DNA of 64,000 bases from Planctomycetota bacterium (lineage in GTDB: Bacteria; Planctomycetota; UBA8742; UBA2392), in contig JADLAK010000012.1 in assembly GCA_020848275.1 (NCBI GenBank), positions 37,301-101,300 on the forward strand, written 5' to 3'. Shown here piece after piece: positions 1-64,000 of this stretch. Numbering within the stretch: position 1 is the stretch's first letter; every line of letters starts with the position of its first letter. The position numbers were made by a program, and so were the translations under genes. The notes under the pieces were generated by a model, which was not told the DNA's origin, made no database searches, and saw only the letters and a list, made by a program, of their open reading frames with translations.

Positions 1-1050
1 CGCGAGATCCAGGGCAAGGAGCCGTTGATCCAGGTGGAAGTGACGCCGGAGGTGATCGCGCGCGTGATCTCGGACTGGACCGGCGTGCCGATCGGCAAGA
101 TGGTGCAGGACGAAGCCAGCGCGCTGCTCAGCTTCGAAAGCACCATCGGCAAGCGCATCAAGGGGCAAGACCACGCCCTGCAAATCGTGGGCAAGGGCGT
201 TCGTGCCGCAAAGTCAGGTTTAAAAAATCCGCGTACCCCGATGGATGTCTTTCTTTTCGTGGGTCCCTCCGGCGTCGGCAAGACCGAAACCGCGCTGGGT
301 GTCGCCGACCTGCTGTTTGGCGGCGAGCGCTACATGACGACCATCAACATGTCGGAATTCCAGGAGAAGCACACCGTTAGCCGCCTGATCGGCTCGCCCC
401 CGGGCTACGTCGGTTACGGCGAGGGCGGCATGCTGACAGAGGCCGTGCGCCAGCGGCCGTATTCGGTGGTTTTGCTGGACGAGGTTGAAAAGGCCGACCC
501 GGAAGTGCTCAACCTGTTCTATCAGGTCTTTGACAAGGGCACGCTCAACGACGGCGAAGGCCGCGAAGTGGATTTCAAAGACACCGTGATCTTCCTGACC
601 AGCAACCTTGCGACGGATCTAATCACGCAGGCGGGCAGCGGCGGGCAAAAGCCCGCGCTCGACGATTTAATCGGCCTGATTCGTCCCGCGCTCAGCAAGC
701 ACTTCAAGCCGGCGCTGCTGGCGCGCATGACGATTGTGCCGTTCTATCCCATCGACCAGGACGCAATGAAGGACATCACGCGCCTCAAGCTGGGCCTGCT
801 GCAGAACCGCCTGAAGGAAAGCCACAAGATGACGCTCTCCTTCGACGACAAGGTCGTCGAGGCGATTGCGGCTCGCTGCACGGAGGTCGAGACCGGCGCG
901 CGCAACGTCGACCACATCCTTGCGGGCACACTGCTGCCGAAGATTTCAACCGAGCTGCTTGAACAGATGAGCAAAGGCCCGCTGCCGGAGAAACTCACGG
1001 TTGGGCTCGATGGCTCGGGGGACTTCAGCTTCACGTTCGGCAAAAAGTAA
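1..1050 (+). CDS. clpV: ClpB-family AAA+ ATPase, C-terminal part (second AAA+ domain plus C-terminal domain), truncated at the window start. Most likely T6SS ClpV/TssH given the vgrG gene that follows.
   Basis: The reading frame is open from base 1. Walker A GPSGVGKTE is present, as is the ClpB D2 signature (sensor and arginine-finger region) VVLLDEVEKADPEVLNLFYQVFDKGTLNDGEGREVDFKDTVIFLTSNL. The stop is at 1048-1050. Confidence 0.8.
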   Translation, partial: REIQGKEPLIQVEVTPEVIARVISDWTGVPIGKMVQDEASALLSFESTIGKRIKGQDHALQIVGKGVRAAKSGLKNPRTPMDVFLFVGPSGVGKTETALGVADLLFGGERYMTTINMSEFQEKHTVSRLIGSPPGYVGYGEGGMLTEAVRQRPYSVVLLDEVEKADPEVLNLFYQVFDKGTLNDGEGREVDFKDTVIFLTSNLATDLITQAGSGGQKPALDDLIGLIRPALSKHFKPALLARMTIVPFYPIDQDAMKDITRLKLGLLQNRLKESHKMTLSFDDKVVEAIAARCTEVETGARNVDHILAGTLLPKISTELLEQMSKGPLPEKLTVGLDGSGDFSFTFGKK

Positions 1051-1251
1051 CTTCTGTAAAGCGTTGTCCACGGAAGACACGGAGAAAAGCAACTGCGCCT
1101 CACGCAAAGGCGCTAAGACGCAAAGCGACTTATTTTTCCTGGCGCCTTTGCGCCTTGGCGTGAGATAGCTTTTGCCGTTTTCCGTGCCTTCCGTGTTCTC
1201 CGTAGAAAAAGCTGTGGTTTTGCTTGGGCCGTTTGTCGAGGGAGCGCAACT

Positions 1252-3750
1252 ATGGCTGAAAGTGCGATCAACAAACGCGTGATGTCCTTCAGCTCCGGCG
1301 CAGTTGCCGATGACTCGCTGCTGCTTACCAAGCTGGCGGGCTCTGAGGAACTTTCGCGGCTCTACAGCTACGAGCTTGAGCTGATCTCCGACAAAGTCGA
1401 CCTCGACTTCGACAAACTGCTCAAGGAACCCGCAAAGGTCGGCATCAAGCAGGGCGTCAAGCTCGCGGGCGAAAACCGCCGCGGCGCGCAGACACTCAAG
1501 ATCCACGGCATGCTCTCGAAATTCGAACAGATCGAACGCCGGCTCGACCTCGTGCGCTACAAGGCCACCCTGGTGCCGCGGTTGTGGAAACTCGGCCTGA
1601 CTTACGAAAGCCGCGTCTTCCAGGACAAGACGGTCAAGGAAATCATCGCCGACGTGATGAAAGAGGCGGGTTTCACCACCGACGATTACGAAATCAAGGC
1701 CGGCAACGGCTACGCCAAGCGCGAGTTTGTCGTCCAGTACGAGGAAACCGACCTCGATTTCCTTTACCGCTGGCTCGAGCACGAGGGCATTTTCTTCTTC
1801 TTCGACAACAGCGGCGAGAAGGACAAGATCATCTTCGGCGACGCCGTCGGCCACTACCCGCGCATCCAGGGCAACTCGAATATTCCCTATCGCCCGACGG
1901 CCGACAACAACGCCCGGAGCGAGGGCGCGGAGTCCGAAAGCGCGTCGACGGACTGGTTCAAGGAAGAAGTCATCAACTTGTTTTCCTGCCGCCAGAGCGT
2001 GATTCCCAGGGAGGTCGTGCTGAAGGATTACAACTACCGCAAGCCGTCGGAAACGCTGCGCGTGGTCACGCAGGTAAGCCAGAACGGCGTCGGCCGCGTC
2101 TACGAATACAACAACCACTACAAGACCGAAGACGAGGGCAAGGCGCTTGGCAACATCCGCGCCCAGGAAATCGTGTGTCGCGAGAAAATCTTCAGCGGCG
2201 CTTCCGACTGCCGGGCGTTTCGCGGCGGCGCGACCTTTGAACTGCAGGAGCACTACCGCAACGATTACAACCGCGAGTACCTGATTACCCACGTCTCGCA
2301 TAACGCCGAACAGTCGATCCAGTTCAGCAGCGGCAACACCCTGGGCGCCTCCTACAACAATGCGTTTGTCTGCATCCCCTCGGACAGGCTCTTCCGGCCC
2401 GAGCGCACCACCAAATGGCCCGCCATCCACGGCATCATCAACGCGACCGTCGACGCCGCAGGCAGCGGCGACTACGCCGAAATCGACGACCAGGGCCGCT
2501 ACAAGGTCAAGTTGCCCTTTGACCTCTCGGACAAGAAGGATGGCAAGGCCTCGCGCTATCTTCGCATGGCCCAGCCGTATTCGGGTGAGGGTATGGGCAT
2601 GCACTTCCCGCTGCACAAGGGCACGGAAGTCCTCGTCACCTGCGTGGACGGCGACCCCGACCGCATGGTGATTTCGGCGTCGATCCCCAACCCGGAGACC
2701 GAAAGCCCTGTTACATCAGACAACCAGACGCAGAGCCAGATCCAGACCGGCGGCGGCAATGTGATCACGATGGAGGACCAGGACGGCAGCCAGCACGTGA
2801 CCATCGAGTCGCCTACACAGGGCACGGTGATTCGCATCGGCTCCAATTCCGGCGAAGAAGGGGAGGGCAGCGCCGGCGAGGGAGTGCATATCGCGACCGA
2901 CGGCGACCACACGCAGGAAACCGGCGGCGACGAGAACAAGACCATCGAAGGCGACGAAACCACGATCATTGAGGGCGACAAGGAAGAAACCATCAAGGGC
3001 AACAAGGAGGAGTCCGTCGACGGCCACGTCAAGGAGTTCATCGACAAGGGCACCGAAGCCTACAACATGGGTAATTTCTCCGAGTACATCCTTGGCATGA
3101 ACTCTTCAACGGTGCTTGGCATGGAGGCCTCGACGGTTGCGCCGCTCAAGCGCGACGGCGTCTACGGCATTTCCATGGAGTCCGTCCTGGGCATGACGGT
3201 TGAGACTTTCAAAGGCCTCAAGCTGTCCCACGAAAAAGGCATCTCGTTTGAAGTCTCGGACGTCAAGAAGTACGAGTTCGAGGCCCACCACGGCAAGAAA
3301 GTGCCCGGCATCTTCGCAACGATCGCCGGCATCGGCAAATACATCTACAACCGCCACAAGCTGATGTCGCAGGCCAGCACGCAGATTGCCGCCGCTGCGG
3401 CGCTGCAAGTTGAGGCCGGCAACATGGAAATGTCGGCGCTTCGGGCCGAGGCCATTTTTGGTTCGGACCACACGGACTGCACCGAGATGCGCCAGCGCGC
3501 CCAGCAACTCACGCAGGAAGCGACACTGTGGGAAGCCAAAGCGGCGGCGACCAAGATTTCGGCCCTCAACATCGACATTGGCGCAGGCGCCTTCACTATC
3601 GTCGGCGGCGGCGCTCCGCCGGTGGTGCCGCCCGCGGTGCCCAAGGTTGCCGCGGCTTCTGTCGCTGCCGAAAGCGCGGCTGCTGTCGCCGAAAACGCTG
3701 CGGCGGAGGCTGCTGCCAACGTCGCAAGCGCCGCAGCACCCAGCCAGTAA
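1252..3750 (+). CDS. vgrG: T6SS spike protein VgrG (TssI), 832 aa. It has a gp5-like C-terminal beta-helix repeat region and a further Ala-rich C-terminal extension of about 250 aa.
   Basis: N-terminal gp27-like VgrG signature (SFSSGAVADDSLLLTKLAGSEELSRLYSYELELIS). The central part is typical of VgrG. Octapeptide-like repeats GDETTIIEGDKEETIKGNKEES are present. The RBS is GAGGGA and the gene sits directly downstream of clpV. Confidence 0.85.
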   Translation: MAESAINKRVMSFSSGAVADDSLLLTKLAGSEELSRLYSYELELISDKVDLDFDKLLKEPAKVGIKQGVKLAGENRRGAQTLKIHGMLSKFEQIERRLDLVRYKATLVPRLWKLGLTYESRVFQDKTVKEIIADVMKEAGFTTDDYEIKAGNGYAKREFVVQYEETDLDFLYRWLEHEGIFFFFDNSGEKDKIIFGDAVGHYPRIQGNSNIPYRPTADNNARSEGAESESASTDWFKEEVINLFSCRQSVIPREVVLKDYNYRKPSETLRVVTQVSQNGVGRVYEYNNHYKTEDEGKALGNIRAQEIVCREKIFSGASDCRAFRGGATFELQEHYRNDYNREYLITHVSHNAEQSIQFSSGNTLGASYNNAFVCIPSDRLFRPERTTKWPAIHGIINATVDAAGSGDYAEIDDQGRYKVKLPFDLSDKKDGKASRYLRMAQPYSGEGMGMHFPLHKGTEVLVTCVDGDPDRMVISASIPNPETESPVTSDNQTQSQIQTGGGNVITMEDQDGSQHVTIESPTQGTVIRIGSNSGEEGEGSAGEGVHIATDGDHTQETGGDENKTIEGDETTIIEGDKEETIKGNKEESVDGHVKEFIDKGTEAYNMGNFSEYILGMNSSTVLGMEASTVAPLKRDGVYGISMESVLGMTVETFKGLKLSHEKGISFEVSDVKKYEFEAHHGKKVPGIFATIAGIGKYIYNRHKLMSQASTQIAAAAALQVEAGNMEMSALRAEAIFGSDHTDCTEMRQRAQQLTQEATLWEAKAAATKISALNIDIGAGAFTIVGGGAPPVVPPAVPKVAAASVAAESAAAVAENAAAEAAANVASAAAPSQ

Positions 3751-3767
3751 CCAGACACTGGAGCAGA

Positions 3768-6170
3768 ATGCAGATTGTGCTCGACAATTGCTTGCGTGTC
3801 GGCTGGACGGTGGGCAAATGGGCGCCGCCGCAACTGGCAGCGGCGTTTTTCGTCAAGGGCACTTTCAACCTGCTTCACGGCAAGACGGCTACGCCCTCCG
3901 ACAAGCCCGAGATCGTGTGCGGCGACGTGGCCGCGACGCAGGCCGAGCAAAGCAGCCTGCGCTATGCGTCGGATTTCGCGCCCATGAAAGTGAGAGCCGA
4001 TGTGCTGGTGGCTGGCACGGCGTACACGCCCGAGGGCAAACCCGCCACAGCGGTGCGCGCGGGGTTCGGCCTCGGCCCCGCCGACAAAAAGAGCATCCTT
4101 GAAAAGCGCCTGACGATCACTGGCCCGCGCGTCTGGAACAAAGGCCTCCTCACCAGCAAACCCGGCGAGCCGCAACCTTTTTTGAGCCTGCCGCTGATTT
4201 ACGAAAACGCATTTGGCGGGGCGGGCGTACCGACCAACCCCGTGGGCAAGGGCGTGGGCGACCTGATGCCGCAAATTGAGCTTGAGGGCGCGCCGGTGTT
4301 GTCGCCGCGCGACAAACACGCGCCCGCGGGTTTTGCGCCGCTGCACCCGACGTGGCATCCGCGCAACCACAAGCTTGGCCATTATGATGGCGCGTGGCTG
4401 AAGGAACGCTGGCCGTGGCTACCCAAGGATTTCAACTGGGAACATTTTAATGCCGCGCCGCGCGATCAGCAGGTTGACGGCTATCTGCGCGGCGATGAGA
4501 CGATTTATTTCCAGAACATGCACAAGCAGCACGCGCATTACTCCAGCGCGCTGCCGGGGCTGCGCGTGCGCCTGTTCGTGCAGGACAGGCACAAGGACGC
4601 ATCGCGCTTTCGCGAGGTGCCGGTCAAACTCGACACGTTGTGGGCCGACATGGACGCCGAAAAGCTCGTGCTGGTCTGGCGCGGGCAGGCGGAAGTCCAA
4701 ACGCTGAAGGCCCGGGAACTCGAGTACGTCTTTGCAGTCGTCGAGCCCTTGGCCGAAACGCCAAAGCCGATGTCGTACTGGCAAGCCGAACTCGCCCGCC
4801 GCATGGCACAGCCGGCGCCGCCCGCGCCCGAGGTCAAGGAACGCGAGAAGGACCCGACGCCGACGGTCGGCGCGCTGATGCAGGAGATGGACCCCTTGAT
4901 GACCGAGATGCACAAGCAGGAAGCGGTGATGGATGCGCACCTCGCCAACAACATCAAACAGCTTCAGGCCCGCAACCTGCCGACGACGGGGATGTCGACC
5001 AAGCCGCCGTACGGCCCGCAATCGCTGGCCGAAGTCCCGGCGTTCCTCAAGCAGATGGAAACGCTGGCCAACGCCAACCAGGCGGCGCATCTGGCGCAGC
5101 TTGCATCCAGCGGCAAAGCCGCCGCGTTCAAGTTGCCCGCCGAGATGACGCAGCCCATCCGCATCGAGCTTCCGCCCGAGCTCGCCAAGGCCGCGCAGAT
5201 TCAGCAGCAGGCAGGCAGGGTTCCGGCCGCTGCACCGCCGCAGCCCGACGACAACATCTGGACGCGCGAACGCGTGCTGGCCCACGCCAAGGCGGGCAAA
5301 CCCTTTGCGCGCGTGCGGCTGGGCGCCGTCGATCTTTCGGGCGTTGATCTTTCCGGCGCGAATCTGGCCTTTGTGCGCCTGAACAACGTCAAGCTCGCGG
5401 GCGCCAACCTTAGCGGCGCTGATATGACGGGCGCGGAGTGCGGCGCCGGCAACTTCGCGGGCGCGAAGCTGGTGCGCTGCAACCTGCACGGCGCGACGTT
5501 CACCGGCGCGGTACTTGCAGGCGCGGACCTCAGCGAGGCGCGGCTGGACGACACCAACTTCGTGAAGGCCGACCTTGCCAAGGCGAAACTCGCGGGCGCG
5601 CGCGGCTACGGCACGTATCTCGCCGAGGCCAACCTGGCGGAGATCAATGGCGCGGGTGTGAACATCGAGGGCGGCAACTTCACGGGCGCGATGGCCGAGA
5701 AAGCAAACTTCAAGGGCTCGAGGCTGATCGGTTGCGGCTTCATGCAGGCCAACGCCAAGGGCGCGGATTTTTCCGGCAGCGACCTGGCCAACTTCCGCGG
5801 CCAGAGGGGCAACTTCGAAGAAACGAAGTTCGCGCGCTGCAAGCTCGGCAATTCGGCCTGGACCGAGGCGAACCTCAAGCGCGCCGATTTCACGCACGCC
5901 GACCTGCCCAATTCGCTGTTTGATTTCGTTGTGCTGGAGGGCGCGTTGCTGGGCGCTGCCGACGCGACAGCCAGCAACTTCGCCGATTCGAACCTGAAGG
6001 CCGCGAAATTCGCCGTCGCCAACGGCATGCGCTGCAGCTTTGACCGCAGCGATCTTTCGCTGGTCGATTTCCAGGGCGCGAACCTTTATTGCGCCGAATT
6101 CTGGGACGCCGTGACCGTCGGCGCGGATTTCCGCAACGCCAATGTCGCCCGGACAACACTCTCGAAATGA
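3768..6170 (+). CDS. DUF2169-like N-terminal domain fused to a long pentapeptide-repeat (A(D/N)LxG) C-terminal domain. Candidate T6SS adaptor/cargo.
   Basis: The ATG at 3768 lies 17 nt after the vgrG stop. Roughly the first 480 aa are non-repetitive. About residues 520-800 are continuous pentapeptide repeats (ANLAFVRLNNVKLAGANLSGADMTGAEC...). The known vgrG-DUF2169-PRP-DUF3540-DUF4150 context supports the call. Confidence 0.6.
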   Translation: MQIVLDNCLRVGWTVGKWAPPQLAAAFFVKGTFNLLHGKTATPSDKPEIVCGDVAATQAEQSSLRYASDFAPMKVRADVLVAGTAYTPEGKPATAVRAGFGLGPADKKSILEKRLTITGPRVWNKGLLTSKPGEPQPFLSLPLIYENAFGGAGVPTNPVGKGVGDLMPQIELEGAPVLSPRDKHAPAGFAPLHPTWHPRNHKLGHYDGAWLKERWPWLPKDFNWEHFNAAPRDQQVDGYLRGDETIYFQNMHKQHAHYSSALPGLRVRLFVQDRHKDASRFREVPVKLDTLWADMDAEKLVLVWRGQAEVQTLKARELEYVFAVVEPLAETPKPMSYWQAELARRMAQPAPPAPEVKEREKDPTPTVGALMQEMDPLMTEMHKQEAVMDAHLANNIKQLQARNLPTTGMSTKPPYGPQSLAEVPAFLKQMETLANANQAAHLAQLASSGKAAAFKLPAEMTQPIRIELPPELAKAAQIQQQAGRVPAAAPPQPDDNIWTRERVLAHAKAGKPFARVRLGAVDLSGVDLSGANLAFVRLNNVKLAGANLSGADMTGAECGAGNFAGAKLVRCNLHGATFTGAVLAGADLSEARLDDTNFVKADLAKAKLAGARGYGTYLAEANLAEINGAGVNIEGGNFTGAMAEKANFKGSRLIGCGFMQANAKGADFSGSDLANFRGQRGNFEETKFARCKLGNSAWTEANLKRADFTHADLPNSLFDFVVLEGALLGAADATASNFADSNLKAAKFAVANGMRCSFDRSDLSLVDFQGANLYCAEFWDAVTVGADFRNANVARTTLSK

Positions 6171-8215
6171 CCGCCCTCGACCCCAGATTCGCAGCAGCCG
6201 CCAAGGGCAAGCCCGGTGCGCCCATTGGCGGCGACGAATTCCTCGCCGCGCTGGCAAAGGGCGAAAGCGTCGAGGCGCGGCAGTTGATCGGCGTTTCAAT
6301 GCAGGGCGCGGACCTGCGCGGCCGCAACCTTAGCGGTTGCATGATCGACAACGTTGATTTCAGCGGCGCGAATCTTGCTGGCGCAAACCTCAGCGACTGC
6401 ATGCTGACGCTGTGCAAGCTCGGCAACGCCAATCTTTCGGGCGCAAATCTCAAGGACGTGTTGTGGGCGCAATGTGAATTCAACGGCGCGAATATCGAGG
6501 GCGCGACGCTCGACAAGTCGCTCTGGGCGGAATGCAAGGGAGTGAACCTGCGCGCGCGCGGCGCCAAGGGCCCGGCGCGCATGGCCCAGTGTGAATTTCC
6601 CGACGCGGATTTTACGGGCGCGAGTTTTGACGGCATGGTCGTGGTCAAAAGCACGTTTACCGGCGCAAAGTGCGGCGGCGCGAGTTTCATCGACGCATGG
6701 CTGCCGGATTGCGCCTGGGCCGGGTCAGATTTCACCGGCGCCGATTTGTCGAAGGCCAGCTTCGAGGGCGGCGACATGGCGGGCGCAAAGTTTGAGAACG
6801 CCAACCTGAACTGGACCGTGCTTTCCTACTGCAACCTGGAGAAAGCGTCGTTCCAGGGCGCGAAGTTCGTGCGCTCCCAGTTGGACAACTGCAAGCTCGC
6901 GGGCGCAACCGGCTGGCCAAAATTGATCGAGAACATCGATTTCGAGGACGCCGACCTCGCGGGCCAGGCATTCAAGGAAATCGAGTTCAACCGCTGCAAT
7001 TTCAGCGGCGGCAAACTCGGCAAGATCGACTTCAGCGGCGCGCGCGTGTTGTCCTCGAATTTCAACAAGGCCGACCTGAAACAGGCTAACTTTGAAGGCG
7101 CATCGCTCGAGACCTGCCGCTTCGGCGAGGCCGACCTGACCGGCGCAAACCTTAGAAAAGCCAAGCTGCCCGGCTCGCGCCTGCGCAGCGCGCAACTTGC
7201 GGAAGCCGTGTACACCGGCGCGTCCTTTTGGGGCGCCGACGTCAGCCTTGCGCACTTCAACCCCCGTTCGTTGATTGCGGGCGCGATCGACGGCGCGCGC
7301 TTTGAAGGCGCAAATTTCGATGGCGTCGATTTCTCCGGCCGCAATCTGACCAACACCGCGTTCATCAAGTGCTCGCTGGTCGGCGCAAAGTTCGCCAACG
7401 CGCAGCTCACCAGCGCCAATTTCTCCGGCAGTGACCTCTCGGGCGCGGATCTTTCGGGCACGCGCAACGAGGCCGCGGGTTTTGAGAAGAGCAAACTCGT
7501 CAACGCGGATTTCAGCGGAGCGGTCATGTCCAGCGCGTTCTTTGCCGAGGCGCAACTTCAGGGTGCGAAATTCCACGGCACGCGCATGGAACGCACGACG
7601 CTGAAGGATTCGACCTTTGCGCAGGCGAGTGTCGAAAGGGCCTCGCTGCGCCAGTGCAACCTGCAGGGGCTGAATTTTGCCAGGCGCAGTTTTGCGGGCT
7701 GCGACTTTTCCGGCTCGGATTTCAGCGGCAGTGAGATGTCGGGCGTCGACCTTTCCGGCTGCGCGCTCGAAAACGCTTCGTTCAACGCAACCATCCTAAA
7801 AGACGCGAAGTTCCGCGATGTCATCGGCAAGACAATCAAGTTCGCCGATGCACAGCTTGGCGGCGCAAGCTTCGAGAACGCGCAGATCAGCGGCTCGTTC
7901 TTTGCCGGCGCATATGCGCAGAAATGCAACTTCACCGGCGCTGACCTGCGCATGTGCATCTTCGAAAAGGCCGACCTGCGCAACAGCCGCCTCGCCAACG
8001 CGCGCCTCAATTACGCCGACCTCAGCTACGCGCACCTCGACCTCAGCGATTTTTCCGGAGCCGACGTGCAGGGCGCGAATCTGCACGGCGTCGGCGAGCA
8101 GGGCACGATCTGGCGCAACGCCAACACCAGGGGTGCGCGCCGCAGCGACGACGAACGCCTGAAAGCGGACGCTTTCAAGCCGCCAAGGCCCAAGGTTACG
8201 GGAGACAAGGTATGA
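6167..8215 (+). CDS. Pentapeptide repeat protein of about 682 aa. Nearly the whole length consists of A(D/N)LxG repeats.
   Basis: The start codon overlaps the upstream stop (ATGA at 6167-6170). There are more than 100 consecutive pentapeptide units (GADLRGRNLSGCMIDNVDFSGANLAGANLSD...). Confidence 0.8.
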   Translation: MTALDPRFAAAAKGKPGAPIGGDEFLAALAKGESVEARQLIGVSMQGADLRGRNLSGCMIDNVDFSGANLAGANLSDCMLTLCKLGNANLSGANLKDVLWAQCEFNGANIEGATLDKSLWAECKGVNLRARGAKGPARMAQCEFPDADFTGASFDGMVVVKSTFTGAKCGGASFIDAWLPDCAWAGSDFTGADLSKASFEGGDMAGAKFENANLNWTVLSYCNLEKASFQGAKFVRSQLDNCKLAGATGWPKLIENIDFEDADLAGQAFKEIEFNRCNFSGGKLGKIDFSGARVLSSNFNKADLKQANFEGASLETCRFGEADLTGANLRKAKLPGSRLRSAQLAEAVYTGASFWGADVSLAHFNPRSLIAGAIDGARFEGANFDGVDFSGRNLTNTAFIKCSLVGAKFANAQLTSANFSGSDLSGADLSGTRNEAAGFEKSKLVNADFSGAVMSSAFFAEAQLQGAKFHGTRMERTTLKDSTFAQASVERASLRQCNLQGLNFARRSFAGCDFSGSDFSGSEMSGVDLSGCALENASFNATILKDAKFRDVIGKTIKFADAQLGGASFENAQISGSFFAGAYAQKCNFTGADLRMCIFEKADLRNSRLANARLNYADLSYAHLDLSDFSGADVQGANLHGVGEQGTIWRNANTRGARRSDDERLKADAFKPPRPKVTGDKV

Positions 8216-8739
8216 GCGACAACATTGGCATCGAACTCGGCACGTTGCTTACGCAGGCCCGCGTACTCGACGTTGAAGGCCGCGCGCTGAAGCTCCAGGC
8301 CGGCGAGCGCATCATCGCCGCAAATCTGGCGCTGCCTTACCCGTACAAGCCGCAAGTGGGCGACACGGTACTGGTGATTGCGCAGGGTGAAAGCGCCTGG
8401 GTGATCGGCGTGATCGAGGGAACGGGCCTGACCGCGTTTTCCGCGCCCGCGAACCTTGAGCTGCGCGCAACCCGCGGCCGCATCGTGCTCAATGCGCGTG
8501 ATGAAATCGAAATCAAGGCGCGCGACGTCAACATCAACGCCGACAACGCGAGCACGTTTGCGAAAAACCTGACCCAACAGGTCGAGAACCTTGACACCAG
8601 TGTCGCGGGGCTGGCGCTATTGCGTGCACGCGAAGAACGCACCGAGATCGAGCAAAGCAGCATCCTGCGCGCGGAAAACATCAACCAGCGCGCGCGCAAA
8701 GAAGTGAAAATCGACGGCGAGATCATCAACCTCGGTTAG
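8212..8739 (+). CDS. DUF3540-like protein, 175 aa (T6SS VgrG-module accessory).
   Basis: ATGA overlap with the upstream PRP stop (8212-8215). Size and position match the DUF3540 member of DUF2169-PRP-DUF3540-DUF4150 modules. No other recognisable motifs. Confidence 0.45.
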
Positions 8740-8748
8740 GAGAACCTA

Positions 8749-9171
8749 ATGGCTGGATTTCCTGTAGCGGTGGGAGGGCCGGGCCAGGCGATGTCCACGG
8801 GCCCGACCGACGTCTGCAAAGTGCCGGCGCCGCCCGCGCCGCCGATCCCGACGCCGTTTCCCAACATCGTGATGCTTGCGATGGTGAACCCGACATCGTG
8901 CAGTCCCAAGGTCAAGATCGAATACCTGCCGGTGCTGGTGGTCGGCAGCGAAATACCGATGTCCAACGGCGACGAAGCCGGCGTCGCCGGCGGCGTCGTC
9001 TCGAGCAAGTTCATTGGCGCCTGCAAGCCCACGTTGGGCTCGATGAAAGTAATGATCGGCGGCAAACCTGTCGTCTACATGACGTGCCTGACCATGCACA
9101 ACGGCATGCCCGCCAACACCGTCGGCCAAGTCCTCGTCGCGGGACAGGTCCGCGTCATGGTCATGGGGTAA
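8749..9171 (+). CDS. PAAR-like (DUF4150-like) small spike-tip protein, 140 aa, with no C-terminal toxin domain.
   Basis: Strong RBS AGGAGA 7 nt upstream. The sequence is Gly/Val-rich and PAAR-like ([21 protein letters not shown]...[23 protein letters not shown]). It is the last gene of the vgrG module. Confidence 0.5.
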
Positions 9172-9173
9172 AC

Positions 9174-11111
9174 ATGGTTCCGGTCAAAGCCCATATCGCC
9201 GCAAAGGCGCACATCCGCAGCCTCGCCGAGTACCAGCAGCTTTATCGCGAATCCGTCGACAACCCCGCCGCGTTCTGGCGCAAACAGGCCGAGCACATCA
9301 CGTGGTTTTCGCCGCCGCAGAGCATCGTCGATATCGACCGCGATGAAATCGACTTTGCCTGGTTCGCCGAGGGCAAACTCAACGCCTGCTTTAACTGCGT
9401 CGACCGCCACGCCCGCGCCACGCCCGACAAAACCGCGATCATCTGGGCCAAGGACGAACCCGGCCAGTACGAGCGCATCAGCTTTCTTCAGCTCAAACAC
9501 GACGTGGCGCGCATCGCCAACGTGCTGATCGCCCACGGCGTCAAGCGCGGCGACCGCGTCTGCATTTACTCGCCGATGATGCCGCTGACCGCCGCGGCGA
9601 TGCTGGCCTGCGCGCGCATCGGCGCCGTACACTCGGTCGTGTTTGCCGGATTTTCCGCGGAAAGCCTGCGCGACCGCATCCTCGACGCGGGCTGCAAGGT
9701 CGTGATCACCGCCAATGAAGGTCTGCGCGGCGGCAAGAAGATTCCTTTGAAAGCAACGGTCGATGAAGCCTGCAAAGGCCTTGAGATCGTGCAGACTGTG
9801 CTGGTCGGCCGCCGCACGGATGCCGGCGTCCCGATGCAGAAGGGCCGCGACCTTTGGCTCGACGAGGAAATGGCGCGCCAGCGTTCGACTTGCCCCGTCG
9901 AGTGGATGGACGCGGAATCGCCGCTGTTCGTGCTCTACACCTCGGGCAGCACCGGCAAGCCCAAGGGCGTGCTGCACACCACGGGCGGCTACCTGGTCTA
10001 CGCGGCTACCACGCACAAATACGTCTTCGACGCGCACCCGCACGACATTCACTTCTGCGCCGCCGACGTGGGCTGGGTGACGGGCCACAGTTACATCGTC
10101 TACGGACCGCTGGCCAACGGCATCACGACCGTGATGTTCGAGAGCACGCCGGTCTATCCCGACGCCGGGCGCTACTGGCAGACGGTCGACGACCTGCAGG
10201 CCACGATTTTCTACACCGCGCCGACGGCGCTGCGCGCCATTGCGCGCGCGGGCGACGAACACGTCAAGAAGGCCAGGCGCACGAGCCTGCGCGTGCTGGG
10301 CTCTGTCGGCGAACCGATTAATCCGGAAGTCTGGAAGTGGTACCACGACGTCGTCGGCGATGGCCGCTGCGCACTCGTGGACACATGGTGGCAGACGGAA
10401 ACCGGCGGCATTTTAATTTCGCCGCTGCCCGGTGCGACGCCATGCAAACCGGGTTCGGCGACGCTGCCGTTTTTTGGCGTGCAGCCCGTGATCGTCGACA
10501 ACGACGGCAAGGAACTCACGGGCAATCCCGTGTCGGGCAATCTTTGTTTGAATGGCTCTTGGCCGGGACAAGCCCGAACCATCTACGGGGATCATGCCCG
10601 GTTTAAACAAACCTATTTCAGCGCATTTAAAAGCCTCTACTTCACGGGCGACGGCTGCAAGCGCGACGAAGACGGCTACTACTGGATCACCGGCCGCGTC
10701 GACGACGTCATCAACGTCGCGGGCCACCGTCTGGGCACCGCCGAAATCGAATCGGCGCTGGTCGCCCACCCCGCCGTCGCCGAAGCTGCTGTTGTCGGCT
10801 TCCCGCACGATATTAAAGGCACGGGCATCTACGCCTACGTGCAGATTACGGCCGAGTACGCAAAAAAACCTGCGGCCGAAGTCCAGAAACTGCTCGCCGA
10901 TCAGGTGCGCAAGGCGATCGGCGCGATCGCCACACCCGACCGCATCCAGATCGTGCCGGGGCTGCCAAAGACGCGCTCGGGCAAGATCATGCGCCGCATC
11001 CTGCGCAAAGTTGCGGCGGGCGAATACACCGAACTCGGCGACCTGACGACGCTCGCCGACCCCGGCGTCGTCGAAAAAATCGTCGAAGAACACAAACGGC
11101 AAAAAACTTAA
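9174..11111 (+). CDS. acs: Acetyl-CoA synthetase (AMP-forming).
   Basis: [15 protein letters not shown]-binding motif. Acs-specific N-terminus ([16 protein letters not shown]). C-terminal conserved Lys in [11 protein letters not shown]. Confidence 0.9.
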
Positions 11112-11112
11112 C

Positions 11113-11175
11113 CACGAATGAACACGAATCTTCACGAATTGAATGCCGTATTCGCGTCTATTCGTGGAATTCGTG
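11113..11175. promoter_or_regulatory. Symmetric array of heptamer half-sites. Three CACGAAT at 10-bp spacing (11113, 11123, 11133) face three ATTCG(T/C)G (11150, 11160, 11169). Candidate operator and/or acs terminator hairpin.
   Basis: Read directly from the sequence: ccacgaatgaacacgaatcttcacgaattgaatgccgtattcgcgtctattcgtggaattcgtgg. Confidence 0.4.
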
Positions 11176-11192
11176 GCTAAAAAAGGACCGGC

Positions 11193-11621
11193 ATGAACAC
11201 CTACGACATTCACCTCGATCTGAAATACAAGCCGCTGGAGGTGTGCGACGCGGGCAAGATCGCCGACAACTGCGGCAAGGATTGGTGGAACCAGTCGCTG
11301 GTGAACGTGAACGAGAGCGTGATTCGCGTCGGCGTGTTCCTTGGCGAATTTCACTGGCACAAACACGACCGCGAAGACGAATTCTTCTGGGTGATCGACG
11401 GCTTGCTGCTGCTCGACCTCGAAACCGAAGAGGGTGACCCGTTTGGCAGCCACAAACTCAAGCCGGGTGAATCGCCCAAGCCCGGGAAGTTCCGCACCGT
11501 CGAGCTGTCGCCGCGCCAGGGCCTGATGGTGCCCAAGGGTGTGGTGCACCGCACCCGCGCCAAAGTTCGCACCACTGTGTTGATGGTCGAACCCGCCACC
11601 GTAAAACCGACAGGGGACTAG
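11193..11621 (+). CDS. Small cupin-domain protein, 142 aa.
   Basis: Cupin_2-like two-His motifs (FHWHKHDREDEFFWVIDG ... PKGVVHRT). Confidence 0.55.
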   Translation: MNTYDIHLDLKYKPLEVCDAGKIADNCGKDWWNQSLVNVNESVIRVGVFLGEFHWHKHDREDEFFWVIDGLLLLDLETEEGDPFGSHKLKPGESPKPGKFRTVELSPRQGLMVPKGVVHRTRAKVRTTVLMVEPATVKPTGD

Positions 11622-11706
11622 CGTAACTATTGATTTCAGAAGCTTTTGCGGCGTCGTGCCGTGTCATGGTGAAAGCATCGAGAAATTACGTCTATTCTTC
11701 CGATGG

Positions 11707-11734
11707 TTGACTGGAGGGTTGAAGGCCATATACT
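11707..11734 (+). promoter_or_regulatory. Sigma70-like promoter (TTGACT-N16-TATACT) upstream of the ImmA-like gene, inside the low-GC islet.
   Basis: TTGACT at 11707-11712 and TATACT at 11729-11734. An AGAAGGG RBS precedes the ATG at 11790. Confidence 0.35.
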
Positions 11735-11789
11735 TTCGCGCCACAATAGTTGGCAGTTGGGTAGGCGCCGGACAGAAGGGTGTAAAACC

Positions 11790-12212
11790 ATGTTGAATGC
11801 AGTCGATGTTCATGAAATTTGTGATCAGCACAATATCGACGTTCAAGAAATTGAATTAGGCGAATGTGCAGGATTCATTTCCTGCACGTCTGATAAGTGG
11901 GTCATTTCGGTAAACAAGGGTGATCCGCTAGTTCGACGTCGTTTCACAATAGCGCACGAATTGGGACATTTTTTTCTCCACTTAAGTCGGGGCTCGGTTC
12001 GAATTGATCGACCGCTCCATCGAAGCATTAATGCGTCGAACTCCGCGCAGGAGCGAGAGGCAAATGCATTTGCTGCAGCTTTGTTGATGCCCGCCAATGT
12101 CTTGCAAGCTGCTGTGAATGAAGGAAAGCCGACAAACGTCTTGGCGAGGGAGTTGTTGGTTTCCGCGTCTGCGCTGAGTTGGAGGCTTCAAGACCTTGGC
12201 CTGAAGAAGTGA
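11790..12212 (+). CDS. ImmA/IrrE-family (DUF955, COG2856) zinc metallopeptidase, about 140 aa.
   Basis: HEXXH motif HELGHFFLH followed by ...EREANAFAAALLMP, typical of ImmA/IrrE. It lies in a lower-GC segment. Confidence 0.7.
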   Translation: MLNAVDVHEICDQHNIDVQEIELGECAGFISCTSDKWVISVNKGDPLVRRRFTIAHELGHFFLHLSRGSVRIDRPLHRSINASNSAQEREANAFAAALLMPANVLQAAVNEGKPTNVLARELLVSASALSWRLQDLGLKK

Positions 12213-12254
12213 TATCTGACAAACGGCCAAATACGCAGTGCCGCCAGAAGTCGT

Positions 12255-14639
12255 TTGTGGCGGCACTTTTTATTGGGTTTGCCAATGCTTGATCAAGAAT
12301 TGATTCGCGGCGTCGAGGCAATCTCAGATTCGTCCAACGAAGCTGAGGTCGAAGACAAGGTCGTTCTCCCTCTTCTGAAACGATTTGGGATAACGGCGAA
12401 TGACTTCATTCCGCAAGGCGAAATTCCGCGACTAGATATCGCCAAGGGAGTGGAAGTCAAGAGAGCTTTTCTTCCGGACTACCTGCTGACTTTTTTCGGG
12501 CTCTATGTTGCAGTGATTGAGGCGAAGTCTCCCAGCGAGTCGGTGCAAAATGCATATAGAGAGGCGTGTTTCTATTCAACCGAACTTCACCGTCAACTTG
12601 GCACATTAACAGATGTCAAGGTTGCCGTGGGCTGCAACGGTCGCGAAATTTGGGTAGGAACTCCTGAAACTTCCGACAAGGACGCCAAGAAATACGATGT
12701 CCGCAAATTGGTATCTAGCCCCACACTTCTGGCCGAACTCGAGGCGTGGATTGGCCGAAAAACATTAAATGACCATGCCAACGAGCGAAGACTGGCACGT
12801 CGCCTTGGGGAGGCTTCAAACGTTAGGACCGACCTCTTTCTTGGTGCGGCCATTCCCAAGAATGAGCACAACTCGTTCTATCCGGCCATTCGACCGTTGC
12901 TGAATACATATTTTGGCAATCTAAGCCTCCTGCGCGATGAGCTGTTCCTAAAGGGGTATTGCGACCCGTCTGAACAGCAGCGAACGCGCGAAGAAGAAGA
13001 TGTTTTGCGTGATCGCCCCCCTGCCCGTTCAGACGCCAAGTTGCTCACGCGACATAACGCTGATGAGTTGGTGGGCGACATAGTTAGGCACTTTCATTCA
13101 TACCATACAGGTGAAGACACCTCCTTTGAGCCGGATCGATTCTTTCTCCTCCTCGGCGCGGCGGGTGCGGGCAAGTCCACATTTACTTGGTGGTACACGA
13201 AGTTCTCCGTCGATCACAAAAAATGTGTCCCGATATTGATTGATGGGACGAAGGCCCCTCAAGACTCGGAACCACTTTTCGCGCACACGTTGCAAAAGCT
13301 CACGAGTACGGTTCACGAATTCCTAGTTGCCAATGTTTACGGAGGTGATCGACAACGGGCTATTCGATCTATATTGCGCGAATCTTGGGAGAAGGACTAC
13401 TACGAGTTCTTTCATCCGAAGATTGAAAAGCCAGATTACTTGGATCAGCACTTTCCAAAGTTAGCAAAGCCGATAAAGGAAAGTGATGAGGTGTTTTTGC
13501 CATTTCTGCTTGAGGATCTACATCGCAACGGGCTTGTCGCCATGCTCATCGTTGACAATTTAGACCTAACCAACGTCGCAAGACAGCTAGATGGGTTTAA
13601 ACTGTTTCGGCCGTTTTCCCAACAATTCGAGGTTCTTATCGGCCTCGTCCTTCGGGACGAGACATGGCAATTTTACGCAAAACGCAAACCTTTCGAGGGA
13701 TTTCATAGCTCTCCAACTTTTTACATCGCCGGACCGTCCCTATCTGAATTGATCGACAAGCGTGTGGAAGTGATGACTGAAGGCCTAGGCCAAACTGGGA
13801 AAAGGAATGTGGTGATCCCATTCGGGGCCAACAAGAACATGAAGTTAGAGCTTTCGATGAAGGACACCGCAGAACTAATTGCAAAGGTCCATGAAGGACT
13901 CTCTAAGCCAGACGACCTGCATTTGATTGAAGGCGTCTGTGGGAAGAACAATCGCAATGGTCTAGACGCGTTTGCTGTTGTCTGTACATCTTCGTACGTC
14001 GAGGAGATCAATCTTCTTCAGCCGACTTTCAAGGTCGGAGCGTTTGACCCCTCGCGAGCGCAGCTGTTGAAAGCGCTGATTTGCGGGGATAGTAAGTACT
14101 ACGATTCACATTCGAGCTTTGTGGCGAATGCCTATACATTTGGCCAGGGAACAGACGGGTCAAGCATTTTTGTGGTACTCCACATACTTCGAGAACTGCT
14201 TTTTAAAGCCGGAGGCACTCCTGGATTCGGAAAGGGCTATGTGCCCCTTACGGACCTACAGGAGTTGTTGATGAAGTGGCTTCCGCTCGATGTTTCCGAG
14301 TTGCGTCGCATTACATTTGGAATCGTACGGACGGGGATTTGGCAAGTAGACACGTTTGAGCCAACATCCGAATCAGATTTCAATGCGGTTCGAATTCAAG
14401 AGCAGGGATTGTATCTGTTGAAGACCTTGTACAAGGATGACACGTACCTCGAATGCATGGCATTCGATACCGCAATAGCGGATCGATTCACGTTGGGAGA
14501 GTTGGTAGAGGCGTTCAAAAGCGATCGACGCTGCTCCGACCTCTTTTTGACCTACCTAAAGGGCAAAGAAGTGATTGAAGTTGAACACGCGTCAGCTAGA
14601 GGATTCAAGCTCGATCCAAGCCGAAAGAAATTCATGTAG
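12255..14639 (+). CDS. Fusion of an HsdR_N-like PD-(D/E)xK nuclease domain and a NACHT/STAND-like P-loop NTPase with a C-terminal uncharacterised domain (794 aa). Candidate defence protein. The true start may be the ATG at 12285 (MLDQ...).
   Basis: N-terminal HsdR_N-type motif (VVLPLLKRFGI...PDYLLTFFGLYVAVIEAKSP). Walker A LLLGAAGAGKST. Walker B-like hhhhD motif MLIVDNLDL (NACHT-like). Low GC. Immediately upstream of tRNA-Leu. Confidence 0.6.
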   Translation: MWRHFLLGLPMLDQELIRGVEAISDSSNEAEVEDKVVLPLLKRFGITANDFIPQGEIPRLDIAKGVEVKRAFLPDYLLTFFGLYVAVIEAKSPSESVQNAYREACFYSTELHRQLGTLTDVKVAVGCNGREIWVGTPETSDKDAKKYDVRKLVSSPTLLAELEAWIGRKTLNDHANERRLARRLGEASNVRTDLFLGAAIPKNEHNSFYPAIRPLLNTYFGNLSLLRDELFLKGYCDPSEQQRTREEEDVLRDRPPARSDAKLLTRHNADELVGDIVRHFHSYHTGEDTSFEPDRFFLLLGAAGAGKSTFTWWYTKFSVDHKKCVPILIDGTKAPQDSEPLFAHTLQKLTSTVHEFLVANVYGGDRQRAIRSILRESWEKDYYEFFHPKIEKPDYLDQHFPKLAKPIKESDEVFLPFLLEDLHRNGLVAMLIVDNLDLTNVARQLDGFKLFRPFSQQFEVLIGLVLRDETWQFYAKRKPFEGFHSSPTFYIAGPSLSELIDKRVEVMTEGLGQTGKRNVVIPFGANKNMKLELSMKDTAELIAKVHEGLSKPDDLHLIEGVCGKNNRNGLDAFAVVCTSSYVEEINLLQPTFKVGAFDPSRAQLLKALICGDSKYYDSHSSFVANAYTFGQGTDGSSIFVVLHILRELLFKAGGTPGFGKGYVPLTDLQELLMKWLPLDVSELRRITFGIVRTGIWQVDTFEPTSESDFNAVRIQEQGLYLLKTLYKDDTYLECMAFDTAIADRFTLGELVEAFKSDRRCSDLFLTYLKGKEVIEVEHASARGFKLDPSRKKFM

Positions 14640-14684
14640 GGCTCACACGCGGCTCGGAATGCGCTTTGTCGGGTCACAATCATA

Positions 14685-14768
14685 CGGACGTGGCGGAATG
14701 GCAGACGCGCCAGACTTAGGATCTGGTGAGGCAACTCGTGTGGGTTCAAGTCCCACCGTCCGTACCAT
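14685..14768 (+). tRNA. tRNA-Leu (anticodon TAG), type II with long variable arm, CCA encoded.
   Basis: Manual fold. Acceptor ACGGACG/CGTCCGT. D-arm GCG-GAATGGCAGA-CGC. Anticodon stem CCAGA/TCTGG with loop CTTAGGA. 13-nt variable arm. T-arm GTGGG-TTCAAGT-CCCAC. Discriminator A, then CCA. Closely resembles E. coli tRNA-Leu. Confidence 0.85.
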
Positions 14769-14813
14769 TCGACTCGGAAGGCGCTCGTCAGAGCGACTTC
14801 CGAGTCGAATGGT
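14766..14813 (+). terminator. 16-bp perfect inverted repeat (CCATTCGACTCGGAAG ... CTTCCGAGTCGAATGG) with a 16-nt loop, overlapping the tRNA-Leu CCA end. No U-tract follows.
   Basis: Seen directly in the sequence. Function is uncertain (terminator or processing structure). Confidence 0.3.
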
Positions 14814-15130
14814 ATCCTGAGCGAGCGCAGCGAGAAAAAAGCAAAGGCGCGGAGTGCCGGTATTTCTTTAGCATCCACCGCAAGGTGGGTGTTTTCGTCG
14901 GAGAAAACTGGCCGAGGCGCGAAAGCGCCGACACCCGGTGCCGCCGCTACGCGGCTTGGCATCAATTCTGCCCAACCGAAACCACCGCCTTTCGGCGGTG
15001 GCTAAACAGATGACGGCGCTACGCGCCTCACAACTTTTCCGCCGGACCGCTTCTGTCCTCGCGAAGCTTCGCTGAAGCTTCTGCTCGGCCCCGCTCCCTG
15101 TGGTCGCCACGCGCGGCTCGTAAAAGGCCG

Positions 15131-15667
15131 CTACTTCATTACGTGATCGCGGTAGTAGGCGAGTTCGGCGAGGCTGCCTTTGATGTCGTCCAACGCCGTG
15201 TGCGTCTTGCCGGGCTTGTCGAACTTCGGCACCGCCGGATACCAGGCCTGCGTCAGTACCTTGATCGAGCTGACGTCCACCTGCCGATAGTGCAAGTAGC
15301 GTTCGAATGCGGGCATGTACTTCGCCAAAAAGCGCCGGTCCGCGTGAATCGAATTGCCCGCCAGGACGCCCTCGCCCGGTTTAATCCCCTGTGCGGCGAG
15401 CAACGCGACGACTTCTTTTTCGACGTCGCGCAGCGCGTACTTCGACGCGCGCACGCGGTCGGTTAGACCGCTCTTGGCATGCATCTCGCGGACGAACGGG
15501 TCCATCAGCGCCAGCGCGCTGTCGGGCTGCCAGATCGCGCGTTCGAACTCGGCGAGGGGCTTTAAATCGGCGCCGGTGATGATGATGCCGATTTCGATGA
15601 TGACGCAGGTCTCGACATCCAGCCCGGTCATCTCGAGGTCCGTCCAGATCAATCTTAGGTCAGCCAT
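15131..15667 (-). CDS. orn: Oligoribonuclease (3'-5' exoribonuclease, DEDDh family).
   Basis: Exo I motif LIWTDLEMTGLD. GNSIHADRRFL. Exo III motif HTALDDIKGSLAELAYYR. 178 aa. Confidence 0.9.
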   Translation of the reverse strand: MADLRLIWTDLEMTGLDVETCVIIEIGIIITGADLKPLAEFERAIWQPDSALALMDPFVREMHAKSGLTDRVRASKYALRDVEKEVVALLAAQGIKPGEGVLAGNSIHADRRFLAKYMPAFERYLHYRQVDVSSIKVLTQAWYPAVPKFDKPGKTHTALDDIKGSLAELAYYRDHVMK

Positions 15668-15832
15668 GCGTCCGGTTTAGCACTTGGCGGCGTGGAAGCG
15701 AAGTTCGTTGTGCCGCCCCTACGGGGCTCGGAATCTCACTAACAGAAAACCCAGCGCTTACGCGCTGGGCTATTGTATTTCGCCCTACGGGCTAAAAATC
15801 AAAGCACATCGACCTGGAGGTCGATGCCACGC

Positions 15833-17413
<1,581 letters not shown>

Positions 17414-17623
17414 GGCTTGCCTTCAACTGTACGCGATCAGCAATGGTGCAAGGCAACCGAGCCGCCGCGTGACCGATGCTTGCGCATCGCACGCGAAACA
17501 GAATAGCGACGGCAAAAGCAAATCCAAGTGGCGCGGGCATTCCTGCCCGCGGTGCCGCGTCGTTTGCGGCACAATTCGGCCACCGTGGCTGGCCGCGCGG
17601 ACAGGAATGTCCGCGCCACGGGA

Positions 17624-18814
17624 TTACAACAGGCGCTCATAGGCCTCGACGGCGCGTTGCAGGCTGAAACGCCGCTCGGCGAGCTCCCGCGCGCGGCGGC
17701 CCATTTCAGCCAGCGCGTCGGGGTCGTGGCGCATGCGGCGGATGGCTGCCGCCACGGACTCCGCATCGTTGACCTCTGTCACGACGGCGCCGACGCCCTC
17801 TTTCTCGACAAGCGCGGCGATTTCGCTGCCCTTGGGCACGAGCGCAATCAGCGGCCGCCCGCTGGCTAGGATACCCGTGAGTTTGCTCGGCATCGCCAGC
17901 CCGTCCACTCCCGCTTCGAGTGTTACAACGGCCACGTCGCAGGCGATTAAACTGTCGCAGAGCGATTCCAGCGGCTGGTAATCGAAAAATCGCACGTTGC
18001 TGTATCCCTTGGCGATTTCCTTCGTTTGATTCAGCCTCGCGCCACGGCCGATGTAGGTCAGCACCACGTTTTCGGTGGCAAGGTCGCCCGTCGCGCGTGT
18101 GAGCGCGTCAAGCGGGTGCAGCAGGCCGAGGTTGCCGGAGTACTGAAGGACAAAGGGCGTCACCAGCCCGTTGGCTTGCGCGAACTGGCTGTCGGCCTTG
18201 GCGCGCGGCGCGATTTTGTCGAGATCGGCCCAATTCTCGATCACTTCGATGCGCGCGCGAGGCTGTTTGCGCCGTGCGTTTTCGGCCATACGTTCGCTCA
18301 GCGTCACGACGGCGTGCGCACGTTTGAAAACGCGTCGGTTGATGCGGTTGAGCACGGCGCTGAGAAAGCCGCCGTGGCGCCAGCGGCCCAGCGCCTCGCC
18401 GAGGTCCGGGTGAATGTCGTGCAGCACATAGATGTAGGGCTGCCGTCGCAGCCACCACAGGTACCACGCGGCCATGCCCAGAGTTGGCGGGCTCGAGGGA
18501 ATGATCAGGGTGTGTCCGCCCGAGGCAAACAGCGCGCGCCACATCGACCAGCCCGCGATCCAGCGCGCGCGCCATATGCGCGAAAGCAGCGATTTGCCGG
18601 CGCGCGGCGCCCACCAGCGGCTGATTTTCACGCCGTCGCGCGTCTCGCCGCCCGGCGCGCTCAGGGCCATTTCCTGGTATCCCGGCTTGAAAGTCGCGAC
18701 GCGGACCTCGTGGCCGCGCGCCGCGAGTTCGCGCGCGAGCTGGCTGAAAAGTTGTCCGTCCGCCGCAACATCGGGCGGATAATGAGGTAGCAGGAAGGTA
18801 ACGGCGGCGGGCAC
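17624..18814 (-). CDS. Glycosyltransferase, family 4 (GT-B fold).
   Basis: N-terminal GT4 motif (LLPHYPPDVAADGQLFSQLARELAARGHEV) and a C-terminal E-x7-E-like region. 396 aa. Confidence 0.7.
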   Translation of the reverse strand: MPAAVTFLLPHYPPDVAADGQLFSQLARELAARGHEVRVATFKPGYQEMALSAPGGETRDGVKISRWWAPRAGKSLLSRIWRARWIAGWSMWRALFASGGHTLIIPSSPPTLGMAAWYLWWLRRQPYIYVLHDIHPDLGEALGRWRHGGFLSAVLNRINRRVFKRAHAVVTLSERMAENARRKQPRARIEVIENWADLDKIAPRAKADSQFAQANGLVTPFVLQYSGNLGLLHPLDALTRATGDLATENVVLTYIGRGARLNQTKEIAKGYSNVRFFDYQPLESLCDSLIACDVAVVTLEAGVDGLAMPSKLTGILASGRPLIALVPKGSEIAALVEKEGVGAVVTEVNDAESVAAAIRRMRHDPDALAEMGRRARELAERRFSLQRAVEAYERLL

Positions 18815-18940
18815 GGCACTGTTAAATCAGAGCCGCGCGCGCAAGCAAGCGGCCCGATTCATCCTTGCTGGCACGCATGGCTCAGAGTTGGCTTGACGCT
18901 TGCACGGCATGGCGTAGGCTTTTCAGGACAGGAGTGTCCT

Positions 18941-20182
18941 ATGAACCGTTCAAGGCGCGAATTTCTCAAGAAAACAGGCCTGGCGGCTGCGGGTTTGGGT
19001 GCGATCGCGCTGACCGGCTGCGGCCAAAACGCGGCCGGGAACAATGCGCCGGCAAACCAGCCCGAAAAGGCCCCGGACAAAGCGCCCGAAAAAGCGCCGG
19101 AAAAACGCGCGGAGGTCAAATACGGCACGATCATCGGCCCGGGCAAGTACGAGGACGAAGAGAAGAAGACCCACAACGTCCTGTCGATCATCAACCTCGA
19201 CGCGATGACGGACAAGCGGCTCGACGTCGACGCGCGCCGCCCGCGGCTGATCGAACTCGCGTTTTACGCCCACGGCGTATCGCCGCACCCGTTGTTTCCC
19301 GACAAGGCGGTGCTGTTCGAAAAACACGGCGCGGGTTGCTGCGAAGTCGACCTGCGCAAAGGCGAGGTCACGAAAACGATCACCACCGGCGAGGACCGCC
19401 AGTTCTACGGCCACGGCGCCTTTTCTCGCGACGGCAGTGAAATGTACTGCACCGAAGTTGTCATCAGCGAGCGCAAGAAGGGCGTGATCATCGTGCGCGA
19501 CAGCAAGACTTACGAAATCCAGGGCGAATTCCCGAGTTACGGCACGTCGCCGCACGACTGCACGTTGATCGACGGCGGCGCAACCTTGATGATCACCAAC
19601 GGCGGCGACAAATTCGACACGAACAACAGCCCGCCCTGCGTGACGTTCGTTGACGTCAAGACGCAGAAGCAGATCGACAAGTTCGAGTTCGACACGGCGC
19701 GCATCAATGCCGGGCACGCGGCGATCACGAGCAAACGTGAGATCGCGGTGGTTTCGGCCATGCGCGACGGCCTGCCGGCGGATTCGACGGGCGCCGTTAG
19801 CTTCCGCATCGGCAAAGATGCGGCGCGCACGATGACGCAACCGAAAGAGATCACCTCGCGCATGAAGGGCGAATCGCTGAGCGTGGCAATCCACGAGGAA
19901 ACCGGCGTGGTCGGCGTGACCAACCCGGAGGCGGACCTGGTGACGTTCTGGAACCTGCGCGAGGGCAAGTTCATCAAGGCGCTGGAGCTGGATGAAGGCG
20001 GCGGCAAGCTGGTGCGGCCGACGGGGATTGCGTTGACGCTGGACAACAGCTTTTTCGCGATCAGTTTTGGCACGTCGCGCACGATGCAACTGGTGTCGCC
20101 GCAAACGCTGGAGCTTGTGGCCGGCGCGCGCATCGAGAAATCGTTCCTCTCGGGCTCGCATTTTATTGTGTACGCGCTGTAG
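18941..20182 (+). CDS. Tat-signal (SRREFLKKTGLAAAGLGA) periplasmic protein, probably a beta-propeller; possibly DUF1513-like.
   Basis: Twin-arginine motif followed by a hydrophobic region and TGCGQN. Repeated A/PEKAPEK linker. The rest is a non-repetitive globular sequence. Confidence 0.55.
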   Translation: MNRSRREFLKKTGLAAAGLGAIALTGCGQNAAGNNAPANQPEKAPDKAPEKAPEKRAEVKYGTIIGPGKYEDEEKKTHNVLSIINLDAMTDKRLDVDARRPRLIELAFYAHGVSPHPLFPDKAVLFEKHGAGCCEVDLRKGEVTKTITTGEDRQFYGHGAFSRDGSEMYCTEVVISERKKGVIIVRDSKTYEIQGEFPSYGTSPHDCTLIDGGATLMITNGGDKFDTNNSPPCVTFVDVKTQKQIDKFEFDTARINAGHAAITSKREIAVVSAMRDGLPADSTGAVSFRIGKDAARTMTQPKEITSRMKGESLSVAIHEETGVVGVTNPEADLVTFWNLREGKFIKALELDEGGGKLVRPTGIALTLDNSFFAISFGTSRTMQLVSPQTLELVAGARIEKSFLSGSHFIVYAL

Positions 20183-20241
20183 CTCGTGGCTGCGGTTGTT
20201 CCCTGACGAAGCCTTGGCGAAGTCAGGTCCCAACCGCAGCG

Positions 20242-21300
20242 TTAACGCAACATTTCGTCGATCAGCGCGATTGCTTTTTCATCATCGCAGAGCGAACGCA
20301 ACATCTCGAGCCAGTGCTTCGACCACGGGCATTGCGGCGCCCAGGCGCGCAACGCGTCGGCGTGCTCAAGCACAAATTCATCGTCTTCGGCGAATAGCAG
20401 GTTCTGTGCACGCTTGGCCGCGACCTCGTCAACGGCGACGAATTTCTGCTTCAGGTCGTCCCAGACAAATCGTGTTGACCCGGAATCGATAAATTCACTC
20501 TGGATGGGGTGTTCGAGGCATTCGGGCAAAGGGCTTTCGGCCAACCAATCCTCTGCCCCGCGAGGTTCGTAAATGTCCGAATCGATCGCGAACTCAAAGC
20601 CCGGGCTGTAGGTGGCCGACCACTTCAGGGTGATTTCGGGGAACCACGATTCTGTCAGCGTGGCTTCAGCCGAGAAGTCGACTCCATAAGGTAGGTGATC
20701 ACATTCTGCGCTGCCGCTTGGCCGCCACTCGAACACCGCCGCGTCGAAGCCCTGTTCAGGTGTCACGCAGTACCATTGTTCACAATCACAGTGCAGTCCC
20801 ATGCCACTGCCGTGGGTCATGATGCGCGCGAAACTGAAGCGGGGTGCATGGGACATCGCGACAGATACGCCCCAACGCGAGTAGATTTCATCAAGCAGCA
20901 AGATGGATCGGTCATCACAGTAAACTTCGACGGCGCGCTGGATGTCACCCTCCTCGCCGCGAATGACACCCTTCCAGCGACGACCATTGGAATCGAGGCC
21001 GAGGTCAATCCACTCCTCAGGATTTTCCTCGCGCGCTTCTTCCGTGACGTCGATGGTCTCAACAAGCTCCTCGACAGGCGGCGTTACTTCGACGGCGTCG
21101 CACAGCCGCGCAATCGGTGGTTCGGGAAAGCTCGCCGCCAGCGGTGCGCGCGCAACGTTGCGGCGGGCCGGAACGGCGGCGATCGCCTCGACTGGCTCGT
21201 CACTGTGCGGCAGAACCGGCTTCACCGGAGTTTTGGGCCAATGGGTAACGCTGAGGCCGATGCAAATCGTGACGAGAGGGACGAGCCAGAGCGCGCGCAT
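20242..21300 (-). CDS. Hypothetical protein with N-terminal signal/TM segment (352 aa), acidic and Cys/Trp-containing.
   Basis: The composition is diverse and not frame-artefact-like. The N-terminus has a hydrophobic helix (MRALWLVPLVTICIGLSV). Confidence 0.5.
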   Translation of the reverse strand: MRALWLVPLVTICIGLSVTHWPKTPVKPVLPHSDEPVEAIAAVPARRNVARAPLAASFPEPPIARLCDAVEVTPPVEELVETIDVTEEAREENPEEWIDLGLDSNGRRWKGVIRGEEGDIQRAVEVYCDDRSILLLDEIYSRWGVSVAMSHAPRFSFARIMTHGSGMGLHCDCEQWYCVTPEQGFDAAVFEWRPSGSAECDHLPYGVDFSAEATLTESWFPEITLKWSATYSPGFEFAIDSDIYEPRGAEDWLAESPLPECLEHPIQSEFIDSGSTRFVWDDLKQKFVAVDEVAAKRAQNLLFAEDDEFVLEHADALRAWAPQCPWSKHWLEMLRSLCDDEKAIALIDEMLR

Positions 21301-21509
21301 GCCTTAGTTTCGGCGCGCGGCGCGTGCGGCTGCATCAATTCCGGGTTTTACGATGAACTGGGCGTCAGAACGTGGAGGGTTGCGGAAGTTATCGGTCCTA
21401 ACCCGCAAAGCAACAACTGGGCCTCACGCCAAGGCGCCAAGAGACTTCGCCTTGCGATTGGACTAACAGCAACCGGGAGACCCTTGACGGCTTGGCGTGA
21501 GAAAAAGTT

Positions 21510-21893
21510 TTACACCACGGCCACACAGTCGATTTCGACCAGCACTTCCTTGGGCAGGCGCGCGACTTCAACCGTGGCGCGGGCGGGGCGATGTTCGCCC
21601 AGGGCCTTGGCGTAGGCGTCGTTGACCACCCCCCAATCCCCAAGGTTCTTGAGGAAGATCGTGCACTTGACGATCTTGCTCATGGCGCTGCCGCTGGCCT
21701 CGAGGATCGCGGCGATGTTTTTCATCACCTGCGTAGTCTGATCGGCGGCGGCGCGGCTCACGATATTGCCTGCCGGGTCGAGCGGAATCTGCCCCGAGCA
21801 AAAGACAAAACCGTTGGCGATCACCGCGTGGCTGTAGGGGCCGATTGCGGCGGGAGCGTTCTTCGCGGTGATAAATTTGAGGTCGGTAGGCAT
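21510..21893 (-). CDS. ridA: RidA/YjgF/TdcF family reactive-intermediate deaminase.
   Basis: AAIGPYSHAV...CSGQIPLDP...PARATVEVARLPKEVLVEID is typical of RidA. 127 aa. Confidence 0.85.
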   Translation of the reverse strand: MPTDLKFITAKNAPAAIGPYSHAVIANGFVFCSGQIPLDPAGNIVSRAAADQTTQVMKNIAAILEASGSAMSKIVKCTIFLKNLGDWGVVNDAYAKALGEHRPARATVEVARLPKEVLVEIDCVAVV

Positions 21894-21986
21894 TGTTCAG
21901 GTTTCGGGTTTTGGGTTTTGGGTATCAGGTAAAAGCGCGCAGATCGTCGGGTACCTGATACCTGAAACCCGATACCTGAAACCTGA
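21894..21986. repeat. Imperfect inverted repeat built from GGTTT/GGGTTTTGGG and GGTATCAGGTA units and their complements (TACCTGATACCTGAAACC...), flanking a central AAAGCGCGCAGATCGTCGGG.
   Basis: Direct reading of the dgt-ridA intergenic region. Arms of about 35 nt pair imperfectly. Confidence 0.4.
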
Positions 21987-23141
21987 CTACCACGTATCCG
22001 GATCAAACAACTTCTTGTACTGCTCAAGCGCGTAACGGTCGGTCATGCCCGCGATGTAGTCGCAGACCACGCGCTGGACGCTCTGACCTTCATCGATGCG
22101 GCGCTGGAAGCCGCCCGGCAGCAGGTACTGCTCGGTGATGTAGCGCTCGAACGTCTCTTTGAGAAAGCGCGTGCCTTTTTCCATGCTTCGGCGCACGCGC
22201 CGGTGGTTGTAGAACTTTTCGAACAGCATGCGTTTCAACTTGATGACTTTGGCTTTCATCGCGGGGCTGAAATCAATCACAGGTTTGCCGGTGAAGCGCA
22301 CTACATCGTCGACGGATTTAAATTTCTCTTCCTTGATGCGCGCGGCGGAATTCTCGAGCAGGTCGCTGACCTGCAAGTCCTTGAGCTTGCGCACGATCTG
22401 GTAGCGCAGTAGTTCTTCCTCAGCGCCGACGGCCTTGCGCGCCTCGGCTTCGGCTTGGGCGAATAGCTCGCTCTCGCGCGCCGCGGGCAGCGTCAGCAGG
22501 CCCGAATACAACCCATCGTCGGTGTCGTGCGCGTTGTAGCTGATTTCGTCGGCGCTGTTGGCTACTTGGGCTTCCAGGGTGGGGGATTCGCGCTCTATTA
22601 AACCCTTGAAGAGCGGCTTGTCGTAATCCGTGCGGTGTTTCATCAGGCCGTAGCGCACTTCGTGCGTCAGGTTCAGGCCTTTGAAAGCGGGCAGGTAGCT
22701 GAGTTCGAGTTCATCGACGATGCGAAGCGACTGGCCGTTGTGCTCGTAGCCGCCGTGGTCCTTCATCAGGTCACGCATGGCGTGCTCGCCCGCGTGGCCA
22801 AAGGGCGTGTGGCCCAGGTCGTGGGCGAGGCTCACGGCCTCGGTGACGTCTTCGTTGAGGCCGAGGCAGCGCGCGATCGTGCGCGCCGCCTGCGCAACCT
22901 CGATGGTGTGCGTCAGGCGCGTGCGGAAGTGGTCGCCTTCCCAATTGATGAAAACCTGCGTCTTGTATTCGAGACGCCGGAACGCCGCACAGTGGATCAC
23001 ACGGTCGCGGTCGCGCTGGAAACAGGTGCGGTAGGTGTGTTCGGGCTCGGGCGTGCGCCGGCCGCGCGATTTGCTCGCGCGCAGCGCATAAGGCGCAAGT
23101 GCGGCGTCTTCAGCGGCTTCAATGGCCTTGCGATCGAGCAT
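21987..23141 (-). CDS. dgt: dGTPase-like deoxynucleoside triphosphate triphosphohydrolase (HD domain).
   Basis: HD motif ...RLTHTIEVAQAARTIARCLGLNEDVTEAVSLAHDLGHTPFGHAGE. Confidence 0.85.
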   Translation of the reverse strand: MLDRKAIEAAEDAALAPYALRASKSRGRRTPEPEHTYRTCFQRDRDRVIHCAAFRRLEYKTQVFINWEGDHFRTRLTHTIEVAQAARTIARCLGLNEDVTEAVSLAHDLGHTPFGHAGEHAMRDLMKDHGGYEHNGQSLRIVDELELSYLPAFKGLNLTHEVRYGLMKHRTDYDKPLFKGLIERESPTLEAQVANSADEISYNAHDTDDGLYSGLLTLPAARESELFAQAEAEARKAVGAEEELLRYQIVRKLKDLQVSDLLENSAARIKEEKFKSVDDVVRFTGKPVIDFSPAMKAKVIKLKRMLFEKFYNHRRVRRSMEKGTRFLKETFERYITEQYLLPGGFQRRIDEGQSVQRVVCDYIAGMTDRYALEQYKKLFDPDTW

Positions 23142-23205
23142 GCAGATGGTTTAGCAAGGGTCGGTGGTCTGTGGCCAGTGCCCAGCAGCGCGGCGTAGGC
23201 GCCGA

Positions 23206-24003
23206 TCATCGTAGGCTGATTCTCATTTCCCCGAACATCTGTCCCAACCCCTGCAATATCCCAAGCACAATCTGTTCAGCAGAGGCCGCACTCCCGCCAC
23301 CGTCGGCGATGGTGAGATAGGGGCAGCGGTCGCGGTCGCTGGAGGTATTGATCACCCGCACCCAGTCGATGCGCGGGGCCTCCTCGCGCGGCGGCTGGCG
23401 CACGTAGCACCATTCGACCACGCCTACGGGCCGCCCGGCTTTGTAGGCGACGACGGATTCCAACTGGCCGTTGAGCTTCCAGCTTACGCCCACGTTGACA
23501 GGGTGGCCGTTGCAAAAGAACCCGATGGCGCGCGGCGTGCCGTCGGGCCACCATTCGCGCCATAATCCCGCGCGACGCCCGTGTAACACCAGGCCCTCGG
23601 CAGCGGGCTGGCCGTTGCCCCAGCGCAGTGTCGCCGGGCCGTCGTGGGCGGGCACCTGTTGCGGCGGCCTCAGGCGTATCGCGATTTCTTCTTTCAGGGC
23701 GTAGTCGTCGGGCCCGAGCACGAGCACAACGCGGCGTGGGCAGGCGCCTCGGTCCATGATGACCCGGGAGCTTTCGGTCGGCACGGCCATGACGCGGCAG
23801 AGTTCGCGGAACACCGACAGTTCCAGCGCGGTCATAGGATCGCAGGGTTTTTCCGGCGCGGGTCCGTAGGGAACGTCGGCGACAAGCAGGTCGTAACGTT
23901 CCTCGGCTTCGTCAAGTTCGGCAGTACGCGCGTAGATGCGATCCGGCGCGCAACCCGCGAGGGCGCCGGCAATCAGCAGCAGGATTGAGGCCAAGGCTCG
24001 CAT
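23206..24003 (-). CDS. Lipoprotein (LAGC lipobox) containing MORN/YwqK-like repeats.
   Basis: Signal peptide plus Cys (ILLLIAGALAGCAP). Repeats GLWREWWPDG...GFFCNGHPVNVGVSWKLNGQLESVVAYKAGRPVGV. Confidence 0.5.
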   Translation of the reverse strand: MRALASILLLIAGALAGCAPDRIYARTAELDEAEERYDLLVADVPYGPAPEKPCDPMTALELSVFRELCRVMAVPTESSRVIMDRGACPRRVVLVLGPDDYALKEEIAIRLRPPQQVPAHDGPATLRWGNGQPAAEGLVLHGRRAGLWREWWPDGTPRAIGFFCNGHPVNVGVSWKLNGQLESVVAYKAGRPVGVVEWCYVRQPPREEAPRIDWVRVINTSSDRDRCPYLTIADGGGSAASAEQIVLGILQGLGQMFGEMRISLR

Positions 24004-24176
24004 GTGAACCCCTTGCGATACTCAAAGAATATCCCACGGGGTGGGGGCATGCCGGGGCACTCCGGATTAACTTGGCGGCGCGTGCCTGAATTCCGGCAAT
24101 AGGCGCTCAGTGCAACGTGTTGAAATAGCAGTGTTTGTGGGCGGCATGTCGCCCCGGCGGCCTTGTGCTAAGATGA

Positions 24177-24797
24177 ATGACTATGGATGGCCTCGACGCA
24201 TTCATGAATTGCGATTGCTGCAAGAAGAACACGGCGCCGATTCGCATCAGCGACATCGAAGGCAACGCCGTGACGCAGCAATTTGCCATCTGTACTGACT
24301 GCATGACGCTGCTCAAGCGCATGATTTTCGACCCGGCCAAGGCGCTGCCGTCCACCGCCGAAGCGATCAAGCAGGTGCAGGAAATGTTGTCATCCACCGA
24401 GAACGCCATTGTGCTTGCCGAGGGCGCCAAGCCGCCCGCCGCCATCGAGCAGCCGGTGATGCCGACCTGCCCGAAGTGCGGCATGACGCTGGCCGAATTC
24501 AAGCAGCGCGGCCGTTTTGGCTGCGCCAACGACTACGAAATTTTCGGCGCGCACATCGAGCCTCTGCTCGAGCGCGTGCATGACGCGTCGCCCGCGCGCC
24601 ACAAGGGCCGCTCGCCGCAAGCGCCCACACCCCAGGCCGATGGCGTGGTTGAAATCAGCCGCCTGAAGAAGGAACTCGATAGTGCGGTGCAGGCCGAAAA
24701 GTACGAAGAAGCCGCGAAGCTGCGCGACCGCATCGCCGCACTCGGCGGCGAAAAGCCCGCCAAGGCCCGCCGCAAGCGCAAGGAAGGCAAGGCATGA
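24177..24797 (+). CDS. mcsA: McsA-like activator of protein arginine kinase (zinc-finger motifs plus UVR motif).
   Basis: CxxC pairs (CDCC...CTDC; CPKC...GC). UvrB/C-type motif LKKELDSAVQAEKYEEAAKLRDRIAAL. Directly upstream of, and overlapping, mcsB. Confidence 0.6.
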   Translation: MTMDGLDAFMNCDCCKKNTAPIRISDIEGNAVTQQFAICTDCMTLLKRMIFDPAKALPSTAEAIKQVQEMLSSTENAIVLAEGAKPPAAIEQPVMPTCPKCGMTLAEFKQRGRFGCANDYEIFGAHIEPLLERVHDASPARHKGRSPQAPTPQADGVVEISRLKKELDSAVQAEKYEEAAKLRDRIAALGGEKPAKARRKRKEGKA

Positions 24798-25864
24798 GCG
24801 CGCTGCCCCCTTTCAATTATTTTCCGCACCTCCTTGGCGAATGGCTGAAGGGCCAGGGGCCCGAGAGCGACATTGTGGTTTCGACGCGCGTGCGGCTGGC
24901 GCGCAACCTGCGCGATGTCCCGTTTTCGGTGAAGTCGACGCCACAACAGCGCGAGGAAGTGCTGGCGCTGGCGACCGCGGCGCTGGAGCGTGTGCACCTG
25001 GAGAAAAGCACGGTCACGCTGAAGTTGACGGGCATGAACGAGGTCTGCCGCGACGTACTGGTTGAGCGCCACCTCATCAGCCGCGAACTCGCCAACGGCG
25101 ACGGCCCGCGTGCGGTGGTGTTCGGCCGCGGTGAAATGCTGAGCGTGATGGTCAACGAGGAAGACCACCTGCGCCTGCAGTGGATCAAGAGCGGCTTCGA
25201 CGTTGACCGCGCCTGGGGCGCCCTGGTCAAGGTAGACAAGGCGCTGGAGCGCGAGCTGCCTTATGCGTTCTCTGAAAAATACGGTTACCTTACGGCGTGC
25301 CCGACCAACGTCGGCACGGGCATGCGCGTGTCGGTGATGGTCCACCTGCCGGCATTGACGCTGAAAGAGCATGTCCAGAAGGTTTTTAAAGCGGCCGAGA
25401 AAATGAACCACGCCGTGCGCGGGCTTTATGGCGAAGGCACGCGCGCCTTTGGCGATTTTTACCAGATCAGCAACCAGGCGACGCTTGGCCGCACGGAAGA
25501 AGAAATCATCCAGAGCGTCAAGGCGATCGTGCCCAAGATTCTCGAGTACGAGCGGCGCATGCGCGGCACGATATTCACCGAAGAACGCAGCCTGCTGGAA
25601 GACCGCGTGTTCCGCGCGCTCGCGACGCTGCGCAGCGCCCGCCGCCTGAACGTGCAGGAAATGATGAGCCATCTCTCTATGTTGCGGCTGGGCGTGGACC
25701 TCGGGCTGGTCACGGACATCACGGCGCGCACACTCAATGAACTTTTCCTGATCGGCCAACCTTCGCACCTTCAGCGCGAGGAAGGCCGTGAAATGACACC
25801 GGGCGAACGAGACGAACGCCGTGCGGCGCTGGTTCGCACACGGCTGGCGGTAACGAGGAACTAG
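24794..25864 (+). CDS. mcsB: Protein arginine kinase McsB (ATP:guanido phosphotransferase family).
   Basis: Phosphagen-kinase signature CPTNVGTGMR. RLARNL...F N-terminal block. 356 aa. Confidence 0.85.
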   Translation: MSALPPFNYFPHLLGEWLKGQGPESDIVVSTRVRLARNLRDVPFSVKSTPQQREEVLALATAALERVHLEKSTVTLKLTGMNEVCRDVLVERHLISRELANGDGPRAVVFGRGEMLSVMVNEEDHLRLQWIKSGFDVDRAWGALVKVDKALERELPYAFSEKYGYLTACPTNVGTGMRVSVMVHLPALTLKEHVQKVFKAAEKMNHAVRGLYGEGTRAFGDFYQISNQATLGRTEEEIIQSVKAIVPKILEYERRMRGTIFTEERSLLEDRVFRALATLRSARRLNVQEMMSHLSMLRLGVDLGLVTDITARTLNELFLIGQPSHLQREEGREMTPGERDERRAALVRTRLAVTRN

Positions 25865-25873
25865 CACGACACC

Positions 25874-27085
25874 ATGGCGATGTACGTTGATCCCAACCGG
25901 CTGTTCAAGCTCGACTTGCCGCAGCGCTTCAGGCGCGACGACAAGGCCGAGAGCCTCGTTTTTGTCCACGACGACTTCGACGGCCGCGTCAACATCGCCT
26001 GTTTTCGCGCCGAGGACGGCGCGCCATCGCCCGACTTGTTCGAGAGCCTGCCCTCGCGCGACATGATGGAAAATGTCCTCAAGAGCAAACGCGGCGACCT
26101 TGCCCTTGGCTACGGCGATTACATCGGGAACTTCCAGGACGAAGAAATTGCGTGGCGCTGGTGGACGATCCAGCGCGGGCCCGTCTGCGTCGTAGTCAGC
26201 TACAACGGCCGCCCCGACAACGACGACGAAGCGCGCGGCGCCGTCGACGAGCTGATCGCCGGCATTGAAGTAACGGAACGCCCGCCGCTTTCCGTCGACA
26301 AATTCACGGCCATGGCCGCACTGGCCTACGCGCAGGTCATGAGCGCCCCTGCGCCGGAGGTGCGCCGCCCGCTTGAGCTTGGCACCGGCCCCAATTCGAT
26401 CCTGAGGCTGGACAACGCTTATGTGACGTACCTGTCGGCGCACGACGACGGCGAAATCGACGCCGAAAAGTTGCTCAAGGACTGGTTCGAGCGGCTATGG
26501 GGCGAGAAGTACGACAAGCTTTCGAGCTTCGAGGAAATGCGCTCGCTGATTTACCCGGTGCTCAAGCCCTGCCAGTTCGCGCGCGATGTCGACGTCAACG
26601 TGTTACGCCGCCCGCTGCTGGAGGGCGACCTCGACATCCTGATGGCCATCGACACCGGCCGCACGTTGCGTTTCGTCAGCCAGCAGGACTTGGCGTCGTG
26701 GCCCGGCGTGACCGAGGACGAAGTGTTTTTCTACGCGCGAGAGAACCTGCTGGCGTTGTGCAAGGACATGCAGGTCAACGCGCTGGCCAACCAGGACGGC
26801 AAACCTGCGGCGATCATTTTTGCCTCGGGCGATGGCTACGACGCCAGCAAATTGATCCTCCCCGACCTGTACCAGAAGTTGTCGGCGCTGCTTGGCCCCG
26901 ATCTCCTCGTCGGCGTGCCCAACCGCGACTTCATGATCGTGCTTTCCGCGCATGACGATGAAATGGTCGCGCGCGTTTCCGAACAGGTGCGGCTGGACGC
27001 TCAACAGCGACCCTACGCCATTAGCGGCGAACTTTACCGGTTTGGCGCATCGGGGCTGGAACGCAACGCCCCGACGCCGGGTTAA
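25874..27085 (+). CDS. Hypothetical protein (403 aa), possibly DUF1444/UPF0354-like.
   Basis: Non-repetitive and compositionally normal. No diagnostic motif recognised. Confidence 0.45.
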   Translation: MAMYVDPNRLFKLDLPQRFRRDDKAESLVFVHDDFDGRVNIACFRAEDGAPSPDLFESLPSRDMMENVLKSKRGDLALGYGDYIGNFQDEEIAWRWWTIQRGPVCVVVSYNGRPDNDDEARGAVDELIAGIEVTERPPLSVDKFTAMAALAYAQVMSAPAPEVRRPLELGTGPNSILRLDNAYVTYLSAHDDGEIDAEKLLKDWFERLWGEKYDKLSSFEEMRSLIYPVLKPCQFARDVDVNVLRRPLLEGDLDILMAIDTGRTLRFVSQQDLASWPGVTEDEVFFYARENLLALCKDMQVNALANQDGKPAAIIFASGDGYDASKLILPDLYQKLSALLGPDLLVGVPNRDFMIVLSAHDDEMVARVSEQVRLDAQQRPYAISGELYRFGASGLERNAPTPG

Positions 27086-27246
27086 CCACGTCATCATAAC
27101 TTATTAATTTCTAATGGGTTGTGACGTATTTAAGCAAGTTTAAAGAAGTGGACTAATTAGGGCCAAAGTGTCCAAATTGCATAATTTCATTATCTTTGAA
27201 GCCCATTGGGCTAAACAACCAGTTAGATTACCATGCTCCCCGGTGA

Positions 27247-27702
27247 GTGGGCTTAATGGACAAGGCACTCAATTATCCGCGCGAGTTCCTTCGATTGTAC
27301 TGGGAGCTAGAAAAGTCCCAAGAAGCGTGGTCCCGCGAACTGGAGGGCGAGTTTGGTCTCACTGCCAAACAATACAGCCTGCTTCGCGCCATTGAACGCC
27401 AGGCCGACATCACCACCACCGACCTTACCGGGATGCTGGGCAAAGCCCAGCCCGCCATCACGCAGATGTTGAACCGCCTCGAGCAAAGCGGATTTATCGC
27501 GCGCGAAACCAGCGTGAACGACCGCCGCCGCCGCAAAGTCAGGCTGACGCCAAAGGCCGTCGATTTGTTCTCGAAGGTTGACCCGATAGGACCCACACGC
27601 GTGATCATGGCGATGGAAAAAGCCAGCGACCGCGAGGCGGGCGAAGTCGTGCGCGCCATCGAGACGATCCTGAACTGGATGACTCAGCGCAAGCTGAAGT
27701 AA
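27247..27702 (+). CDS. MarR-family transcriptional regulator.
   Basis: Winged-helix block LTAKQYSLLRAIERQADITTTDLTGMLGKAQPAITQMLNRLEQSGFIARETSVNDRRRRKVRLTPKA. Preceded by a 160-bp AT-rich promoter region. Confidence 0.8.
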   Translation: MGLMDKALNYPREFLRLYWELEKSQEAWSRELEGEFGLTAKQYSLLRAIERQADITTTDLTGMLGKAQPAITQMLNRLEQSGFIARETSVNDRRRRKVRLTPKAVDLFSKVDPIGPTRVIMAMEKASDREAGEVVRAIETILNWMTQRKLK

Positions 27703-28104
27703 TCAGGGCTCACTGACGACAAGACCGCCCTCGGTGTAGGCGATATCCGCGTTGGGGACTAATGCGCCGCCGATGGTTTCGTCCTTGCCCAGGCAAACCA
27801 GGCTGAAGCCCGACGACGTCAGGCGGTATTCGTAGGGCTGGCCGTTGAACGGGTTGCGCGGCACTTCGCGTCCAAGGCGCGCCATCAGGTCGTCGAGCTT
27901 TGCGGGATAACCGCCGGTCTCGCGCGCATAGACACTCAGCGTCTCGGCGAGGATTTTCAGGTCGTTCTGGGCCTGCTCCCATTGCGCCTTGTCCTGCCCG
28001 TCCGACTGCATGGCCACACCGCGAATCAACAGCACCACCAGCGCAATGGCGAGCAGGCCGCCCAACAGCAGCGAATACGGCCGGATGGTCTTTGGTCTTG
28101 GCAT
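27703..28104 (-). CDS. Small membrane-anchored protein (133 aa) with a GspG/pseudopilin-like C-terminal domain but no prepilin cleavage motif.
   Basis: N-terminal TM helix (YSLLLGGLLAIALVVLLI). C-terminal NPFNGQPYEYRLTSSGFSLVCLGKDETIGG resembles the GspG core. It is embedded in a longer ORF (27703..28806) whose upstream part is rejected. Confidence 0.45.
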   Translation of the reverse strand: MPRPKTIRPYSLLLGGLLAIALVVLLIRGVAMQSDGQDKAQWEQAQNDLKILAETLSVYARETGGYPAKLDDLMARLGREVPRNPFNGQPYEYRLTSSGFSLVCLGKDETIGGALVPNADIAYTEGGLVVSEP

Positions 28105-28212
28105 GGCGCCTGGTATCGAAGTTGGCGCAATAATAGCAATTGGAGGGCGAGCCGACGCATCTACCCGTTTTCGCGATATGCCAACGGGTGTTGCGCCGTG
28201 TAAAACGTTGGC

Positions 28213-30243
28213 GTGAGCCTGCGATACAAGGCGCTTGTTGCGGTGTTGGCCCTCGTCGCCATGGTGACGGGCGGCCTTGGTTTCTACGTCAGCAACCTCT
28301 ACCGCGACTCTGAACGCGCGCGCATCCGCCGCGACCTCAAACGCGACGCGGACCAGCTTAACGCCGAGCTCGATACCTTCGCGCGCGTTACCGCCGCGAC
28401 GTTGAAAAATTCGGCGCGCTCCAGCGAAGTTGTGCGCCTGCTTGCCGATACCAGCATCGACCTGAAGCAGAATTTCGACCCGCTGGTTGCGGCGTGGCGC
28501 GTCCCGGCCAAAGCCGACGTCGCACTGACGACCGTGAACAGCTTCATCGCCGAGGACCGCAAGGCCAAGGTGATCCACAAGTATGGCGACCTTTCGGTGA
28601 TCGCCTTTGACGCGCCTGGCAAAGCCTTTGACGGCCGCCGCGAGACGTTGATGGCCGACGCCGCACTCGGGGCGTTCTTGAAGCGCTGCTACGCCCATGC
28701 CGAGGAAAAACCCAACGAGGAAGAGTCCCGGTCTTCGGTGATCGCGATTGCCGACTCGTGTTTTCTCGCCGTCGCCAGCCCTTTGTTCGAAAGCCTGCAA
28801 AACCACGAAGTCGCGGGCGTGGGCTGCGTGCTGATCGAGCTGTCCTCAAGCTGGGCGGTGCAGAACCACATGGGCGAAGGCAAGTTGGAGGCTGAGGACA
28901 ACGCCGTCCGCCAGCTTATCTACATTGCCGACCGGCTGACCGCCGAAACTCTCGGCAGCAAAGACGCCGCCGCAAAGGCGCTGGATGCGGCGCTGAAGTC
29001 CAGCGGCGAATTCGAAGTCATGCTGGAAGTCCACGGCCATCCTTCGGCTTACGTCGGTCGGTTGAATCCTTTTGTGCTGGCCGAAGACGGCCCGGGCGGC
29101 AAGCCGGCGTTCATCGCGCTGAAAAACCTCGACCGCGAGCTTGAGCCGCTTGCGGCGTTGCAGCGCAACGTGGGCCTGGGCGGACTTGCGCTGGGAGTCC
29201 TGGGCGCGGCGGTCGCCTATGCCGGCGCGTACATGGTCATCCGCAAGCTGCGCCGCCTGCAGGACGCGACACTCAAGGTGCGACAGGGCAACTTTAATAC
29301 GCGCATCCGCTTCAAGGGCCGCGACGAGCTCGGCTCGCTGGCGACAGCGTTCAACGACATGACCACGGGATTGAAGGCGCTGGGCGTGTACACAGACGAT
29401 GCGCTGGCCAAGAAGCTGATCGACGGGCCGGACCAGCTCGCCAGCGCGGGCCGCCGCGAGGAAGGCAGCATCCTGTTTTGCGACATCAAGGGCTTTACGC
29501 CGATCGCGGAAAAACTCGGCGCCGAGGACCTCGTGAACCAGCTCAACGAGCACTTCACGGTGATGGGCAAACACATCAAGGACAGCAAGGGTTACCTCGA
29601 CAAATTCATCGGCGACGCCGTGATGGCTTATTGGGGCCCGCCGTTTTTCCCGGACAAGGATTTCGCCAAGCGCGCCTGCAAGGCCGCGCTGCTGAGCCTG
29701 CGCGCCGAGGCCGAGTTGCGGCGTAAATGGCGCGAACAGGGCAAGCCCGAGTTTTTCCTGCGTATCGGCATCGGCACCGGCGACATCGTGATCGGCAACC
29801 TGGGCAGTGACACCAAGAAAAACTTCACCGTGATCGGCGACAGCGTGAACCTCGCCAGCCGGCTGGAGGGCGCCAACAAGTTTTATGGCACAGAAACCCT
29901 CGTGGACGAGCGCACCGCGGAACTCGCGGGCTCCGAGTTCTTGCTGCGCGAAGTCGACCAGATCCGCGTGACCGGCAAACAGGTTGCCGTGCGCGTTTAC
30001 GAAATGATGGGAGTTGCCGCGGAGACGAGTTCGTCGGCGCTGCCGCGCTGCATCGGTTACGGCAAGGCGCTGAAGCTGTACCGCAACCGTGAGTTCGCCG
30101 CGGCTGCCGAACAATTGAAGGCATTGCTGGCGCGCGAGCCCGCGGACGGGCCCGCGAAGTGGCTGCTGGGCGTGTGCGAGAAATTCATGGTCCATCCACC
30201 CGATGCGGACTGGGACGGCGTGACGATCGCAACCGAGAAATAA
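28213..30243 (+). CDS. Membrane-bound class III adenylate/guanylate cyclase with periplasmic sensor region and HAMP domain.
   Basis: N-terminal TM. Second TM followed by HAMP (QGNFNTRIRFKGRDELGSLATAFNDMTTGLKA). Cyclase homology domain (ILFCDIKGFTPIAEKLG...FIGDAVMAYWGPP...GIGTGDIVIGNLGS...TVIGDSVNLASRLEG). Confidence 0.8.
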   Translation: MSLRYKALVAVLALVAMVTGGLGFYVSNLYRDSERARIRRDLKRDADQLNAELDTFARVTAATLKNSARSSEVVRLLADTSIDLKQNFDPLVAAWRVPAKADVALTTVNSFIAEDRKAKVIHKYGDLSVIAFDAPGKAFDGRRETLMADAALGAFLKRCYAHAEEKPNEEESRSSVIAIADSCFLAVASPLFESLQNHEVAGVGCVLIELSSSWAVQNHMGEGKLEAEDNAVRQLIYIADRLTAETLGSKDAAAKALDAALKSSGEFEVMLEVHGHPSAYVGRLNPFVLAEDGPGGKPAFIALKNLDRELEPLAALQRNVGLGGLALGVLGAAVAYAGAYMVIRKLRRLQDATLKVRQGNFNTRIRFKGRDELGSLATAFNDMTTGLKALGVYTDDALAKKLIDGPDQLASAGRREEGSILFCDIKGFTPIAEKLGAEDLVNQLNEHFTVMGKHIKDSKGYLDKFIGDAVMAYWGPPFFPDKDFAKRACKAALLSLRAEAELRRKWREQGKPEFFLRIGIGTGDIVIGNLGSDTKKNFTVIGDSVNLASRLEGANKFYGTETLVDERTAELAGSEFLLREVDQIRVTGKQVAVRVYEMMGVAAETSSSALPRCIGYGKALKLYRNREFAAAAEQLKALLAREPADGPAKWLLGVCEKFMVHPPDADWDGVTIATEK

Positions 30244-30315
30244 GCCAGATGCCGCTGCGGCAGCGGCGGGTGTTGTTAAAAACACCCATCGCTTCCGCAA
30301 GGGGCTCTGGTTTTC

Positions 30316-31029
30316 TTAATCGGCGTATTTCGGCCAACTGGTGATGTCGTCGCCGCGGCCGTAGTCATTTTTCTTGTTCGGGCCGAAGCTCCAGATCACG
30401 TAACCGACGGGATAGCTTCCCGTGGTCGGGTGGTGCAGCATCTCGGCACACTTGTTCGGGTCGAGTTCGACGGTGCTGCCGTCCTGCAACTGGATGACGT
30501 CCTCGACGATGCCGTTGCGCACGTCGTTGATGTCCAGATAGATGTACGGCGTGCCCCAGGGATCGACCAGTTCGAAGAACGCCTGCGCGCCGTCAAGGTC
30601 GAGTTTGTCGTCCGCAAAAGTGTCGCCGTCGTAGTTGGTGCGGACGGTGTCGTCCATGAACAACTGGTTGTCGAGGTAGGGCCCGCCCTTGACGCGCGCG
30701 CGCAGCGCAACCACCAGCGCTTCAATGCCGCGATTGACGCGGTTTTGCTCGGCTATCGTCGGCGAGTTCGCCAATACGCCAAGCCGCCCGGCGTCACCAG
30801 GCGGGTAAACCGCCCAGCGCGTTTGCCAACTGTCGACATTGGCCTGCAGGCCGCGGATGACGGCTTCGCACTTGGCTTTGTCACTCTTGCTGATCGCCGG
30901 GATAATCGCGACGACAAGGATGCCCGCCAGCAGCGCGATAATCGCGATCACCACCATGATCTCGATCAGGGTAAAACCGCCTGAGCGCGGAGAACGGAGT
31001 GAGGAGAGCGGAGTAGTTTTGTCAGCCAT
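30316..31029 (-). CDS. Prepilin-type N-terminal cleavage/methylation domain protein (type II secretion/type IV pilus pseudopilin-like).
   Basis: GFTLIEIMVVIAIIALLAGIL class III signal peptide motif. The ORF may start upstream at 31086. Confidence 0.8.
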   Translation of the reverse strand: MADKTTPLSSLRSPRSGGFTLIEIMVVIAIIALLAGILVVAIIPAISKSDKAKCEAVIRGLQANVDSWQTRWAVYPPGDAGRLGVLANSPTIAEQNRVNRGIEALVVALRARVKGGPYLDNQLFMDDTVRTNYDGDTFADDKLDLDGAQAFFELVDPWGTPYIYLDINDVRNGIVEDVIQLQDGSTVELDPNKCAEMLHHPTTGSYPVGYVIWSFGPNKKNDYGRGDDITSWPKYAD

Positions 31030-31072
31030 ACGATTCTCTGTTCCAGCCCTAGCCCTAAAACCAACCCTGCCG

Positions 31073-34024
31073 CTACCCGCCCTCAATGTTGTTCAGGTTG
31101 CTGTCGAACACGAACTCGGCCCGTTCCACCTGCACCGAGCCCTTGACGCCCGTCAGCGCGCGCGCGAAGAAGCCGCAATCGAGCGCGATGCCCTCGGAAT
31201 CAAGGTCGGCGTTGTTCAGCACGTCCTGGTCGGCAATGAGCAGCACTACCTGCGCGCCGTTGATGATCGCGACCATTTCAAAGGCGCTGCCCTCTTTGTT
31301 GGCCCGCCGGCGCAGGCCCAGCGTCAGCCGTTCGGTCGCGCCGATGGGCCCGTTGTACGCCGCAATGTCCACCAAACCGCCCTCAATGAATTTCTCGGGC
31401 TGCGCCTCGTTGTCGAGCTGGAACTTGCGGACCTCCCAATAAATGCGGCCCGCCGGGTCGACGCCCAGCATGATGGTGCTTTCCGGCGCCCAGCCAGCCA
31501 CGCCGGTGTTATTGGACAGCCGCGTCAGGTGGATGCCGCGGTGGAAGCCCGCGTCGCCGCGCGCAACGAACTCGGCCTTGAAAGTGCTCAGGGTCGAATG
31601 CTTCTTGCGCACGGCGAGGCGCGAGATGGCCTTGCCGTCGCGCTGGTCGACGCCCAGCACAAGTTTGCCGCCGACGATTTTGGTGGCGTCGCGGAAGCCG
31701 ACGTCGGGCTTGGGCGGTTTGCGGATTTCCCAGACGCCGTAGTAGTCGGGCGTGCTGTCCTGGGCGAATTCCTCGCGCTCGACGCGCTGGCGTTCGTTTT
31801 CGCGAATCGCGCGCAGCCAGTCGCGCGCATAGGCCAGCGCGAGCGACGTGCGGTAATCCGAGAGGCTCGCCGGGTCGGCGAAGTACGCCATTGCGTCGGA
31901 GCCCGCGATGATCGCCACATGCTCTTCAAGCGCGCGGCGCGCGGCGCCGTAATCGCCCAGGGAATAGTTCGCAAAGGCGTTGACGTTCAGGCATTCCGGC
32001 GAGGGCGCGAGCGCGATTTGTTCGGGCGTACGCGTGCGCCCCGCGCCCTGCGAGGCGAAATCTTTAAGCGCGCGTATCAGCGTGTTCGAGATATCACGGG
32101 CGCGGGACAGGTAGGTGCGCCGGACCTCCAGCGCGTCGGCGCGCACGGCAATGGTCGCCGGGGCAAGGTCCGCAAGCTGGATATAGAGATTGGCCACGGC
32201 AAGCTGCACGCGCGGCTGCTGGGGCTGGATTTCCAGCGCGGCGGTAAAGAACGCGGCGGCTTCCTTGAGGCGCGGCACCAGCTCGGCGGCGATATCGACG
32301 GATTCGCCCGACGCGCGGCGCGCCAGCAGGTCGCCACGAAGCTTGTCGGCTTCGAGCACCGAAATTTCAGCCAGCATTACCAGCGCGGGGTGGAAGCGCG
32401 GGGCGAATTTGATGCAGCGCGTGAGGTGGTCCTTGGCGACGGCAAGCACGCCCGCCTTGAATTGCAGGTCGGCGATGGCGTAGTTGAGGCGTTCGTCGCG
32501 GGGGTTGACCTCGAGCCCGCGGGCAAAGGTCGCCAATGCCGCCGGGAAGTTGCCCAGGTTGCGCCGCAGGCGGCCCTCGGCCAGGTAGGGCTCGGCCGAA
32601 AGCGGGTCAACGGCCTTGGCGGCCTCGAGCATCGCCAGCGATTGCTGGTTGGCCTCGGGCGGCGTCTGGCCCGCGGGCACGACCATGCGGAACTGCTGGT
32701 CGCATTGCACGTAGATCACCAGCGCGCGCGCCATCAGCGGGTTGAGTTCGTAAACCACCGAGCCCCCGGGCTGGCTGCTGGCCGCGGCGAGCTTCTTGGC
32801 GGTGTTCATCACGGTCAGAGGTTCAAGGCGTTCGCGGGCCTTCTGCGGGTCGTCGGCCTCGCCGCGATGCAGCAGCATGGCGGCAAACAGCACCTGGCCG
32901 TTTTCGTAGAACTTGCTGGTATTCGGGATCTTGTTGAGCGTCGTGAGCGCCGCGGGAAAATTGCGCTGCGTGAAGTGCGTCTCGGCCAGGAGCAAATAGG
33001 CGCGCGCGATGTCCTCGGCCTTGGCGCCGGCGAATTCAGGAAACGGCGGGTCGGTGTCGGCGGCGGTGGACTCAAGGGCCGAAATCAGCGCCGTGAGGTC
33101 GGTTTTAGCCTCGTCGTAACGTTTGAGCTCAACCAGGCAGTAGGCGTGGAGGTAGCGCGCCTCGCCGTAAACCTCGGCCAGCTTGAGGTATTTTAAGGCC
33201 TCGCGGTGGAGCGACAGGCGCTTGACGTAGGCGCGGCCGATGCGCAGCGAAAAATCCTCGCGCTTGGGGCTGGCGACGCCGTTGTCGAGCGCGTCAAGGT
33301 AGACCGACAACTCGGCATCGAGGTTGTTGCGCGCGCTGTGGTAATTGGCCAGCGTCTCGTAAATCTCGGGGTTGGTGGGGTCCTTGTCGCGCACATAGAC
33401 GAACTGCGACTGGTAGAACTCGGCGAAGTCGTTGCGTTCCTCGGCGGAAAAGCCGTCCTTGGTTTCGCTCAGGTTGGCGATCAGTTCGCGGTGGGTTTCT
33501 TCCCAGCGAATCACGCCCTGGCGGCGCAGGTCGCCTTCCAGTTGCGAGACGTATTTGTTGTAGATGTCGACCCAGGTCTGGGGGTAGCCCTTGATGGTCA
33601 CTTTGTTCGCGGCCACGCGCAGGATGCGCCCGCGCGCCCCGGGGGGCGTGATGTCTTCAATCAGTTGTGACAGCGGCTGGCGCGGCTTGTAGGGCGTGAA
33701 CTCGAAGAACGCTCCATCGGCCTCGGGCGCCTTGCCCAAAAACTTGTCAAAGTTCTCGCGCCACTTGTCGGTGCGGTAACGTTTGGCCAGGCCCGTGCGC
33801 TGCCAGCGTTCGGTCGACAACTTCAGGTCGTTGGTGCGGTCGGCCACCAGGCGGCCCGCCTTGCGGATGGCCACGGGCAGGACTTCCCAGTCGCTGGTGG
33901 CGTCCTCAACGCGGATGATCAAGTTGCCACGCGGGACCTCGGCCATCGGGTCGGGCAGCGTGGCCTGCGCGGCAAGCGGCGTCGCGAGAGCGAAAACCAG
34001 GAGGATGAAGACGGTGCGTGCCAT
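31073..34024 (-). CDS. Large secreted TPR-repeat protein (983 aa).
   Basis: Signal peptide (MARTVFILLVFALATPLAAQA). Multiple TPR-like helical repeats. The start overlaps the stop of the upstream small gene (TAATG). Confidence 0.65.
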   Translation of the reverse strand: MARTVFILLVFALATPLAAQATLPDPMAEVPRGNLIIRVEDATSDWEVLPVAIRKAGRLVADRTNDLKLSTERWQRTGLAKRYRTDKWRENFDKFLGKAPEADGAFFEFTPYKPRQPLSQLIEDITPPGARGRILRVAANKVTIKGYPQTWVDIYNKYVSQLEGDLRRQGVIRWEETHRELIANLSETKDGFSAEERNDFAEFYQSQFVYVRDKDPTNPEIYETLANYHSARNNLDAELSVYLDALDNGVASPKREDFSLRIGRAYVKRLSLHREALKYLKLAEVYGEARYLHAYCLVELKRYDEAKTDLTALISALESTAADTDPPFPEFAGAKAEDIARAYLLLAETHFTQRNFPAALTTLNKIPNTSKFYENGQVLFAAMLLHRGEADDPQKARERLEPLTVMNTAKKLAAASSQPGGSVVYELNPLMARALVIYVQCDQQFRMVVPAGQTPPEANQQSLAMLEAAKAVDPLSAEPYLAEGRLRRNLGNFPAALATFARGLEVNPRDERLNYAIADLQFKAGVLAVAKDHLTRCIKFAPRFHPALVMLAEISVLEADKLRGDLLARRASGESVDIAAELVPRLKEAAAFFTAALEIQPQQPRVQLAVANLYIQLADLAPATIAVRADALEVRRTYLSRARDISNTLIRALKDFASQGAGRTRTPEQIALAPSPECLNVNAFANYSLGDYGAARRALEEHVAIIAGSDAMAYFADPASLSDYRTSLALAYARDWLRAIRENERQRVEREEFAQDSTPDYYGVWEIRKPPKPDVGFRDATKIVGGKLVLGVDQRDGKAISRLAVRKKHSTLSTFKAEFVARGDAGFHRGIHLTRLSNNTGVAGWAPESTIMLGVDPAGRIYWEVRKFQLDNEAQPEKFIEGGLVDIAAYNGPIGATERLTLGLRRRANKEGSAFEMVAIINGAQVVLLIADQDVLNNADLDSEGIALDCGFFARALTGVKGSVQVERAEFVFDSNLNNIEGG

Positions 34025-34530
34025 TATTTGTCCCCGTCCTTGAATTCGTTGGTCTCGGTGTGCGTGAGGATCACCTTGCGCTTGTCGCGGGGCACATAAC
34101 CGATGACGCGTTCGGGCTCGGGCGATGCGCCCGCGGGAATGTCGAAGTCGTTGAGCTGCGGGAAGCCGGGGAAGCCAAGCAGCAAGGGCGGCAGCTTCTC
34201 GAACGTCTCGGCGCCCAGTTGCCAGGCCGAACCCTTGGCCGGCTCGTAGACGCTGCGGTCGTGGAAAAACAGCGCGCTGACCTTGGCGTCGGGCACTTCC
34301 TTGATGGGCTGATTTTCAACCTCGCCGATCTGCTTGATGAGGCGGCCGGCTTCTTCGCTGGTAAGGCCCGCGGCGCTGGTGGTCTTGGCCTTGATTTCTT
34401 CGTCAATACGCGCGAGGTTGGCGCCGCCAAGGGGCGCCTGCATGACGACCAGCAGGATGACCAGCACAACAAAGCCGAACAGCAGCTTTTCTTTGTGTTC
34501 AGCCAGCTTGGCGAGGATGATTTCACCCAT
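34024..34530 (-). CDS. Small single-pass membrane protein (168 aa), hypothetical.
   Basis: TM helix FGFVVLVILLVVM. Located between the PilO-like and TPR genes in the same orientation. Confidence 0.45.
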   Translation of the reverse strand: MGEIILAKLAEHKEKLLFGFVVLVILLVVMQAPLGGANLARIDEEIKAKTTSAAGLTSEEAGRLIKQIGEVENQPIKEVPDAKVSALFFHDRSVYEPAKGSAWQLGAETFEKLPPLLLGFPGFPQLNDFDIPAGASPEPERVIGYVPRDKRKVILTHTETNEFKDGDK

Positions 34531-34553
34531 AAATTGCCTTCAATCCGTGCTGC

Positions 34554-35495
34554 TTACCTGAACTTGCGCGGTTGGCCCGCCTGGTTGTCTTCCCTGCTGG
34601 TCTTCACGCTGCCCGGCAACGGCGCTTCCTCGTTGATGGAGTAAGCCACCACCGTGATCTCGGCGTTAAGCATGTCGTCGCTGGGCGAAAGCACGTCGGG
34701 CTTGCTGAGGCTCATGCCCTCGACGGCAAAGAAACGGTTGCGCGTGTCGCCCTTGAGCGGCCGTTGCAGGTCGATCAGGAAGTTGTAGATCGCCTCCTCG
34801 GCGCCGCGCACGGAGATTTTCAGCATCCGCGGCTTGAGGTAGGGCGGATAGTCGGCCTTGTTGGCGTCTTTGCCCGCGCTTTGGACGGGCAGCCCTCGCG
34901 CGGACAAGTCCTGCTTGGCCTTGGCGTCGATGAACTCGAGTTTGCGCAGCGACGGGATGCCGACACGCTGCGTCGACGCCGCAACCACGCGCACCATGTC
35001 AAGGCGCGCGAGATAATCTGCGATCTGGTCGCGGTCCATCTTGTCGACGGCGCGGGCGGTGAAGCCCAGGGCGTTGCTGTCGGTGGTCGCGATCGTCACG
35101 TTGGGCTGATAACTCAGGTCGCGCAGGAGTTCCTGGCGCTTTTTCTGGTAGTAGGCGACCATGTCCTCGACCGTCGCCTCGGGCGGCAGCGACGCCAGCG
35201 TGTACTGGCTTTCCGTCTCCCAGCGCAATTGCGCGTTGCGGCGTTTTTCGATTTCCTGTACTTGCACGGTCTGCGCCGCAATCGTCACGCCCTGGCTGGT
35301 TGCGGGACGGCCTTCGTACTTCTTGGAGTCGTCGAACAAGAGGCGATAGTGCGCCGCCATGCGGCCCTGCACCGACTTCTGCACCGTGCCCACAGCCTGG
35401 CCCTTGGCGCCGACTTCGTTGTAGCCGATGACCAGCAGCGTCCCGAGCACGACCAGCGTCGCAATGAACCGCCAATGTTTTTTCAGCACGTTCAT
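34554..35495 (-). CDS. PilO/GspM-like inner-membrane pilus or secretion-assembly component (313 aa).
   Basis: N-terminal TM (WRFIATLVVLGTLLVIG) and a periplasmic domain. 4-nt overlap with the upstream PilM/N gene. Assignment is by context. Confidence 0.4.
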   Translation of the reverse strand: MNVLKKHWRFIATLVVLGTLLVIGYNEVGAKGQAVGTVQKSVQGRMAAHYRLLFDDSKKYEGRPATSQGVTIAAQTVQVQEIEKRRNAQLRWETESQYTLASLPPEATVEDMVAYYQKKRQELLRDLSYQPNVTIATTDSNALGFTARAVDKMDRDQIADYLARLDMVRVVAASTQRVGIPSLRKLEFIDAKAKQDLSARGLPVQSAGKDANKADYPPYLKPRMLKISVRGAEEAIYNFLIDLQRPLKGDTRNRFFAVEGMSLSKPDVLSPSDDMLNAEITVVAYSINEEAPLPGSVKTSREDNQAGQPRKFR

Positions 35496-37162
35496 GGCCT
35501 GAACTCCCTCTCGAGCTTCAGCTTGATCGTGAATTCGATGTCGACGCCCGCGACCTGCGAGTTCTCCTTGGCTTCGCCGTGCACGACCTCCAGCACGCCC
35601 GGCATGTCCTTGATCAGCTTGCGCAGGTCAGGAATCACGTTCAGCGGGTCGGCGTTGCCGGTCTTCTGGATGAACAGCCTGAGCTTAAGCTCTGGCGGCG
35701 GCGGCAGTATCTTCGGGTCGTCGTTGTCCTTGCCTTCTTTCTTGGGATGTTTCAGGTCGGCGCTGTAGATGCGCACGGAATCCGGCCGCGTCGCCGAAAT
35801 TTCCATCAGCAGCCGCGTCGCAAGGTTGCCCGGCGCCGTCGCATACATCGAGGCGTCGGCCTTGCGCCGGGCCATGGTCAGCGCCTCCATGCGGCCGGGT
35901 ATCTGGTTGCTTGCGCCCTGGTAGCGGCCGACGATGCCCTGGTAGTTGCGCGAGTTGGCGTTGGCCTCGTCGGCGGCCTTGCGCGACAGCAGGAACACCG
36001 GCAGCAACACCGCCAGCACCAGCGCCGCCGCCATGTAAAGGAAGAGGCTCTTGTTCATGAACTCGCGGCGCCTGCGCACCGACGAGGGCAAAAACACGAT
36101 CTTGGGCGCATTGGCGTCAGCGCCGATTTTCGCCAACCCCATCGCCAGTGTCAGCGCGGGTCGGTAGTTCTCGACCGTCTGCTTGGCTTTTTCGTCGAGG
36201 TTGGCGAGGTCGACATCGTTGAGCGGGTTGAAAACTTCGACCGTCTTGCGCAGACGGTGCATCATCAGTTCGCGCAGGCCGGGAATGGCCGCGCCCGGGC
36301 CGCAGATCATAACGCGCGAAGCGTCAAGTTTCGGGTCGCTGTGCGCGCCCTTGGCCAGCATGATCACACTGTTAATCTGCTGGAAGAGTCGGCCCGCGGC
36401 CTCCTGCCCGCCCTCAACGCCGCGGTCGGACGCAATGTTGTCGGCGGCCACGCTGGGGCGCAGGTCGAGGTCGCGGAACAGCCGCGCGCGCACCTGGTCG
36501 CGTTCACCGCCGTATTCCGGCAGCAGGCGGTCGACGAAATCACGCACGCCGACCGAAAGCGTGCGCGCAAAAATCAACGAGCCTTCTTTCACGATGATGA
36601 CGTCGGTGACGTCATCGCCGATGTTGGCGACCAACAGCGTGCCCTCGTAGCTGACGTCGCCCGCGATCTGGTAGGCGTTGTAAAGCGCCGCGCAACCCGG
36701 CACGAGCGTAGTGAACGGGATGCCCGCCGCACGCAGGCTGTTGGCGTAGTGGTCGACAATGGCGTCGCGCGCCAGGCCAATGATGGCCGCGGGCTGGCCG
36801 TCAGGTGCGGCGCCGAGCATGTAATCGCCAAGGATGCCGCCCTGGCCGCCGCCGATTTCGTCGGCTTCGAGGCGCACCAGCGGTGCAATCGTCTTGGGGT
36901 TGGGGCTGCCGACGACCACGACGCGGTAGACGATGTCGCGGCCGGGAATGAGCGTGACGGGTTTGCCCGCGCGGAAGCCTTGCGAGCCAAGCGTTTGCCA
37001 GCTTGTGCCGATGGCGGCTTTCTGGTTGGTCTCGGGTTTTTCTTCGGTCCCGGGCGAAAAGCCCGGCAGCACCGCGACGTTGCGCAGTGCATAGCCCGCT
37101 CCCTTGCGGTCCAGTTGGACCAGCAATGAGAGCGCCGAAGAAATGTCGAGACCGTAGCTCAT
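35492..37162 (-). CDS. Fusion of a PilM-like actin-fold ATPase domain with a TM segment and a PilN-like C-terminal domain.
   Basis: N-terminal PilM/competence-A like blocks (LVANIGDDVTDVIIVKEGSLIFARTLSVG...). TM LFLYMAAALVLAVLLPVFLL at about residue 375, followed by a periplasmic tail. Confidence 0.6.
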   Translation of the reverse strand: MSYGLDISSALSLLVQLDRKGAGYALRNVAVLPGFSPGTEEKPETNQKAAIGTSWQTLGSQGFRAGKPVTLIPGRDIVYRVVVVGSPNPKTIAPLVRLEADEIGGGQGGILGDYMLGAAPDGQPAAIIGLARDAIVDHYANSLRAAGIPFTTLVPGCAALYNAYQIAGDVSYEGTLLVANIGDDVTDVIIVKEGSLIFARTLSVGVRDFVDRLLPEYGGERDQVRARLFRDLDLRPSVAADNIASDRGVEGGQEAAGRLFQQINSVIMLAKGAHSDPKLDASRVMICGPGAAIPGLRELMMHRLRKTVEVFNPLNDVDLANLDEKAKQTVENYRPALTLAMGLAKIGADANAPKIVFLPSSVRRRREFMNKSLFLYMAAALVLAVLLPVFLLSRKAADEANANSRNYQGIVGRYQGASNQIPGRMEALTMARRKADASMYATAPGNLATRLLMEISATRPDSVRIYSADLKHPKKEGKDNDDPKILPPPPELKLRLFIQKTGNADPLNVIPDLRKLIKDMPGVLEVVHGEAKENSQVAGVDIEFTIKLKLEREFRP

Positions 37163-37241
37163 AGGTTCGTGTCGCGTGTTACGCGCGTCGCGTGTCAGGC
37201 CTTTGACTCGGGACCCGTGACGCGAGACGCGCGACGATTGC

Positions 37242-40232
37242 CTAATCCGTCCTCAACTTCTTGATGCGCTGGAACAATGCTTCTTCGCGGCTCATCCACG
37301 AGCCCGCGTCGTCGGTGTCAATCTTCAACCCGCGCAGCCACATGATCTCGTCGTTGCTGAGCAGGTTGCGCAGCAGTTTCGACTCGACCAGGTCGAGATA
37401 ACCGAAAGCCTTTGCCCGCTGGGTCTTGGCGATGTGGGCAAGGCCCTGGTCGGCGTGCTTCTTTGCCTCGGCGATCAGGGCCGCGGCTTCCAGCACCATC
37501 AGTTCCTTGGCCTCGATGCCGCGCAGGCAGCGCGGGTAATTCTCGACCACAAACGCGAGTTTCAACCGGCCCTGCGTGGGCAGCCCGCTTGAGAGGTAGT
37601 CGCGCGCACTGACCAGGAACAACTCGCTGTCGCGCTGTTCGATTGAAATCGCAAGCAGGAAGCGTGCCTTGCGCGCCGCCGTCGCGAGGATTTCAAAATC
37701 GCGCGACGACTGGCGCAGGCTGGCGATCGCCGCCGTGGCCAGCGCCGACGCCTGCTGCGTGCGCGCGCTCATGTTGATGCCATTGAGGTACTGGATTGGC
37801 CCCGCGAGCGCTTCGTCCCACGCCGCGCCCTGCTTCTTCAGGCGGTCGCTGGTGCGGATGCATTCGTCCATCGCTGCAATGTACAGGCTTTCGTTGCGGG
37901 TAAGCTCCGGCACGTTGATGCCGTCGTTGAGTTCGATCTGGCGCAGTTTGTAGTGGATCGACGCGCTGTCGATGGCTTGCGCCGCAATCGCAATTTCATT
38001 TTGATTGAACGGAAATTCCTTCATGATGCTGACCGCGCGCATGACGCGGTCAACTTGATCCTCGCCGGGCAGCACGCCGGAGACCTGCGACGTCAACTCC
38101 GCCAGGCGGTCGCGCCCGCCGCCAAGGCTGAAGGTCACGTTGAGCGCGCCAAGGCCCTGCACAAAAATGTCGCGGCCCGCCGGCGCCGTGGCCACGCTGA
38201 TCGTCGGCGAACCCTCGCCGCCCTCAATGCGGTTGCCCAGGCCGGTGTCGGCCGACAGCAGCGTCGTCAGGCGCTGGCGCTGCGCACTGCCCACGCCGAT
38301 TTCGTTGCGGTATTCCTGCACCGAGATGCCGTCCAGCCGCACAATTTCAGTGGGGATGAACAGCGGCGTTGCGCTGCCGTTGGCGCCCACATAGATGCGG
38401 CCCTCACCCGGCCCCGGCGCCACCTGCAGCGCGCTGCCGATGGTGACAACGGATCCCGCCGCGCCAAGGCGCAGGCGCAGGTCCGTCGGGTGTTCCGTCA
38501 CCGGGTCGAAGAAGTTGATGCTGAAGTCGAGGCTGCCCGGCGCGGCCTTCACTTGCGGCGGCCCGGTCAGGAAATCCATCACGCTCAGCGGGTCCTCCGC
38601 GCCCTCGCGCCGGTGCAGGACAAGCTGGCAGCGGCGCACGAGCGGCGCGTCGCCAAAATTGGCAGTGAAGGTGCCGTCGCCGTGGAATTCCCAGTTCAGG
38701 TCCGAATCGGCGGATTTGGTCGTGGCCGGCGTAATCAACGGCTTGGCGTTGGCGTCTTCGTCAACAGCGAGGTCGTCGTACACCACGCTGCCGCCTTTGC
38801 CGGAAATGCCAAGCGCAATGCGGTAGCCCTTGGCCCCGGCCGGTGTGCCCGACGAGCCCTCAAGCAGCGTCCAGTCCTTCATGCCGGCCTTGAGCACGAC
38901 GGGGGTAATCACCAGTGCGTTGCTGTCGCGCGCGTCGGCATACCACAGCACCGAAACCACCGCTGCGCCTGTGCGGTTGGCGGACATTTCGCTGTTGACG
39001 GCATAAACGCTGACCTTGATGCCGCCCTTGGGAGCGTCCTTCATGGGCCCGACCATGAAGCTGATGCTGTTTTGCGCCGAGAAACGCGACAACTGCATGG
39101 CGTATTGGCCGCCGTGGCTGGCCTCGGTCACGCTGGCCTGGTCGCCCCCGCGCACGTCCCAGCCCCAGCCTTCGGGCAGGCCCGCGGCGTCGAGCGTATC
39201 AAAGGACGGGTTGTCCTTGTCGGCCAGCCCGCCCGGGCGCGCAGGGCGCGTGTTGTTCCCGGCGCCGGCGTCATCGCTGCGCTTGTCGGCCATCACGGTC
39301 ATGGCGGCATAAAGCACGCCGCCCGCCAGCGCGAGCACGAGCAGAATTTCGATGGCGGCAATCAGCGCGCCGCCGCCGCCGCTGTTCTTGACGTTCTGCG
39401 TCAGCGTGGCGTGGTCGGCGACCTTGCTTTCGGCGGCGGCGTCCCGCGCAATCGCCGCTTCTTCGTCCATCGCCTGGGCGAGCTTTTCGCCGCGCTCGAC
39501 GGGTTTGACCGAAGCGTTGGGATCAATGGGCCGGGCCGCGGCGATATCCTTGACCGACATCGGCACGGAGTTGCCGCTGCTTTCGGATTCCTTGCCGGCC
39601 ACCATGAACTGGAAAGTGTGGTTGCCGATGATGATCAACTGGCCGATTTTCAGCAGTGCGGGCTCAGTGATGCGGTGGCCATTCACGGCAACGCCGTTGG
39701 TGCTGCCAAGGTCCTCAAGGACGTAGCCGTCGGCCTTTTTGCTGATGCGCGCGTGGTGGCCCGAGACCTTGGTGTCGTCAGTCAGCACCAGCGCGTTGCC
39801 GTCCTTGCGGCCGATGTTGAAGACATCGCCGAGGATGGGGATGATGCGTTCCTTCAGGTTGCCCTTGATTTGCACCAGCGCCGCGGGCGCAACCACCGTG
39901 CGGGTGCTGGATGCGCTGTCAGCGCCCCCAAAGCCGCTGTCGTCGATGGTCATGTCGACGGCGCCGATGGTCACGAGGTCGCCGGGGGCCAGCACGGCGT
40001 CCTGCACACGCTTGCCGTTGACAAACGTCCCGTTCTGGCTGCCGAGGTCGACGACGGCCCACTTGCCGTCGCGGGGCTCAAAGCGGCAGTGGGCGCGTGA
40101 AAGGCGATTGTCCTTGATGGCGATGTTGGCCTGGTCCGCAGAGCGCCCAACGACGACCGGGCCCGCTAATTCAACGGGAGAGTTCTCGCCCTTTTTGAAG
40201 ACCAGCTTGGGCATCAGTGTGTGCACCCGCAC
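37242..40232 (-). CDS. Protein of 996 aa with two N-terminal FHA domains, one TM segment, and a large periplasmic/extracellular region.
   Basis: FHA1 (VVGRSADQANIAIKDNRLSRAHCRF...GSQNGTFVNGKRV). FHA2 (FNIGRKDGNALVLTDDTKVSGHHARI...GSTNGVAVNG). TM ALIAAIEILLVLALAGGVLYAA. Confidence 0.75.
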   Translation of the reverse strand: MRVHTLMPKLVFKKGENSPVELAGPVVVGRSADQANIAIKDNRLSRAHCRFEPRDGKWAVVDLGSQNGTFVNGKRVQDAVLAPGDLVTIGAVDMTIDDSGFGGADSASSTRTVVAPAALVQIKGNLKERIIPILGDVFNIGRKDGNALVLTDDTKVSGHHARISKKADGYVLEDLGSTNGVAVNGHRITEPALLKIGQLIIIGNHTFQFMVAGKESESSGNSVPMSVKDIAAARPIDPNASVKPVERGEKLAQAMDEEAAIARDAAAESKVADHATLTQNVKNSGGGGALIAAIEILLVLALAGGVLYAAMTVMADKRSDDAGAGNNTRPARPGGLADKDNPSFDTLDAAGLPEGWGWDVRGGDQASVTEASHGGQYAMQLSRFSAQNSISFMVGPMKDAPKGGIKVSVYAVNSEMSANRTGAAVVSVLWYADARDSNALVITPVVLKAGMKDWTLLEGSSGTPAGAKGYRIALGISGKGGSVVYDDLAVDEDANAKPLITPATTKSADSDLNWEFHGDGTFTANFGDAPLVRRCQLVLHRREGAEDPLSVMDFLTGPPQVKAAPGSLDFSINFFDPVTEHPTDLRLRLGAAGSVVTIGSALQVAPGPGEGRIYVGANGSATPLFIPTEIVRLDGISVQEYRNEIGVGSAQRQRLTTLLSADTGLGNRIEGGEGSPTISVATAPAGRDIFVQGLGALNVTFSLGGGRDRLAELTSQVSGVLPGEDQVDRVMRAVSIMKEFPFNQNEIAIAAQAIDSASIHYKLRQIELNDGINVPELTRNESLYIAAMDECIRTSDRLKKQGAAWDEALAGPIQYLNGINMSARTQQASALATAAIASLRQSSRDFEILATAARKARFLLAISIEQRDSELFLVSARDYLSSGLPTQGRLKLAFVVENYPRCLRGIEAKELMVLEAAALIAEAKKHADQGLAHIAKTQRAKAFGYLDLVESKLLRNLLSNDEIMWLRGLKIDTDDAGSWMSREEALFQRIKKLRTD

Positions 40233-40321
40233 GCCGAGACAGGTGCCGACGCTAATTTATTTGGGGCAAACAACTAGGGGCAGCCAGTGTAAGGACGAAT
40301 TCGCGCCGCCGCAAGGCGGGA

Positions 40322-40876
40322 TTAGGCAGGGCCCTTTTTTACCGCATGTTTGGGACGAAAGGCCTTGCATTGGTCTTCGTGCGTCTCAAGCCAGGGGCCT
40401 TCCAGCAGGTCTATACAATAAGGAACGGCGGCAAATACCGCGTCGAGGCAGTCTTTGATCGCGGGCGGGTTGCCCGGCAGGTTGATAATAAGGCTTTTGC
40501 CGCGGGTGCCCGCGATCTGGCGCGAAAGTATCGCCGTCGGCACGACCTTGAGAGAAACCGCGCGCATCTGCTCGGCAAAACCGTCGAGGACTTTGTCGCA
40601 GATTTCAGCCGTAGCGTCAGGGGTGACGTCGCGCAGCGCCGGGCCCGTGCCGCCCGTGGTCACGATCAGGCAACATTTTTCGCGGTCGGCCAGCGTGCGC
40701 AATGTTGCGGCGATCTGCGGGCGTTCGTCGGGGACGACTTTCGTGACGGGCTCAAAGGGCGTCTTGAGGATGCGCGTGAGTTCGGCCAGGATCGCGGGGC
40801 CGCCTTTGTCCTCGTAAACGCCTTTGCTGGCGCGGTCAGAGACGGTGACGATGCCGATTTTGACGGGGGCTTCCAT
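40322..40876 (-). CDS. mogA: Molybdopterin adenylyltransferase MogA/MoaB.
   Basis: GIVTVSDRAS...GGPAI...LIVTTGGTGPALRDVTPDA...INLPGNP are conserved MogA blocks. Confidence 0.85.
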   Translation of the reverse strand: MEAPVKIGIVTVSDRASKGVYEDKGGPAILAELTRILKTPFEPVTKVVPDERPQIAATLRTLADREKCCLIVTTGGTGPALRDVTPDATAEICDKVLDGFAEQMRAVSLKVVPTAILSRQIAGTRGKSLIINLPGNPPAIKDCLDAVFAAVPYCIDLLEGPWLETHEDQCKAFRPKHAVKKGPA

Positions 40877-41081
40877 GGCAGGGTTAGGTCCAGGGCTAGG
40901 GTTAGAGTCAGATTCGAGGCAAACGGCCGAGCTAACCCTAGCCCTATCCCTCTTCCGCCACCAACGAAAAAACTTGGATGCCCCGGGCGCAAGGGCCGAC
41001 CGGACGGCGCTCCACCTTGAAACTAACCCGGTCGTTGTTACCTTTGCCCGGCTTGCGGGACCCTACACAGTCCTTAGATAT

Positions 41082-41156
41082 TGGCCCGTAGTGTAATTGG
41101 TAACACAACAGATTCTGGATCTGTTTTTCTTGGTTCGAGTCCAAGAGGGCCAGCCA
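41082..41156 (+). tRNA. tRNA-Gln (anticodon CTG), 75 nt, CCA encoded.
   Basis: Manual fold. U1-A72 pair and G73 discriminator (Gln identity elements). D-arm GUGU/ACAC. Anticodon stem ACAGA/UCUGU with loop UUCUGGA. T-arm CUUGG-UUCGAGU-CCAAG. One G7.A66 mismatch. Confidence 0.75.
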
Positions 41157-41194
41157 ACTTCAGTGAAAGCCCGAATGTGCCGGGCCGTCATTGA

Positions 41195-41233
41195 GCCCGC
41201 CGTCACCAGAACGGCGGGTTTTGCATTTGTTTT
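41195..41233 (+). terminator. Rho-independent terminator after tRNA-Gln.
   Basis: GCCCGCCGT-cacca-ga-ACGGCGGG followed by TTTTGCATTTGTTTT. Confidence 0.6.
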
Positions 41234-41306
41234 CCCGACGCGTGACAGAAGCGCGCATATCTGGCAACATTCGCCGATTCAAACGGGCCCGGATCGAGTC
41301 GAGACC

Positions 41307-42362
41307 ATGATGAAAAAGCGAATCTTCGCGGAGTTTGCGTTGTTGGGCGTGATTGCGGCGGTATGCCTTGTCATAGCCTGGCCTGAAGCGGCGGGCGTCA
41401 ACAAGGTCGCCGGCGACAATGTCATTGCCGATCCCAAGGATCCCAAGGCTTCACAGGCGCCCGCCGTTGCGCGCACGGCCTATGTCGACTTCGTGAAGTT
41501 GCTCAAGAACGACCCGCTGTTCCTGACGGCGCAACTGAAGGAGATGCATAAGCTCGAGATCGATATGCGCGAGGAGGCCACGACCTTCGACGCCAAACAC
41601 GCCAATGACAAGAAACGCCTTGAGGCCATCAAGCCCGACGAGATGGAATATCGCGACCTGATGAAGGACATCATCGAAAGCAGCGCGAAATCCAACCGCA
41701 AACGCATGACGTTGGAGTCCGAGGCCCAGCGCACAATAGACGAGGAAGCCCAGAAGGCCTTCAAGCGCATCAAGGACCTCGTGGCCGAAATATCAAAGAC
41801 CAAGGGTTATAGCCAGGTCATGCTGATCTCGAGCACGCCCGCCAAGGGCCTCAAGTTCGACGAACTGCAAAAGCAACTGCTGCTAAGCCCGATGTTGATT
41901 TACCCGGAAGAGGACGACATCACCAAGTTCGTCGAGAAGGAAAACTTCCGCCGCAGTTACGGTTATCTTGAAATCGGCGACTCCACGGCCAAGGAAGGCA
42001 CGATCGAGAATGACGGCGTCTGGACGGAAGATGACAAGGGCAATAAGACGCAGCGCGCCGCCAAAGATAAGGTCAATAACGCCGCGGACGTCTGGTTTGA
42101 GTGCAAAGTCGGCGCCAGGTTGTCGCTCAAGTGCGCCGTGACGGACCTCGACGAAAACGACAAGCGCGTGCCCGCCAAACCCGCCAACGCCGAGGTCGAA
42201 TGGACGCTCATCAGGCTGCAGACCGGCACCCTCGACGAAAAAACCGGCGTCTACACGGCGCCCGACGCGATGCCCGCCGCCGGCGACATCGTCTCCATAA
42301 GAGTCAGTTGCAAGAAGGCCCCCTACAAGAACACGACCATCCGTGTGCGGCTGATCAAGTAG
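41307..42362 (+). CDS. OmpH/Skp-like periplasmic chaperone domain with a C-terminal extension of about 150 aa.
   Basis: Signal/TM (FALLGVIAAVCLVIAWP). Coiled-coil Skp-like region rich in K/E. Directly upstream of lpxD, the conserved skp-lpxD arrangement. Confidence 0.55.
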   Translation: MMKKRIFAEFALLGVIAAVCLVIAWPEAAGVNKVAGDNVIADPKDPKASQAPAVARTAYVDFVKLLKNDPLFLTAQLKEMHKLEIDMREEATTFDAKHANDKKRLEAIKPDEMEYRDLMKDIIESSAKSNRKRMTLESEAQRTIDEEAQKAFKRIKDLVAEISKTKGYSQVMLISSTPAKGLKFDELQKQLLLSPMLIYPEEDDITKFVEKENFRRSYGYLEIGDSTAKEGTIENDGVWTEDDKGNKTQRAAKDKVNNAADVWFECKVGARLSLKCAVTDLDENDKRVPAKPANAEVEWTLIRLQTGTLDEKTGVYTAPDAMPAAGDIVSIRVSCKKAPYKNTTIRVRLIK

Positions 42363-42458
42363 TCATCCAGGGCCCGCCGCCTCGGCGTCGGGATGGAACC
42401 AAAATACCGGCACTCCATCCCTCGCTCACGCGGGGGCTTTGTTTTTTACGGAGCAACC

Positions 42459-43532
42459 ATGAAAGCGGCACAACTGGCGCAAATTTGCGGCTGCAAGCTT
42501 GAAGGCAACGGCGACGTCGAGATTTCCAACGTCGCGCTGATTGACAAGGCGACCCCTGCCGACGTCGCGTTTGCAGGCGCGCCCGAATACGTCGCGATGC
42601 TCGATAAATCCAAGGCCGGCGCGGTGCTGGTCAAAGCCGGCGTCAAAACGCCCGAGGGCATGACCGTGCTGCGCGCCGACGACCCGGACGTCGCGTTCTC
42701 CAAGGCGATTGCGGCGCTGCGACCGGCGGCGGTCCATCCCGGCCCCGGCATTTCCGACAAAGCCGCAATTGGCAAGAATTTCAGCGCGGCCGAAGGCGTC
42801 AGCGTCGGCGCGTTCGCGAGCATCGGCAATAACGTCAAGCTCGGCAAAGGCGTGATCGTTTATCCCAACGTATTTATTGGCGACGATGTGGAAATCGGCG
42901 ACGGGACGATCATTTATCCCAACGTGACGGTGCTGTACCGCTGTCGTGTCGGCAAGAAGTGCATCCTGTGGCCGGGCGCGGTGATCGGCCGTGACGGTTT
43001 CGGTTTTCACTTCGTGGCGGGTCACTTCGAGGGTGCGCCGCAACGCGGCACCGTGGTACTGGAAGATTACGTCGAGATCGGCGCGAACACGACCGTCGAC
43101 CGCGCGCGCTTTGACGTCACGCTGGTGCGCAACGGCGCCAAGATCGACAACCTGGTGCAGGTCGCGCACAACTGCGTGGTCGGCCAGCACTGCGCGATTG
43201 CGGGCCACGTGGGCCTGTCGGGCAGCGTGACCTTGAAAGATTACGTGGTGCTTGGCGGCGGCGTCGGCATCGCCGACCACATTACCGTGGGCATGGGCGC
43301 CAAAGTTGCGGCGAAGTCGGGCATCATGCGCGACATTCCGCCTGGCACGAGGTGGGCGGGCTATCCCGCCGACGAAGGCCGCGCGTACATGAAACGCGAC
43401 GCGCTTTCGCGCCGCCTGCCTGAAACGATGGAGCGCATCCGCGCGCTCGAAAAGCAGGTCGCCGAACTTCGCGCGCTGGCCGGCAAGACGAGCCAGGCCG
43501 AAAGTGACGAAGCCGACCGCAACGCCGAGTAA
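42459..43532 (+). CDS. lpxD: UDP-3-O-(3-hydroxyacyl)glucosamine N-acyltransferase LpxD.
   Basis: Left-handed beta-helix hexapeptide repeats and LpxD N-terminal domain ([40 protein letters not shown]...). Confidence 0.85.
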
Positions 43533-43761
43533 CCTCTTGACGCGTCAATAACGCCGTGATGGGTCCGAAATAACTTTCATCGCAACCTGTCCAAGCTTTT
43601 GGACGCGGCGCCCGGCCGCGTTCAAAATTTCGAGCGCGTCGCATCACAAAACAGCCGCCGGCGTCCGCAACCGCCGGGCGCCGCGGCTGATTTCCATTTG
43701 GCATCCATTGCGCTCTCCCAGCCTCAACAACTTCACAGGCTCTTTTGGGGAGGGTTCGGCA

Positions 43762-44892
43762 ATGAACCGCCCAGGCTGGTTGATGGCCGTTTGCGCTTTG
43801 ACATGCAGCGCCTGCATCGTGCTCAGTTGCGACAAAGTCAGACCTGAAATATCCACTTCTCCCGCTCCCGTGGCACAACCGGCCGATGGTCCCGCCATCG
43901 CCGTTTTCGAGGGCGCCCTCGGCCTGGGTGCGATCGCCAACGGCGCGCCAGCCGCCAACGCGCGCGATTTTGGCGCGCGCGACATTGCGGCGGGGCCCGG
44001 CAACCCCGTCACTATCGTTATCGAGAATTCCGGCGCCGCGGATTTGTCGCTGGGCGCGCCGGCGCTGGCCGGCCAGGGCGGCGAGTTCCTGCTCGATGCC
44101 GCGTCGATGCTCACCTTGCTGACGCCTGGCGCCAACACCGCTTTCACCGTCGCCTTCGACCCGGCGACGGCGGGCCAGAAAACCGCGACGGTGTCGTTCA
44201 CGCACAACGGCGCCAACTCGTCGACGCCGTTTTCCTTCAGCGTCACGGGCACCGGCGCCGACGGCGCGCTTCCCGCGTTGACGCCGAACATCTCGGTCGC
44301 CGGGCCGGCGTCTGCGCCCGAAGGCAACAGCGGCGCGTCTACGTTTTCTTTCACCGTAAGCCTTAGCGCCGCAACCTCGTTGACGGTTTCCGTGAATTAC
44401 GCGACGACGGACCTGACGGCGTTGGGAGGCCAGGACTACACCGACGCCGCCGGCGTGCTCACGTTCAGCGCCGGGCAGACCTCCAAGGCCGTCGCAGTCT
44501 CAGTGATCGGTGACGCCACCGTCGAGAGCGACGAGCAATTCAGCCTCGACTTGTCCGGCGCCTCCAACGGCGTCATCGTTGGCGCGTCGGCCACCGCGAC
44601 CATCCTCAATGACGATTCCGTCGCCGGGGTGGTTTCCTACGCCGCCGACATCCAGCCGATTTTCAATGCCCGCTGCGTCTCCTGCCACCCCAGCGATGCG
44701 GGACTGAACCTGACGAGTTATTCGCGCGTGATGTCCTCGGGCAAGGTTGTCGCGGGCGACAGCGCGGCCAGCAAGATTTACCGCGTCGTTTCCGGCAGCA
44801 ACCCAAGCATGCCGCCCAGCGGCGGGCCGCTGACCGCCGCGCAAGTGAAAGCCATCAAGGATTGGATCGACGCCGGGGCGCTCAATAACTGA
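43762..44892 (+). CDS. Secreted protein with a Calx-beta domain and a C-terminal Planctomycete-type cytochrome c domain (PSCyt1-like, CxxCH).
   Basis: Calx-beta-like NYATTDLTALGGQDYTDAAGVLTFSAGQTSKAVAVSVIGDATVESDEQFSLDL. ADIQPIFNARCVSCHPSDAGLNLTSY resembles PSCyt1. Confidence 0.55.
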   Translation: MNRPGWLMAVCALTCSACIVLSCDKVRPEISTSPAPVAQPADGPAIAVFEGALGLGAIANGAPAANARDFGARDIAAGPGNPVTIVIENSGAADLSLGAPALAGQGGEFLLDAASMLTLLTPGANTAFTVAFDPATAGQKTATVSFTHNGANSSTPFSFSVTGTGADGALPALTPNISVAGPASAPEGNSGASTFSFTVSLSAATSLTVSVNYATTDLTALGGQDYTDAAGVLTFSAGQTSKAVAVSVIGDATVESDEQFSLDLSGASNGVIVGASATATILNDDSVAGVVSYAADIQPIFNARCVSCHPSDAGLNLTSYSRVMSSGKVVAGDSAASKIYRVVSGSNPSMPPSGGPLTAAQVKAIKDWIDAGALNN

Positions 44893-44918
44893 GCGCCGGT
44901 GTGTGTTTGGAGAGGACC

Positions 44919-46064
44919 ATGAGATTTCTGCTGTTGATTGCCGTGTTGTGTGCGCCGGTTTTGTGCGCGCAAGACGCCGCCCCGGCCAAGCCGCCCGCGG
45001 AAAAGGAGACGCTGTTGCAGCGGACCGTGTTCCGCTTCGGCGGCAGCTTCGCGACGTCCTACGGCGCGCTGATCCCCACACCCGGCCAGACGCAAACGGT
45101 CATTCCCGAGGAAGGTTTCGTCGGCGAATTTTCGCTGATGTTGAAGATCGAGCCGCCGGTGAAAGGGCTGAGCGGCTCATTTCGCGCGTGTTTCAGTTGT
45201 CACGCCTTTGAGGTCGAGACCGCCACGGTGCAGTATCGGCCCTCCAGCGAAATCTGTGTGCGCGCCGGGCGCTTCAACCTTCCGCTGGGCGGAATCAACG
45301 ACCGTCACGACCCCGGCGTGCGCAAGACCGTCAGCATGCCGCTGACGCGCACGATGGGAAACATGGTGCGCCAGCGCGAATTCAACCTCGGTGTGCTGCC
45401 CGCGCCGGCCGTTGACACGGGCATCGATGTTTCGGGCAGCATCGACTTGTTCGGCGCCGGCTTCAGCTTCAGCTACGACGTCTTTTGCGTCACCGGCCTG
45501 CGCGGCGAGGGCGCCGACATCAGCTTCGTTTCCAGCCGCAGCCCGCTGGACAATAACGGCGAACCCGCGGCGGGCGCGCGCGTCGGCCTGGACAGCGCAT
45601 ATTTCTCGGTCAGCGGCTCGTTCATGTTCGGCCACCAGGACGAGGCGCGGCGATTGTCGTATTCGGTCGCCTCGCTGGATTTCCAGCTCCGAATAGGACG
45701 CTTGTCCGTCGAGGGCGAAGTTGCGGCGCGTCACACGCAATTCCTCAACGCGGGCGGCCATGCGCAGACCTGGCGAAAGTATGGCTATTACCTCCAGGCG
45801 GACCTGGACATCTGGGAGGAGTTCTACCTGGTGTTTGCGGTGGACGGGCTTTATGTCGCGGACGTTTTCCTGGGGCCAAGCGGCCCGGTGAAGACCCGCG
45901 CGCCTGACACCACCGACGACCGCAATGCGCTGTTTCGCGCCGTGGCCGGCGTGATGTGGTCGCCCTGGAGCTCGCTGCGGCTGAAACTTGATTTCGAGTA
46001 CTGGAACTTCAGTGACTTCAACGACGCGTATGTCGTCCAGGCGGGTGTGGGATGGGCATTCTAA
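44919..46064 (+). CDS. Signal-peptide protein, possibly an outer-membrane beta-barrel (hypothetical).
   Basis: Signal peptide MRFLLLIAVLCAPVLCAQD. Alternating amphipathic beta-strand-like segments. C-terminal aromatic residue (WAF). Confidence 0.45.
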   Translation: MRFLLLIAVLCAPVLCAQDAAPAKPPAEKETLLQRTVFRFGGSFATSYGALIPTPGQTQTVIPEEGFVGEFSLMLKIEPPVKGLSGSFRACFSCHAFEVETATVQYRPSSEICVRAGRFNLPLGGINDRHDPGVRKTVSMPLTRTMGNMVRQREFNLGVLPAPAVDTGIDVSGSIDLFGAGFSFSYDVFCVTGLRGEGADISFVSSRSPLDNNGEPAAGARVGLDSAYFSVSGSFMFGHQDEARRLSYSVASLDFQLRIGRLSVEGEVAARHTQFLNAGGHAQTWRKYGYYLQADLDIWEEFYLVFAVDGLYVADVFLGPSGPVKTRAPDTTDDRNALFRAVAGVMWSPWSSLRLKLDFEYWNFSDFNDAYVVQAGVGWAF

Positions 46065-46402
46065 AGACAACCGTGGTGGGACTATTGGGGGCGTGCTGTC
46101 TCGCGCTTTGCGGCTGCGCATGGTTGATGCGTGAAAAGCCGGCGGAGCAGACAGACCCGCGCTTCAAGGATTACCCGCCGGAGCAGAAGAAAAATTGGCT
46201 GCTGACGGAAAACCGCTGCAGCAAGTGCCACGACATCGACCGCACGTTCGAGTCCATGTGGATGATGGACAACCGGCGCGACATCGAGGCGATGGTCGAG
46301 GACATGGCCGATCGCAAGGGCGCAGGTATCACCAAGCCCGAACAGGTGCAGATCGCCGACTTCCTCGACTATTACCGCACCAACCCCAAAACCGCCGAAT
46401 AG
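46052..46402 (+). CDS. Small lipoprotein-like protein (116 aa) with a single CxxCH haem-binding motif.
   Basis: Lipobox-like LALCGCAW. CSKCHD motif. Overlaps the upstream gene by 13 nt. Confidence 0.45.
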   Translation: MGILKTTVVGLLGACCLALCGCAWLMREKPAEQTDPRFKDYPPEQKKNWLLTENRCSKCHDIDRTFESMWMMDNRRDIEAMVEDMADRKGAGITKPEQVQIADFLDYYRTNPKTAE

Positions 46403-46466
46403 CTCATGCTGGTTGCCGTGGCGGCGCGTGTTCTATATCGTCGCGCGCGGTCCGGTACGGCCAACC

Positions 46467-47882
46467 ATGAAACCATTTTCGCCTCTGCCTGCCGCCGCAC
46501 GCGCCTCGGGCGCTGTGCTCTGGCTTTGCGTGGCGCTGTTGATGGCCGGCGCGATGTGGGTCGGCTGCTACGGCCATCCCCTGGCCGATGACTTCACCTA
46601 CGCCAGCGCCGCGCGCCTGGGCGATTTCCTGGCCGTGCAGGCGAACATCTACAACAGCTGGAGCGCACGCGTTTCCTCCAACGTGCTTTGCTGCCTGTTC
46701 CTGGCCGAGACGCCGCTGTGGGGTTATCGCGTGATCGCGCCGGTGATGCTCATGGGGCTGGTACTGGGCTTTTACGCTTTCGTCAGCGCAGCCGGGCCGC
46801 GTGCATTGACGCCCGCGCGCCGTTGGACCGCTGCACTGGTGTTGGCGGCGCTGTTTTACCTCGGCGCGCCGTCGACGCGCGAAGGCTTCTACTGGGCTTC
46901 GGGTGCGCTGAACTACCTTCCGGCGATGATCGGCGCGCTGCTTGGCGCAGCAATGCTGTTGGGCCGCGCCCCGCCACGAGCGTGGCATTGGCCCGCGGTT
47001 TTCCTCTGCGCGACGTTCACGGGGCTGTGCAATGAAAGCGCCTTGTTCGTCGAATCGCTGGTGCTGATGGTCGGCGCCACTTGGGCGTTTTTGCGACGCT
47101 CGCCCGCGCGTTGGCTCTGGCTTGCTGCGCTGGCGGGTTGCGGCGCGGCGGTCATCGTCGAATTGCTTTGCCCGGGCATTCGCCACCGATCGGAGATTTA
47201 TGCCAACTCAAGGCAATTTCTCTGGTCCTTCCGCGAGTCTTGGGCATGGATGTTCCGCTTGTTCTTGCGGGCGTTGGGCAGCGTGGGACTTTGGGGCGCG
47301 ACCCTGCTCTTTCTGCCCTGGCTGGTGCGCGCCGGCGGCCGCCTGCGGCGCTGGCGTCTGAGCCCGCTGTGGGCGGCACTGTTTGTGGCAGCGTGGATAG
47401 CGCTGATGGCAGCGGTGCTCTTTCCGATTCACTACGTCTCGGGCGTCAATCCTCCGGGCCGTATCCAGAATCTCTTCTACTTCATTTTCCTGCTGGGCTG
47501 GTTTCCTACGGCGGCGGTGGCGGTTTCATGGCTCTTGCGCCTAAAGCCCATGCGCGTCGCCGCAGGGGCATTCGCCCGCCGCAGTTTCATCGCGATAAGT
47601 GTGTTTGCCCTCGTGGTTGCGGCGGGAATGTTCGCCAACGGCACGTTCAAACGGCTGGCCGAGGACATTATGAGACGAGGGCCATCCTTTGACGCGCAGA
47701 TGCGCCTGCGCCTGGAGATGATTACATCGGTTCGCGGCAGCCATGCGGACCTGATCGTCCCGGCGCTCAAGGATCCCCCGGACATCATCGGGTTTCACGA
47801 CCTGACAGCGAACGCCCAGGACTGGCACAATCGCAGCATGGCCGATTACTACGGGCTGCGCAGCATCCGCACCGGTCCCTAG
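46467..47882 (+). CDS. Polytopic integral membrane protein (about 470 aa), hypothetical (glycosyltransferase-39/arabinosyltransferase-like topology).
   Basis: More than 10 predicted hydrophobic helices, rich in W/F/L. The ORF could alternatively start at 46413. Confidence 0.5.
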   Translation: MKPFSPLPAAARASGAVLWLCVALLMAGAMWVGCYGHPLADDFTYASAARLGDFLAVQANIYNSWSARVSSNVLCCLFLAETPLWGYRVIAPVMLMGLVLGFYAFVSAAGPRALTPARRWTAALVLAALFYLGAPSTREGFYWASGALNYLPAMIGALLGAAMLLGRAPPRAWHWPAVFLCATFTGLCNESALFVESLVLMVGATWAFLRRSPARWLWLAALAGCGAAVIVELLCPGIRHRSEIYANSRQFLWSFRESWAWMFRLFLRALGSVGLWGATLLFLPWLVRAGGRLRRWRLSPLWAALFVAAWIALMAAVLFPIHYVSGVNPPGRIQNLFYFIFLLGWFPTAAVAVSWLLRLKPMRVAAGAFARRSFIAISVFALVVAAGMFANGTFKRLAEDIMRRGPSFDAQMRLRLEMITSVRGSHADLIVPALKDPPDIIGFHDLTANAQDWHNRSMADYYGLRSIRTGP

Positions 47883-47986
47883 GCGTTGCCGTGGCGGCGC
47901 TTGTTCTGTACCGTCGCAGGCGCAGGGGACTGTCCCAGCGAGCATAGCGAGCGTGCGGACTGTCCCCGTCTCATGACGGGCATAGC

Positions 47987-49288
47987 ATGAAACAAACCAC
48001 GCTGAAATCAGCCGTGTCTCTTAAAGGCACGTCGCTCCACGAAGGCCACGAAGTCACGCTCACGCTCAAGCCCGGTGCCGCCAACGAGGGATACAAACTC
48101 GTGCGCACGGACAAAGCCGGCGCGACCATCCGCGTGCATCCGGACAACATCGCCGAGGCCCAGCGCCGCACGTTGCTGCGCGAGAACAACGTCGAAGTCC
48201 ACACCGTCGAGCACGTCTTGAGCGCCCTATACGGTTGCGGCGTCGACAATGCGATCATCGAGCTTTCGGCCGCCGAGCCGCCCGCGGGCGACGGCAGCGC
48301 CAAAGCTTTCACGGACATGATTGACCAGTCCGGCGTCGCCGAACTCGCGGCGGAGGCGGTTGTGTTCACGCCTACGGCGCCGTTGGCGTTCAGCGAAGGC
48401 AAAGCGACGCTGAGTTGTATCCCCGGCGGCGATGCCAAGACGCTTGCCGTCGAATACGTCCTCGACTACGGTGTGCCGCACCTGCCGCTGATGCGTTGCG
48501 GTTATGCGATCACGCCCGACGTTTATCGCAAGGAAGTCGGCCCCGCGCGCACGTTCTGCCTTGAAGAAGAAGCGAAAGCCCTGCAGGCGATGGGTTTTGG
48601 CAAGGGCGCGAACACCAAAAACACGCTGGTGGTTGGCAAAACCGGCGTGCTCGAAAACACGTTGCAGTTCAAAGATGAATTCTGCCGCCACAAGCTGCTG
48701 GACGTGGTGGGGGATCTCGCTGTCACTGGCCTGCGTTTGAACGCGCAGCTGACGGCGCTGCGCAGCGGCCATTCGCTGAACCAAAAGATGGCCAAGGCCA
48801 TTCGCGCGCAATATGACGCGGCGAAAACAAAGCCGTCGGGGGTCGGCGCGCTGGACATCCAGGGTGTGTTGAAGGTGGCGCCGCACCGCTATCCCTTCCT
48901 CATGGTTGACAGGGTGCTGGAGTGCGAGGGCACGCACGTCGTGGGTATCAAGAATGTGACGTACAACGAGCCGTGCTTTGCGGGCCATTTCCCGGGCCGG
49001 CCGATTTTCCCGGGCGTGCTGCAGATTGAGGCGCTGGCGCAGGTCGGCGGCCTGCTGGTGCTGCGCAAGCCTGAACACGCGGGCAAACTCGCGTTCTTTA
49101 CCAGCGTCGATGAGGTGAAGTTCCGCCGCCTTGTGGTGCCGGGCGATCAGCTGATGCTCGAGGCCGAGTTGCTGCGCGACCGCCGTGGCTTCGCCGAAAT
49201 CAAGGCGCGCGCGACCGTCGACGGCGAACTTTGCTGCGAGGGATTGCTCAAGTTCATGGTCGTGGACGAAAAGAGCCAGACCAAGTAG
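47987..49288 (+). CDS. lpxC: Bifunctional LpxC (UDP-3-O-acyl-GlcNAc deacetylase) / FabZ (3-hydroxyacyl-ACP dehydratase) fusion.
   Basis: LpxC blocks (HTVEHVLSALYGCGVDNAIIEL...EFCRHKLLDVVGDL). FabZ hot-dog blocks (LPHRYPFLMVDRVLE...FFAGHFPGRPIFPGVLQIEALAQ). Confidence 0.9.
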   Translation: MKQTTLKSAVSLKGTSLHEGHEVTLTLKPGAANEGYKLVRTDKAGATIRVHPDNIAEAQRRTLLRENNVEVHTVEHVLSALYGCGVDNAIIELSAAEPPAGDGSAKAFTDMIDQSGVAELAAEAVVFTPTAPLAFSEGKATLSCIPGGDAKTLAVEYVLDYGVPHLPLMRCGYAITPDVYRKEVGPARTFCLEEEAKALQAMGFGKGANTKNTLVVGKTGVLENTLQFKDEFCRHKLLDVVGDLAVTGLRLNAQLTALRSGHSLNQKMAKAIRAQYDAAKTKPSGVGALDIQGVLKVAPHRYPFLMVDRVLECEGTHVVGIKNVTYNEPCFAGHFPGRPIFPGVLQIEALAQVGGLLVLRKPEHAGKLAFFTSVDEVKFRRLVVPGDQLMLEAELLRDRRGFAEIKARATVDGELCCEGLLKFMVVDEKSQTK

Positions 49289-49383
49289 GCCCTATTGGAC
49301 GGCAGGCCGCCAAAAAGCTAAGGTGTTGCCCCGTCAAGGGTGTGTCAGAAACTCAGGGCGGCGCCGCACGGCGCTGGGCAGAC

Positions 49384-50427
49384 GTGGCGGACAAACCTCC
49401 GGTCAAAATCGCAGTCATCGGCGTCGGGCACCTCGGCAAGAACCACGCGCGCGTGTTGCGCGAGCTTCCGACGGCGGAACTCGTCGCCGTTGTCGATTCG
49501 CGCGAAAAAGTCGCCAAGGAAATCGCCGAACGCTTCCACTGTGAAGCACTCACCGATTACAAGGCCCTCAAGGGCCGCGTTGACGCCGCAACCGTGGTTG
49601 TCCCGACCAAGCACCATTTCGGCGTCGCAAGCTGGCTATTCGAAAACGGCATCCACGCGCTGGTCGAAAAACCGATGGCGTATACGGTTGATGAGTGCCG
49701 CAAGCTCATCGACATGGCCAAGAAGCACAAGCGCCTGCTGCAGGTCGGGCATATTGAACGGTTCAATCCCGCCCTGACGAGCATTCGCAACGCTATGAAG
49801 ACCGTTGCGTTCATCGAGGCTGACCGCCTCAGCCCTTATCCTTTCCGCAGTACCGACGTCGGCGTGGTCATGGATGTCATGATCCACGACCTCGACATCG
49901 TGCTCAGCATCGCGAACTCGGAGGTCGAGGAAATCCGCGCCGTATGTACCCCGGTGCTGTCCAAGCGCTTTGAGGACATCGCTAGTGCGCGCCTGACTTT
50001 CAAGAGCGGTGCCGTGGCGAATATCACGGCCAGCCGCATCAGCGACAAGAGCGTGCGCAAAATGCGCATCTTCTGTGCCGACAGCTACCTGAACCTCGAC
50101 TTTGCGGCCAAGCAGGCGTGGATCTACAAAAAGACACCCAAGCTCGACCAGGCGGACTTCCACGTGGAAAACCTGGACGTCAGCAACATCGATAACTTGA
50201 TGCAGTTTGTGTTCAACGACCTGATCCGGGTTGAGCAGGTCGTGATCGGCGAGGAAGAGCCGTTAAAGGAAGAGCTGCGTGCGTTTGTGAAGTCGATCCA
50301 GAACGGCGAGCGCCCGGTGGTCGGCGGCGAAGAGGGCCTCGCGGCGATCCAGCTTGCCCATGACATCCTGAAGTCGGCCCGCGACCATTACGAGAAACAC
50401 GTGCCCGACGAACATCGAAAGTGGTAG
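49384..50427 (+). CDS. Gfo/Idh/MocA-family NAD(P)-dependent oxidoreductase; possibly a GnnA-like UDP-GlcNAc 3-dehydrogenase given the lipid A gene context. Start uncertain (GTG at 49384, or upstream ATG at 49231).
   Basis: Rossmann motif IAVIGVGHLGKNHARVL. Conserved EKP motif (ALVEKPMA). Adjacent to lpxC/fabZ. Confidence 0.7.
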   Translation: MADKPPVKIAVIGVGHLGKNHARVLRELPTAELVAVVDSREKVAKEIAERFHCEALTDYKALKGRVDAATVVVPTKHHFGVASWLFENGIHALVEKPMAYTVDECRKLIDMAKKHKRLLQVGHIERFNPALTSIRNAMKTVAFIEADRLSPYPFRSTDVGVVMDVMIHDLDIVLSIANSEVEEIRAVCTPVLSKRFEDIASARLTFKSGAVANITASRISDKSVRKMRIFCADSYLNLDFAAKQAWIYKKTPKLDQADFHVENLDVSNIDNLMQFVFNDLIRVEQVVIGEEEPLKEELRAFVKSIQNGERPVVGGEEGLAAIQLAHDILKSARDHYEKHVPDEHRKW

Positions 50428-50447
50428 TAGCCTCAGCGAACTCAAAC

Positions 50448-50478
50448 GAGAGCCGCCAACTGGCGGCTCTCGTTGTTT
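50448..50478 (+). terminator. Rho-independent terminator.
   Basis: GAGAGCCGCC-aact-GGCGGCTCTC followed by GTTGTTT. Confidence 0.6.
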
Positions 50479-50902
50479 CAGTTACCCGGGGGCGTCTATT
50501 GGTCCCGAAAAGGGTTCCCGTACGGTAGCGCGGGAACGATTGGTTGCGGCCGCATTTGGTTACGGGACGGTTCCAAAACGTGTCCGGGCCCGGGAACATC
50601 GGTGTAAACGTATATACATCAATTGGTTATGGCCGTAACGCCGTCGGAGATGGCGCGAGCCCAATTAAGGCGCGGTGTCAGGAAACCTTGGACTCCATGC
50701 GGCGCGTAACCACAATATTTGATTGCGGTTATGCATGCAAGCTGGAGTGGCCGCGGTCGCAATTGTGGAAAACTATCTCTCAGGCGAGCAAGTCGGCAAA
50801 CTGACGCTTGAGATTGCGACCAATTGGAACGTCGCTTGCACTATGTGGCATGCTTTCAGCAATCTTTCTTGGTCCAATTTCTAGTTCCACGAGGAGAAAA
50901 CG

Positions 50903-52180
50903 ATGCGCAAGCTTCTGCTCAGCATCGCGGCACTCGGCCTTATGGCGGCTTTCGCAACGCCGCTGCTTGCACAGGGAGATGACGACGGCGGCGGCGGCTA
51001 CACGCCTCCCCCGGGTGGTCCTCCGCCGGGTGGTCCGCCCAGTCCCCCCAGTCCGCCTTCGCCTCCAGCGCCTCCGGGCGGTGGATATAACCCCACGCCT
51101 CCTTCAGGTGGCCCGGGTGGTTACGGCGGCCCTGGTGGTCCGTCGTATGGTGGCGGTTCGCAGTATCCGCCTCCGTCGACTCCCAATCCGCCGAGCAGCC
51201 CGCCGGCTTCACCGCCGCCCCCGGGCCCGCCGGTTCCTCCGCCTCAGGTTCCGCCTCCGGGTGGTGGTGGCGTTCCGGGTACCGTTCCTTCGGCACCGTC
51301 GAATCCGCAGCCCACGACTCCTACCACTCCGCCCCAGACGGGCCCCGGTGGTTTCGGAACTGCTCCGACGACTCCCAGCACTGTTCCGCCTGTGACCTCG
51401 CCGACCACGCCCAGCGTTCCGGGCTCCAGCGGCTCGACCCCGGGTGGCAATGGCATCCTCTCCAGCAAAGACGCAATGAGGAAGGAAGCCGTTGACCGTC
51501 CTGTTGGCACAGTTCACATCAAGATGCCCACCAGTGGCAGCACGGGCCAGGGCTCCGGCCCCGGCACGGGTACGCCCCCGGGCACCGGTGGTCTGCCTCC
51601 GGGCGAGACTCCTCCGGGCTCGCCTCCGGGCGAAGATCCGCCCACCTTCTATGGTGAGCCGGTCGAAGGTAAGTTCTGCTTTGTCCTTGATGCTTCTGGT
51701 TCGATGGCCGGTTCCCGCATCGCTTCGCTGCGGTCGGAAGCCACCAACACCATCGGCGCCTTGAGCGACAGCGACGAGTTCGACTGCATGTCCTACGGCA
51801 CGCAGTTCGCCGACTCGACGATGGAACTCTGGGGCGGCTTGCAGCCCGCAACTGACGGCAACAAGTCCGCTGCGACGAACTTCGTCAACGGTCCCGCCTG
51901 CAACCCGGGCGCCGGCACCCCGACGCACCGCGCCTTGGAGAAGGCTTGCAACATCTATCCCGAGGACCTGACCAAGATGTTTGTGCTGACCGACGGCGCG
52001 CCCAACGCGACCGGCTCGGCCAGCCAGATCCTGGCTCACTTCCCCGCCTGGTGGAGCAAGTTCCCCCAGGAAACCGTCCTGGTTTGCATCTGCATCGGCG
52101 GTGTAGGTGAAGCAGTCAACTTCATGCGCGATCTCGCTGCTTGCGACGATAGCACTGGAGTGTTCATCAACAGGCCGTAA
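50903..52180 (+). CDS. Secreted von Willebrand factor A (VWA) domain protein with a Pro/Gly-rich low-complexity linker of about 250 aa.
   Basis: Signal peptide MRKLLLSIAALGLMAAFATPLLAQG. PPxGGP repeats. VWA motif FVLDASGSMAG (MIDAS DxSxS) and MFVLTDGAPN. Confidence 0.7.
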   Translation: MRKLLLSIAALGLMAAFATPLLAQGDDDGGGGYTPPPGGPPPGGPPSPPSPPSPPAPPGGGYNPTPPSGGPGGYGGPGGPSYGGGSQYPPPSTPNPPSSPPASPPPPGPPVPPPQVPPPGGGGVPGTVPSAPSNPQPTTPTTPPQTGPGGFGTAPTTPSTVPPVTSPTTPSVPGSSGSTPGGNGILSSKDAMRKEAVDRPVGTVHIKMPTSGSTGQGSGPGTGTPPGTGGLPPGETPPGSPPGEDPPTFYGEPVEGKFCFVLDASGSMAGSRIASLRSEATNTIGALSDSDEFDCMSYGTQFADSTMELWGGLQPATDGNKSAATNFVNGPACNPGAGTPTHRALEKACNIYPEDLTKMFVLTDGAPNATGSASQILAHFPAWWSKFPQETVLVCICIGGVGEAVNFMRDLAACDDSTGVFINRP

Positions 52181-52331
52181 GAGCTGTACATGCTGAAAGC
52201 ACAGGGGAGAGCCTCACGGCTCTCCCCTTCTTTTGTGCTTCGCTTCGCCGCCGCGTAGTGGTTGTGTCACGAATGCGGATTAACAATTCTAATCGCGGTT
52301 TGCGCTTCAACTTGCGACGGCGACTTACAAA

Positions 52332-54404
52332 ATGCCCGGCGTGACGGCGGCTCTTCCAATCAAGTTCAACTTCCAGCGCGTCCTGGATGCAGGCGTGTCC
52401 GTTGTCGTCCTGCGCACTGCGGCACCCGCGGCCCTGCCGGGACCGGTTTCCGGCCTTGCGCAGGCCCTGGCGCGCTCGCGCGCCGAGGTTGTCGCGCTTG
52501 CAGCCGGGCCCTATCGTTATCCTTACGCCGCAGCGCTGGAACTTTCGCGCATGCTCAACGGCGGCAACCTGCCGGGCCCGGTGATGGGCGCGGAGAGCCT
52601 GTCGCGTTCGCGCCTCGCGCAGGCATTGCTGCCGCACCTCAAACGCCTGGTTGTTTTGCGCATCGCACGCCTGGAGTGGGTTGATACCGAAAGCCTCACG
52701 CTGCTTGCGGCGTTGATCGAGACCTCGCGCGCGATTGCGTCGGCGGGCCACAAGGGCCGCTGGTGGGCGGTTTGCGGCCTCGGTGCGGGCACCCCGACAG
52801 ACCGCATGGGGTCGCTGCTGGACCCCGCGCTGGCGCTTTGCAGCGACGTTGAGCCGCCCGCCCAGCTACCGGCTTCCGTCAGCCCGCAGGAGCGCAGGCT
52901 GATGGCGGTGCTTCATGCGGCGCCGCATCCGCTGCCGCTGCCGACGGCGTTTGCCTGCGCGGGCTTGTCAGAGGAAACTGCGGGCGTGGCGTTGCGTCGC
53001 CTTGCCGGCGCGCAACTCATCGATTCGGGGCCGCGCCTTGGGCTGGGTTGCGCAGCGGACACGGTGGCGCTGCAGGCGGACGAACTGAACCGTGCGCGTG
53101 CGGCGCTTACGGAATTCAGCGAAGCCGACGTCCCGGAGTCGCGCCTTGCGCTTGCGGGCGAGCAGGCGGGCAGCGTGTTGCGCGCGCTGTCGTGGCAGCT
53201 TGGCCAGCGCGCCCTTGAGGAAGGCGAGCCGAACCTTGCGCTGGCGCGTATGCGCCAAAGCGGAAAGCTCAGCGGGCGCGGATGCGACGAAATTATTTAT
53301 GCGCGGGCGTTGGCGCGCGTCGGCGCGCTCGATTCCGCGCTGGGCATCCTCGATCAATCGCGCCACGAACCCGCGGACGCGCGCATGCAGCTTGAGCAGG
53401 CGCGGCTGGCCTTTGACCTTGCGATGGCGGGGCGGGTTGGCGCGCGCGACGCCGAAAAAATCCTGCGCCGCGTCGAGCGCCTCGGGCGTTCAGGCCGCGG
53501 CATCGATTGTTGCATCGAAGTTCGCGCCATGCGCGCCGAGATCATGCTGCGCCGCAAGGATGTTCCCCGCGCCCTGGCGCTGTTGCGCCGCCGTCCGCCG
53601 GGAAGCCTGCAGACCGCTTCGCCCGCGGCGCGCCACCGCTTCCTCGTCGCCAAGGCGCGCACGTTGCTGGCATCGGGGCGCGCTACCGCCGCCCACCAGT
53701 GCCTTGACGAGTTGCGCGCCATCCCGCGCAGCGACGCCGAGATGCTGGCGGTCGAACACCTGGCGCTGGCGTCATTGCCCGGCCGCGACGAGGCCCTGGC
53801 GGCGCACAAGCGCGCCCTTGTGCTTGCGGCGCGTGTGCTCGATGCCCGCGCGGTGAGCGCCCACGCCCGGGCGCTCGGCGCCGAGGCGGTCGCGGTGCTT
53901 GCGTCGGTGCTCGGGCGCGCCGATGGCGCGGCGATGGCCGACGGCGGAGACCCGCGCCTGAACGCGGCCACGGCGTGGCATTGGTTTTCCGCGCGCGGCG
54001 CAACGCTGCTGGCGACGCTCGAGGGCGAGCACGCATCGATTTTTCCGCCGGAGGCACGCGCCAACCCCGGCCTGTGCGCTTGGCTTAAAGTCGTGTTGTC
54101 GCGCGTCGGCCGCCACGCGGGCGCGCAACTTATCCAGCTTTCGCCCATCCCTAATGCCGGGAATTTCGGCGGCGACCTGCTGCTGGTGTCGCCGGGTTTC
54201 GGCCGCGTCGGGCCCACGGTGGTCGCGCTCAAGCGTGAGCAGTTCAGCGACTCGACCGAACTCCTGCGTGTTGCCAGCGACCCGCGCGCGTTGCTGCAGC
54301 GTGCGCTGGACGGCGGCGAACTTGAACCCGCCGCACTGCGCGCCTGGCTCGACGATTGGGAACGCGCCCGCTTCCCCGACATCTCGGCCCAGCATGCCCG
54401 CTGA
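52332..54404 (+). CDS. Hypothetical Ala/Leu/Arg-rich protein (690 aa).
   Basis: Longest ORF in the region and co-directional with the next gene, which it overlaps by 11 nt. No recognisable motif. The high-GC composition makes frame assignment less certain. Confidence 0.4.
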   Translation: MPGVTAALPIKFNFQRVLDAGVSVVVLRTAAPAALPGPVSGLAQALARSRAEVVALAAGPYRYPYAAALELSRMLNGGNLPGPVMGAESLSRSRLAQALLPHLKRLVVLRIARLEWVDTESLTLLAALIETSRAIASAGHKGRWWAVCGLGAGTPTDRMGSLLDPALALCSDVEPPAQLPASVSPQERRLMAVLHAAPHPLPLPTAFACAGLSEETAGVALRRLAGAQLIDSGPRLGLGCAADTVALQADELNRARAALTEFSEADVPESRLALAGEQAGSVLRALSWQLGQRALEEGEPNLALARMRQSGKLSGRGCDEIIYARALARVGALDSALGILDQSRHEPADARMQLEQARLAFDLAMAGRVGARDAEKILRRVERLGRSGRGIDCCIEVRAMRAEIMLRRKDVPRALALLRRRPPGSLQTASPAARHRFLVAKARTLLASGRATAAHQCLDELRAIPRSDAEMLAVEHLALASLPGRDEALAAHKRALVLAARVLDARAVSAHARALGAEAVAVLASVLGRADGAAMADGGDPRLNAATAWHWFSARGATLLATLEGEHASIFPPEARANPGLCAWLKVVLSRVGRHAGAQLIQLSPIPNAGNFGGDLLLVSPGFGRVGPTVVALKREQFSDSTELLRVASDPRALLQRALDGGELEPAALRAWLDDWERARFPDISAQHAR

Positions 54405-55137
54405 TTCTCCCGAAGCCCTCCTGCGCCGCGCGCTCGACCAGGCGCTGGCGCTCACGCCGCCGCACTACGGCATGGACCGCAGGGCTTACGTCTCGCGGTT
54501 GCATGAACTTGCGGCGGGCATCGAATCGCTGCGCAAGGCGGTGAAGGCCAAGGACCGCAAGGACTTGCCTGAAATCAGCGGCGTGAACCAGTTGGTCGAT
54601 CTTTCGGGCAAAGATTTCACGCGCCAGCGCGAGGAAATCGTCGCCGAACTGCAGGCGCTGGCCGAAAAACTGATGGCGCGCATGCGCAGCGCCCCGCCGG
54701 AGCTGATCGAGGCCCTGCGCGCCGTCGGCGGCGAGGCTTCCGCGGCGCTTGAACGCGACGCGCACGAGGCGTGGCGCAGTTTTCATTCGGGCGCGTACAA
54801 GGCCGCCGTCGTGATGGCCGGCGCGACGCTCGAGGGGTTAATCCAGGAAGCCTGCGCGAGGCTGCCGCAAGCGGCGGCGATCCATGCGCGGCTGTTTGCG
54901 GGCCGCGCGGGCGACAAGCAGCCGCGCAGCTTTACCGTCGATGAAGGTTTGAGCGTGCTGCGCGAGGCGGGGAAGTTGACTTCAGCGATCACGCACGTGG
55001 GCCGCGGGCTCAAGGAGATGCGCAACCTCGTGCACCCGGATGTGCAGCGCCGCCAGCGTGCGCCAATTTCCGCCAGCCACGCAACGCTGGCGTTACAGGC
55101 CCTTTGCACCCTGGCCGAAGAGCTTGCCCGGGCCTAG
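54394..55137 (+). CDS. Hypothetical protein (247 aa). Its last 7 codons are duplicated at 58021-58044.
   Basis: Start MPADSPEALL overlaps the upstream gene. The C-terminus ...LAEELARA* is repeated downstream of the mcrBC cassette. Confidence 0.4.
   Translation: MPADSPEALLRRALDQALALTPPHYGMDRRAYVSRLHELAAGIESLRKAVKAKDRKDLPEISGVNQLVDLSGKDFTRQREEIVAELQALAEKLMARMRSAPPELIEALRAVGGEASAALERDAHEAWRSFHSGAYKAAVVMAGATLEGLIQEACARLPQAAAIHARLFAGRAGDKQPRSFTVDEGLSVLREAGKLTSAITHVGRGLKEMRNLVHPDVQRRQRAPISASHATLALQALCTLAEELARA
55111..55131 (+). repeat. Left copy of a 21-bp direct repeat (CTGGCCGAAGAGCTTGCCCGG) flanking the McrBC cassette.
   Basis: Matches 58021-58041 (CTGGCAGAAGAGCTTGCCCGG) at 20 of 21 positions. 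Both copies are followed in frame by TAG. Confidence 0.8.
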
Positions 55138-55149
55138 GAAACGTCGCAG

Positions 55150-56181
55150 CTACGCGGGAAGCAGGCCCATTAACCGTCGCCGCACTTCCGGCCACGGACA
55201 GTTAAGATCGACGGTACAGACCCGAATGCGCTGGCCATGCACGCGATATTCAAGGTCAAGCGTTCGATCCACAGTCGGATACAGCAAAATGCCTTCGACG
55301 TCCCGCAAGGGGTCGCCGCGTCGCAGCATGTTCACAACGTAGATATAGAGTTGATTTAGGTTGTCGCTGCGAACCCTGTTACCGCCGAAGCGATTCTCGG
55401 CGAGCGATTGGCCATAGAACTTCGCATCAATCACCACGACGCGTGAATCCCTGCACAGGGTTACATCCGTCTCCAAGCGCGGCAAGAAGGCTAGGTCCTC
55501 GTCGCTCGCCTCGACATCGTGCCAATTGAAGTGCCGGTCGCCTTCGTACCAATCACGGCATTCACGCCTATAGAAATTCCGCACGAAGGCTTCGAAAAGT
55601 CTTTCGAGTTCTGTGTCCGAGAAGTCTGAGAATTTCAAGCTGCCATCGCGCTGATCCGGGAACATGTGGTCGAAGATGAATCGACATATGCGCAGCAGCA
55701 ACGCGTAGCGCGGGCCACTGCGCTGCAACATGGCTGAGTGAAAGTGATCGGAGTTCAGCGGAATCTCGCCGATAGAACGAAGGCGGCGATCAAGGCCGCT
55801 GAGTTGCGCCGCTAAGCCTTCGTCGAGGTCTGCGCGACGAAGCAGGCGAAGGATGGTAGTTCGCACGATCTGGTTGCTCAGAGTGTCATGGTTGAGGTCG
55901 TCAAAGCGGCAGAAGGTGCGGCCTTGCGGTAATACCAGTGCTTTGACCGATTCGCCAAAATCGATGCGCCCGCGCAGCCCCGCAACTTGCTCAGATTGCG
56001 TTGCATATTCCCGCCTCAGGCCGCGTCGCAACTGGTCATCCATGCCATGGATAAGCACGCGTGCGAACAAGTCCATCAACGTTGTTGGGCCTGCAACGTC
56101 GGCGGCCACAGCGTCCCCTACGTCAAGGAAGTCCCAGGCGTACAGCAGCAGGTAATAGATGTTGGCTATCGGAATATTCAT
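55150..56181 (-). CDS. mcrC: McrC-like PD-(D/E)xK nuclease subunit of an McrBC-type modification-dependent (type IV) restriction system.
   Basis: N-terminal IPIANIYYLLLYAWD block typical of McrC. PD-(D/E)xK core ...VVIDAKFY. 4-nt overlap with mcrB. Confidence 0.7.
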   Translation of the reverse strand: MNIPIANIYYLLLYAWDFLDVGDAVAADVAGPTTLMDLFARVLIHGMDDQLRRGLRREYATQSEQVAGLRGRIDFGESVKALVLPQGRTFCRFDDLNHDTLSNQIVRTTILRLLRRADLDEGLAAQLSGLDRRLRSIGEIPLNSDHFHSAMLQRSGPRYALLLRICRFIFDHMFPDQRDGSLKFSDFSDTELERLFEAFVRNFYRRECRDWYEGDRHFNWHDVEASDEDLAFLPRLETDVTLCRDSRVVVIDAKFYGQSLAENRFGGNRVRSDNLNQLYIYVVNMLRRGDPLRDVEGILLYPTVDRTLDLEYRVHGQRIRVCTVDLNCPWPEVRRRLMGLLPA

Positions 56182-57935
56182 GCCATAAGCCGCGCAACTT
56201 GGTCGCGAACCTCTTCCGGACGATCGAACCAGTACTCTTCGAGTAGGGGTTTGATTTCGTGCTGCACGACATCTTTGAACCAGAACTGATCGAGCGGATT
56301 GTCTTCCAGATTTTCACCGGGCATCGCGCAAAAGTAACTATGACCGATTTGGTATCCATGTCCGAGGCTTCGGGTATCGGCAGCGATTGTCCGATTCAAG
56401 GTGGTCATGCGTTCTACGATTCGTTTCACCAAGTCGGGCTCTGCGCCTCGCGACTCAAGGTGCTGGCGAAAACGTGCTGAAGTGAATGAGGGTTCCAGTG
56501 TGAAAAAAAGAAAACGCCGACGCAAAGCGTAATCGATCATCGCAAGCGATCTATCGGCGGTGTTCATCAGCCCGATCAGGCATAGGTTTTCAGGGACGAA
56601 AAACGCTTCGCCATCGACCGAGTAGGTTAGCGGTATTGCGTGGTCGGCGCCGCGCTTGTCCGGCTCTATCAACAGCATGAGCTCGCCGAAGATCTTAGAC
56701 ACATTGCCACGGTTGATTTCATCGATGATGAAGACGTATTGCCGAGTTGGTTCGGCGGTCGCCTTGCGGCAGAAGCGGTGAAAGACGCCGTCCTGCAGTG
56801 CAAACCGGCCATCATTCGTGGGGCGATAGCCTTGGACGAAATCCTCGTAGGCATAGGACGGATGGAACTGCACGGCTTGCACGCGGCTTGGATCCTGGAC
56901 GCCAAGATGGGCGTATGCAAGACGCCGTGCGGCAAATGACTTTCCCACACCCGGCGGCCCTTGGAGAATCACGTTCTTTTTCCGCTTGAGCCCTCCAGCA
57001 ATCGCGTAGAGAACGCTGTCGTCGACGAACAACTCCTCGATGACGTGATTGAGATCGTAGCGTCGGGTTGCAGGAGTCTCCGGTGTTGCAGCAGCTGCGG
57101 GTTGAGTGGAGGGCGACGCGGATTTCCCTGCTGGCTCGGATTCCTCCTTGTCAACAATCCATCGTTGGCGCAGCGGCGGCCCGTAGAAGTCGAGTACCTG
57201 CGAAGGGTATTCGGACTGAAGTTTCTGCCGCAGGTTGAAAAGGGCGTCATCGAGAGACTTGTCATCATTACTTCCAGGTGCGGCGCCGAATCCTTCCAGG
57301 GCTCGCCACTTTTCACCCGTCGAACACATTCGCTCCACCCGATCGGGAAGCGCGAAGTAACGCAACATGTGTCGGAATTGGCGATTCTCCTCCCTGCGCA
57401 CTCGGTCGATCAGGTTCGTGAGCCGGTCGTAGTCGCCAATCACGCTTTGTCGGTTGGAGGGGAACTTGTTTTTGAATTCGGCCATCAGGTTGATCAGAAA
57501 TCTCATTTCGAGCCAGAAGTTGTTGTTGTAACCCTGGCCGCCCGAGCCGATGCCCCGCAGCACCTCTTCTGTCACTAGCGGATGATTGGCGGGAAAAGGC
57601 AACCCGGACAACTCCCATGTTTCCCGTATGGGCCGGAGCTTGGTGGATGCCTTGAGATTTGAAGGGAACAGCTTGGCTGCCCAAAGCATCTCCGCGGCAA
57701 GCTGCTGGGCTGCGGGTGAAACGTGTTTCAACTGGCGCTGGAATTTTTCGTCGAAGGACCCTTCGCCTTCATCCGGCATTTCGACGAACGCTTTCCTCAG
57801 CTCTTCGATGTTTGCTGGAGTCCACAACGATTGTTCTGAGAAGATCGAACCGTCTCCGATTAGGCATCGGTCAATCCAGGATTTTGCGGCGTTGAGGATT
57901 GGGCTGAAATCACGATCGACTGATAGGCGGGCCAT
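56178..57935 (-). CDS. mcrB: McrB-like AAA+ GTPase subunit (585 aa) with a non-canonical N-terminal domain of about 300 aa.
   Basis: Walker A ILQGPPGVGKSF. McrB signature FIIDEINRGNVSKIFGEL. MNTADRS arginine finger region. The N-terminal domain is unrelated to the E. coli McrB DNA-binding domain. Confidence 0.8.
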   Translation of the reverse strand: MARLSVDRDFSPILNAAKSWIDRCLIGDGSIFSEQSLWTPANIEELRKAFVEMPDEGEGSFDEKFQRQLKHVSPAAQQLAAEMLWAAKLFPSNLKASTKLRPIRETWELSGLPFPANHPLVTEEVLRGIGSGGQGYNNNFWLEMRFLINLMAEFKNKFPSNRQSVIGDYDRLTNLIDRVRREENRQFRHMLRYFALPDRVERMCSTGEKWRALEGFGAAPGSNDDKSLDDALFNLRQKLQSEYPSQVLDFYGPPLRQRWIVDKEESEPAGKSASPSTQPAAAATPETPATRRYDLNHVIEELFVDDSVLYAIAGGLKRKKNVILQGPPGVGKSFAARRLAYAHLGVQDPSRVQAVQFHPSYAYEDFVQGYRPTNDGRFALQDGVFHRFCRKATAEPTRQYVFIIDEINRGNVSKIFGELMLLIEPDKRGADHAIPLTYSVDGEAFFVPENLCLIGLMNTADRSLAMIDYALRRRFLFFTLEPSFTSARFRQHLESRGAEPDLVKRIVERMTTLNRTIAADTRSLGHGYQIGHSYFCAMPGENLEDNPLDQFWFKDVVQHEIKPLLEEYWFDRPEEVRDQVARLMA

Positions 57936-58020
57936 GGCAATCTCCGGGAAACGTCTGGCAGGATCATATCCTGTGCTGCGACACCTCCGGTCGCAGAATC
58001 AACCGAATCGATTTACCTCA

Positions 58021-58041
58021 CTGGCAGAAGAGCTTGCCCGG
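58021..58041 (+). repeat. Right copy of the 21-bp direct repeat flanking the McrBC cassette.
   Basis: CTGGCAGAAGAGCTTGCCCGG followed by TAG. It duplicates the 3' end of the gene at 54394..55137. Confidence 0.8.
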
Positions 58042-58105
58042 TAGGTTTCATTGACTTGCGGTATATTTGGACTAACCTTGTCGGACTTATTTTCGCGAGG
58101 CGTTC

Positions 58106-59518
58106 ATGGCCGTACCGCTGTCACAGATGTGGACCGTCGCCAGCTACGTCATCGGCCAGAAGCTGCGGGGCAACAAGCATTACCCGCTGGTGCTGATGCT
58201 CGAGCCCCTGTACCGCTGCAACCTGGCCTGCGCCGGCTGCGGCAAGATCCAGTATCCCGCGCACATCCTGAAACAGGAAATGGACGTCGATGTCGCCATG
58301 CGCGCCGTCGACGAGTGCGGCGCGCCGATGGTCAGCATCCCCGGCGGCGAGCCCCTGATGCACACCAAGATTGGCCAGATCGTCGAAGGTCTCGTCAAGC
58401 GCAAGAAGTACATCTACCTGTGCACCAACGCTCTCCTTCTAAAGCAGCGTCTCCAGGAAGGCGTTTTAAAACCCAGCAAGTACCTGACGATCAACGTCCA
58501 CATGGACGGCGACGAAGAAGCCCACGATTTCGCGGTCTGCCGCGAAGGCACGTACAAGGTCGCCGAAGAAGCGATCCAGTTGGCGATCAAGATGGGTTTC
58601 AGGGTCACGACGAATTCCACCATCTTCAAACAGGCTGACACCGAGCACATGCGCAAGTTCTTCGACCGCATGATGGAAATCGGCTGCGAGGGCATCACCG
58701 TCAGCCCCGGCTACAACTACCAGAAGGCGCCCGACCAGGAGAGCTTCCTGCGCGAACGCCAGAGCACCACCGAACTTTTCAGGGCGTTCTTCAAGAAGGC
58801 GCCCAGGCGCTGGAAGTTCAACCTCAGCCCGCTGTTCATGGAATTCCTCATGGGCAAGCGCCATCTCGAGTGCACGCCCTGGGGCTGCCCCGCGTATTCC
58901 ATCTTCGGCTGGCAGCGCCCCTGCTACCTGTTGCAGGAAGGCTACGCCAAGACCTTCAAGGAACTTATTGCCGAGACGAAGTGGGAAAATTACGGCCGCG
59001 CGTCCGGCAACGCCAAATGCCAGAGCTGCATGGTGCATTGCGGCCACGAGCCCAGCGCCGTCAACGCGACGTTTTCCAGCATCGGCGGCTTCTTTGCGAC
59101 GGCCAAGGCGACGCTGTTCGGCGTCGACAGCGACAAGGGCCGCAACGTCACGCCGCCCGCGGTTACGCGCAACGTGGTCACCGGCGTTGATGCAAGCTGC
59201 ACCGACGAAATCACGCGCCAGTTGATGGAAGCCGTCGACTTCCGCGGCGACGTCACGATCACGACCATCGATGGCGCCAAGCAGGCCGGCTACATCTTCA
59301 ACTACGACGAGCAGTCGGTCGAATTCTTCCCCAGCGGACGGCCCGACGTCGTGACGCTCAGCCGCAAGCTCGTGGCCAAGATCGAAAAGACCGGCCGCGA
59401 CACCGCCGACGGCAAGAGCTACGAGGCGTGGCTGAAAAAGTACAACGAGCGCAAAGAAAAACTCGCGCGCGGCGAACAAGCCGAAAGCGTCGACCTGTTC
59501 CCGGAAGTCCTGTCGTAG
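58106..59518 (+). CDS. hpnH: Adenosylhopane synthase HpnH (radical SAM), with a C-terminal extension of about 90 aa.
   Basis: N-terminus VASYVIGQKLRGNKHYPLVLMLEPLYRCNLACAGCGKIQYP is typical of HpnH and includes the CxxxCxxC cluster. 470 aa, versus about 380 aa typical. Confidence 0.85.
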   Translation: MAVPLSQMWTVASYVIGQKLRGNKHYPLVLMLEPLYRCNLACAGCGKIQYPAHILKQEMDVDVAMRAVDECGAPMVSIPGGEPLMHTKIGQIVEGLVKRKKYIYLCTNALLLKQRLQEGVLKPSKYLTINVHMDGDEEAHDFAVCREGTYKVAEEAIQLAIKMGFRVTTNSTIFKQADTEHMRKFFDRMMEIGCEGITVSPGYNYQKAPDQESFLRERQSTTELFRAFFKKAPRRWKFNLSPLFMEFLMGKRHLECTPWGCPAYSIFGWQRPCYLLQEGYAKTFKELIAETKWENYGRASGNAKCQSCMVHCGHEPSAVNATFSSIGGFFATAKATLFGVDSDKGRNVTPPAVTRNVVTGVDASCTDEITRQLMEAVDFRGDVTITTIDGAKQAGYIFNYDEQSVEFFPSGRPDVVTLSRKLVAKIEKTGRDTADGKSYEAWLKKYNERKEKLARGEQAESVDLFPEVLS

Positions 59519-59529
59519 CAGGAAACCAG

Positions 59530-59611
59530 CCCCGGCCGGCAGGCCGGGGGATTAATCACGGACGTTCTTCTGATCAGCTTCCCCCGCCCTGCCGGGCGGG
59601 GCTGTTTTTAT
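59530..59611. terminator. Two adjacent GC-rich hairpins between convergent genes, likely a bidirectional terminator. Hairpin 2 is followed by TGTTTTTATT on the plus strand.
   Basis: CCCCGGCC-ggca-GGCCGGGG at 59530-59549. CCCCGCCC-tgcc-GGGCGGGG at 59582-59604, followed by a T-run. Confidence 0.55.
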
Positions 59612-62442
59612 TCATCCCAGCTTGTTTTCAGCGTGTTGTCCGAGGCGATCTCCACCCACAAGCCATCTTTGGTGAAGCGGATGCGGAAGCCGTCGTCCGA
59701 GGGAATGATCTCGATGGCTTCGGCGTCGACGCTGCCAAAGCCGCCCTCGCGCGCGGTGGTTTTCAGCCGAGCCTGGAGTTCGGCGTCGGCCTTTTCGCCG
59801 TAATCAGCGCCGCGGAAGGCCGCTTCGCTGTAGCTCTTGATGTCGCCGTTCTTTTTCAGCTCAAGGATGCGGTCGGCGACTTCGCACACGCCATAAAGCT
59901 GCTGGCAAACCTCGATGCGCTGGCGCCATTCCGGCGACGGCGGATCAGCGGGCGTCGGCACTTCCACCAGGCGCTCGCCGCGGCCGTTGGCCAGCCGCAG
60001 GGCGTTGAACTGGTCGTCGGTCAGGTACGCAGTCTGGTACCCGCCGTCGGCATGCAGCAGCGCGAGGCGGCCCTTGCGCGCCCACGAGCCGTGCTGGGCG
60101 CAGACCATCCAGACATCGTACTGGATTCCGCGCCCGCCACGACCGCCGCCTCCAATTCCAATAGAACGTCCCGCCGGCGGCTCCTCCGGCGGTGGCTCGA
60201 TGTCTTTGGTCGAGATATCCGGCGGCACGCCAAACCACGCGTAGCCGCACTCCGCAAGCGAAGCGTCTTCGGGCCTGGCGTCGGCCCTGGGCCCAAGTTC
60301 GCCGCCGCGTTTGGCAAGCATGGCCTGGAACCGATCGGCGAGCAGCGGGTCAAAGGCGCTGCGCAAGCCGTCATAAGGCTTGAGGTGGCCGTCTTTCTCG
60401 AGGCTTTCGAGCGTGACTTCGGCCAGCGCCTTCTTGAGTTCATCCGGTTTCAACTGCGAAAGTTTCGGGCGCACGGCCTGCAGCCACGCGTCGCAGGCGC
60501 GGCGCATTTCGGACAACACGGCGTCGTCGTGGCGCCTGGCGCGGTCGAATTCGGCTTCACTCGCGATTTCGTCCAGCAGTGTGCGCAGGTTCAGGTCGCC
60601 GCTGAGCGTGCCGTGCAGGCCCAGGCTCTGCGTCTGTTCGTCGGTCGAAACGGTCAGCCGCAGGCCCGAACGCAGCAGCTTGCGCACATTGAGCTGGAAT
60701 CCGGGCACGCGCAGCGGCTGATTGTCCCAGGACCTGCGCCCCTCCTGCGACAGCGCCAGCACTTCCATCAGGTCCATGTAAAACACCTTGCTGCCGGGAT
60801 GTTCGGCGTTGGGAATGCGCGCGTGCGGCAGCGCGCCGTTGCCCGCCGAGGCCGCCAGCACGCGCACCGCGACGTCTTCGCAGCCCGCAAAGCCAAGAAT
60901 ACCGTCGCCGATGAACACGCACTGCGATTGCCAGCCGCCGCGCATGCACAGGATGTCGCCGCCCTGCACGTGGCGCGTGACCCACCATTGGCGCTGGATG
61001 TGGTCCGGTGAACGGCCCTGCTGCTCCATTTTCTGGATAAACGCGAGGATCTTGTCTTTCAGGTCCGTCACGTCAGTGCGCGTCTGCACCGCCGCAAACA
61101 TGCAGTAGTTGGAGTCCATGCCGCCAAGTGATGCGCCGGGCAGCATGATGTTGCCGACGGCGAGTTCGCCGCCCAGCGGCGCCAGCACCTGGTCGAGGTC
61201 CAGCTCCATGCCCTTAAGGCTTTCAAGCAGGCCGTCCATCGTGCGCTCCGAGCCCGAGATGTCGGTGATGCCCGCGGCAAGCCGGCTTTCCTTGCTTGGC
61301 TCAAAGGGGCGTGACTTGCTGTCCTCCAGCCGCTTCTGCGCGGCGTCGAGTTGCGCCTGCATCGCCTTCTTTTCGGTCTCGAGTTTTTCGCGTTCGTCCT
61401 TGGCGTCGTCCTTGAGCCCCGCGATGGATTTGTCGATCTCGTCGATGCGGCGCTTGCAACGTTCGATTTCTCCCTCGCATTCGCGAGCGACGCGGCCGAG
61501 TTCCTGGTCGTGGAAGAACGAAAGCGTGTCGATCAGCGTCTTCTTGTGGTCGTTGCCGAGCTGCGCCATCGCCATCATCACGATTTCGCGCGGCAGGCGC
61601 CGGTGCAGCGAAAAGCTGCCCGCGGGCTTCATCATGAACCCGAGCGAGCCCCAGGGCTCGGTCAGGATCATCTGCGCGCTGAGGTGGACCTGGCTATCAG
61701 TGCGGCCGGGAAATTCGCCGTAAATCGAGAGGTAATCCCAGCGGTGCCATTCGAGGGCTTCGAGCACCTCAAGCGGCTTGCTTGCGGCGTCGCGGCCCAG
61801 GCGGTCAAGCGCCGAGCGAAACGCGCGCATGTCCGCGAACATCACGAGTTCGCCCTTGGCGCTCTTGGACCAACCCTGGAAGCGTTTGGTCTCGCTCAGG
61901 CTTTCGTCGACGCGGCCCTCACGCACGTCGTTGACGTGCTGCATCAGCGCGGGCGTGGTCGTCACCGCCATCATGCCGGGAAACAGCGAGAGGCAGAACA
62001 TGTCGGATGTGACGTTCGTGGGCGTTGCCTTGCTCTTGTCGCCCATCTTGGCCGCGAACTCGACGAAGTCTTTGCTGAATTCCTTGGGCGCGTTGTCGGC
62101 CAGGTCGATGATGATGACCAATTGCGCGTGGGGCGCGCGCACCATCACGTCGGCGACGCCGATTTCGGTCTTGCGCGCGTGGCGCGCAAAGCGCATGAAC
62201 TCGGCAAACACCAGGCCGCCACGCTTTTTGTAGTCCTCTTCGGGCGCCGTCGCAAGCCAACGCGCCAGCGGAACCTCGAAGTCATCGCCCGCCATCTTGG
62301 TCAGCGCCGCGCCGAGGTTTTCGATGCGAACGTACGCCAGCGAATTGCGCGGGGCGTAGTCGCCAGGCTGGCGTTCGCGGGCCAATAGCGGCGTCGCCGC
62401 AATCACGGCGAGGGCGAGGGTGAACGCGAGGCGGGTCTTCAT
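59608..62442 (-). CDS. Large secreted hypothetical protein (944 aa) with a central coiled-coil region.
   Basis: Signal peptide MKTRLAFTLALAVIAATPLLA. K/E-rich coiled coil (ERCKRRIDEIDKSIAGLKDDAKDEREKLETEKKAMQAQLDAAQKRLED). Non-artefactual composition. Confidence 0.55.
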   Translation of the reverse strand: MKTRLAFTLALAVIAATPLLARERQPGDYAPRNSLAYVRIENLGAALTKMAGDDFEVPLARWLATAPEEDYKKRGGLVFAEFMRFARHARKTEIGVADVMVRAPHAQLVIIIDLADNAPKEFSKDFVEFAAKMGDKSKATPTNVTSDMFCLSLFPGMMAVTTTPALMQHVNDVREGRVDESLSETKRFQGWSKSAKGELVMFADMRAFRSALDRLGRDAASKPLEVLEALEWHRWDYLSIYGEFPGRTDSQVHLSAQMILTEPWGSLGFMMKPAGSFSLHRRLPREIVMMAMAQLGNDHKKTLIDTLSFFHDQELGRVARECEGEIERCKRRIDEIDKSIAGLKDDAKDEREKLETEKKAMQAQLDAAQKRLEDSKSRPFEPSKESRLAAGITDISGSERTMDGLLESLKGMELDLDQVLAPLGGELAVGNIMLPGASLGGMDSNYCMFAAVQTRTDVTDLKDKILAFIQKMEQQGRSPDHIQRQWWVTRHVQGGDILCMRGGWQSQCVFIGDGILGFAGCEDVAVRVLAASAGNGALPHARIPNAEHPGSKVFYMDLMEVLALSQEGRRSWDNQPLRVPGFQLNVRKLLRSGLRLTVSTDEQTQSLGLHGTLSGDLNLRTLLDEIASEAEFDRARRHDDAVLSEMRRACDAWLQAVRPKLSQLKPDELKKALAEVTLESLEKDGHLKPYDGLRSAFDPLLADRFQAMLAKRGGELGPRADARPEDASLAECGYAWFGVPPDISTKDIEPPPEEPPAGRSIGIGGGGRGGRGIQYDVWMVCAQHGSWARKGRLALLHADGGYQTAYLTDDQFNALRLANGRGERLVEVPTPADPPSPEWRQRIEVCQQLYGVCEVADRILELKKNGDIKSYSEAAFRGADYGEKADAELQARLKTTAREGGFGSVDAEAIEIIPSDDGFRIRFTKDGLWVEIASDNTLKTSWDE

Positions 62443-62565
62443 AGTGGGCTCCGGTCGTCTGGACTAGAACGTGCGGCGGTTGCGAGAAGATGCATGAAAT
62501 CACATCGGTTCGCGTTTCCAAAATGATTATCGTTTTGTAGGGCCTGCGAAAAACGGGCGTGACAA

Positions 62566-64000
62566 TTACTTGGGCGCGGGCGCCGCGGCGCGGAAGCCGC
62601 GGTCAAACGCGCCGCTTTGCGGCAGGCGGCGCTGGCGCACAAAGGTGCGCAGGTCGCCGGTGTCGGCATCGGTCATGCCGGGCATCTTGAGTTCGGTGGG
62701 TTTGGCCGAACGGAAGGAGCCGCCGCGCGTCACGCGACGGTCGCCGTCAGCAGGCTTGTCGGTAACCTTCGGGTCCTGCTGTTCGCCCTTGCCGTAGGTC
62801 GTCACGGCATACCAGTCGGCGCACCACTCCTCGACGTTGCCGGCCATGTTGAAGACGCCAAAAGGCGAGAAGCCTTCCTTCTTGCAGGTGTCGACCACCA
62901 GCGCCTCGGTCTCCAGCCCGCTGCTGCGGTAATGGGCGCGGTCGGCGCCGATGGATTCGTCGTTGCCCCAAGGATATGCGCGACCGTCGGCGCCGCGCGC
63001 GGCGTACTCCCATTGCGCTTCGCTGGGCAGGCTGCCGTCGGCGTCGGCCCACTGGCAGTACTCCTGCGCGCCCTGCCAGGTCACGCCGACAACGGCGCGG
63101 CGTTCGGCCCCGGCCATTGGCATCCACTGGCCGCCCGCGAACTCGATGCAGAAACGACCGCCCTTGGCATCGCCTTTTTCGGCGCCCTCGGAATAGACCT
63201 TGGCGGCTTCCGGGTCCGACGTCACGAACAACTTGCGCGCGGCGTCCTCGGTGATTTTCCTGTCGTTGAGGAACTTGCAGTATTGTTCGTTGGTGGTCTC
63301 ATACTTCGCGATCAGGTAGGTCGACAGCTTGCACTTGCGCTGCTGCGCATCGACAAGCTTCGCGTCGGTCGTTCCCTGCATGAACACCCCCGCGGGGATT
63401 TCAACCATCACCATGCCGTCCTTCAGGCGCTGGAACTCGCGGTAGCCCTGCCCGTTTTTGGCCAGTTCGCGATAACGCAGCTCCTTCACGGCGTACTTCA
63501 GCTCGGCGGTCGAAACCCGGTTGGCAAAATCTTGCGCGACCAGCGATACCGTAAGGTCGCCAAACGCGGTGGCTTCCGCATCAACAGAAAAGCTGCCGTC
63601 CACGCCGACAATGACCTTCGCGCCGCCGCAAGTCAGCTTGGCGTCGGGATCATCGAGTTTGCCCGAGACGCGCACGCGCGCGGGCAGCTTCTCAAACCTG
63701 AAAGTTTCACCGACGGTGGGCTTCAATTCCGAGAAGTCTGGAGCATGGAGATCCACGATGACTTCGCGCTTGACTGTCACGGGACGGCCGATGCGCCCTT
63801 TGGCCTGAATCTCAATGACATGGCTGCCTTCCTCAAGTTCGGCCTCAAGGACGAAGACGCCGTTCTGGTCAATCTTGAGGGGAGTTCCGTTGTAGGTCAG
63901 CGTCAGCCCGCGGCGCTGCTTTCCCACTTTTCCTTCCAGCCTCAGCTTCTTGCTCGACACACGCAGGGTCTTGTCCGGGTTGAGCCCGCCCCAATCGACC
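62566..64000 (-). CDS. Protein with a formylglycine-generating-enzyme (FGE/SUMF1)-family domain and an N-terminal Ig-like domain. Probably 5'-truncated by the window end.
   Basis: C-terminal FGE-sulfatase blocks (GVFNMAGNVEEWCADWY ... RVTRGGSF). The reading frame remains open beyond the GTG at 63960 to the window edge. Confidence 0.7.
   Translation of the reverse strand, partial: VDWGGLNPDKTLRVSSKKLRLEGKVGKQRRGLTLTYNGTPLKIDQNGVFVLEAELEEGSHVIEIQAKGRIGRPVTVKREVIVDLHAPDFSELKPTVGETFRFEKLPARVRVSGKLDDPDAKLTCGGAKVIVGVDGSFSVDAEATAFGDLTVSLVAQDFANRVSTAELKYAVKELRYRELAKNGQGYREFQRLKDGMVMVEIPAGVFMQGTTDAKLVDAQQRKCKLSTYLIAKYETTNEQYCKFLNDRKITEDAARKLFVTSDPEAAKVYSEGAEKGDAKGGRFCIEFAGGQWMPMAGAERRAVVGVTWQGAQEYCQWADADGSLPSEAQWEYAARGADGRAYPWGNDESIGADRAHYRSSGLETEALVVDTCKKEGFSPFGVFNMAGNVEEWCADWYAVTTYGKGEQQDPKVTDKPADGDRRVTRGGSFRSAKPTELKMPGMTDADTGDLRTFVRQRRLPQSGAFDRGFRAAAPAPK

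Follow-up and report, generated by a model that had tools for sequence, protein, structure and literature searches.

A run of six genes on the minus strand of a 64,000-nucleotide stretch of planctomycetal DNA (the window, that is, the whole stretch analyzed) raises the question of whether they encode part of a filament machine and, if so, of which kind. An earlier note, made from the letters of the sequence, had proposed a noncanonical type IV filament or secretion module. We estimate a probability of about 0.6 that the products of the six genes make up a membrane-anchored subcomplex for assembly and alignment in a divergent type IV filament machine (T4P/T2SS kind), with its motor encoded elsewhere, and that only uncultured Planctomycetota MAGs carry it.

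Six genes in one conserved operon

The genes, here called g6 to g1 in operon order, run in one direction between positions 30316 and 40214, and all six open reading frames were found at the coordinates previously given for them. Their GC3 values (0.77 to 0.86) are of the coding type. The overlapping and abutting boundaries described earlier were likewise confirmed, with an ATGA overlap between g5 and g4 at 35492-35495 and a TAATG common to g3 and g2 at 34024; the remaining gaps measure 79 nt (g6/g5), 23 nt (g4/g3), and ∼43 nt (g2/g1). The set g6-g5-g4-g3-g2-g1 is one translationally coupled operon. Its end likely falls in the convergent intergenic region of 72 nt (30244..30315, no strand) that stretches from the g1 stop codon to that of a cyclase gene and that contains GC-rich hairpins, with terminator-like matches at 30250-30269 and 30291-30305. 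The promoter/terminator scan gave no more matches than shuffled sequence did.

All six genes have the same order and orientation in loci L001 to L020 (labels of this analysis), with protein identities of 32 to 58%, and two truncated contigs are consistent with this arrangement. Scattering of the genes in related genomes, which the earlier note had named as an outcome that would count against it, was thus looked for, and strict synteny was found instead. More than 20 species-level Planctomycetota MAGs retain the six-gene order while the flanking genes differ, any one flanking gene family being common to at most eight of the related loci compared. This arrangement is far beyond chance. The g5/g4 overlap, either ATGA or 1 nt, is present in almost every locus, and even in the most distant subgroup, where g4 is ∼23% identical, the g5-g4-g3-g2 order is intact. 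In remoter variant loci, a PilM fusion and a g4-like gene occur together with an FHA protein, a TPR protein, and two pilins, the second of which is of the LamG type; a fusion of g3 to the TPR protein in variants L023 to L025 was considered and had no hmmsearch support. In a scan of genome contigs, the carriers of the module were uncultured Planctomycetota MAGs only.

The topology of the products is also consistent across the operon: a hydropathy scan gave g6, g5, g4, and g3 a single membrane helix each, in a bitopic N-in/C-out arrangement, and g2 has a signal peptide.

A PilM-type fusion protein and a partner with a predicted PilO-like fold

The g5 product (556 amino acids [aa]; 35492..37162, minus strand) comprises a PilM-like actin-fold domain (aa 3 to 345), a membrane helix (around aa 368 to 398), and a periplasmic C-terminal domain (aa 399 to 556). 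Its PilM domain was recognized by Pfam PilM_2 (42 bits; cutoff, 27) and, over aa 3 to 344, by TIGR01175 (pilM) at 2e-18, although at 66 bits this match lies under the cutoff of 133. Among PDB sequences, it matches PilM of Myxococcus xanthus at 2.6e-14, as well as PilM of Pseudomonas aeruginosa and of Thermus thermophilus. The NCBIfam model NF045709 (Amuc_1101_fam) matches aa 282 to 456, a stretch that takes in the membrane helix together with the juxtamembrane region, with 68 bits (E value of 5.9e-19), and the equivalog cutoff of 650 bits is not reached. All 21 members of the g5 family examined match both NF045709 and TIGR01175, each under the cutoff. By these profile scores, g5 is homologous to the Amuc_1101 family without being an equivalog. 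FtsA signals were weak (Pfam FtsA at 0.0036 for g5; TIGR01174 ftsA in 2 of the 21 family members), with the PilM scores of the family far above them.

The earlier reading of g5 as a PilM::PilN fusion holds for its PilM part, through both HMMs and the sequences of solved PilM structures. For the PilN part, no sequence link was found: the C-terminal domain showed no Pfam or profile similarity to PilN or GspL, and a profile-profile comparison for PilN/PilO paralogy between the g5 C terminus and g4 gave no signal. We infer its PilN-like identity, including the fold, only from the architecture, in which a membrane helix is followed by a periplasmic C-terminal domain. What is clear is that g5 is a PilM-type protein in which a membrane helix connects the actin-fold domain to a periplasmic one, an architecture like that of GspL and Amuc_1101.

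The next gene, g4 (34554..35495, minus strand), encodes a bitopic protein of 313 aa that has no sequence family by Pfam, NCBIfam, or a profile search of PDB sequences and that is rare, with 23 relatives among 1.84 billion representative proteins. Its AlphaFold model (pLDDT of 83.5) has an N-terminal membrane helix, long helices, and an alpha-beta-beta-alpha-beta-beta domain at aa 155 to 287; a PRxFR motif is conserved near the C terminus. The top 10 Foldseek matches of this model are all Amuc_1100 (6LAD, 6KNY, and 6LAF; E values of 1.7e-7 to 4e-6), with a TM score of 0.56 to 0.65 per target at 11 to 14% identity and no sequence similarity. PilO follows (3JC8_Oa at 8e-5 and 2RJZ at 3e-3), and GspM is absent from the best 50 structural matches. 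The model therefore predicts an Amuc_1100/PilO fold for g4, so that the previous label of PilO/GspM-like stands on its PilO side. Remote-homology searches, which might have shown the PilM/N and PilO assignments to be wrong, were run and failed to do so. Taken as a PilM/PilN/PilO (GspL/GspM) subcomplex, the pair offers a PilM domain by sequence, a PilO fold by predicted structure, and a PilN equivalent by architecture.

A GspG-like pseudopilin and the proteins at the PilP and PilQ positions

For the last gene, g1 (30316..31029, minus strand), the most likely start codon is the ATG at 31029, giving 237 aa, rather than the TTG at 31086. The class III signal peptide reads GG|FTLIE, with G|FTLIE at 30961-30978, and N_methyl (7.7e-8) and TIGR02532 (1e-5) both score above their cutoffs. 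A prepilin-motif pseudopilin had been proposed here; the motif was confirmed, and only the start codon had to be moved. Several matches point to GspG: TIGR01710 (gspG) at 1.2e-12, albeit with 48 bits under a cutoff of 88.85; a g1 profile whose N-terminal helix finds type IV pilins and GspG among PDB sequences; and a tblastn match to E. coli GspG (39% identity over 75 aa; E value of 3e-8). Relative to GspG, the alignment shows an insertion of ∼90 aa, and the protein contains the motifs DPWG.P..Y and WSFG....G.GDDITSW. No Amuc_1102 chain was among the PDB sequence matches of the g1 profile. We conclude that g1 is a predicted prepilin-type, GspG-like pseudopilin, and the operon always includes a prepilin-type pseudopilin.

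Between g4 and g1 lie two genes at the positions of pilP and pilQ. The first, g3 (168 aa; 34024..34530, minus strand), occupies the gene position of PilP/GspC and encodes a bitopic, proline-rich protein. Its single membrane helix agrees with the small membrane protein described earlier. It has no lipobox cysteine and no Pfam or NCBIfam family, and it carries conserved motifs (LPP...PGF..L.D(F/Y)D.P.G..P...VPRD.R.V.L) and is retained in the most distant subgroup. The second, g2 (31073..34024, minus strand), occupies the position of PilQ and is, as reported before, a secreted TPR protein of 983 aa, with TPR repeats recognized by Pfam and a signal-peptide-like N terminus. The signal peptide is followed by an N-terminal domain, a TPR array (around aa 210 to 630), and a beta-rich C-terminal domain (around aa 760 to 983). 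Most of g2 had no homologues in Pfam, NCBIfam, or PDB-sequence searches, and a profile of the C-terminal ∼284 aa matched neither a secretin nor any other PDB sequence. The idea that g2 is a cryptic secretin is unsupported, as Pfam, this C-terminal profile, and tblastn with E. coli GspD were all negative.

A double-FHA membrane protein leads the operon

The first gene, g6 (37242..40214, minus strand), encodes a bitopic protein with orthologues P0054 to P0095 and an AlphaFold model with a pLDDT of 84.4. It had been described as a transmembrane protein of 996 aa with two FHA domains. The domains and the helix are present, and the length is corrected to 990 aa: the start is most likely Met7 at 40214, as in all orthologues and in the NCBI protein P0081, the alternative being a GTG at 40232. 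Two cytoplasmic FHA domains are followed by a disordered linker, one membrane helix (aa 283 to 309; 39288..39368, minus strand; found by the hydropathy scan and as a helix in the model), and a periplasmic region of ∼680 aa.

Pfam finds FHA in two stretches (1.1e-36; 125.6 bits against a cutoff of 20.7), and the orthologue alignment and AlphaFold delimit FHA1 at aa 1 to 92 (39939..40214, minus strand) and FHA2 at aa 110 to 205 (39600..39887, minus strand). Across 36 orthologues, G23 R24, S39, H42, and N61 G62 of FHA1 are invariant, as are G135 R136, H154, and N173 G174 of FHA2, with S151 nearly so. The invariant motif (S/A)T-R-T-V-V-A-P-A-A-L precedes FHA2. Structural matches of the FHA part by Foldseek are GarA, OdhI, and FhaA, at TM scores of 0.8 to 0.9. 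Both domains are canonical, with the phosphothreonine-binding residues (GR, SxxH, and NG) intact, and are predicted phosphothreonine readers. The protein also matches Pfam Yop-YscD_cpl (3.6e-28) and TIGR03354 TagH (2.4e-18), and FhaB/FipA is the best-scoring family for the FHA region, in a match confined to the FHA domain. A joint profile of g6, g4, and g3, meant to recover the three families at once, returned long FHA proteins only.

On the periplasmic side, aa 340 to 490 (38745..39197, minus strand) form a beta-sandwich with a fold like that of a carbohydrate-binding module (CBM), whose Foldseek matches are CBM22, CBM61, CBM11, and phage tailspike CBM domains (E values of ∼5e-5 to 2e-4). A second beta domain (aa 495 to 697) and an all-helical C-terminal domain (aa 700 to 990) follow (37245..38732, minus strand; pLDDT mostly >90); for aa 495 to 990 there was no Pfam match and no informative structural match in the PDB.

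Absent machine parts and neighboring genes

Within the 64-kb window, Pfam searches of all large ORFs and tblastn with E. coli GspC, -D, -E, -F, and -O agreed that there is no assembly ATPase, platform protein, prepilin peptidase, or secretin, in line with the previous report that extension ATPase, platform, and secretin are missing. In 25 related loci, the same four components were also missing up to 10 kb from the module, and the machine as seen is therefore incomplete. E. coli GspL, GspM, and GspC gave no tblastn match; GspD, -E, -F, -H, -I, -J, and -K and the core genes of T3SS, T6SS, and Tad were not found near the module. The claim that the genes match no canonical T4aP, Tad, or T2SS operon holds, with PilP, PilQ, and GspC, -D, -E, and -F all absent. 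Judged by its sequences, the module cannot be placed cleanly in T4aP or T2SS. Since no motor gene lies near the module, a motor acting in trans is purely our inference.

The cyclase gene noted beside the module (28213-30243, plus strand) is indeed there, with HAMP, Guanylate_cyc, and TPR matches in Pfam and an orientation convergent with g1. As a partner of the module it did not hold up, because this neighbor is not conserved; the adenylate cyclase is an unrelated neighbor. The housekeeping envelope genes lpxD and lpxC-fabZ also lie near the module in the window and are not conserved in the other loci.

Alternative explanations

An ordinary type IVa pilus (T4aP) would look similar if the operon were a diverged equivalent of pilMNOPQ in which PilP and PilQ have become unrecognizable, the remaining T4aP genes lying elsewhere in the genome. 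In sequence, g5 comes closest to T4aP PilM proteins, g4 matches the PilO of T4aP machines, and the order of the module parallels pilM-N-O-P-Q, which in model organisms usually lies apart from pilBCD and pilA. We nevertheless consider this explanation unlikely, as it does not account for g2, in which Pfam, GspD tblastn, and a comparison of the C-terminal ∼284-aa profile with PDB sequences all failed to show a secretin signal. Moreover, g3 differs from PilP in having a membrane helix and no lipobox cysteine, PilM is fused to the domain at the PilN position, the pilin of the operon is GspG-like and no T4a major pilin, the operon is led by a conserved double-FHA protein of ∼1,000 aa, and the g4 family numbers just 23 representatives in 1.84 billion proteins.

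The six genes might also make no filament but an envelope scaffold of actin-like (FtsA/PilM-fold), FHA, and TPR proteins for division, budding, or wall synthesis in the FtsZ-less planctomycetes. The weak FtsA matches (Pfam, 0.0036; TIGR01174, 2 of 21), the nearby lpxD and lpxC-fabZ, and the best family match of the FHA region, FhaB/FipA, which we take to be a mycobacterial division-associated protein, would fit such a scaffold. This is improbable, however, given that PilM scores greatly exceed FtsA scores and 21 of 21 members match pilM and Amuc_1101_fam, that a prepilin-type pseudopilin is constant in the operon and g4 has a PilO/Amuc_1100 fold by its model, and that the lpx neighbors are not conserved and the FhaB match is limited to the FHA domain. 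A core function in division fits poorly because the module is rare and, in the genome contig scan, was retrieved from uncultured MAGs only and not phylum-wide. Finally, the six genes could cooperate with the HAMP adenylate cyclase as a cAMP-linked sensory unit, in the manner of the FimV/FimL/CyaB pathway, which links pili and cAMP in Pseudomonas. The cyclase is convergent with g1 at a distance of 72 nt, and 4 of ∼20 other loci have a class III cyclase-domain gene no more than 10 kb from the module; among representative flank ORFs, two were of this kind. The four genes, however, are 24 to 28% identical in the catalytic domain and lie at differing positions on either side of the module, and no orthologue of this cyclase adjoins the module in other loci, where flanking families are common to eight loci at most; the convergent orientation also precludes cotranscription of the cyclase with g1. 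The missing synteny largely refutes this explanation, to which we assign very little probability.

Proposed mechanism and significance

If the six genes do form the assembly subcomplex of a filament machine, g5 and g4 would pair via their membrane/coiled-coil helices and periplasmic alpha/beta domains into an inner-membrane ring. The cytoplasmic PilM domain of g5 would dock a GspE/PilB-type ATPase and a GspF/PilC platform, both encoded elsewhere in the genome, which would polymerize peptidase-processed g1 into a periplasmic or surface filament. The g3 protein may take the connector role of PilP/GspC, and g2 may take the outer role of the TPR-secretin Amuc_1098. Spanning the inner membrane, g6 would use its FHA domains to sense threonines phosphorylated by a Hanks-type kinase, the gene for which lies elsewhere, and would gate or nucleate assembly, while its periplasmic CBM-like and helical domains could contact the wall, glycan, or g2. 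The filament machine is probably gated by Ser/Thr phosphorylation.

We tentatively raise the further idea, doubtful as it is, that the module might be the planctomycetal counterpart of the Akkermansia MUL2 cluster: an FHA-gated pseudopilus machine that captures polysaccharides or macromolecules into an enlarged periplasm via glycan-binding-type domains. Those domains would be the beta domain of g2, the CBM-like sandwich of g6, and, in the variant loci, the second pilin of the LamG type. If so, the module would open the long-discussed uptake of macromolecules by Planctomycetes to genetic study and would make the Amuc_1100 family an ancient, PVC-wide PilO-type machine part.

As for the assembly subcomplex itself, it adds a second PVC phylum to the range of the Amuc_1100/Amuc_1101 pili-like module, which has so far been studied because it affects the human host, and this extension supports Amuc_1100 as a PilO-type machine part as opposed to a stand-alone surface protein. 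The rare, strictly conserved set includes three large proteins of obscure mechanism (FHA-membrane-CBM-helical, TPR/beta-sandwich, and proline-rich connector) and is now usable for searches, complex modeling, and genome profiling. If the machine is secretin free and controlled by phosphorylation, it would represent an unusual way for a cell with an atypical envelope to build or use a type IV filament.

Comparison with known systems

With the T2SS set GspL-GspM-GspC plus GspG, the module shares the GspL architecture of g5 (cytoplasmic actin-like domain, membrane helix, and periplasmic domain), the anchoring of g3 by a membrane helix as in GspC, and the resemblance of g1 to GspG. It differs in that Pfam and NCBIfam gave no GspL or GspC family match and no significant GspM match, and the g5 sequence is nearer to PilM. 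With T4aP PilM-PilN-PilO-PilP-PilQ of Myxococcus, Pseudomonas, and Thermus, it has in common homology over the full PilM domain, the PilO-like fold of the g4 model, bitopic N-in/C-out partners, the gene order, and the separation from motor genes. In contrast to T4aP, the module fuses PilM to the domain at the PilN position, which lacks a PilN sequence signal, has no detected PilP lipoprotein or PilQ secretin, and adds FHA and TPR/beta-sandwich proteins and a GspG-like pseudopilin inside the operon.

One or two cytoplasmic FHA domains on an envelope machine component are also found in the Tad-like Kil machine of Myxococcus, in T6SS (Fha1/TagH), and in T3SS (YscD/PrgH/CdsD), although the similarity of g6 to these is confined to the FHA domains, and its periplasmic part has no match to the T3SS periplasmic ring domain. 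No open-access paper that we found combines FHA with PilM, PilN, and PilO; the FHA proteins that accompany Kil provide a precedent among type IV filaments (PMC8460266).

The closest described relative, which the earlier note did not mention, is the Akkermansia Amuc_1098-1102/MUL2 cluster, a pili-like cluster (PMC4960237, PMC5332112) that is required for mucin acquisition and whose Amuc_1100 is PilO/PilN-like (bioRxiv 10.64898/2025.12.30.696933; PMC13174399). The differences are considerable: g5 scores far under the Amuc_1101_fam cutoff (68 versus 650 bits), g4 is only 11 to 14% identical to Amuc_1100 with no sequence-level match, g2 has TPRs and no detected secretin whereas Amuc_1098 is a TPR and secretin PilQ protein (PMC4960237), the module pilin is GspG-like while Amuc_1102 is described as archaeal-pilin-like (PMC13174399), and the leading double-FHA protein has no MUL2 counterpart. 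Both clusters encode a PilM-type protein that carries a membrane helix as well as a C-terminal extension (g5 and Amuc_1101), a bitopic protein of ∼315 aa with an Amuc_1100 fold (predicted for g4, by structural match only), then a small hypothetical protein and a large TPR envelope protein, and also a pilin-type gene. The order g5-g4-g3-g2 parallels Amuc_1101-1100-1099-1098 as read from published gene annotations (PMC5332112, PMC4960237, PMC13174399), and the hosts of both belong to the PVC superphylum. The six-gene module is a distant cousin of the Akkermansia cluster.

Operon structure and conservation

The six minus-strand ORFs, numbered g6 to g1 in operon order (double-FHA protein, PilM fusion, g4, g3, TPR protein and pilin), span 30316-40232 of the window, with coding-type GC3 values of 0.77 to 0.86 and a window GC content of 62%. 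The junctions agree with those described in the earlier note: g5 and g4 overlap by ATGA at 35492-35495 (-), and g3 and g2 have a TAATG in common at 34024 (-). The remaining intergenic gaps are 79, 23 and about 43 nt. All six predicted ORFs were recovered, but two starts need correction: g6 most likely begins at Met7 (40214; 990 aa), in agreement with the NCBI protein and every orthologue, and g1 most likely at the ATG at 31029 (237 aa). The stretch that separates the g1 stop from that of the convergent HAMP adenylate cyclase gene (28213-30243, plus strand) contains GC-rich hairpins. A PSCyt1 "planctomycete cytochrome C" domain is encoded nearby.

Scanning the g5 family profile against one genome per GTDB species yielded 25 loci, every one of them in a MAG of uncultured Planctomycetota; their gene order was determined by tblastn with every window protein. 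Twenty of these (L001-L020) have the FHA, PilM fusion, g4, g3, TPR and pilin genes in this order on the same strand, with protein identities of 32 to 58% across syntenic loci, and two truncated contigs agree. The g5/g4 start-stop overlap is preserved in almost all loci. When all ORFs in the loci were clustered, the six genes were the only shared set, and no flanking family occurred in more than 8 loci. Because the order is kept in related loci while the flanks vary, the six-gene arrangement is a selected operon and not the product of chance.

A subgroup with g4 proteins only ∼23% identical keeps the g5-g4-g3-g2 order. A PilM fusion, a TPR protein and a pilin also occur in a remoter variant (L023-25; PilM domain 27% identical), along with a membrane protein bearing a single FHA domain, a g4-like gene and a second, LamG-type pilin. 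The latter (∼345 aa; L024 15845-16897, L023 11848-12885 and L025 15585-16619) combines a prepilin motif with a Laminin_G_3/ConA-like domain and resembles a modular pilin whose head is of the lectin type.

As the earlier note had reported for the ATPase, platform protein and secretin, we found no GspE/PilB, GspF/PilC, prepilin peptidase or secretin in the 64-kb window, nor within 10 kb of the module in 25/25 loci. No Ser/Thr kinase was found in the flanks within 10 kb of the module in the 25 loci.

Domain architecture of the six proteins

The two FHA domains proposed for g6 are recognized by Pfam (1.1e-36), and their binding-loop residues GR, SxxH and NG are invariant in 36 orthologues, with Ser151 of FHA2 nearly so. 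The AlphaFold model (pLDDT 84.4) places FHA1 at aa 1-92, FHA2 at aa 110-205, a disordered linker at aa 205-283, a membrane helix at aa 283-309, a beta-sandwich at aa 340-490, a second beta domain at aa 495-697 and a helical domain at aa 700-990. In Foldseek searches against the PDB, the FHA domains matched GarA, OdhI, FhaA, Chlamydia CT664 and a T3SS FHA, and the sandwich matched CBM22, CBM61, CBM11 and phage tailspike CBMs; the last two domains had no PDB match. A low-confidence linker directly before FHA2 (aa 101-109; window about 39888-39915) carries (S/A)T-R-T-V-V-A-P with both threonines invariant, and a near-invariant SSGx(T/S)AP motif follows FHA2 (aa 213-219; about 39555-39576). Either could serve the FHA domains as a phospho-acceptor or self-binding site. 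A homologue search with a g6+g4+g3 profile also returned two unrelated proteins, P0102 and P0145, that join FHA to type IV filament parts, one to T2SSG (1195 aa) and the other to the N-terminal domain of T2SSE, so that fusions of FHA with TFF components are not confined to this module.

The PilM half of the proposed PilM::PilN fusion is well founded: g5 aa 3-345 matches TIGR01175 (2e-18), Pfam PilM_2 above cutoff, and the solved PilM sequences of Myxococcus xanthus (2.6e-14), Pseudomonas aeruginosa and Thermus thermophilus. An RRRR-flanked membrane helix and a periplasmic domain of ∼160 aa follow. For the PilN half, this architecture is the support; the C-terminal domain itself gave no PilN or GspL signal and has no profile similarity to g4. 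Read from the alignment rather than computed, its pattern appears to be alpha-beta-beta-alpha-beta-beta. All 21 g5 family members match both pilM and the NCBIfam model "Amuc_1101 family PilM-like pilus complex protein," in each case with scores well short of the curated cutoffs, the latter match covering the membrane helix and juxtamembrane region (aa 282-456).

No sequence method assigned g4 to a family, and a search of 1.84 billion representative proteins found only 23 relatives. Modeled by AlphaFold from a 20-sequence alignment (pLDDT 83.5), g4 combines a membrane helix and long helices with an alpha-beta-beta-alpha-beta-beta domain. The best ten Foldseek matches in the PDB were all Akkermansia muciniphila Amuc_1100 (6LAD, 6KNY and 6LAF; E = 1.7e-7 to 4e-6; TM per target, 0.56 to 0.65), followed by PilO of M. 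xanthus (3JC8 chain Oa; 8e-5) and P. aeruginosa (2RJZ and 5UVR). Because the model matches these structures, the "PilO-like" call made from raw sequence is borne out by predicted structure. A conserved basic PRxFR at the extreme C terminus (34554-34575), its last Arg nearly invariant, persists in the most distant subgroup as well.

The bitopic, proline-rich g3 protein (168 aa) has conserved C-terminal motifs and no family match. As expected for a secreted TPR protein, g2 has a signal peptide and a TPR array, followed by a C-terminal beta domain; no secretin was detected by Pfam, by a profile of the C-terminal ∼284 aa against PDB sequences or with E. coli GspD. The pseudopilin assignment of g1 likewise holds, with a canonical G|FTLIE prepilin motif, an N-terminal helix homologous to type IV pilins and GspG, and GspG-type DPWG.P..Y and WSFG...GDDITSW motifs flanking a ∼90-aa insertion.

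Other features of the window

A tRNA-Gln (CTG; 41082-41156, +) overlaps the predicted TTG start of a 421-aa ORF without a Pfam match (41097-42362), whose real start must lie further downstream. A low-GC segment (12001-14767; 0.50 versus about 0.62) encoding a 794-aa protein with a weak HSDR_N match terminates at a tRNA-Leu (14684-14767) and may be an integrated island. An Rfam Acido-Lenti-1 sRNA match (15750-15793, +; 49 bits versus a gathering score of 37) has a 178-aa ORF on one side and the PEPCK gene on the other. At 3528-8215 (+), a DUF2169 protein with pentapeptide repeats precedes a 708-aa protein consisting almost entirely of such repeats; DUF2169 proteins are often T6SS associated, and no T6SS core genes were seen in the window. 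We read a McsA-like (UVR motif) and McsB-like (ATP:guanido phosphotransferase) pair (24177-25864, +), together with a ClpB/ClpC-type AAA fragment at the window edge (25-1050, +), as an arginine-phosphorylation protein quality-control system. A single 433-aa protein (47987-49288, +) fuses an LpxC domain to a FabZ-type (FabA-like) domain, with lpxD upstream (42393-43532). An AAA_5 (McrB-like) 585-aa protein and the 343-aa ORF that comes after it, with a 4-nt overlap (55150-57935, -) may form a McrBC-type restriction pair.

Proposed function and alternatives

The earlier observation is confirmed, and its interpretation as a filament or secretion module is supported. The analysis shows the domains of the six proteins, their membrane topologies, the operon organization and its conservation. 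As for the mechanism, we consider it reasonably probable (about 0.6) that the six genes encode a PilMN/PilO-type inner-membrane assembly machine that is FHA coupled, with the ATPase and other parts elsewhere. In such a machine, g5 and g4 would form the inner-membrane ring, and an ATPase, platform protein and peptidase encoded elsewhere would drive polymerization of g1. The g3 and g2 proteins may replace the PilP/GspC connector and outer component, the g6 FHA domains could couple assembly to threonine phosphorylation, and its periplasmic CBM-like domain might contact glycan or wall.

We regard three alternatives as less likely. The g5-g4-g3-g2 series parallels the classical pilM/N-O-P-Q order, as an ordinary but diverged pilMNOPQ operon would; the conserved set also includes g6. 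A nonfilament division or envelope scaffold sits poorly with a prepilin-type pseudopilin, g1, as a constant part of the operon. A cyclase-coupled unit is suggested by the cyclase gene, which is indeed adjacent in the window but, like the MoCF and lpx genes, is not a conserved neighbor in related loci.

The cluster links Amuc_1100 to a broader PilO-type family and contributes three large unexplained components; its significance is tempered by the diversity expected in the superfamily, the unseen motor and the lack of a cultured host.

Comparison with known systems

Among the open-access papers searched, none mentions FHA together with PilM, PilN and PilO, and Denise et al., in the main text of their TFF survey, refer to neither Planctomycetes nor Verrucomicrobia. 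The Myxococcus Kil Tad-like system already provides an example of FHA proteins attached to a type IV filament machine, and a phosphorylation cascade set off by contact is suspected there (PMC8460266). Of the systems described so far, the Akkermansia Amuc_1098-1102 cluster, now called MUL2, comes closest. It comprises a PilQ with TPRs and a secretin domain (Amuc_1098), a hypothetical protein (1099), the PilO/PilN-like Amuc_1100, a PilM-like protein (1101) and a pilin-like one (1102); abundant in the cell envelope, it has been implicated in acquiring mucin (PMC4960237, PMC5332112, PMC13174399, bioRxiv 10.64898/2025.12.30.696933). By our reading of the published annotations, g5-g4-g3-g2 parallels 1101-1100-1099-1098. 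Unlike MUL2, however, the planctomycete module has a g2 without a detectable secretin domain, a GspG-like rather than Amuc_1102-like pilin and a leading double-FHA protein, and the divergence is so large that no curated family cutoff is reached. Within the PVC pili-like (MUL2-type) branch of type IV filament machinery, the cluster is a variant that is both new and strictly conserved.

Follow-up and report, generated by a model that had tools for sequence, protein, structure and literature searches.

An mcrBC restriction operon lies at the 3' end of a conserved planctomycete gene, bracketed by two 21-bp direct repeats, and we interpret these repeats as a target duplication made when the operon inserted by a recombinase-independent route, rather than as recombinase attachment sites; we place the probability of this interpretation at about one half. 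The operon is foreign in composition and intact, the slot that it occupies is empty or differently filled in related clades, and the right-hand repeat copy stands in the ancestral context of the gene end. The class of event that fits best is insertion with (long) target duplication, which is known for restriction units of types I–IV. The arrangement described in the initial annotation is correct, and the locus is a new example within an already described class. Coordinates are given in Table 1 and refer to the window, the whole 64-kb stretch of DNA that was analyzed, which is part of a 110-kb contig.

Table 1. Features of the mcrBC locus and its immediate neighbors, in positions of the window.
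Feature	Coordinates	Strand	Evidence
Target gene, 247 aa	54394..55137	+	C-terminal HEPN fold
Direct repeat copy 1, last seven sense codons (LAEELAR)	55111..55131	+	Sequence, family alignment
Left junction: GCC TAG (extra Ala codon and present stop) and 12-bp spacer to mcrC stop	55132..55149	+	
mcrC	55150..56181	-	PF10117 1.5e-24; NCBIfam McrC 7.8e-94
mcrB	56178..57935	-	AAA_5; NCBIfam McrB 5.8e-98
85-bp region upstream of mcrB, right end of inserted DNA	57936..58020	.	
Copy 2 and TAG, non-coding relic at ancestral 3' end of target gene	58021..58044	+	
Conserved hpnH upstream region; ATTGACT box at 58050-58056	58050..58105	+	blastn, alignment
hpnH (adenosyl-hopene transferase), conserved right neighbor	58106..59518	+	TIGR03470 6.5e-150

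Organization of the mcrBC locus

The 247-aa gene to the left of the operon is kept in a small planctomycete clade, always downstream of a partner gene of 590–700 aa, and its composition is uniform right up to its end. The initial annotation had the mcrC-mcrB pair lying alone between the repeat copies, in about 2.89 kb of modestly lower GC, and this is accurate: the insert spans 2889 bp, contains only these two genes (both transcribed leftwards, with a 4-bp overlap), and has a GC content of 0.559 against 0.62, the neighbors being at 0.61–0.71. The GC3 of the insert is 0.64–0.67, against 0.80–0.87 in the neighbors. The 85-bp right end of the insert is without similarity to the target gene, and a sigma-70 promoter scan of both junctions gave no matches.

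McrC combines an N-terminal region of the DUF2357 type with a PD-(D/E)xK nuclease, looks intact, and aligns over its full length to E. coli McrC (6hz4) at 1.4e-59, with the ETD...IDAKFY residues kept. McrB has a GTPase AAA+ domain with Walker A (GPPGVGKS) and NTAD motifs, the latter corresponding to the NxxD motif as defined previously (PMC11090510). The operon thus resembles McrBC of E. coli K-12 in its Walker A/NxxD McrB GTPase, its PD-(D/E)xK McrC, and the position of mcrB upstream of, and overlapping, mcrC, but differs from it at the N-terminus of McrB, where an all-alpha domain (residues 1 to about 264) is fused to the AAA+ domain. A Pfam search with McrB residues 1–285 gave no match, so a DUF3578/ADAM reader is not present, and a model of the N-terminal domain had no match among solved structures; N-terminal domains vary across the McrBC family (PMC11090510).

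The cassette is an intact type IV restriction operon of foreign origin, and its predicted activity would be modification-dependent DNA cleavage. The nearest database relative of McrC is about 45% identical, and in plasmid and phage searches for a donor of the cassette only the AAA+ core was matched. We considered whether the repeats are a hallmark of this McrBC subfamily and rejected the idea, as the relatives L053 and L055 are without bracketing repeats.

Sequence and frequency of the direct repeats

Copy 1 (CTGGCCGAAGAGCTTGCCCGG) is followed by GCC and the TAG stop codon of the 247-aa gene, and copy 2 (CTGGCAGAAGAGCTTGCCCGG, 58021–58041) is followed directly by TAG (58042–58044). The copies are identical at 20 of 21 bases, the longest exact common run being 15 bp and the single mismatch (C/A) lying on the outer left side; if a 3-bp indel (GCC) is allowed, the similarity reaches through TAGG, making 25 bp that include the stop codon. 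The seven repeat codons encode LAEELAR, the conserved C-terminal end of the target family, and copy 1 sits within the last predicted helix of the protein (residues 227–246). Reading of the sequence and the family alignment therefore agree with the original description of the repeats as a duplication of the last seven codons of the upstream gene. The repeat can be written GAAGAGCTTGCCCGG; an empty site would be expected to read ...TTTGCACC-CTGGCMGAAGAGCTTGCCCGG-TAGGTTTCATTGACTT, and a hypothetical circle junction of the cassette would read ...TTTACCTCA-CTGGCAGAAGAGCTTGCCCGG-GCCTAGGAAACG...

Two direct 21-mer pairs with at most one mismatch and less than 6 kb apart were observed in the whole window, compared with 0.025 per window expected from 40 second-order Markov simulations of the window (a look-elsewhere test). 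The 21-mer pattern itself matches twice in the window at three or fewer mismatches and not once in 100 shuffles, with no further copies in the 64 kb beyond these two. A metagenome collection yielded 39 single matches, all of them unrelated (tblastn, blastn), and viral contigs yielded none. Within the window and these collections the 21-mer is not a frequent sequence, and a dispersed REP-like element, which the initial annotation had named as a finding that would speak against insertion, was rejected on these counts. Dyad symmetry of the 21-mer is not above background, and a XerCD/dif-like or otherwise dyad-symmetric core was rejected on this basis; no terminal inverted repeats pair the two ends of the insert.

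The insertion slot in related genomes

Three states of the slot between the 247-like gene and hpnH are seen. In a related planctomycete clade (P0015/P0016; loci L006–L010) the slot is empty, and the 247-like gene is directly followed by hpnH, with 79 bp separating the two genes. In a sister clade (L001, L003–L005, and L011–L013) the slot holds an endonuclease-III-like gene, and in the genome described here it holds mcrBC. The hpnH orthologues in all related loci are 61–83% identical. In L007 and L009, where the gene end is uninterrupted, this end and the ATTGACT box upstream of hpnH align colinearly with copy 2 and its right flank; the box is invariant in all six of the loci compared and lies 6–7 bp from copy 2; DNA homology with the sister clade restarts at 58050 (blastn). 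These comparisons support an insertion into the slot.

The target protein in the nearest relatives is 46–57% identical, and the 21-mer is not conserved there at the DNA level. The collections searched contained no true empty site from a close relative (the nearest 247-aa homologue being the one at 57% identity), and no record matched the 247-aa protein or HpnH exactly. These collections also contained no mcrBC-bearing genome with the cassette in this slot, and no relative in which mcrBC is present here without the repeats, the other observation that the initial annotation had named as contrary to insertion.

The sister-clade cargo was called a 'nicking endonuclease' by PADLOC, which we reread as an EndoIII/HhH-GPD glycosylase; a defence hotspot at this slot is therefore not demonstrated. 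A possible short duplication (TCATTGA) in the sister clade is too short to judge.

Origin of the repeats

We propose that the foreign mcrB-mcrC operon entered at the extreme 3' end of the conserved HEPN-fold gene, at the junction where the gene stop lies 6–7 bp from the hpnH upstream box, and that the final 21 bp of this gene were duplicated in the process (25 bp if the stop is counted and a later 3-bp indel is allowed). The left side would keep an intact gene end, and the right side the old gene end together with the untouched hpnH promoter region; as the duplication leaves both ends whole, both neighbors would survive the insertion. Possible sources of the duplication include the filling-in of a staggered break and replication-based repair; the GCC and the C/A difference would probably be later changes. 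The second repeat-bracketed gene described below, whose 38-bp repeat is unrelated, points to target duplication that is independent of sequence.

Several points weigh against target duplication. At 21–25 bp the repeat is below the >30 bp cut-off of Furuta et al. and has a length that recombinase core sites also show. The GCC TAG following copy 1 resembles an element-supplied gene end, and otherwise calls for a later 3-bp insertion or a coincidence of about 6% (a stop codon is reached within two codons in only 5.8% of the reading-frame entries into the insert). At the protein identities given above, the nearest relatives offer no true single-copy target at the DNA level, the recombinase search covered 64 kb of the 110-kb contig, and the mechanism of long target duplication is itself not known.

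Less probable is site-specific integration. Here an attP mimicking the final codons of the gene and its stop would have been carried by the cassette, or by a larger element of which the cassette is what remains, and integrated by a tyrosine or serine recombinase encoded elsewhere, so that copy 1 (with GCC TAG) would be attL and copy 2 attR. Att cores typically have the length of this repeat, the two copies cease to match at the stop codon, with an in-frame stop one codon past copy 1, and the position of the single mismatch at the outer left is as expected for a crossover within the identical core of 15 bp. In copy 1 the codon GCC agrees with that of relatives (GCC/GCT) and with the high host GC3, whereas GCA stands in the copy next to the element. 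Some McrC relatives also lie near an integrase or transposases, genes to which mcrBC is frequently linked (PMC2993543). However, neither the cassette, which the initial annotation had already reported to be without an integrase, nor any of the 47 ORFs of the window yielded an integrase, recombinase, or transposase domain. Inside the repeats, non-coding DNA is limited to 12 bp between the stop codons of the target gene and mcrC and an 85-bp stretch separating copy 2 from the mcrB ATG, and decay of a larger element to mcrBC would need near-perfect deletion end points. Moreover, the 21-mer has no dyad symmetry beyond background, the core was not found at other related loci in the metagenome and viral collections, no bracketing repeat was seen around the sister-clade cargo of the same slot, and the nearby second bracketed gene has a different repeat. 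The site-specific insertion signature proposed initially is thus retained in part: the slot states and the position of copy 2 support the footprint of an insertion where the upstream gene ends, whereas an integrase-type origin with an element-supplied gene end is not specifically supported, in view of the recombinase search, the lack of unusual dyad symmetry and of terminal inverted repeats, the McrBC relatives without repeats, and the unrelated 38-bp repeat. An integrase acting in trans keeps some probability.

Homology-driven capture of the operon appears improbable. A donor relative with mcrBC downstream of its own 247-aa orthologue would have provided a fragment or circle that recombined on one side within the gene (or through gene-end homology, in Campbell fashion) and on the other side by an illegitimate joint, stranding 21 bp of the recipient as copy 2. 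The two copies would then be orthologous gene ends (LAEELARA-stop and LAEELAR-stop), with the substitution and the in-frame 3-bp difference explained without extra events; the location of copy 2 in the ancestral context of the recipient and the uniform composition of the gene to its end, as for a close donor, are in agreement with this. It needs two events, however, an insertion in the donor and then an unusual one-sided recombination, and with homology on both flanks an ordinary double crossover would be favored, which would leave no repeat. A length of 21 bp lies at the lower limit for homologous recombination, which also counts against capture, and no donor-like genome with mcrBC in the slot was present in the collections searched.

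It is very unlikely that the cassette moved as a non-autonomous transposon, mobilized in trans by a transposase that makes an unusually long target-site duplication. Restriction units behaving like transposons have been described (Furuta et al., PMC2853133), and IS1630 makes duplications of 19–26 bp (cited in PMC2853133). The insert has no terminal inverted repeats, no transposase was found in the window, and the duplication, at 21 bp, is not the short one of a typical DNA transposon. Chance similarity or an assembly artefact, which the metagenome-assembled source and the common k-mer size of 21 might suggest, can be set aside as extremely improbable, with about 0.025 such pairs expected per window, an imperfect repeat whose exact run of 15 bp falls below even the smallest k-mers in normal use by assemblers, and both flanks syntenic with relatives, unlike a chimeric join.

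Relationships to known systems

Insertion of restriction-modification units with long target duplication was reportedly described by Nobusato et al. in 2000. The mcrBC locus resembles the units of that kind in that a lone restriction unit of foreign composition, without a mobility gene, lies between copies of a repeat that is unique within the window and spans the stop codon, and the target gene is intact. It differs from them in its repeat of 21–25 bp, which does not reach the >30 bp cut-off, in its uncultured planctomycete host, and in that distant relatives, rather than a conspecific strain, provide the empty site. Restriction units of types I–IV with direct repeats and no mobility gene, the repeats often spanning a stop or start codon, have been collected previously, including a type IV example in which mcrA is inserted alone in Burkholderia sp. 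383, and integrase-type and long-target-duplication classes were already set apart for them (PMC2853133). The value of >30 bp is an operational cut-off (Furuta, Abe & Kobayashi 2010, PMC2853133), and a 22-bp Helicobacter case was left undecided in that study.

The flanking repeats, the restored gene end, and the att-like repeat length, with a 15-bp identical core as attL and attR would contain, are also reminiscent of integrase-mediated islands, ICEs, and prophages at the 3' ends of genes or tRNAs. Those elements differ from the mcrBC cassette, which has no recombinase or other element genes, is only 2.9 kb, contains almost no spare DNA, and has no second core that could be found. A further likeness is to variable slots between core genes, such as the 'immigration control region' of E. 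coli, in that the slot has three states (empty, EndoIII-like, or mcrBC), but what fills the slot in the sister clade is a glycosylase of the repair type rather than a defence gene, and the genomes are too few to call a hotspot.

The locus is a clean example of a defence operon wedged into a 6–7-bp gap between a gene and the promoter of its neighbor, with neither harmed, and it extends the phenomenon of repeat-flanked restriction units to McrBC and to the Planctomycetes. Taken alone, the mcrBC case leaves existing knowledge unchanged.

A second repeat-bracketed gene

A low-GC island at 11.6–14.7 kb was considered as a parallel case and rejected, as it has no flanking repeats. The only other such repeat pair in the 64 kb brackets a DUF6056 gene located 7 kb from mcrBC, and consists of an unrelated 38-bp direct repeat (33/38). 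Together with mcrBC, this second gene hints at a general gain of genes without a mobility gene, by a mechanism that has been open since 2000. We tentatively suggest that this lineage may repeatedly gain single transcription units by recombinase-independent insertion that duplicates 20–40 bp of the target (21–25 bp for mcrBC and 38 bp for DUF6056) and preserves a gene end or promoter region, although we regard this generalization as doubtful. If genome-wide and population data were to bear it out, long target duplication would not be confined to restriction genes, and the lineage would offer a natural system for studying its mechanism.

Bracketing repeats and cassette content

Features of the mcrBC locus and of other regions in the window
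Feature	Coordinates	Strand	Remarks
ClpV-like AAA+ fragment	25-1050		type VI secretion-related cluster
VgrG	1252-3750		type VI secretion-related cluster
DUF2169 and pentapeptide-repeat proteins	3528-8215		type VI secretion-related cluster
IrrE-like M78 peptidase	11703-12212		low-GC island
794-aa protein	12255-14639		low-GC island; weak HSDR_N restriction-enzyme N-terminal match
38-bp direct repeat	46412-46449 (copy A), 47885-47922 (copy B)		33/38 identical; brackets DUF6056 gene (46413/46467-47882)
Copy 1	55111-55131		CTGGCCGAAGAGCTTGCCCGG, then GCC TAG, the end of the 247-aa ORF (54394-55137)
mcrC	55150-56181	-	PF10117; NCBIfam McrC 7.8e-94
mcrB	56178-57935	-	AAA_5; NCBIfam McrB 5.8e-98 over residues 285-577
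Copy 2	58021-58041		CTGGCAGAAGAGCTTGCCCGG, then TAG
944-aa ORF	59608-62442	-	downstream of hpnH; weak matches to AAA_13 (3.7e-4) and PADLOC PbeC (6e-5)

The repeat copies bracketing the mcrBC cassette are identical at 20 of 21 positions, with an exact run of 15 bp; allowing a 3-bp indel (GCC), the similarity runs on through TAGG to 25 bp including the stop codon. At ≤3 mismatches the window contains two matches to the pattern and the shuffles none, and the direct 21-mer pairs of the whole window (≤1 mismatch, ≤6 kb apart) number two, compared with 0.025 per window in Markov simulations; the repeat is accordingly genuine and not a chance match. The smallest k-mer sizes normal for assemblers exceed 15 bp, which makes an artefact of k-mer assembly unlikely, and both flanks of the cassette are syntenic with relatives.

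Only mcrC and mcrB lie between the copies, overlapping by 4 bp, with 12 bp separating the stop codons of the 247-aa gene and mcrC and 85 bp between the mcrB ATG and copy 2. The mcrC product aligns over its full length to E. coli McrC (6hz4, 1.4e-59) and retains the nuclease motif ETD…IDAKFY, and McrB carries a Walker A motif (GPPGVGKS) and a canonical NTAD motif (NxxD; PMC11090510). The 2,889-bp insert has a GC content of 0.559 and GC3 of 0.64–0.67, compared with a window mean GC of 0.62 and GC3 of 0.80–0.87 in the neighboring genes. The cassette is thus compact, intact and compositionally foreign. The initial annotation had reported the repeat arrangement, the exact two-gene content and the modestly lower GC, all of which hold. 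It had also weighed a common or dispersed 21-mer, which is not seen in the window or in the collections searched: the 39 matches in the metagenome collection are all unrelated single copies, none at related loci, and none was found in viral contigs.

The slot in related genomes

The order of a 590–700-aa gene, a 247-like gene and hpnH is kept in relatives, and the slot between the latter two is found in three forms. In the P0015/P0016 clade (L006–L010) it is empty (79 bp), in the P0003/P0004/P0008 sister clade it is occupied by a minus-strand gene of 220–222 aa, a homologue of endonuclease III/HhH-GPD glycosylases (NF053634, 6e-13; PDB 8a5c, 1e-11), and in the window it is taken up by mcrBC. 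Homology at the DNA level with the sister clade restarts at 58050, 6 bp past the TAG of copy 2, at an ATTGACT box (58050–58056) that is invariant in all six aligned loci, and the last codons in the sister-clade locus L011 (TCA TTG AAG TAG) match TCATTGACT in the window. These correspondences place copy 2 where the gene ended ancestrally, whereas copy 1 lies within the ancestral gene.

In the clade with the empty slot, the 247-like gene ends on a stop codon (TGA) that falls inside the ATTGACT box upstream of hpnH (L007 3370–3385; L009 8770–8785), so that the gene end overlaps the putative -35 region of hpnH, and an insertion at this junction would consequently be survivable only with target duplication. 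We propose an ancestral state in which the gene end abutted the hpnH upstream box, with mcrBC inserting at that junction and duplicating the last 21–25 bp of the gene.

We note that the interval between the EndoIII-like gene and hpnH in the sister clade contains a long near-perfect inverted repeat (L001 11402–11480, L003 9644–9718, L011 9482–9538), with arms of 15–37 nt of the CACCACAGAGA… type, adjoining the conserved box. It is absent from the window and may be an operator or bidirectional regulatory hairpin.

Mode of insertion

We put the probability of an insertion footprint at roughly 0.9. The initial annotation had proposed a site-specific integrative element entering a gene's 3' end. 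Insertion at the gene end is borne out by the relatives, with the slot empty or otherwise occupied and copy 2 in the ancestral position; site specificity is not. A Pfam scan of all 47 greedy ORFs (≥90 aa) in the window finds no integrase, resolvase or transposase domain, in agreement with the cassette having been described as integrase-free. There are no inverted repeats at the insert ends, dyad symmetry of the 21-mer is ordinary (10/21, equalled or beaten by 10.5% of random 21-mers), its core is absent at related loci in the metagenome collection, and bracketing repeats were found neither in two McrC relatives compared at the DNA level nor around the sister-clade cargo of the same slot. No evidence specifically requiring a recombinase was found, and we give about even odds to recombinase-independent target duplication.

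Such events have precedents. Furuta, Abe and Kobayashi sort the direct repeats at restriction units into site-specific recombination, insertion with long target duplication, and chance; the second class is found for types I–IV without mobility genes, its repeats commonly covering a translation start or stop codon, a type IV mcrA inserted alone is also listed, and the mechanism is stated as unknown, with double-strand breakage suggested (PMC2853133; see also PMC2993543 on restriction units). The mcrBC case agrees with this class in every respect but repeat length, its 21–25 bp falling in a grey zone relative to the >30 bp cut-off, which was set to exclude typical recombinase repeats; a 22-bp Helicobacter case was left undecided, and IS1630 duplications are 19–26 bp (PMC2853133). 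By that operational definition it lies outside the strict class, but in our judgement the mode of action is most likely the same. It adds a new phylum, McrBC cargo and a short repeat to a known phenomenon, and would be of wider interest if genome-wide or read-level data showed this lineage repeatedly gaining genes in this way.

An integrase acting in trans is an unlikely but serious competitor. The in-frame stop one codon past copy 1 is as expected of an element-supplied end, and an equally early stop turns up for only 5.8% of frame entries into the insert; the one mismatch sits at the repeat's outer edge, and integrase or transposases occur near some McrC relatives. Against it, a second bracket nearby with a different repeat would need two different absent integrases. 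Homology-facilitated capture from a close relative, the two copies being orthologous gene ends, accounts neatly for the substitution as well as the GCC codon, yet it requires two events and an unseen donor, and we regard it as improbable. Non-autonomous transposition with a long duplication is very improbable, and chance or artefact, set against the repeat counts, is scarcely credible.

A second bracketed gene and other features

Apart from the mcrBC repeat, the second bracket is the window's sole high-identity direct pair, a duplicated intergenic segment that exactly encloses a single DUF6056 gene and is unrelated in sequence to the mcrBC repeat. Copy A begins 10 bp past the stop codon of a 116-aa ORF and either immediately precedes or overlaps the DUF6056 start. 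Copy B begins 2 bp past the DUF6056 stop and lies ~64 bp ahead of the lpxC-fabZ start codon; after each copy, ATGAAAC is found where the next gene starts. The pair may represent a further target-duplicating insertion or, alternatively, a promoter that was duplicated. Given two unlike brackets in 64 kb that contain no mobility gene, sequence-independent target-duplicating insertion is simpler than two absent integrases.

Elsewhere, a low-GC island (11630–14680; GC 0.49 vs 0.62) adjoins the 5' side of tRNA-Leu(tag) (14684–14767), and neither flanking direct repeats nor an integrase were found there; a 24-nt perfect-looking hairpin lies 3' of the tRNA (14763–14814). The 944-aa ORF may, from its weak matches, encode a coiled-coil ATPase. 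Most of the low-identity direct-repeat families of the window stem from the type VI secretion-related cluster (25–8215).
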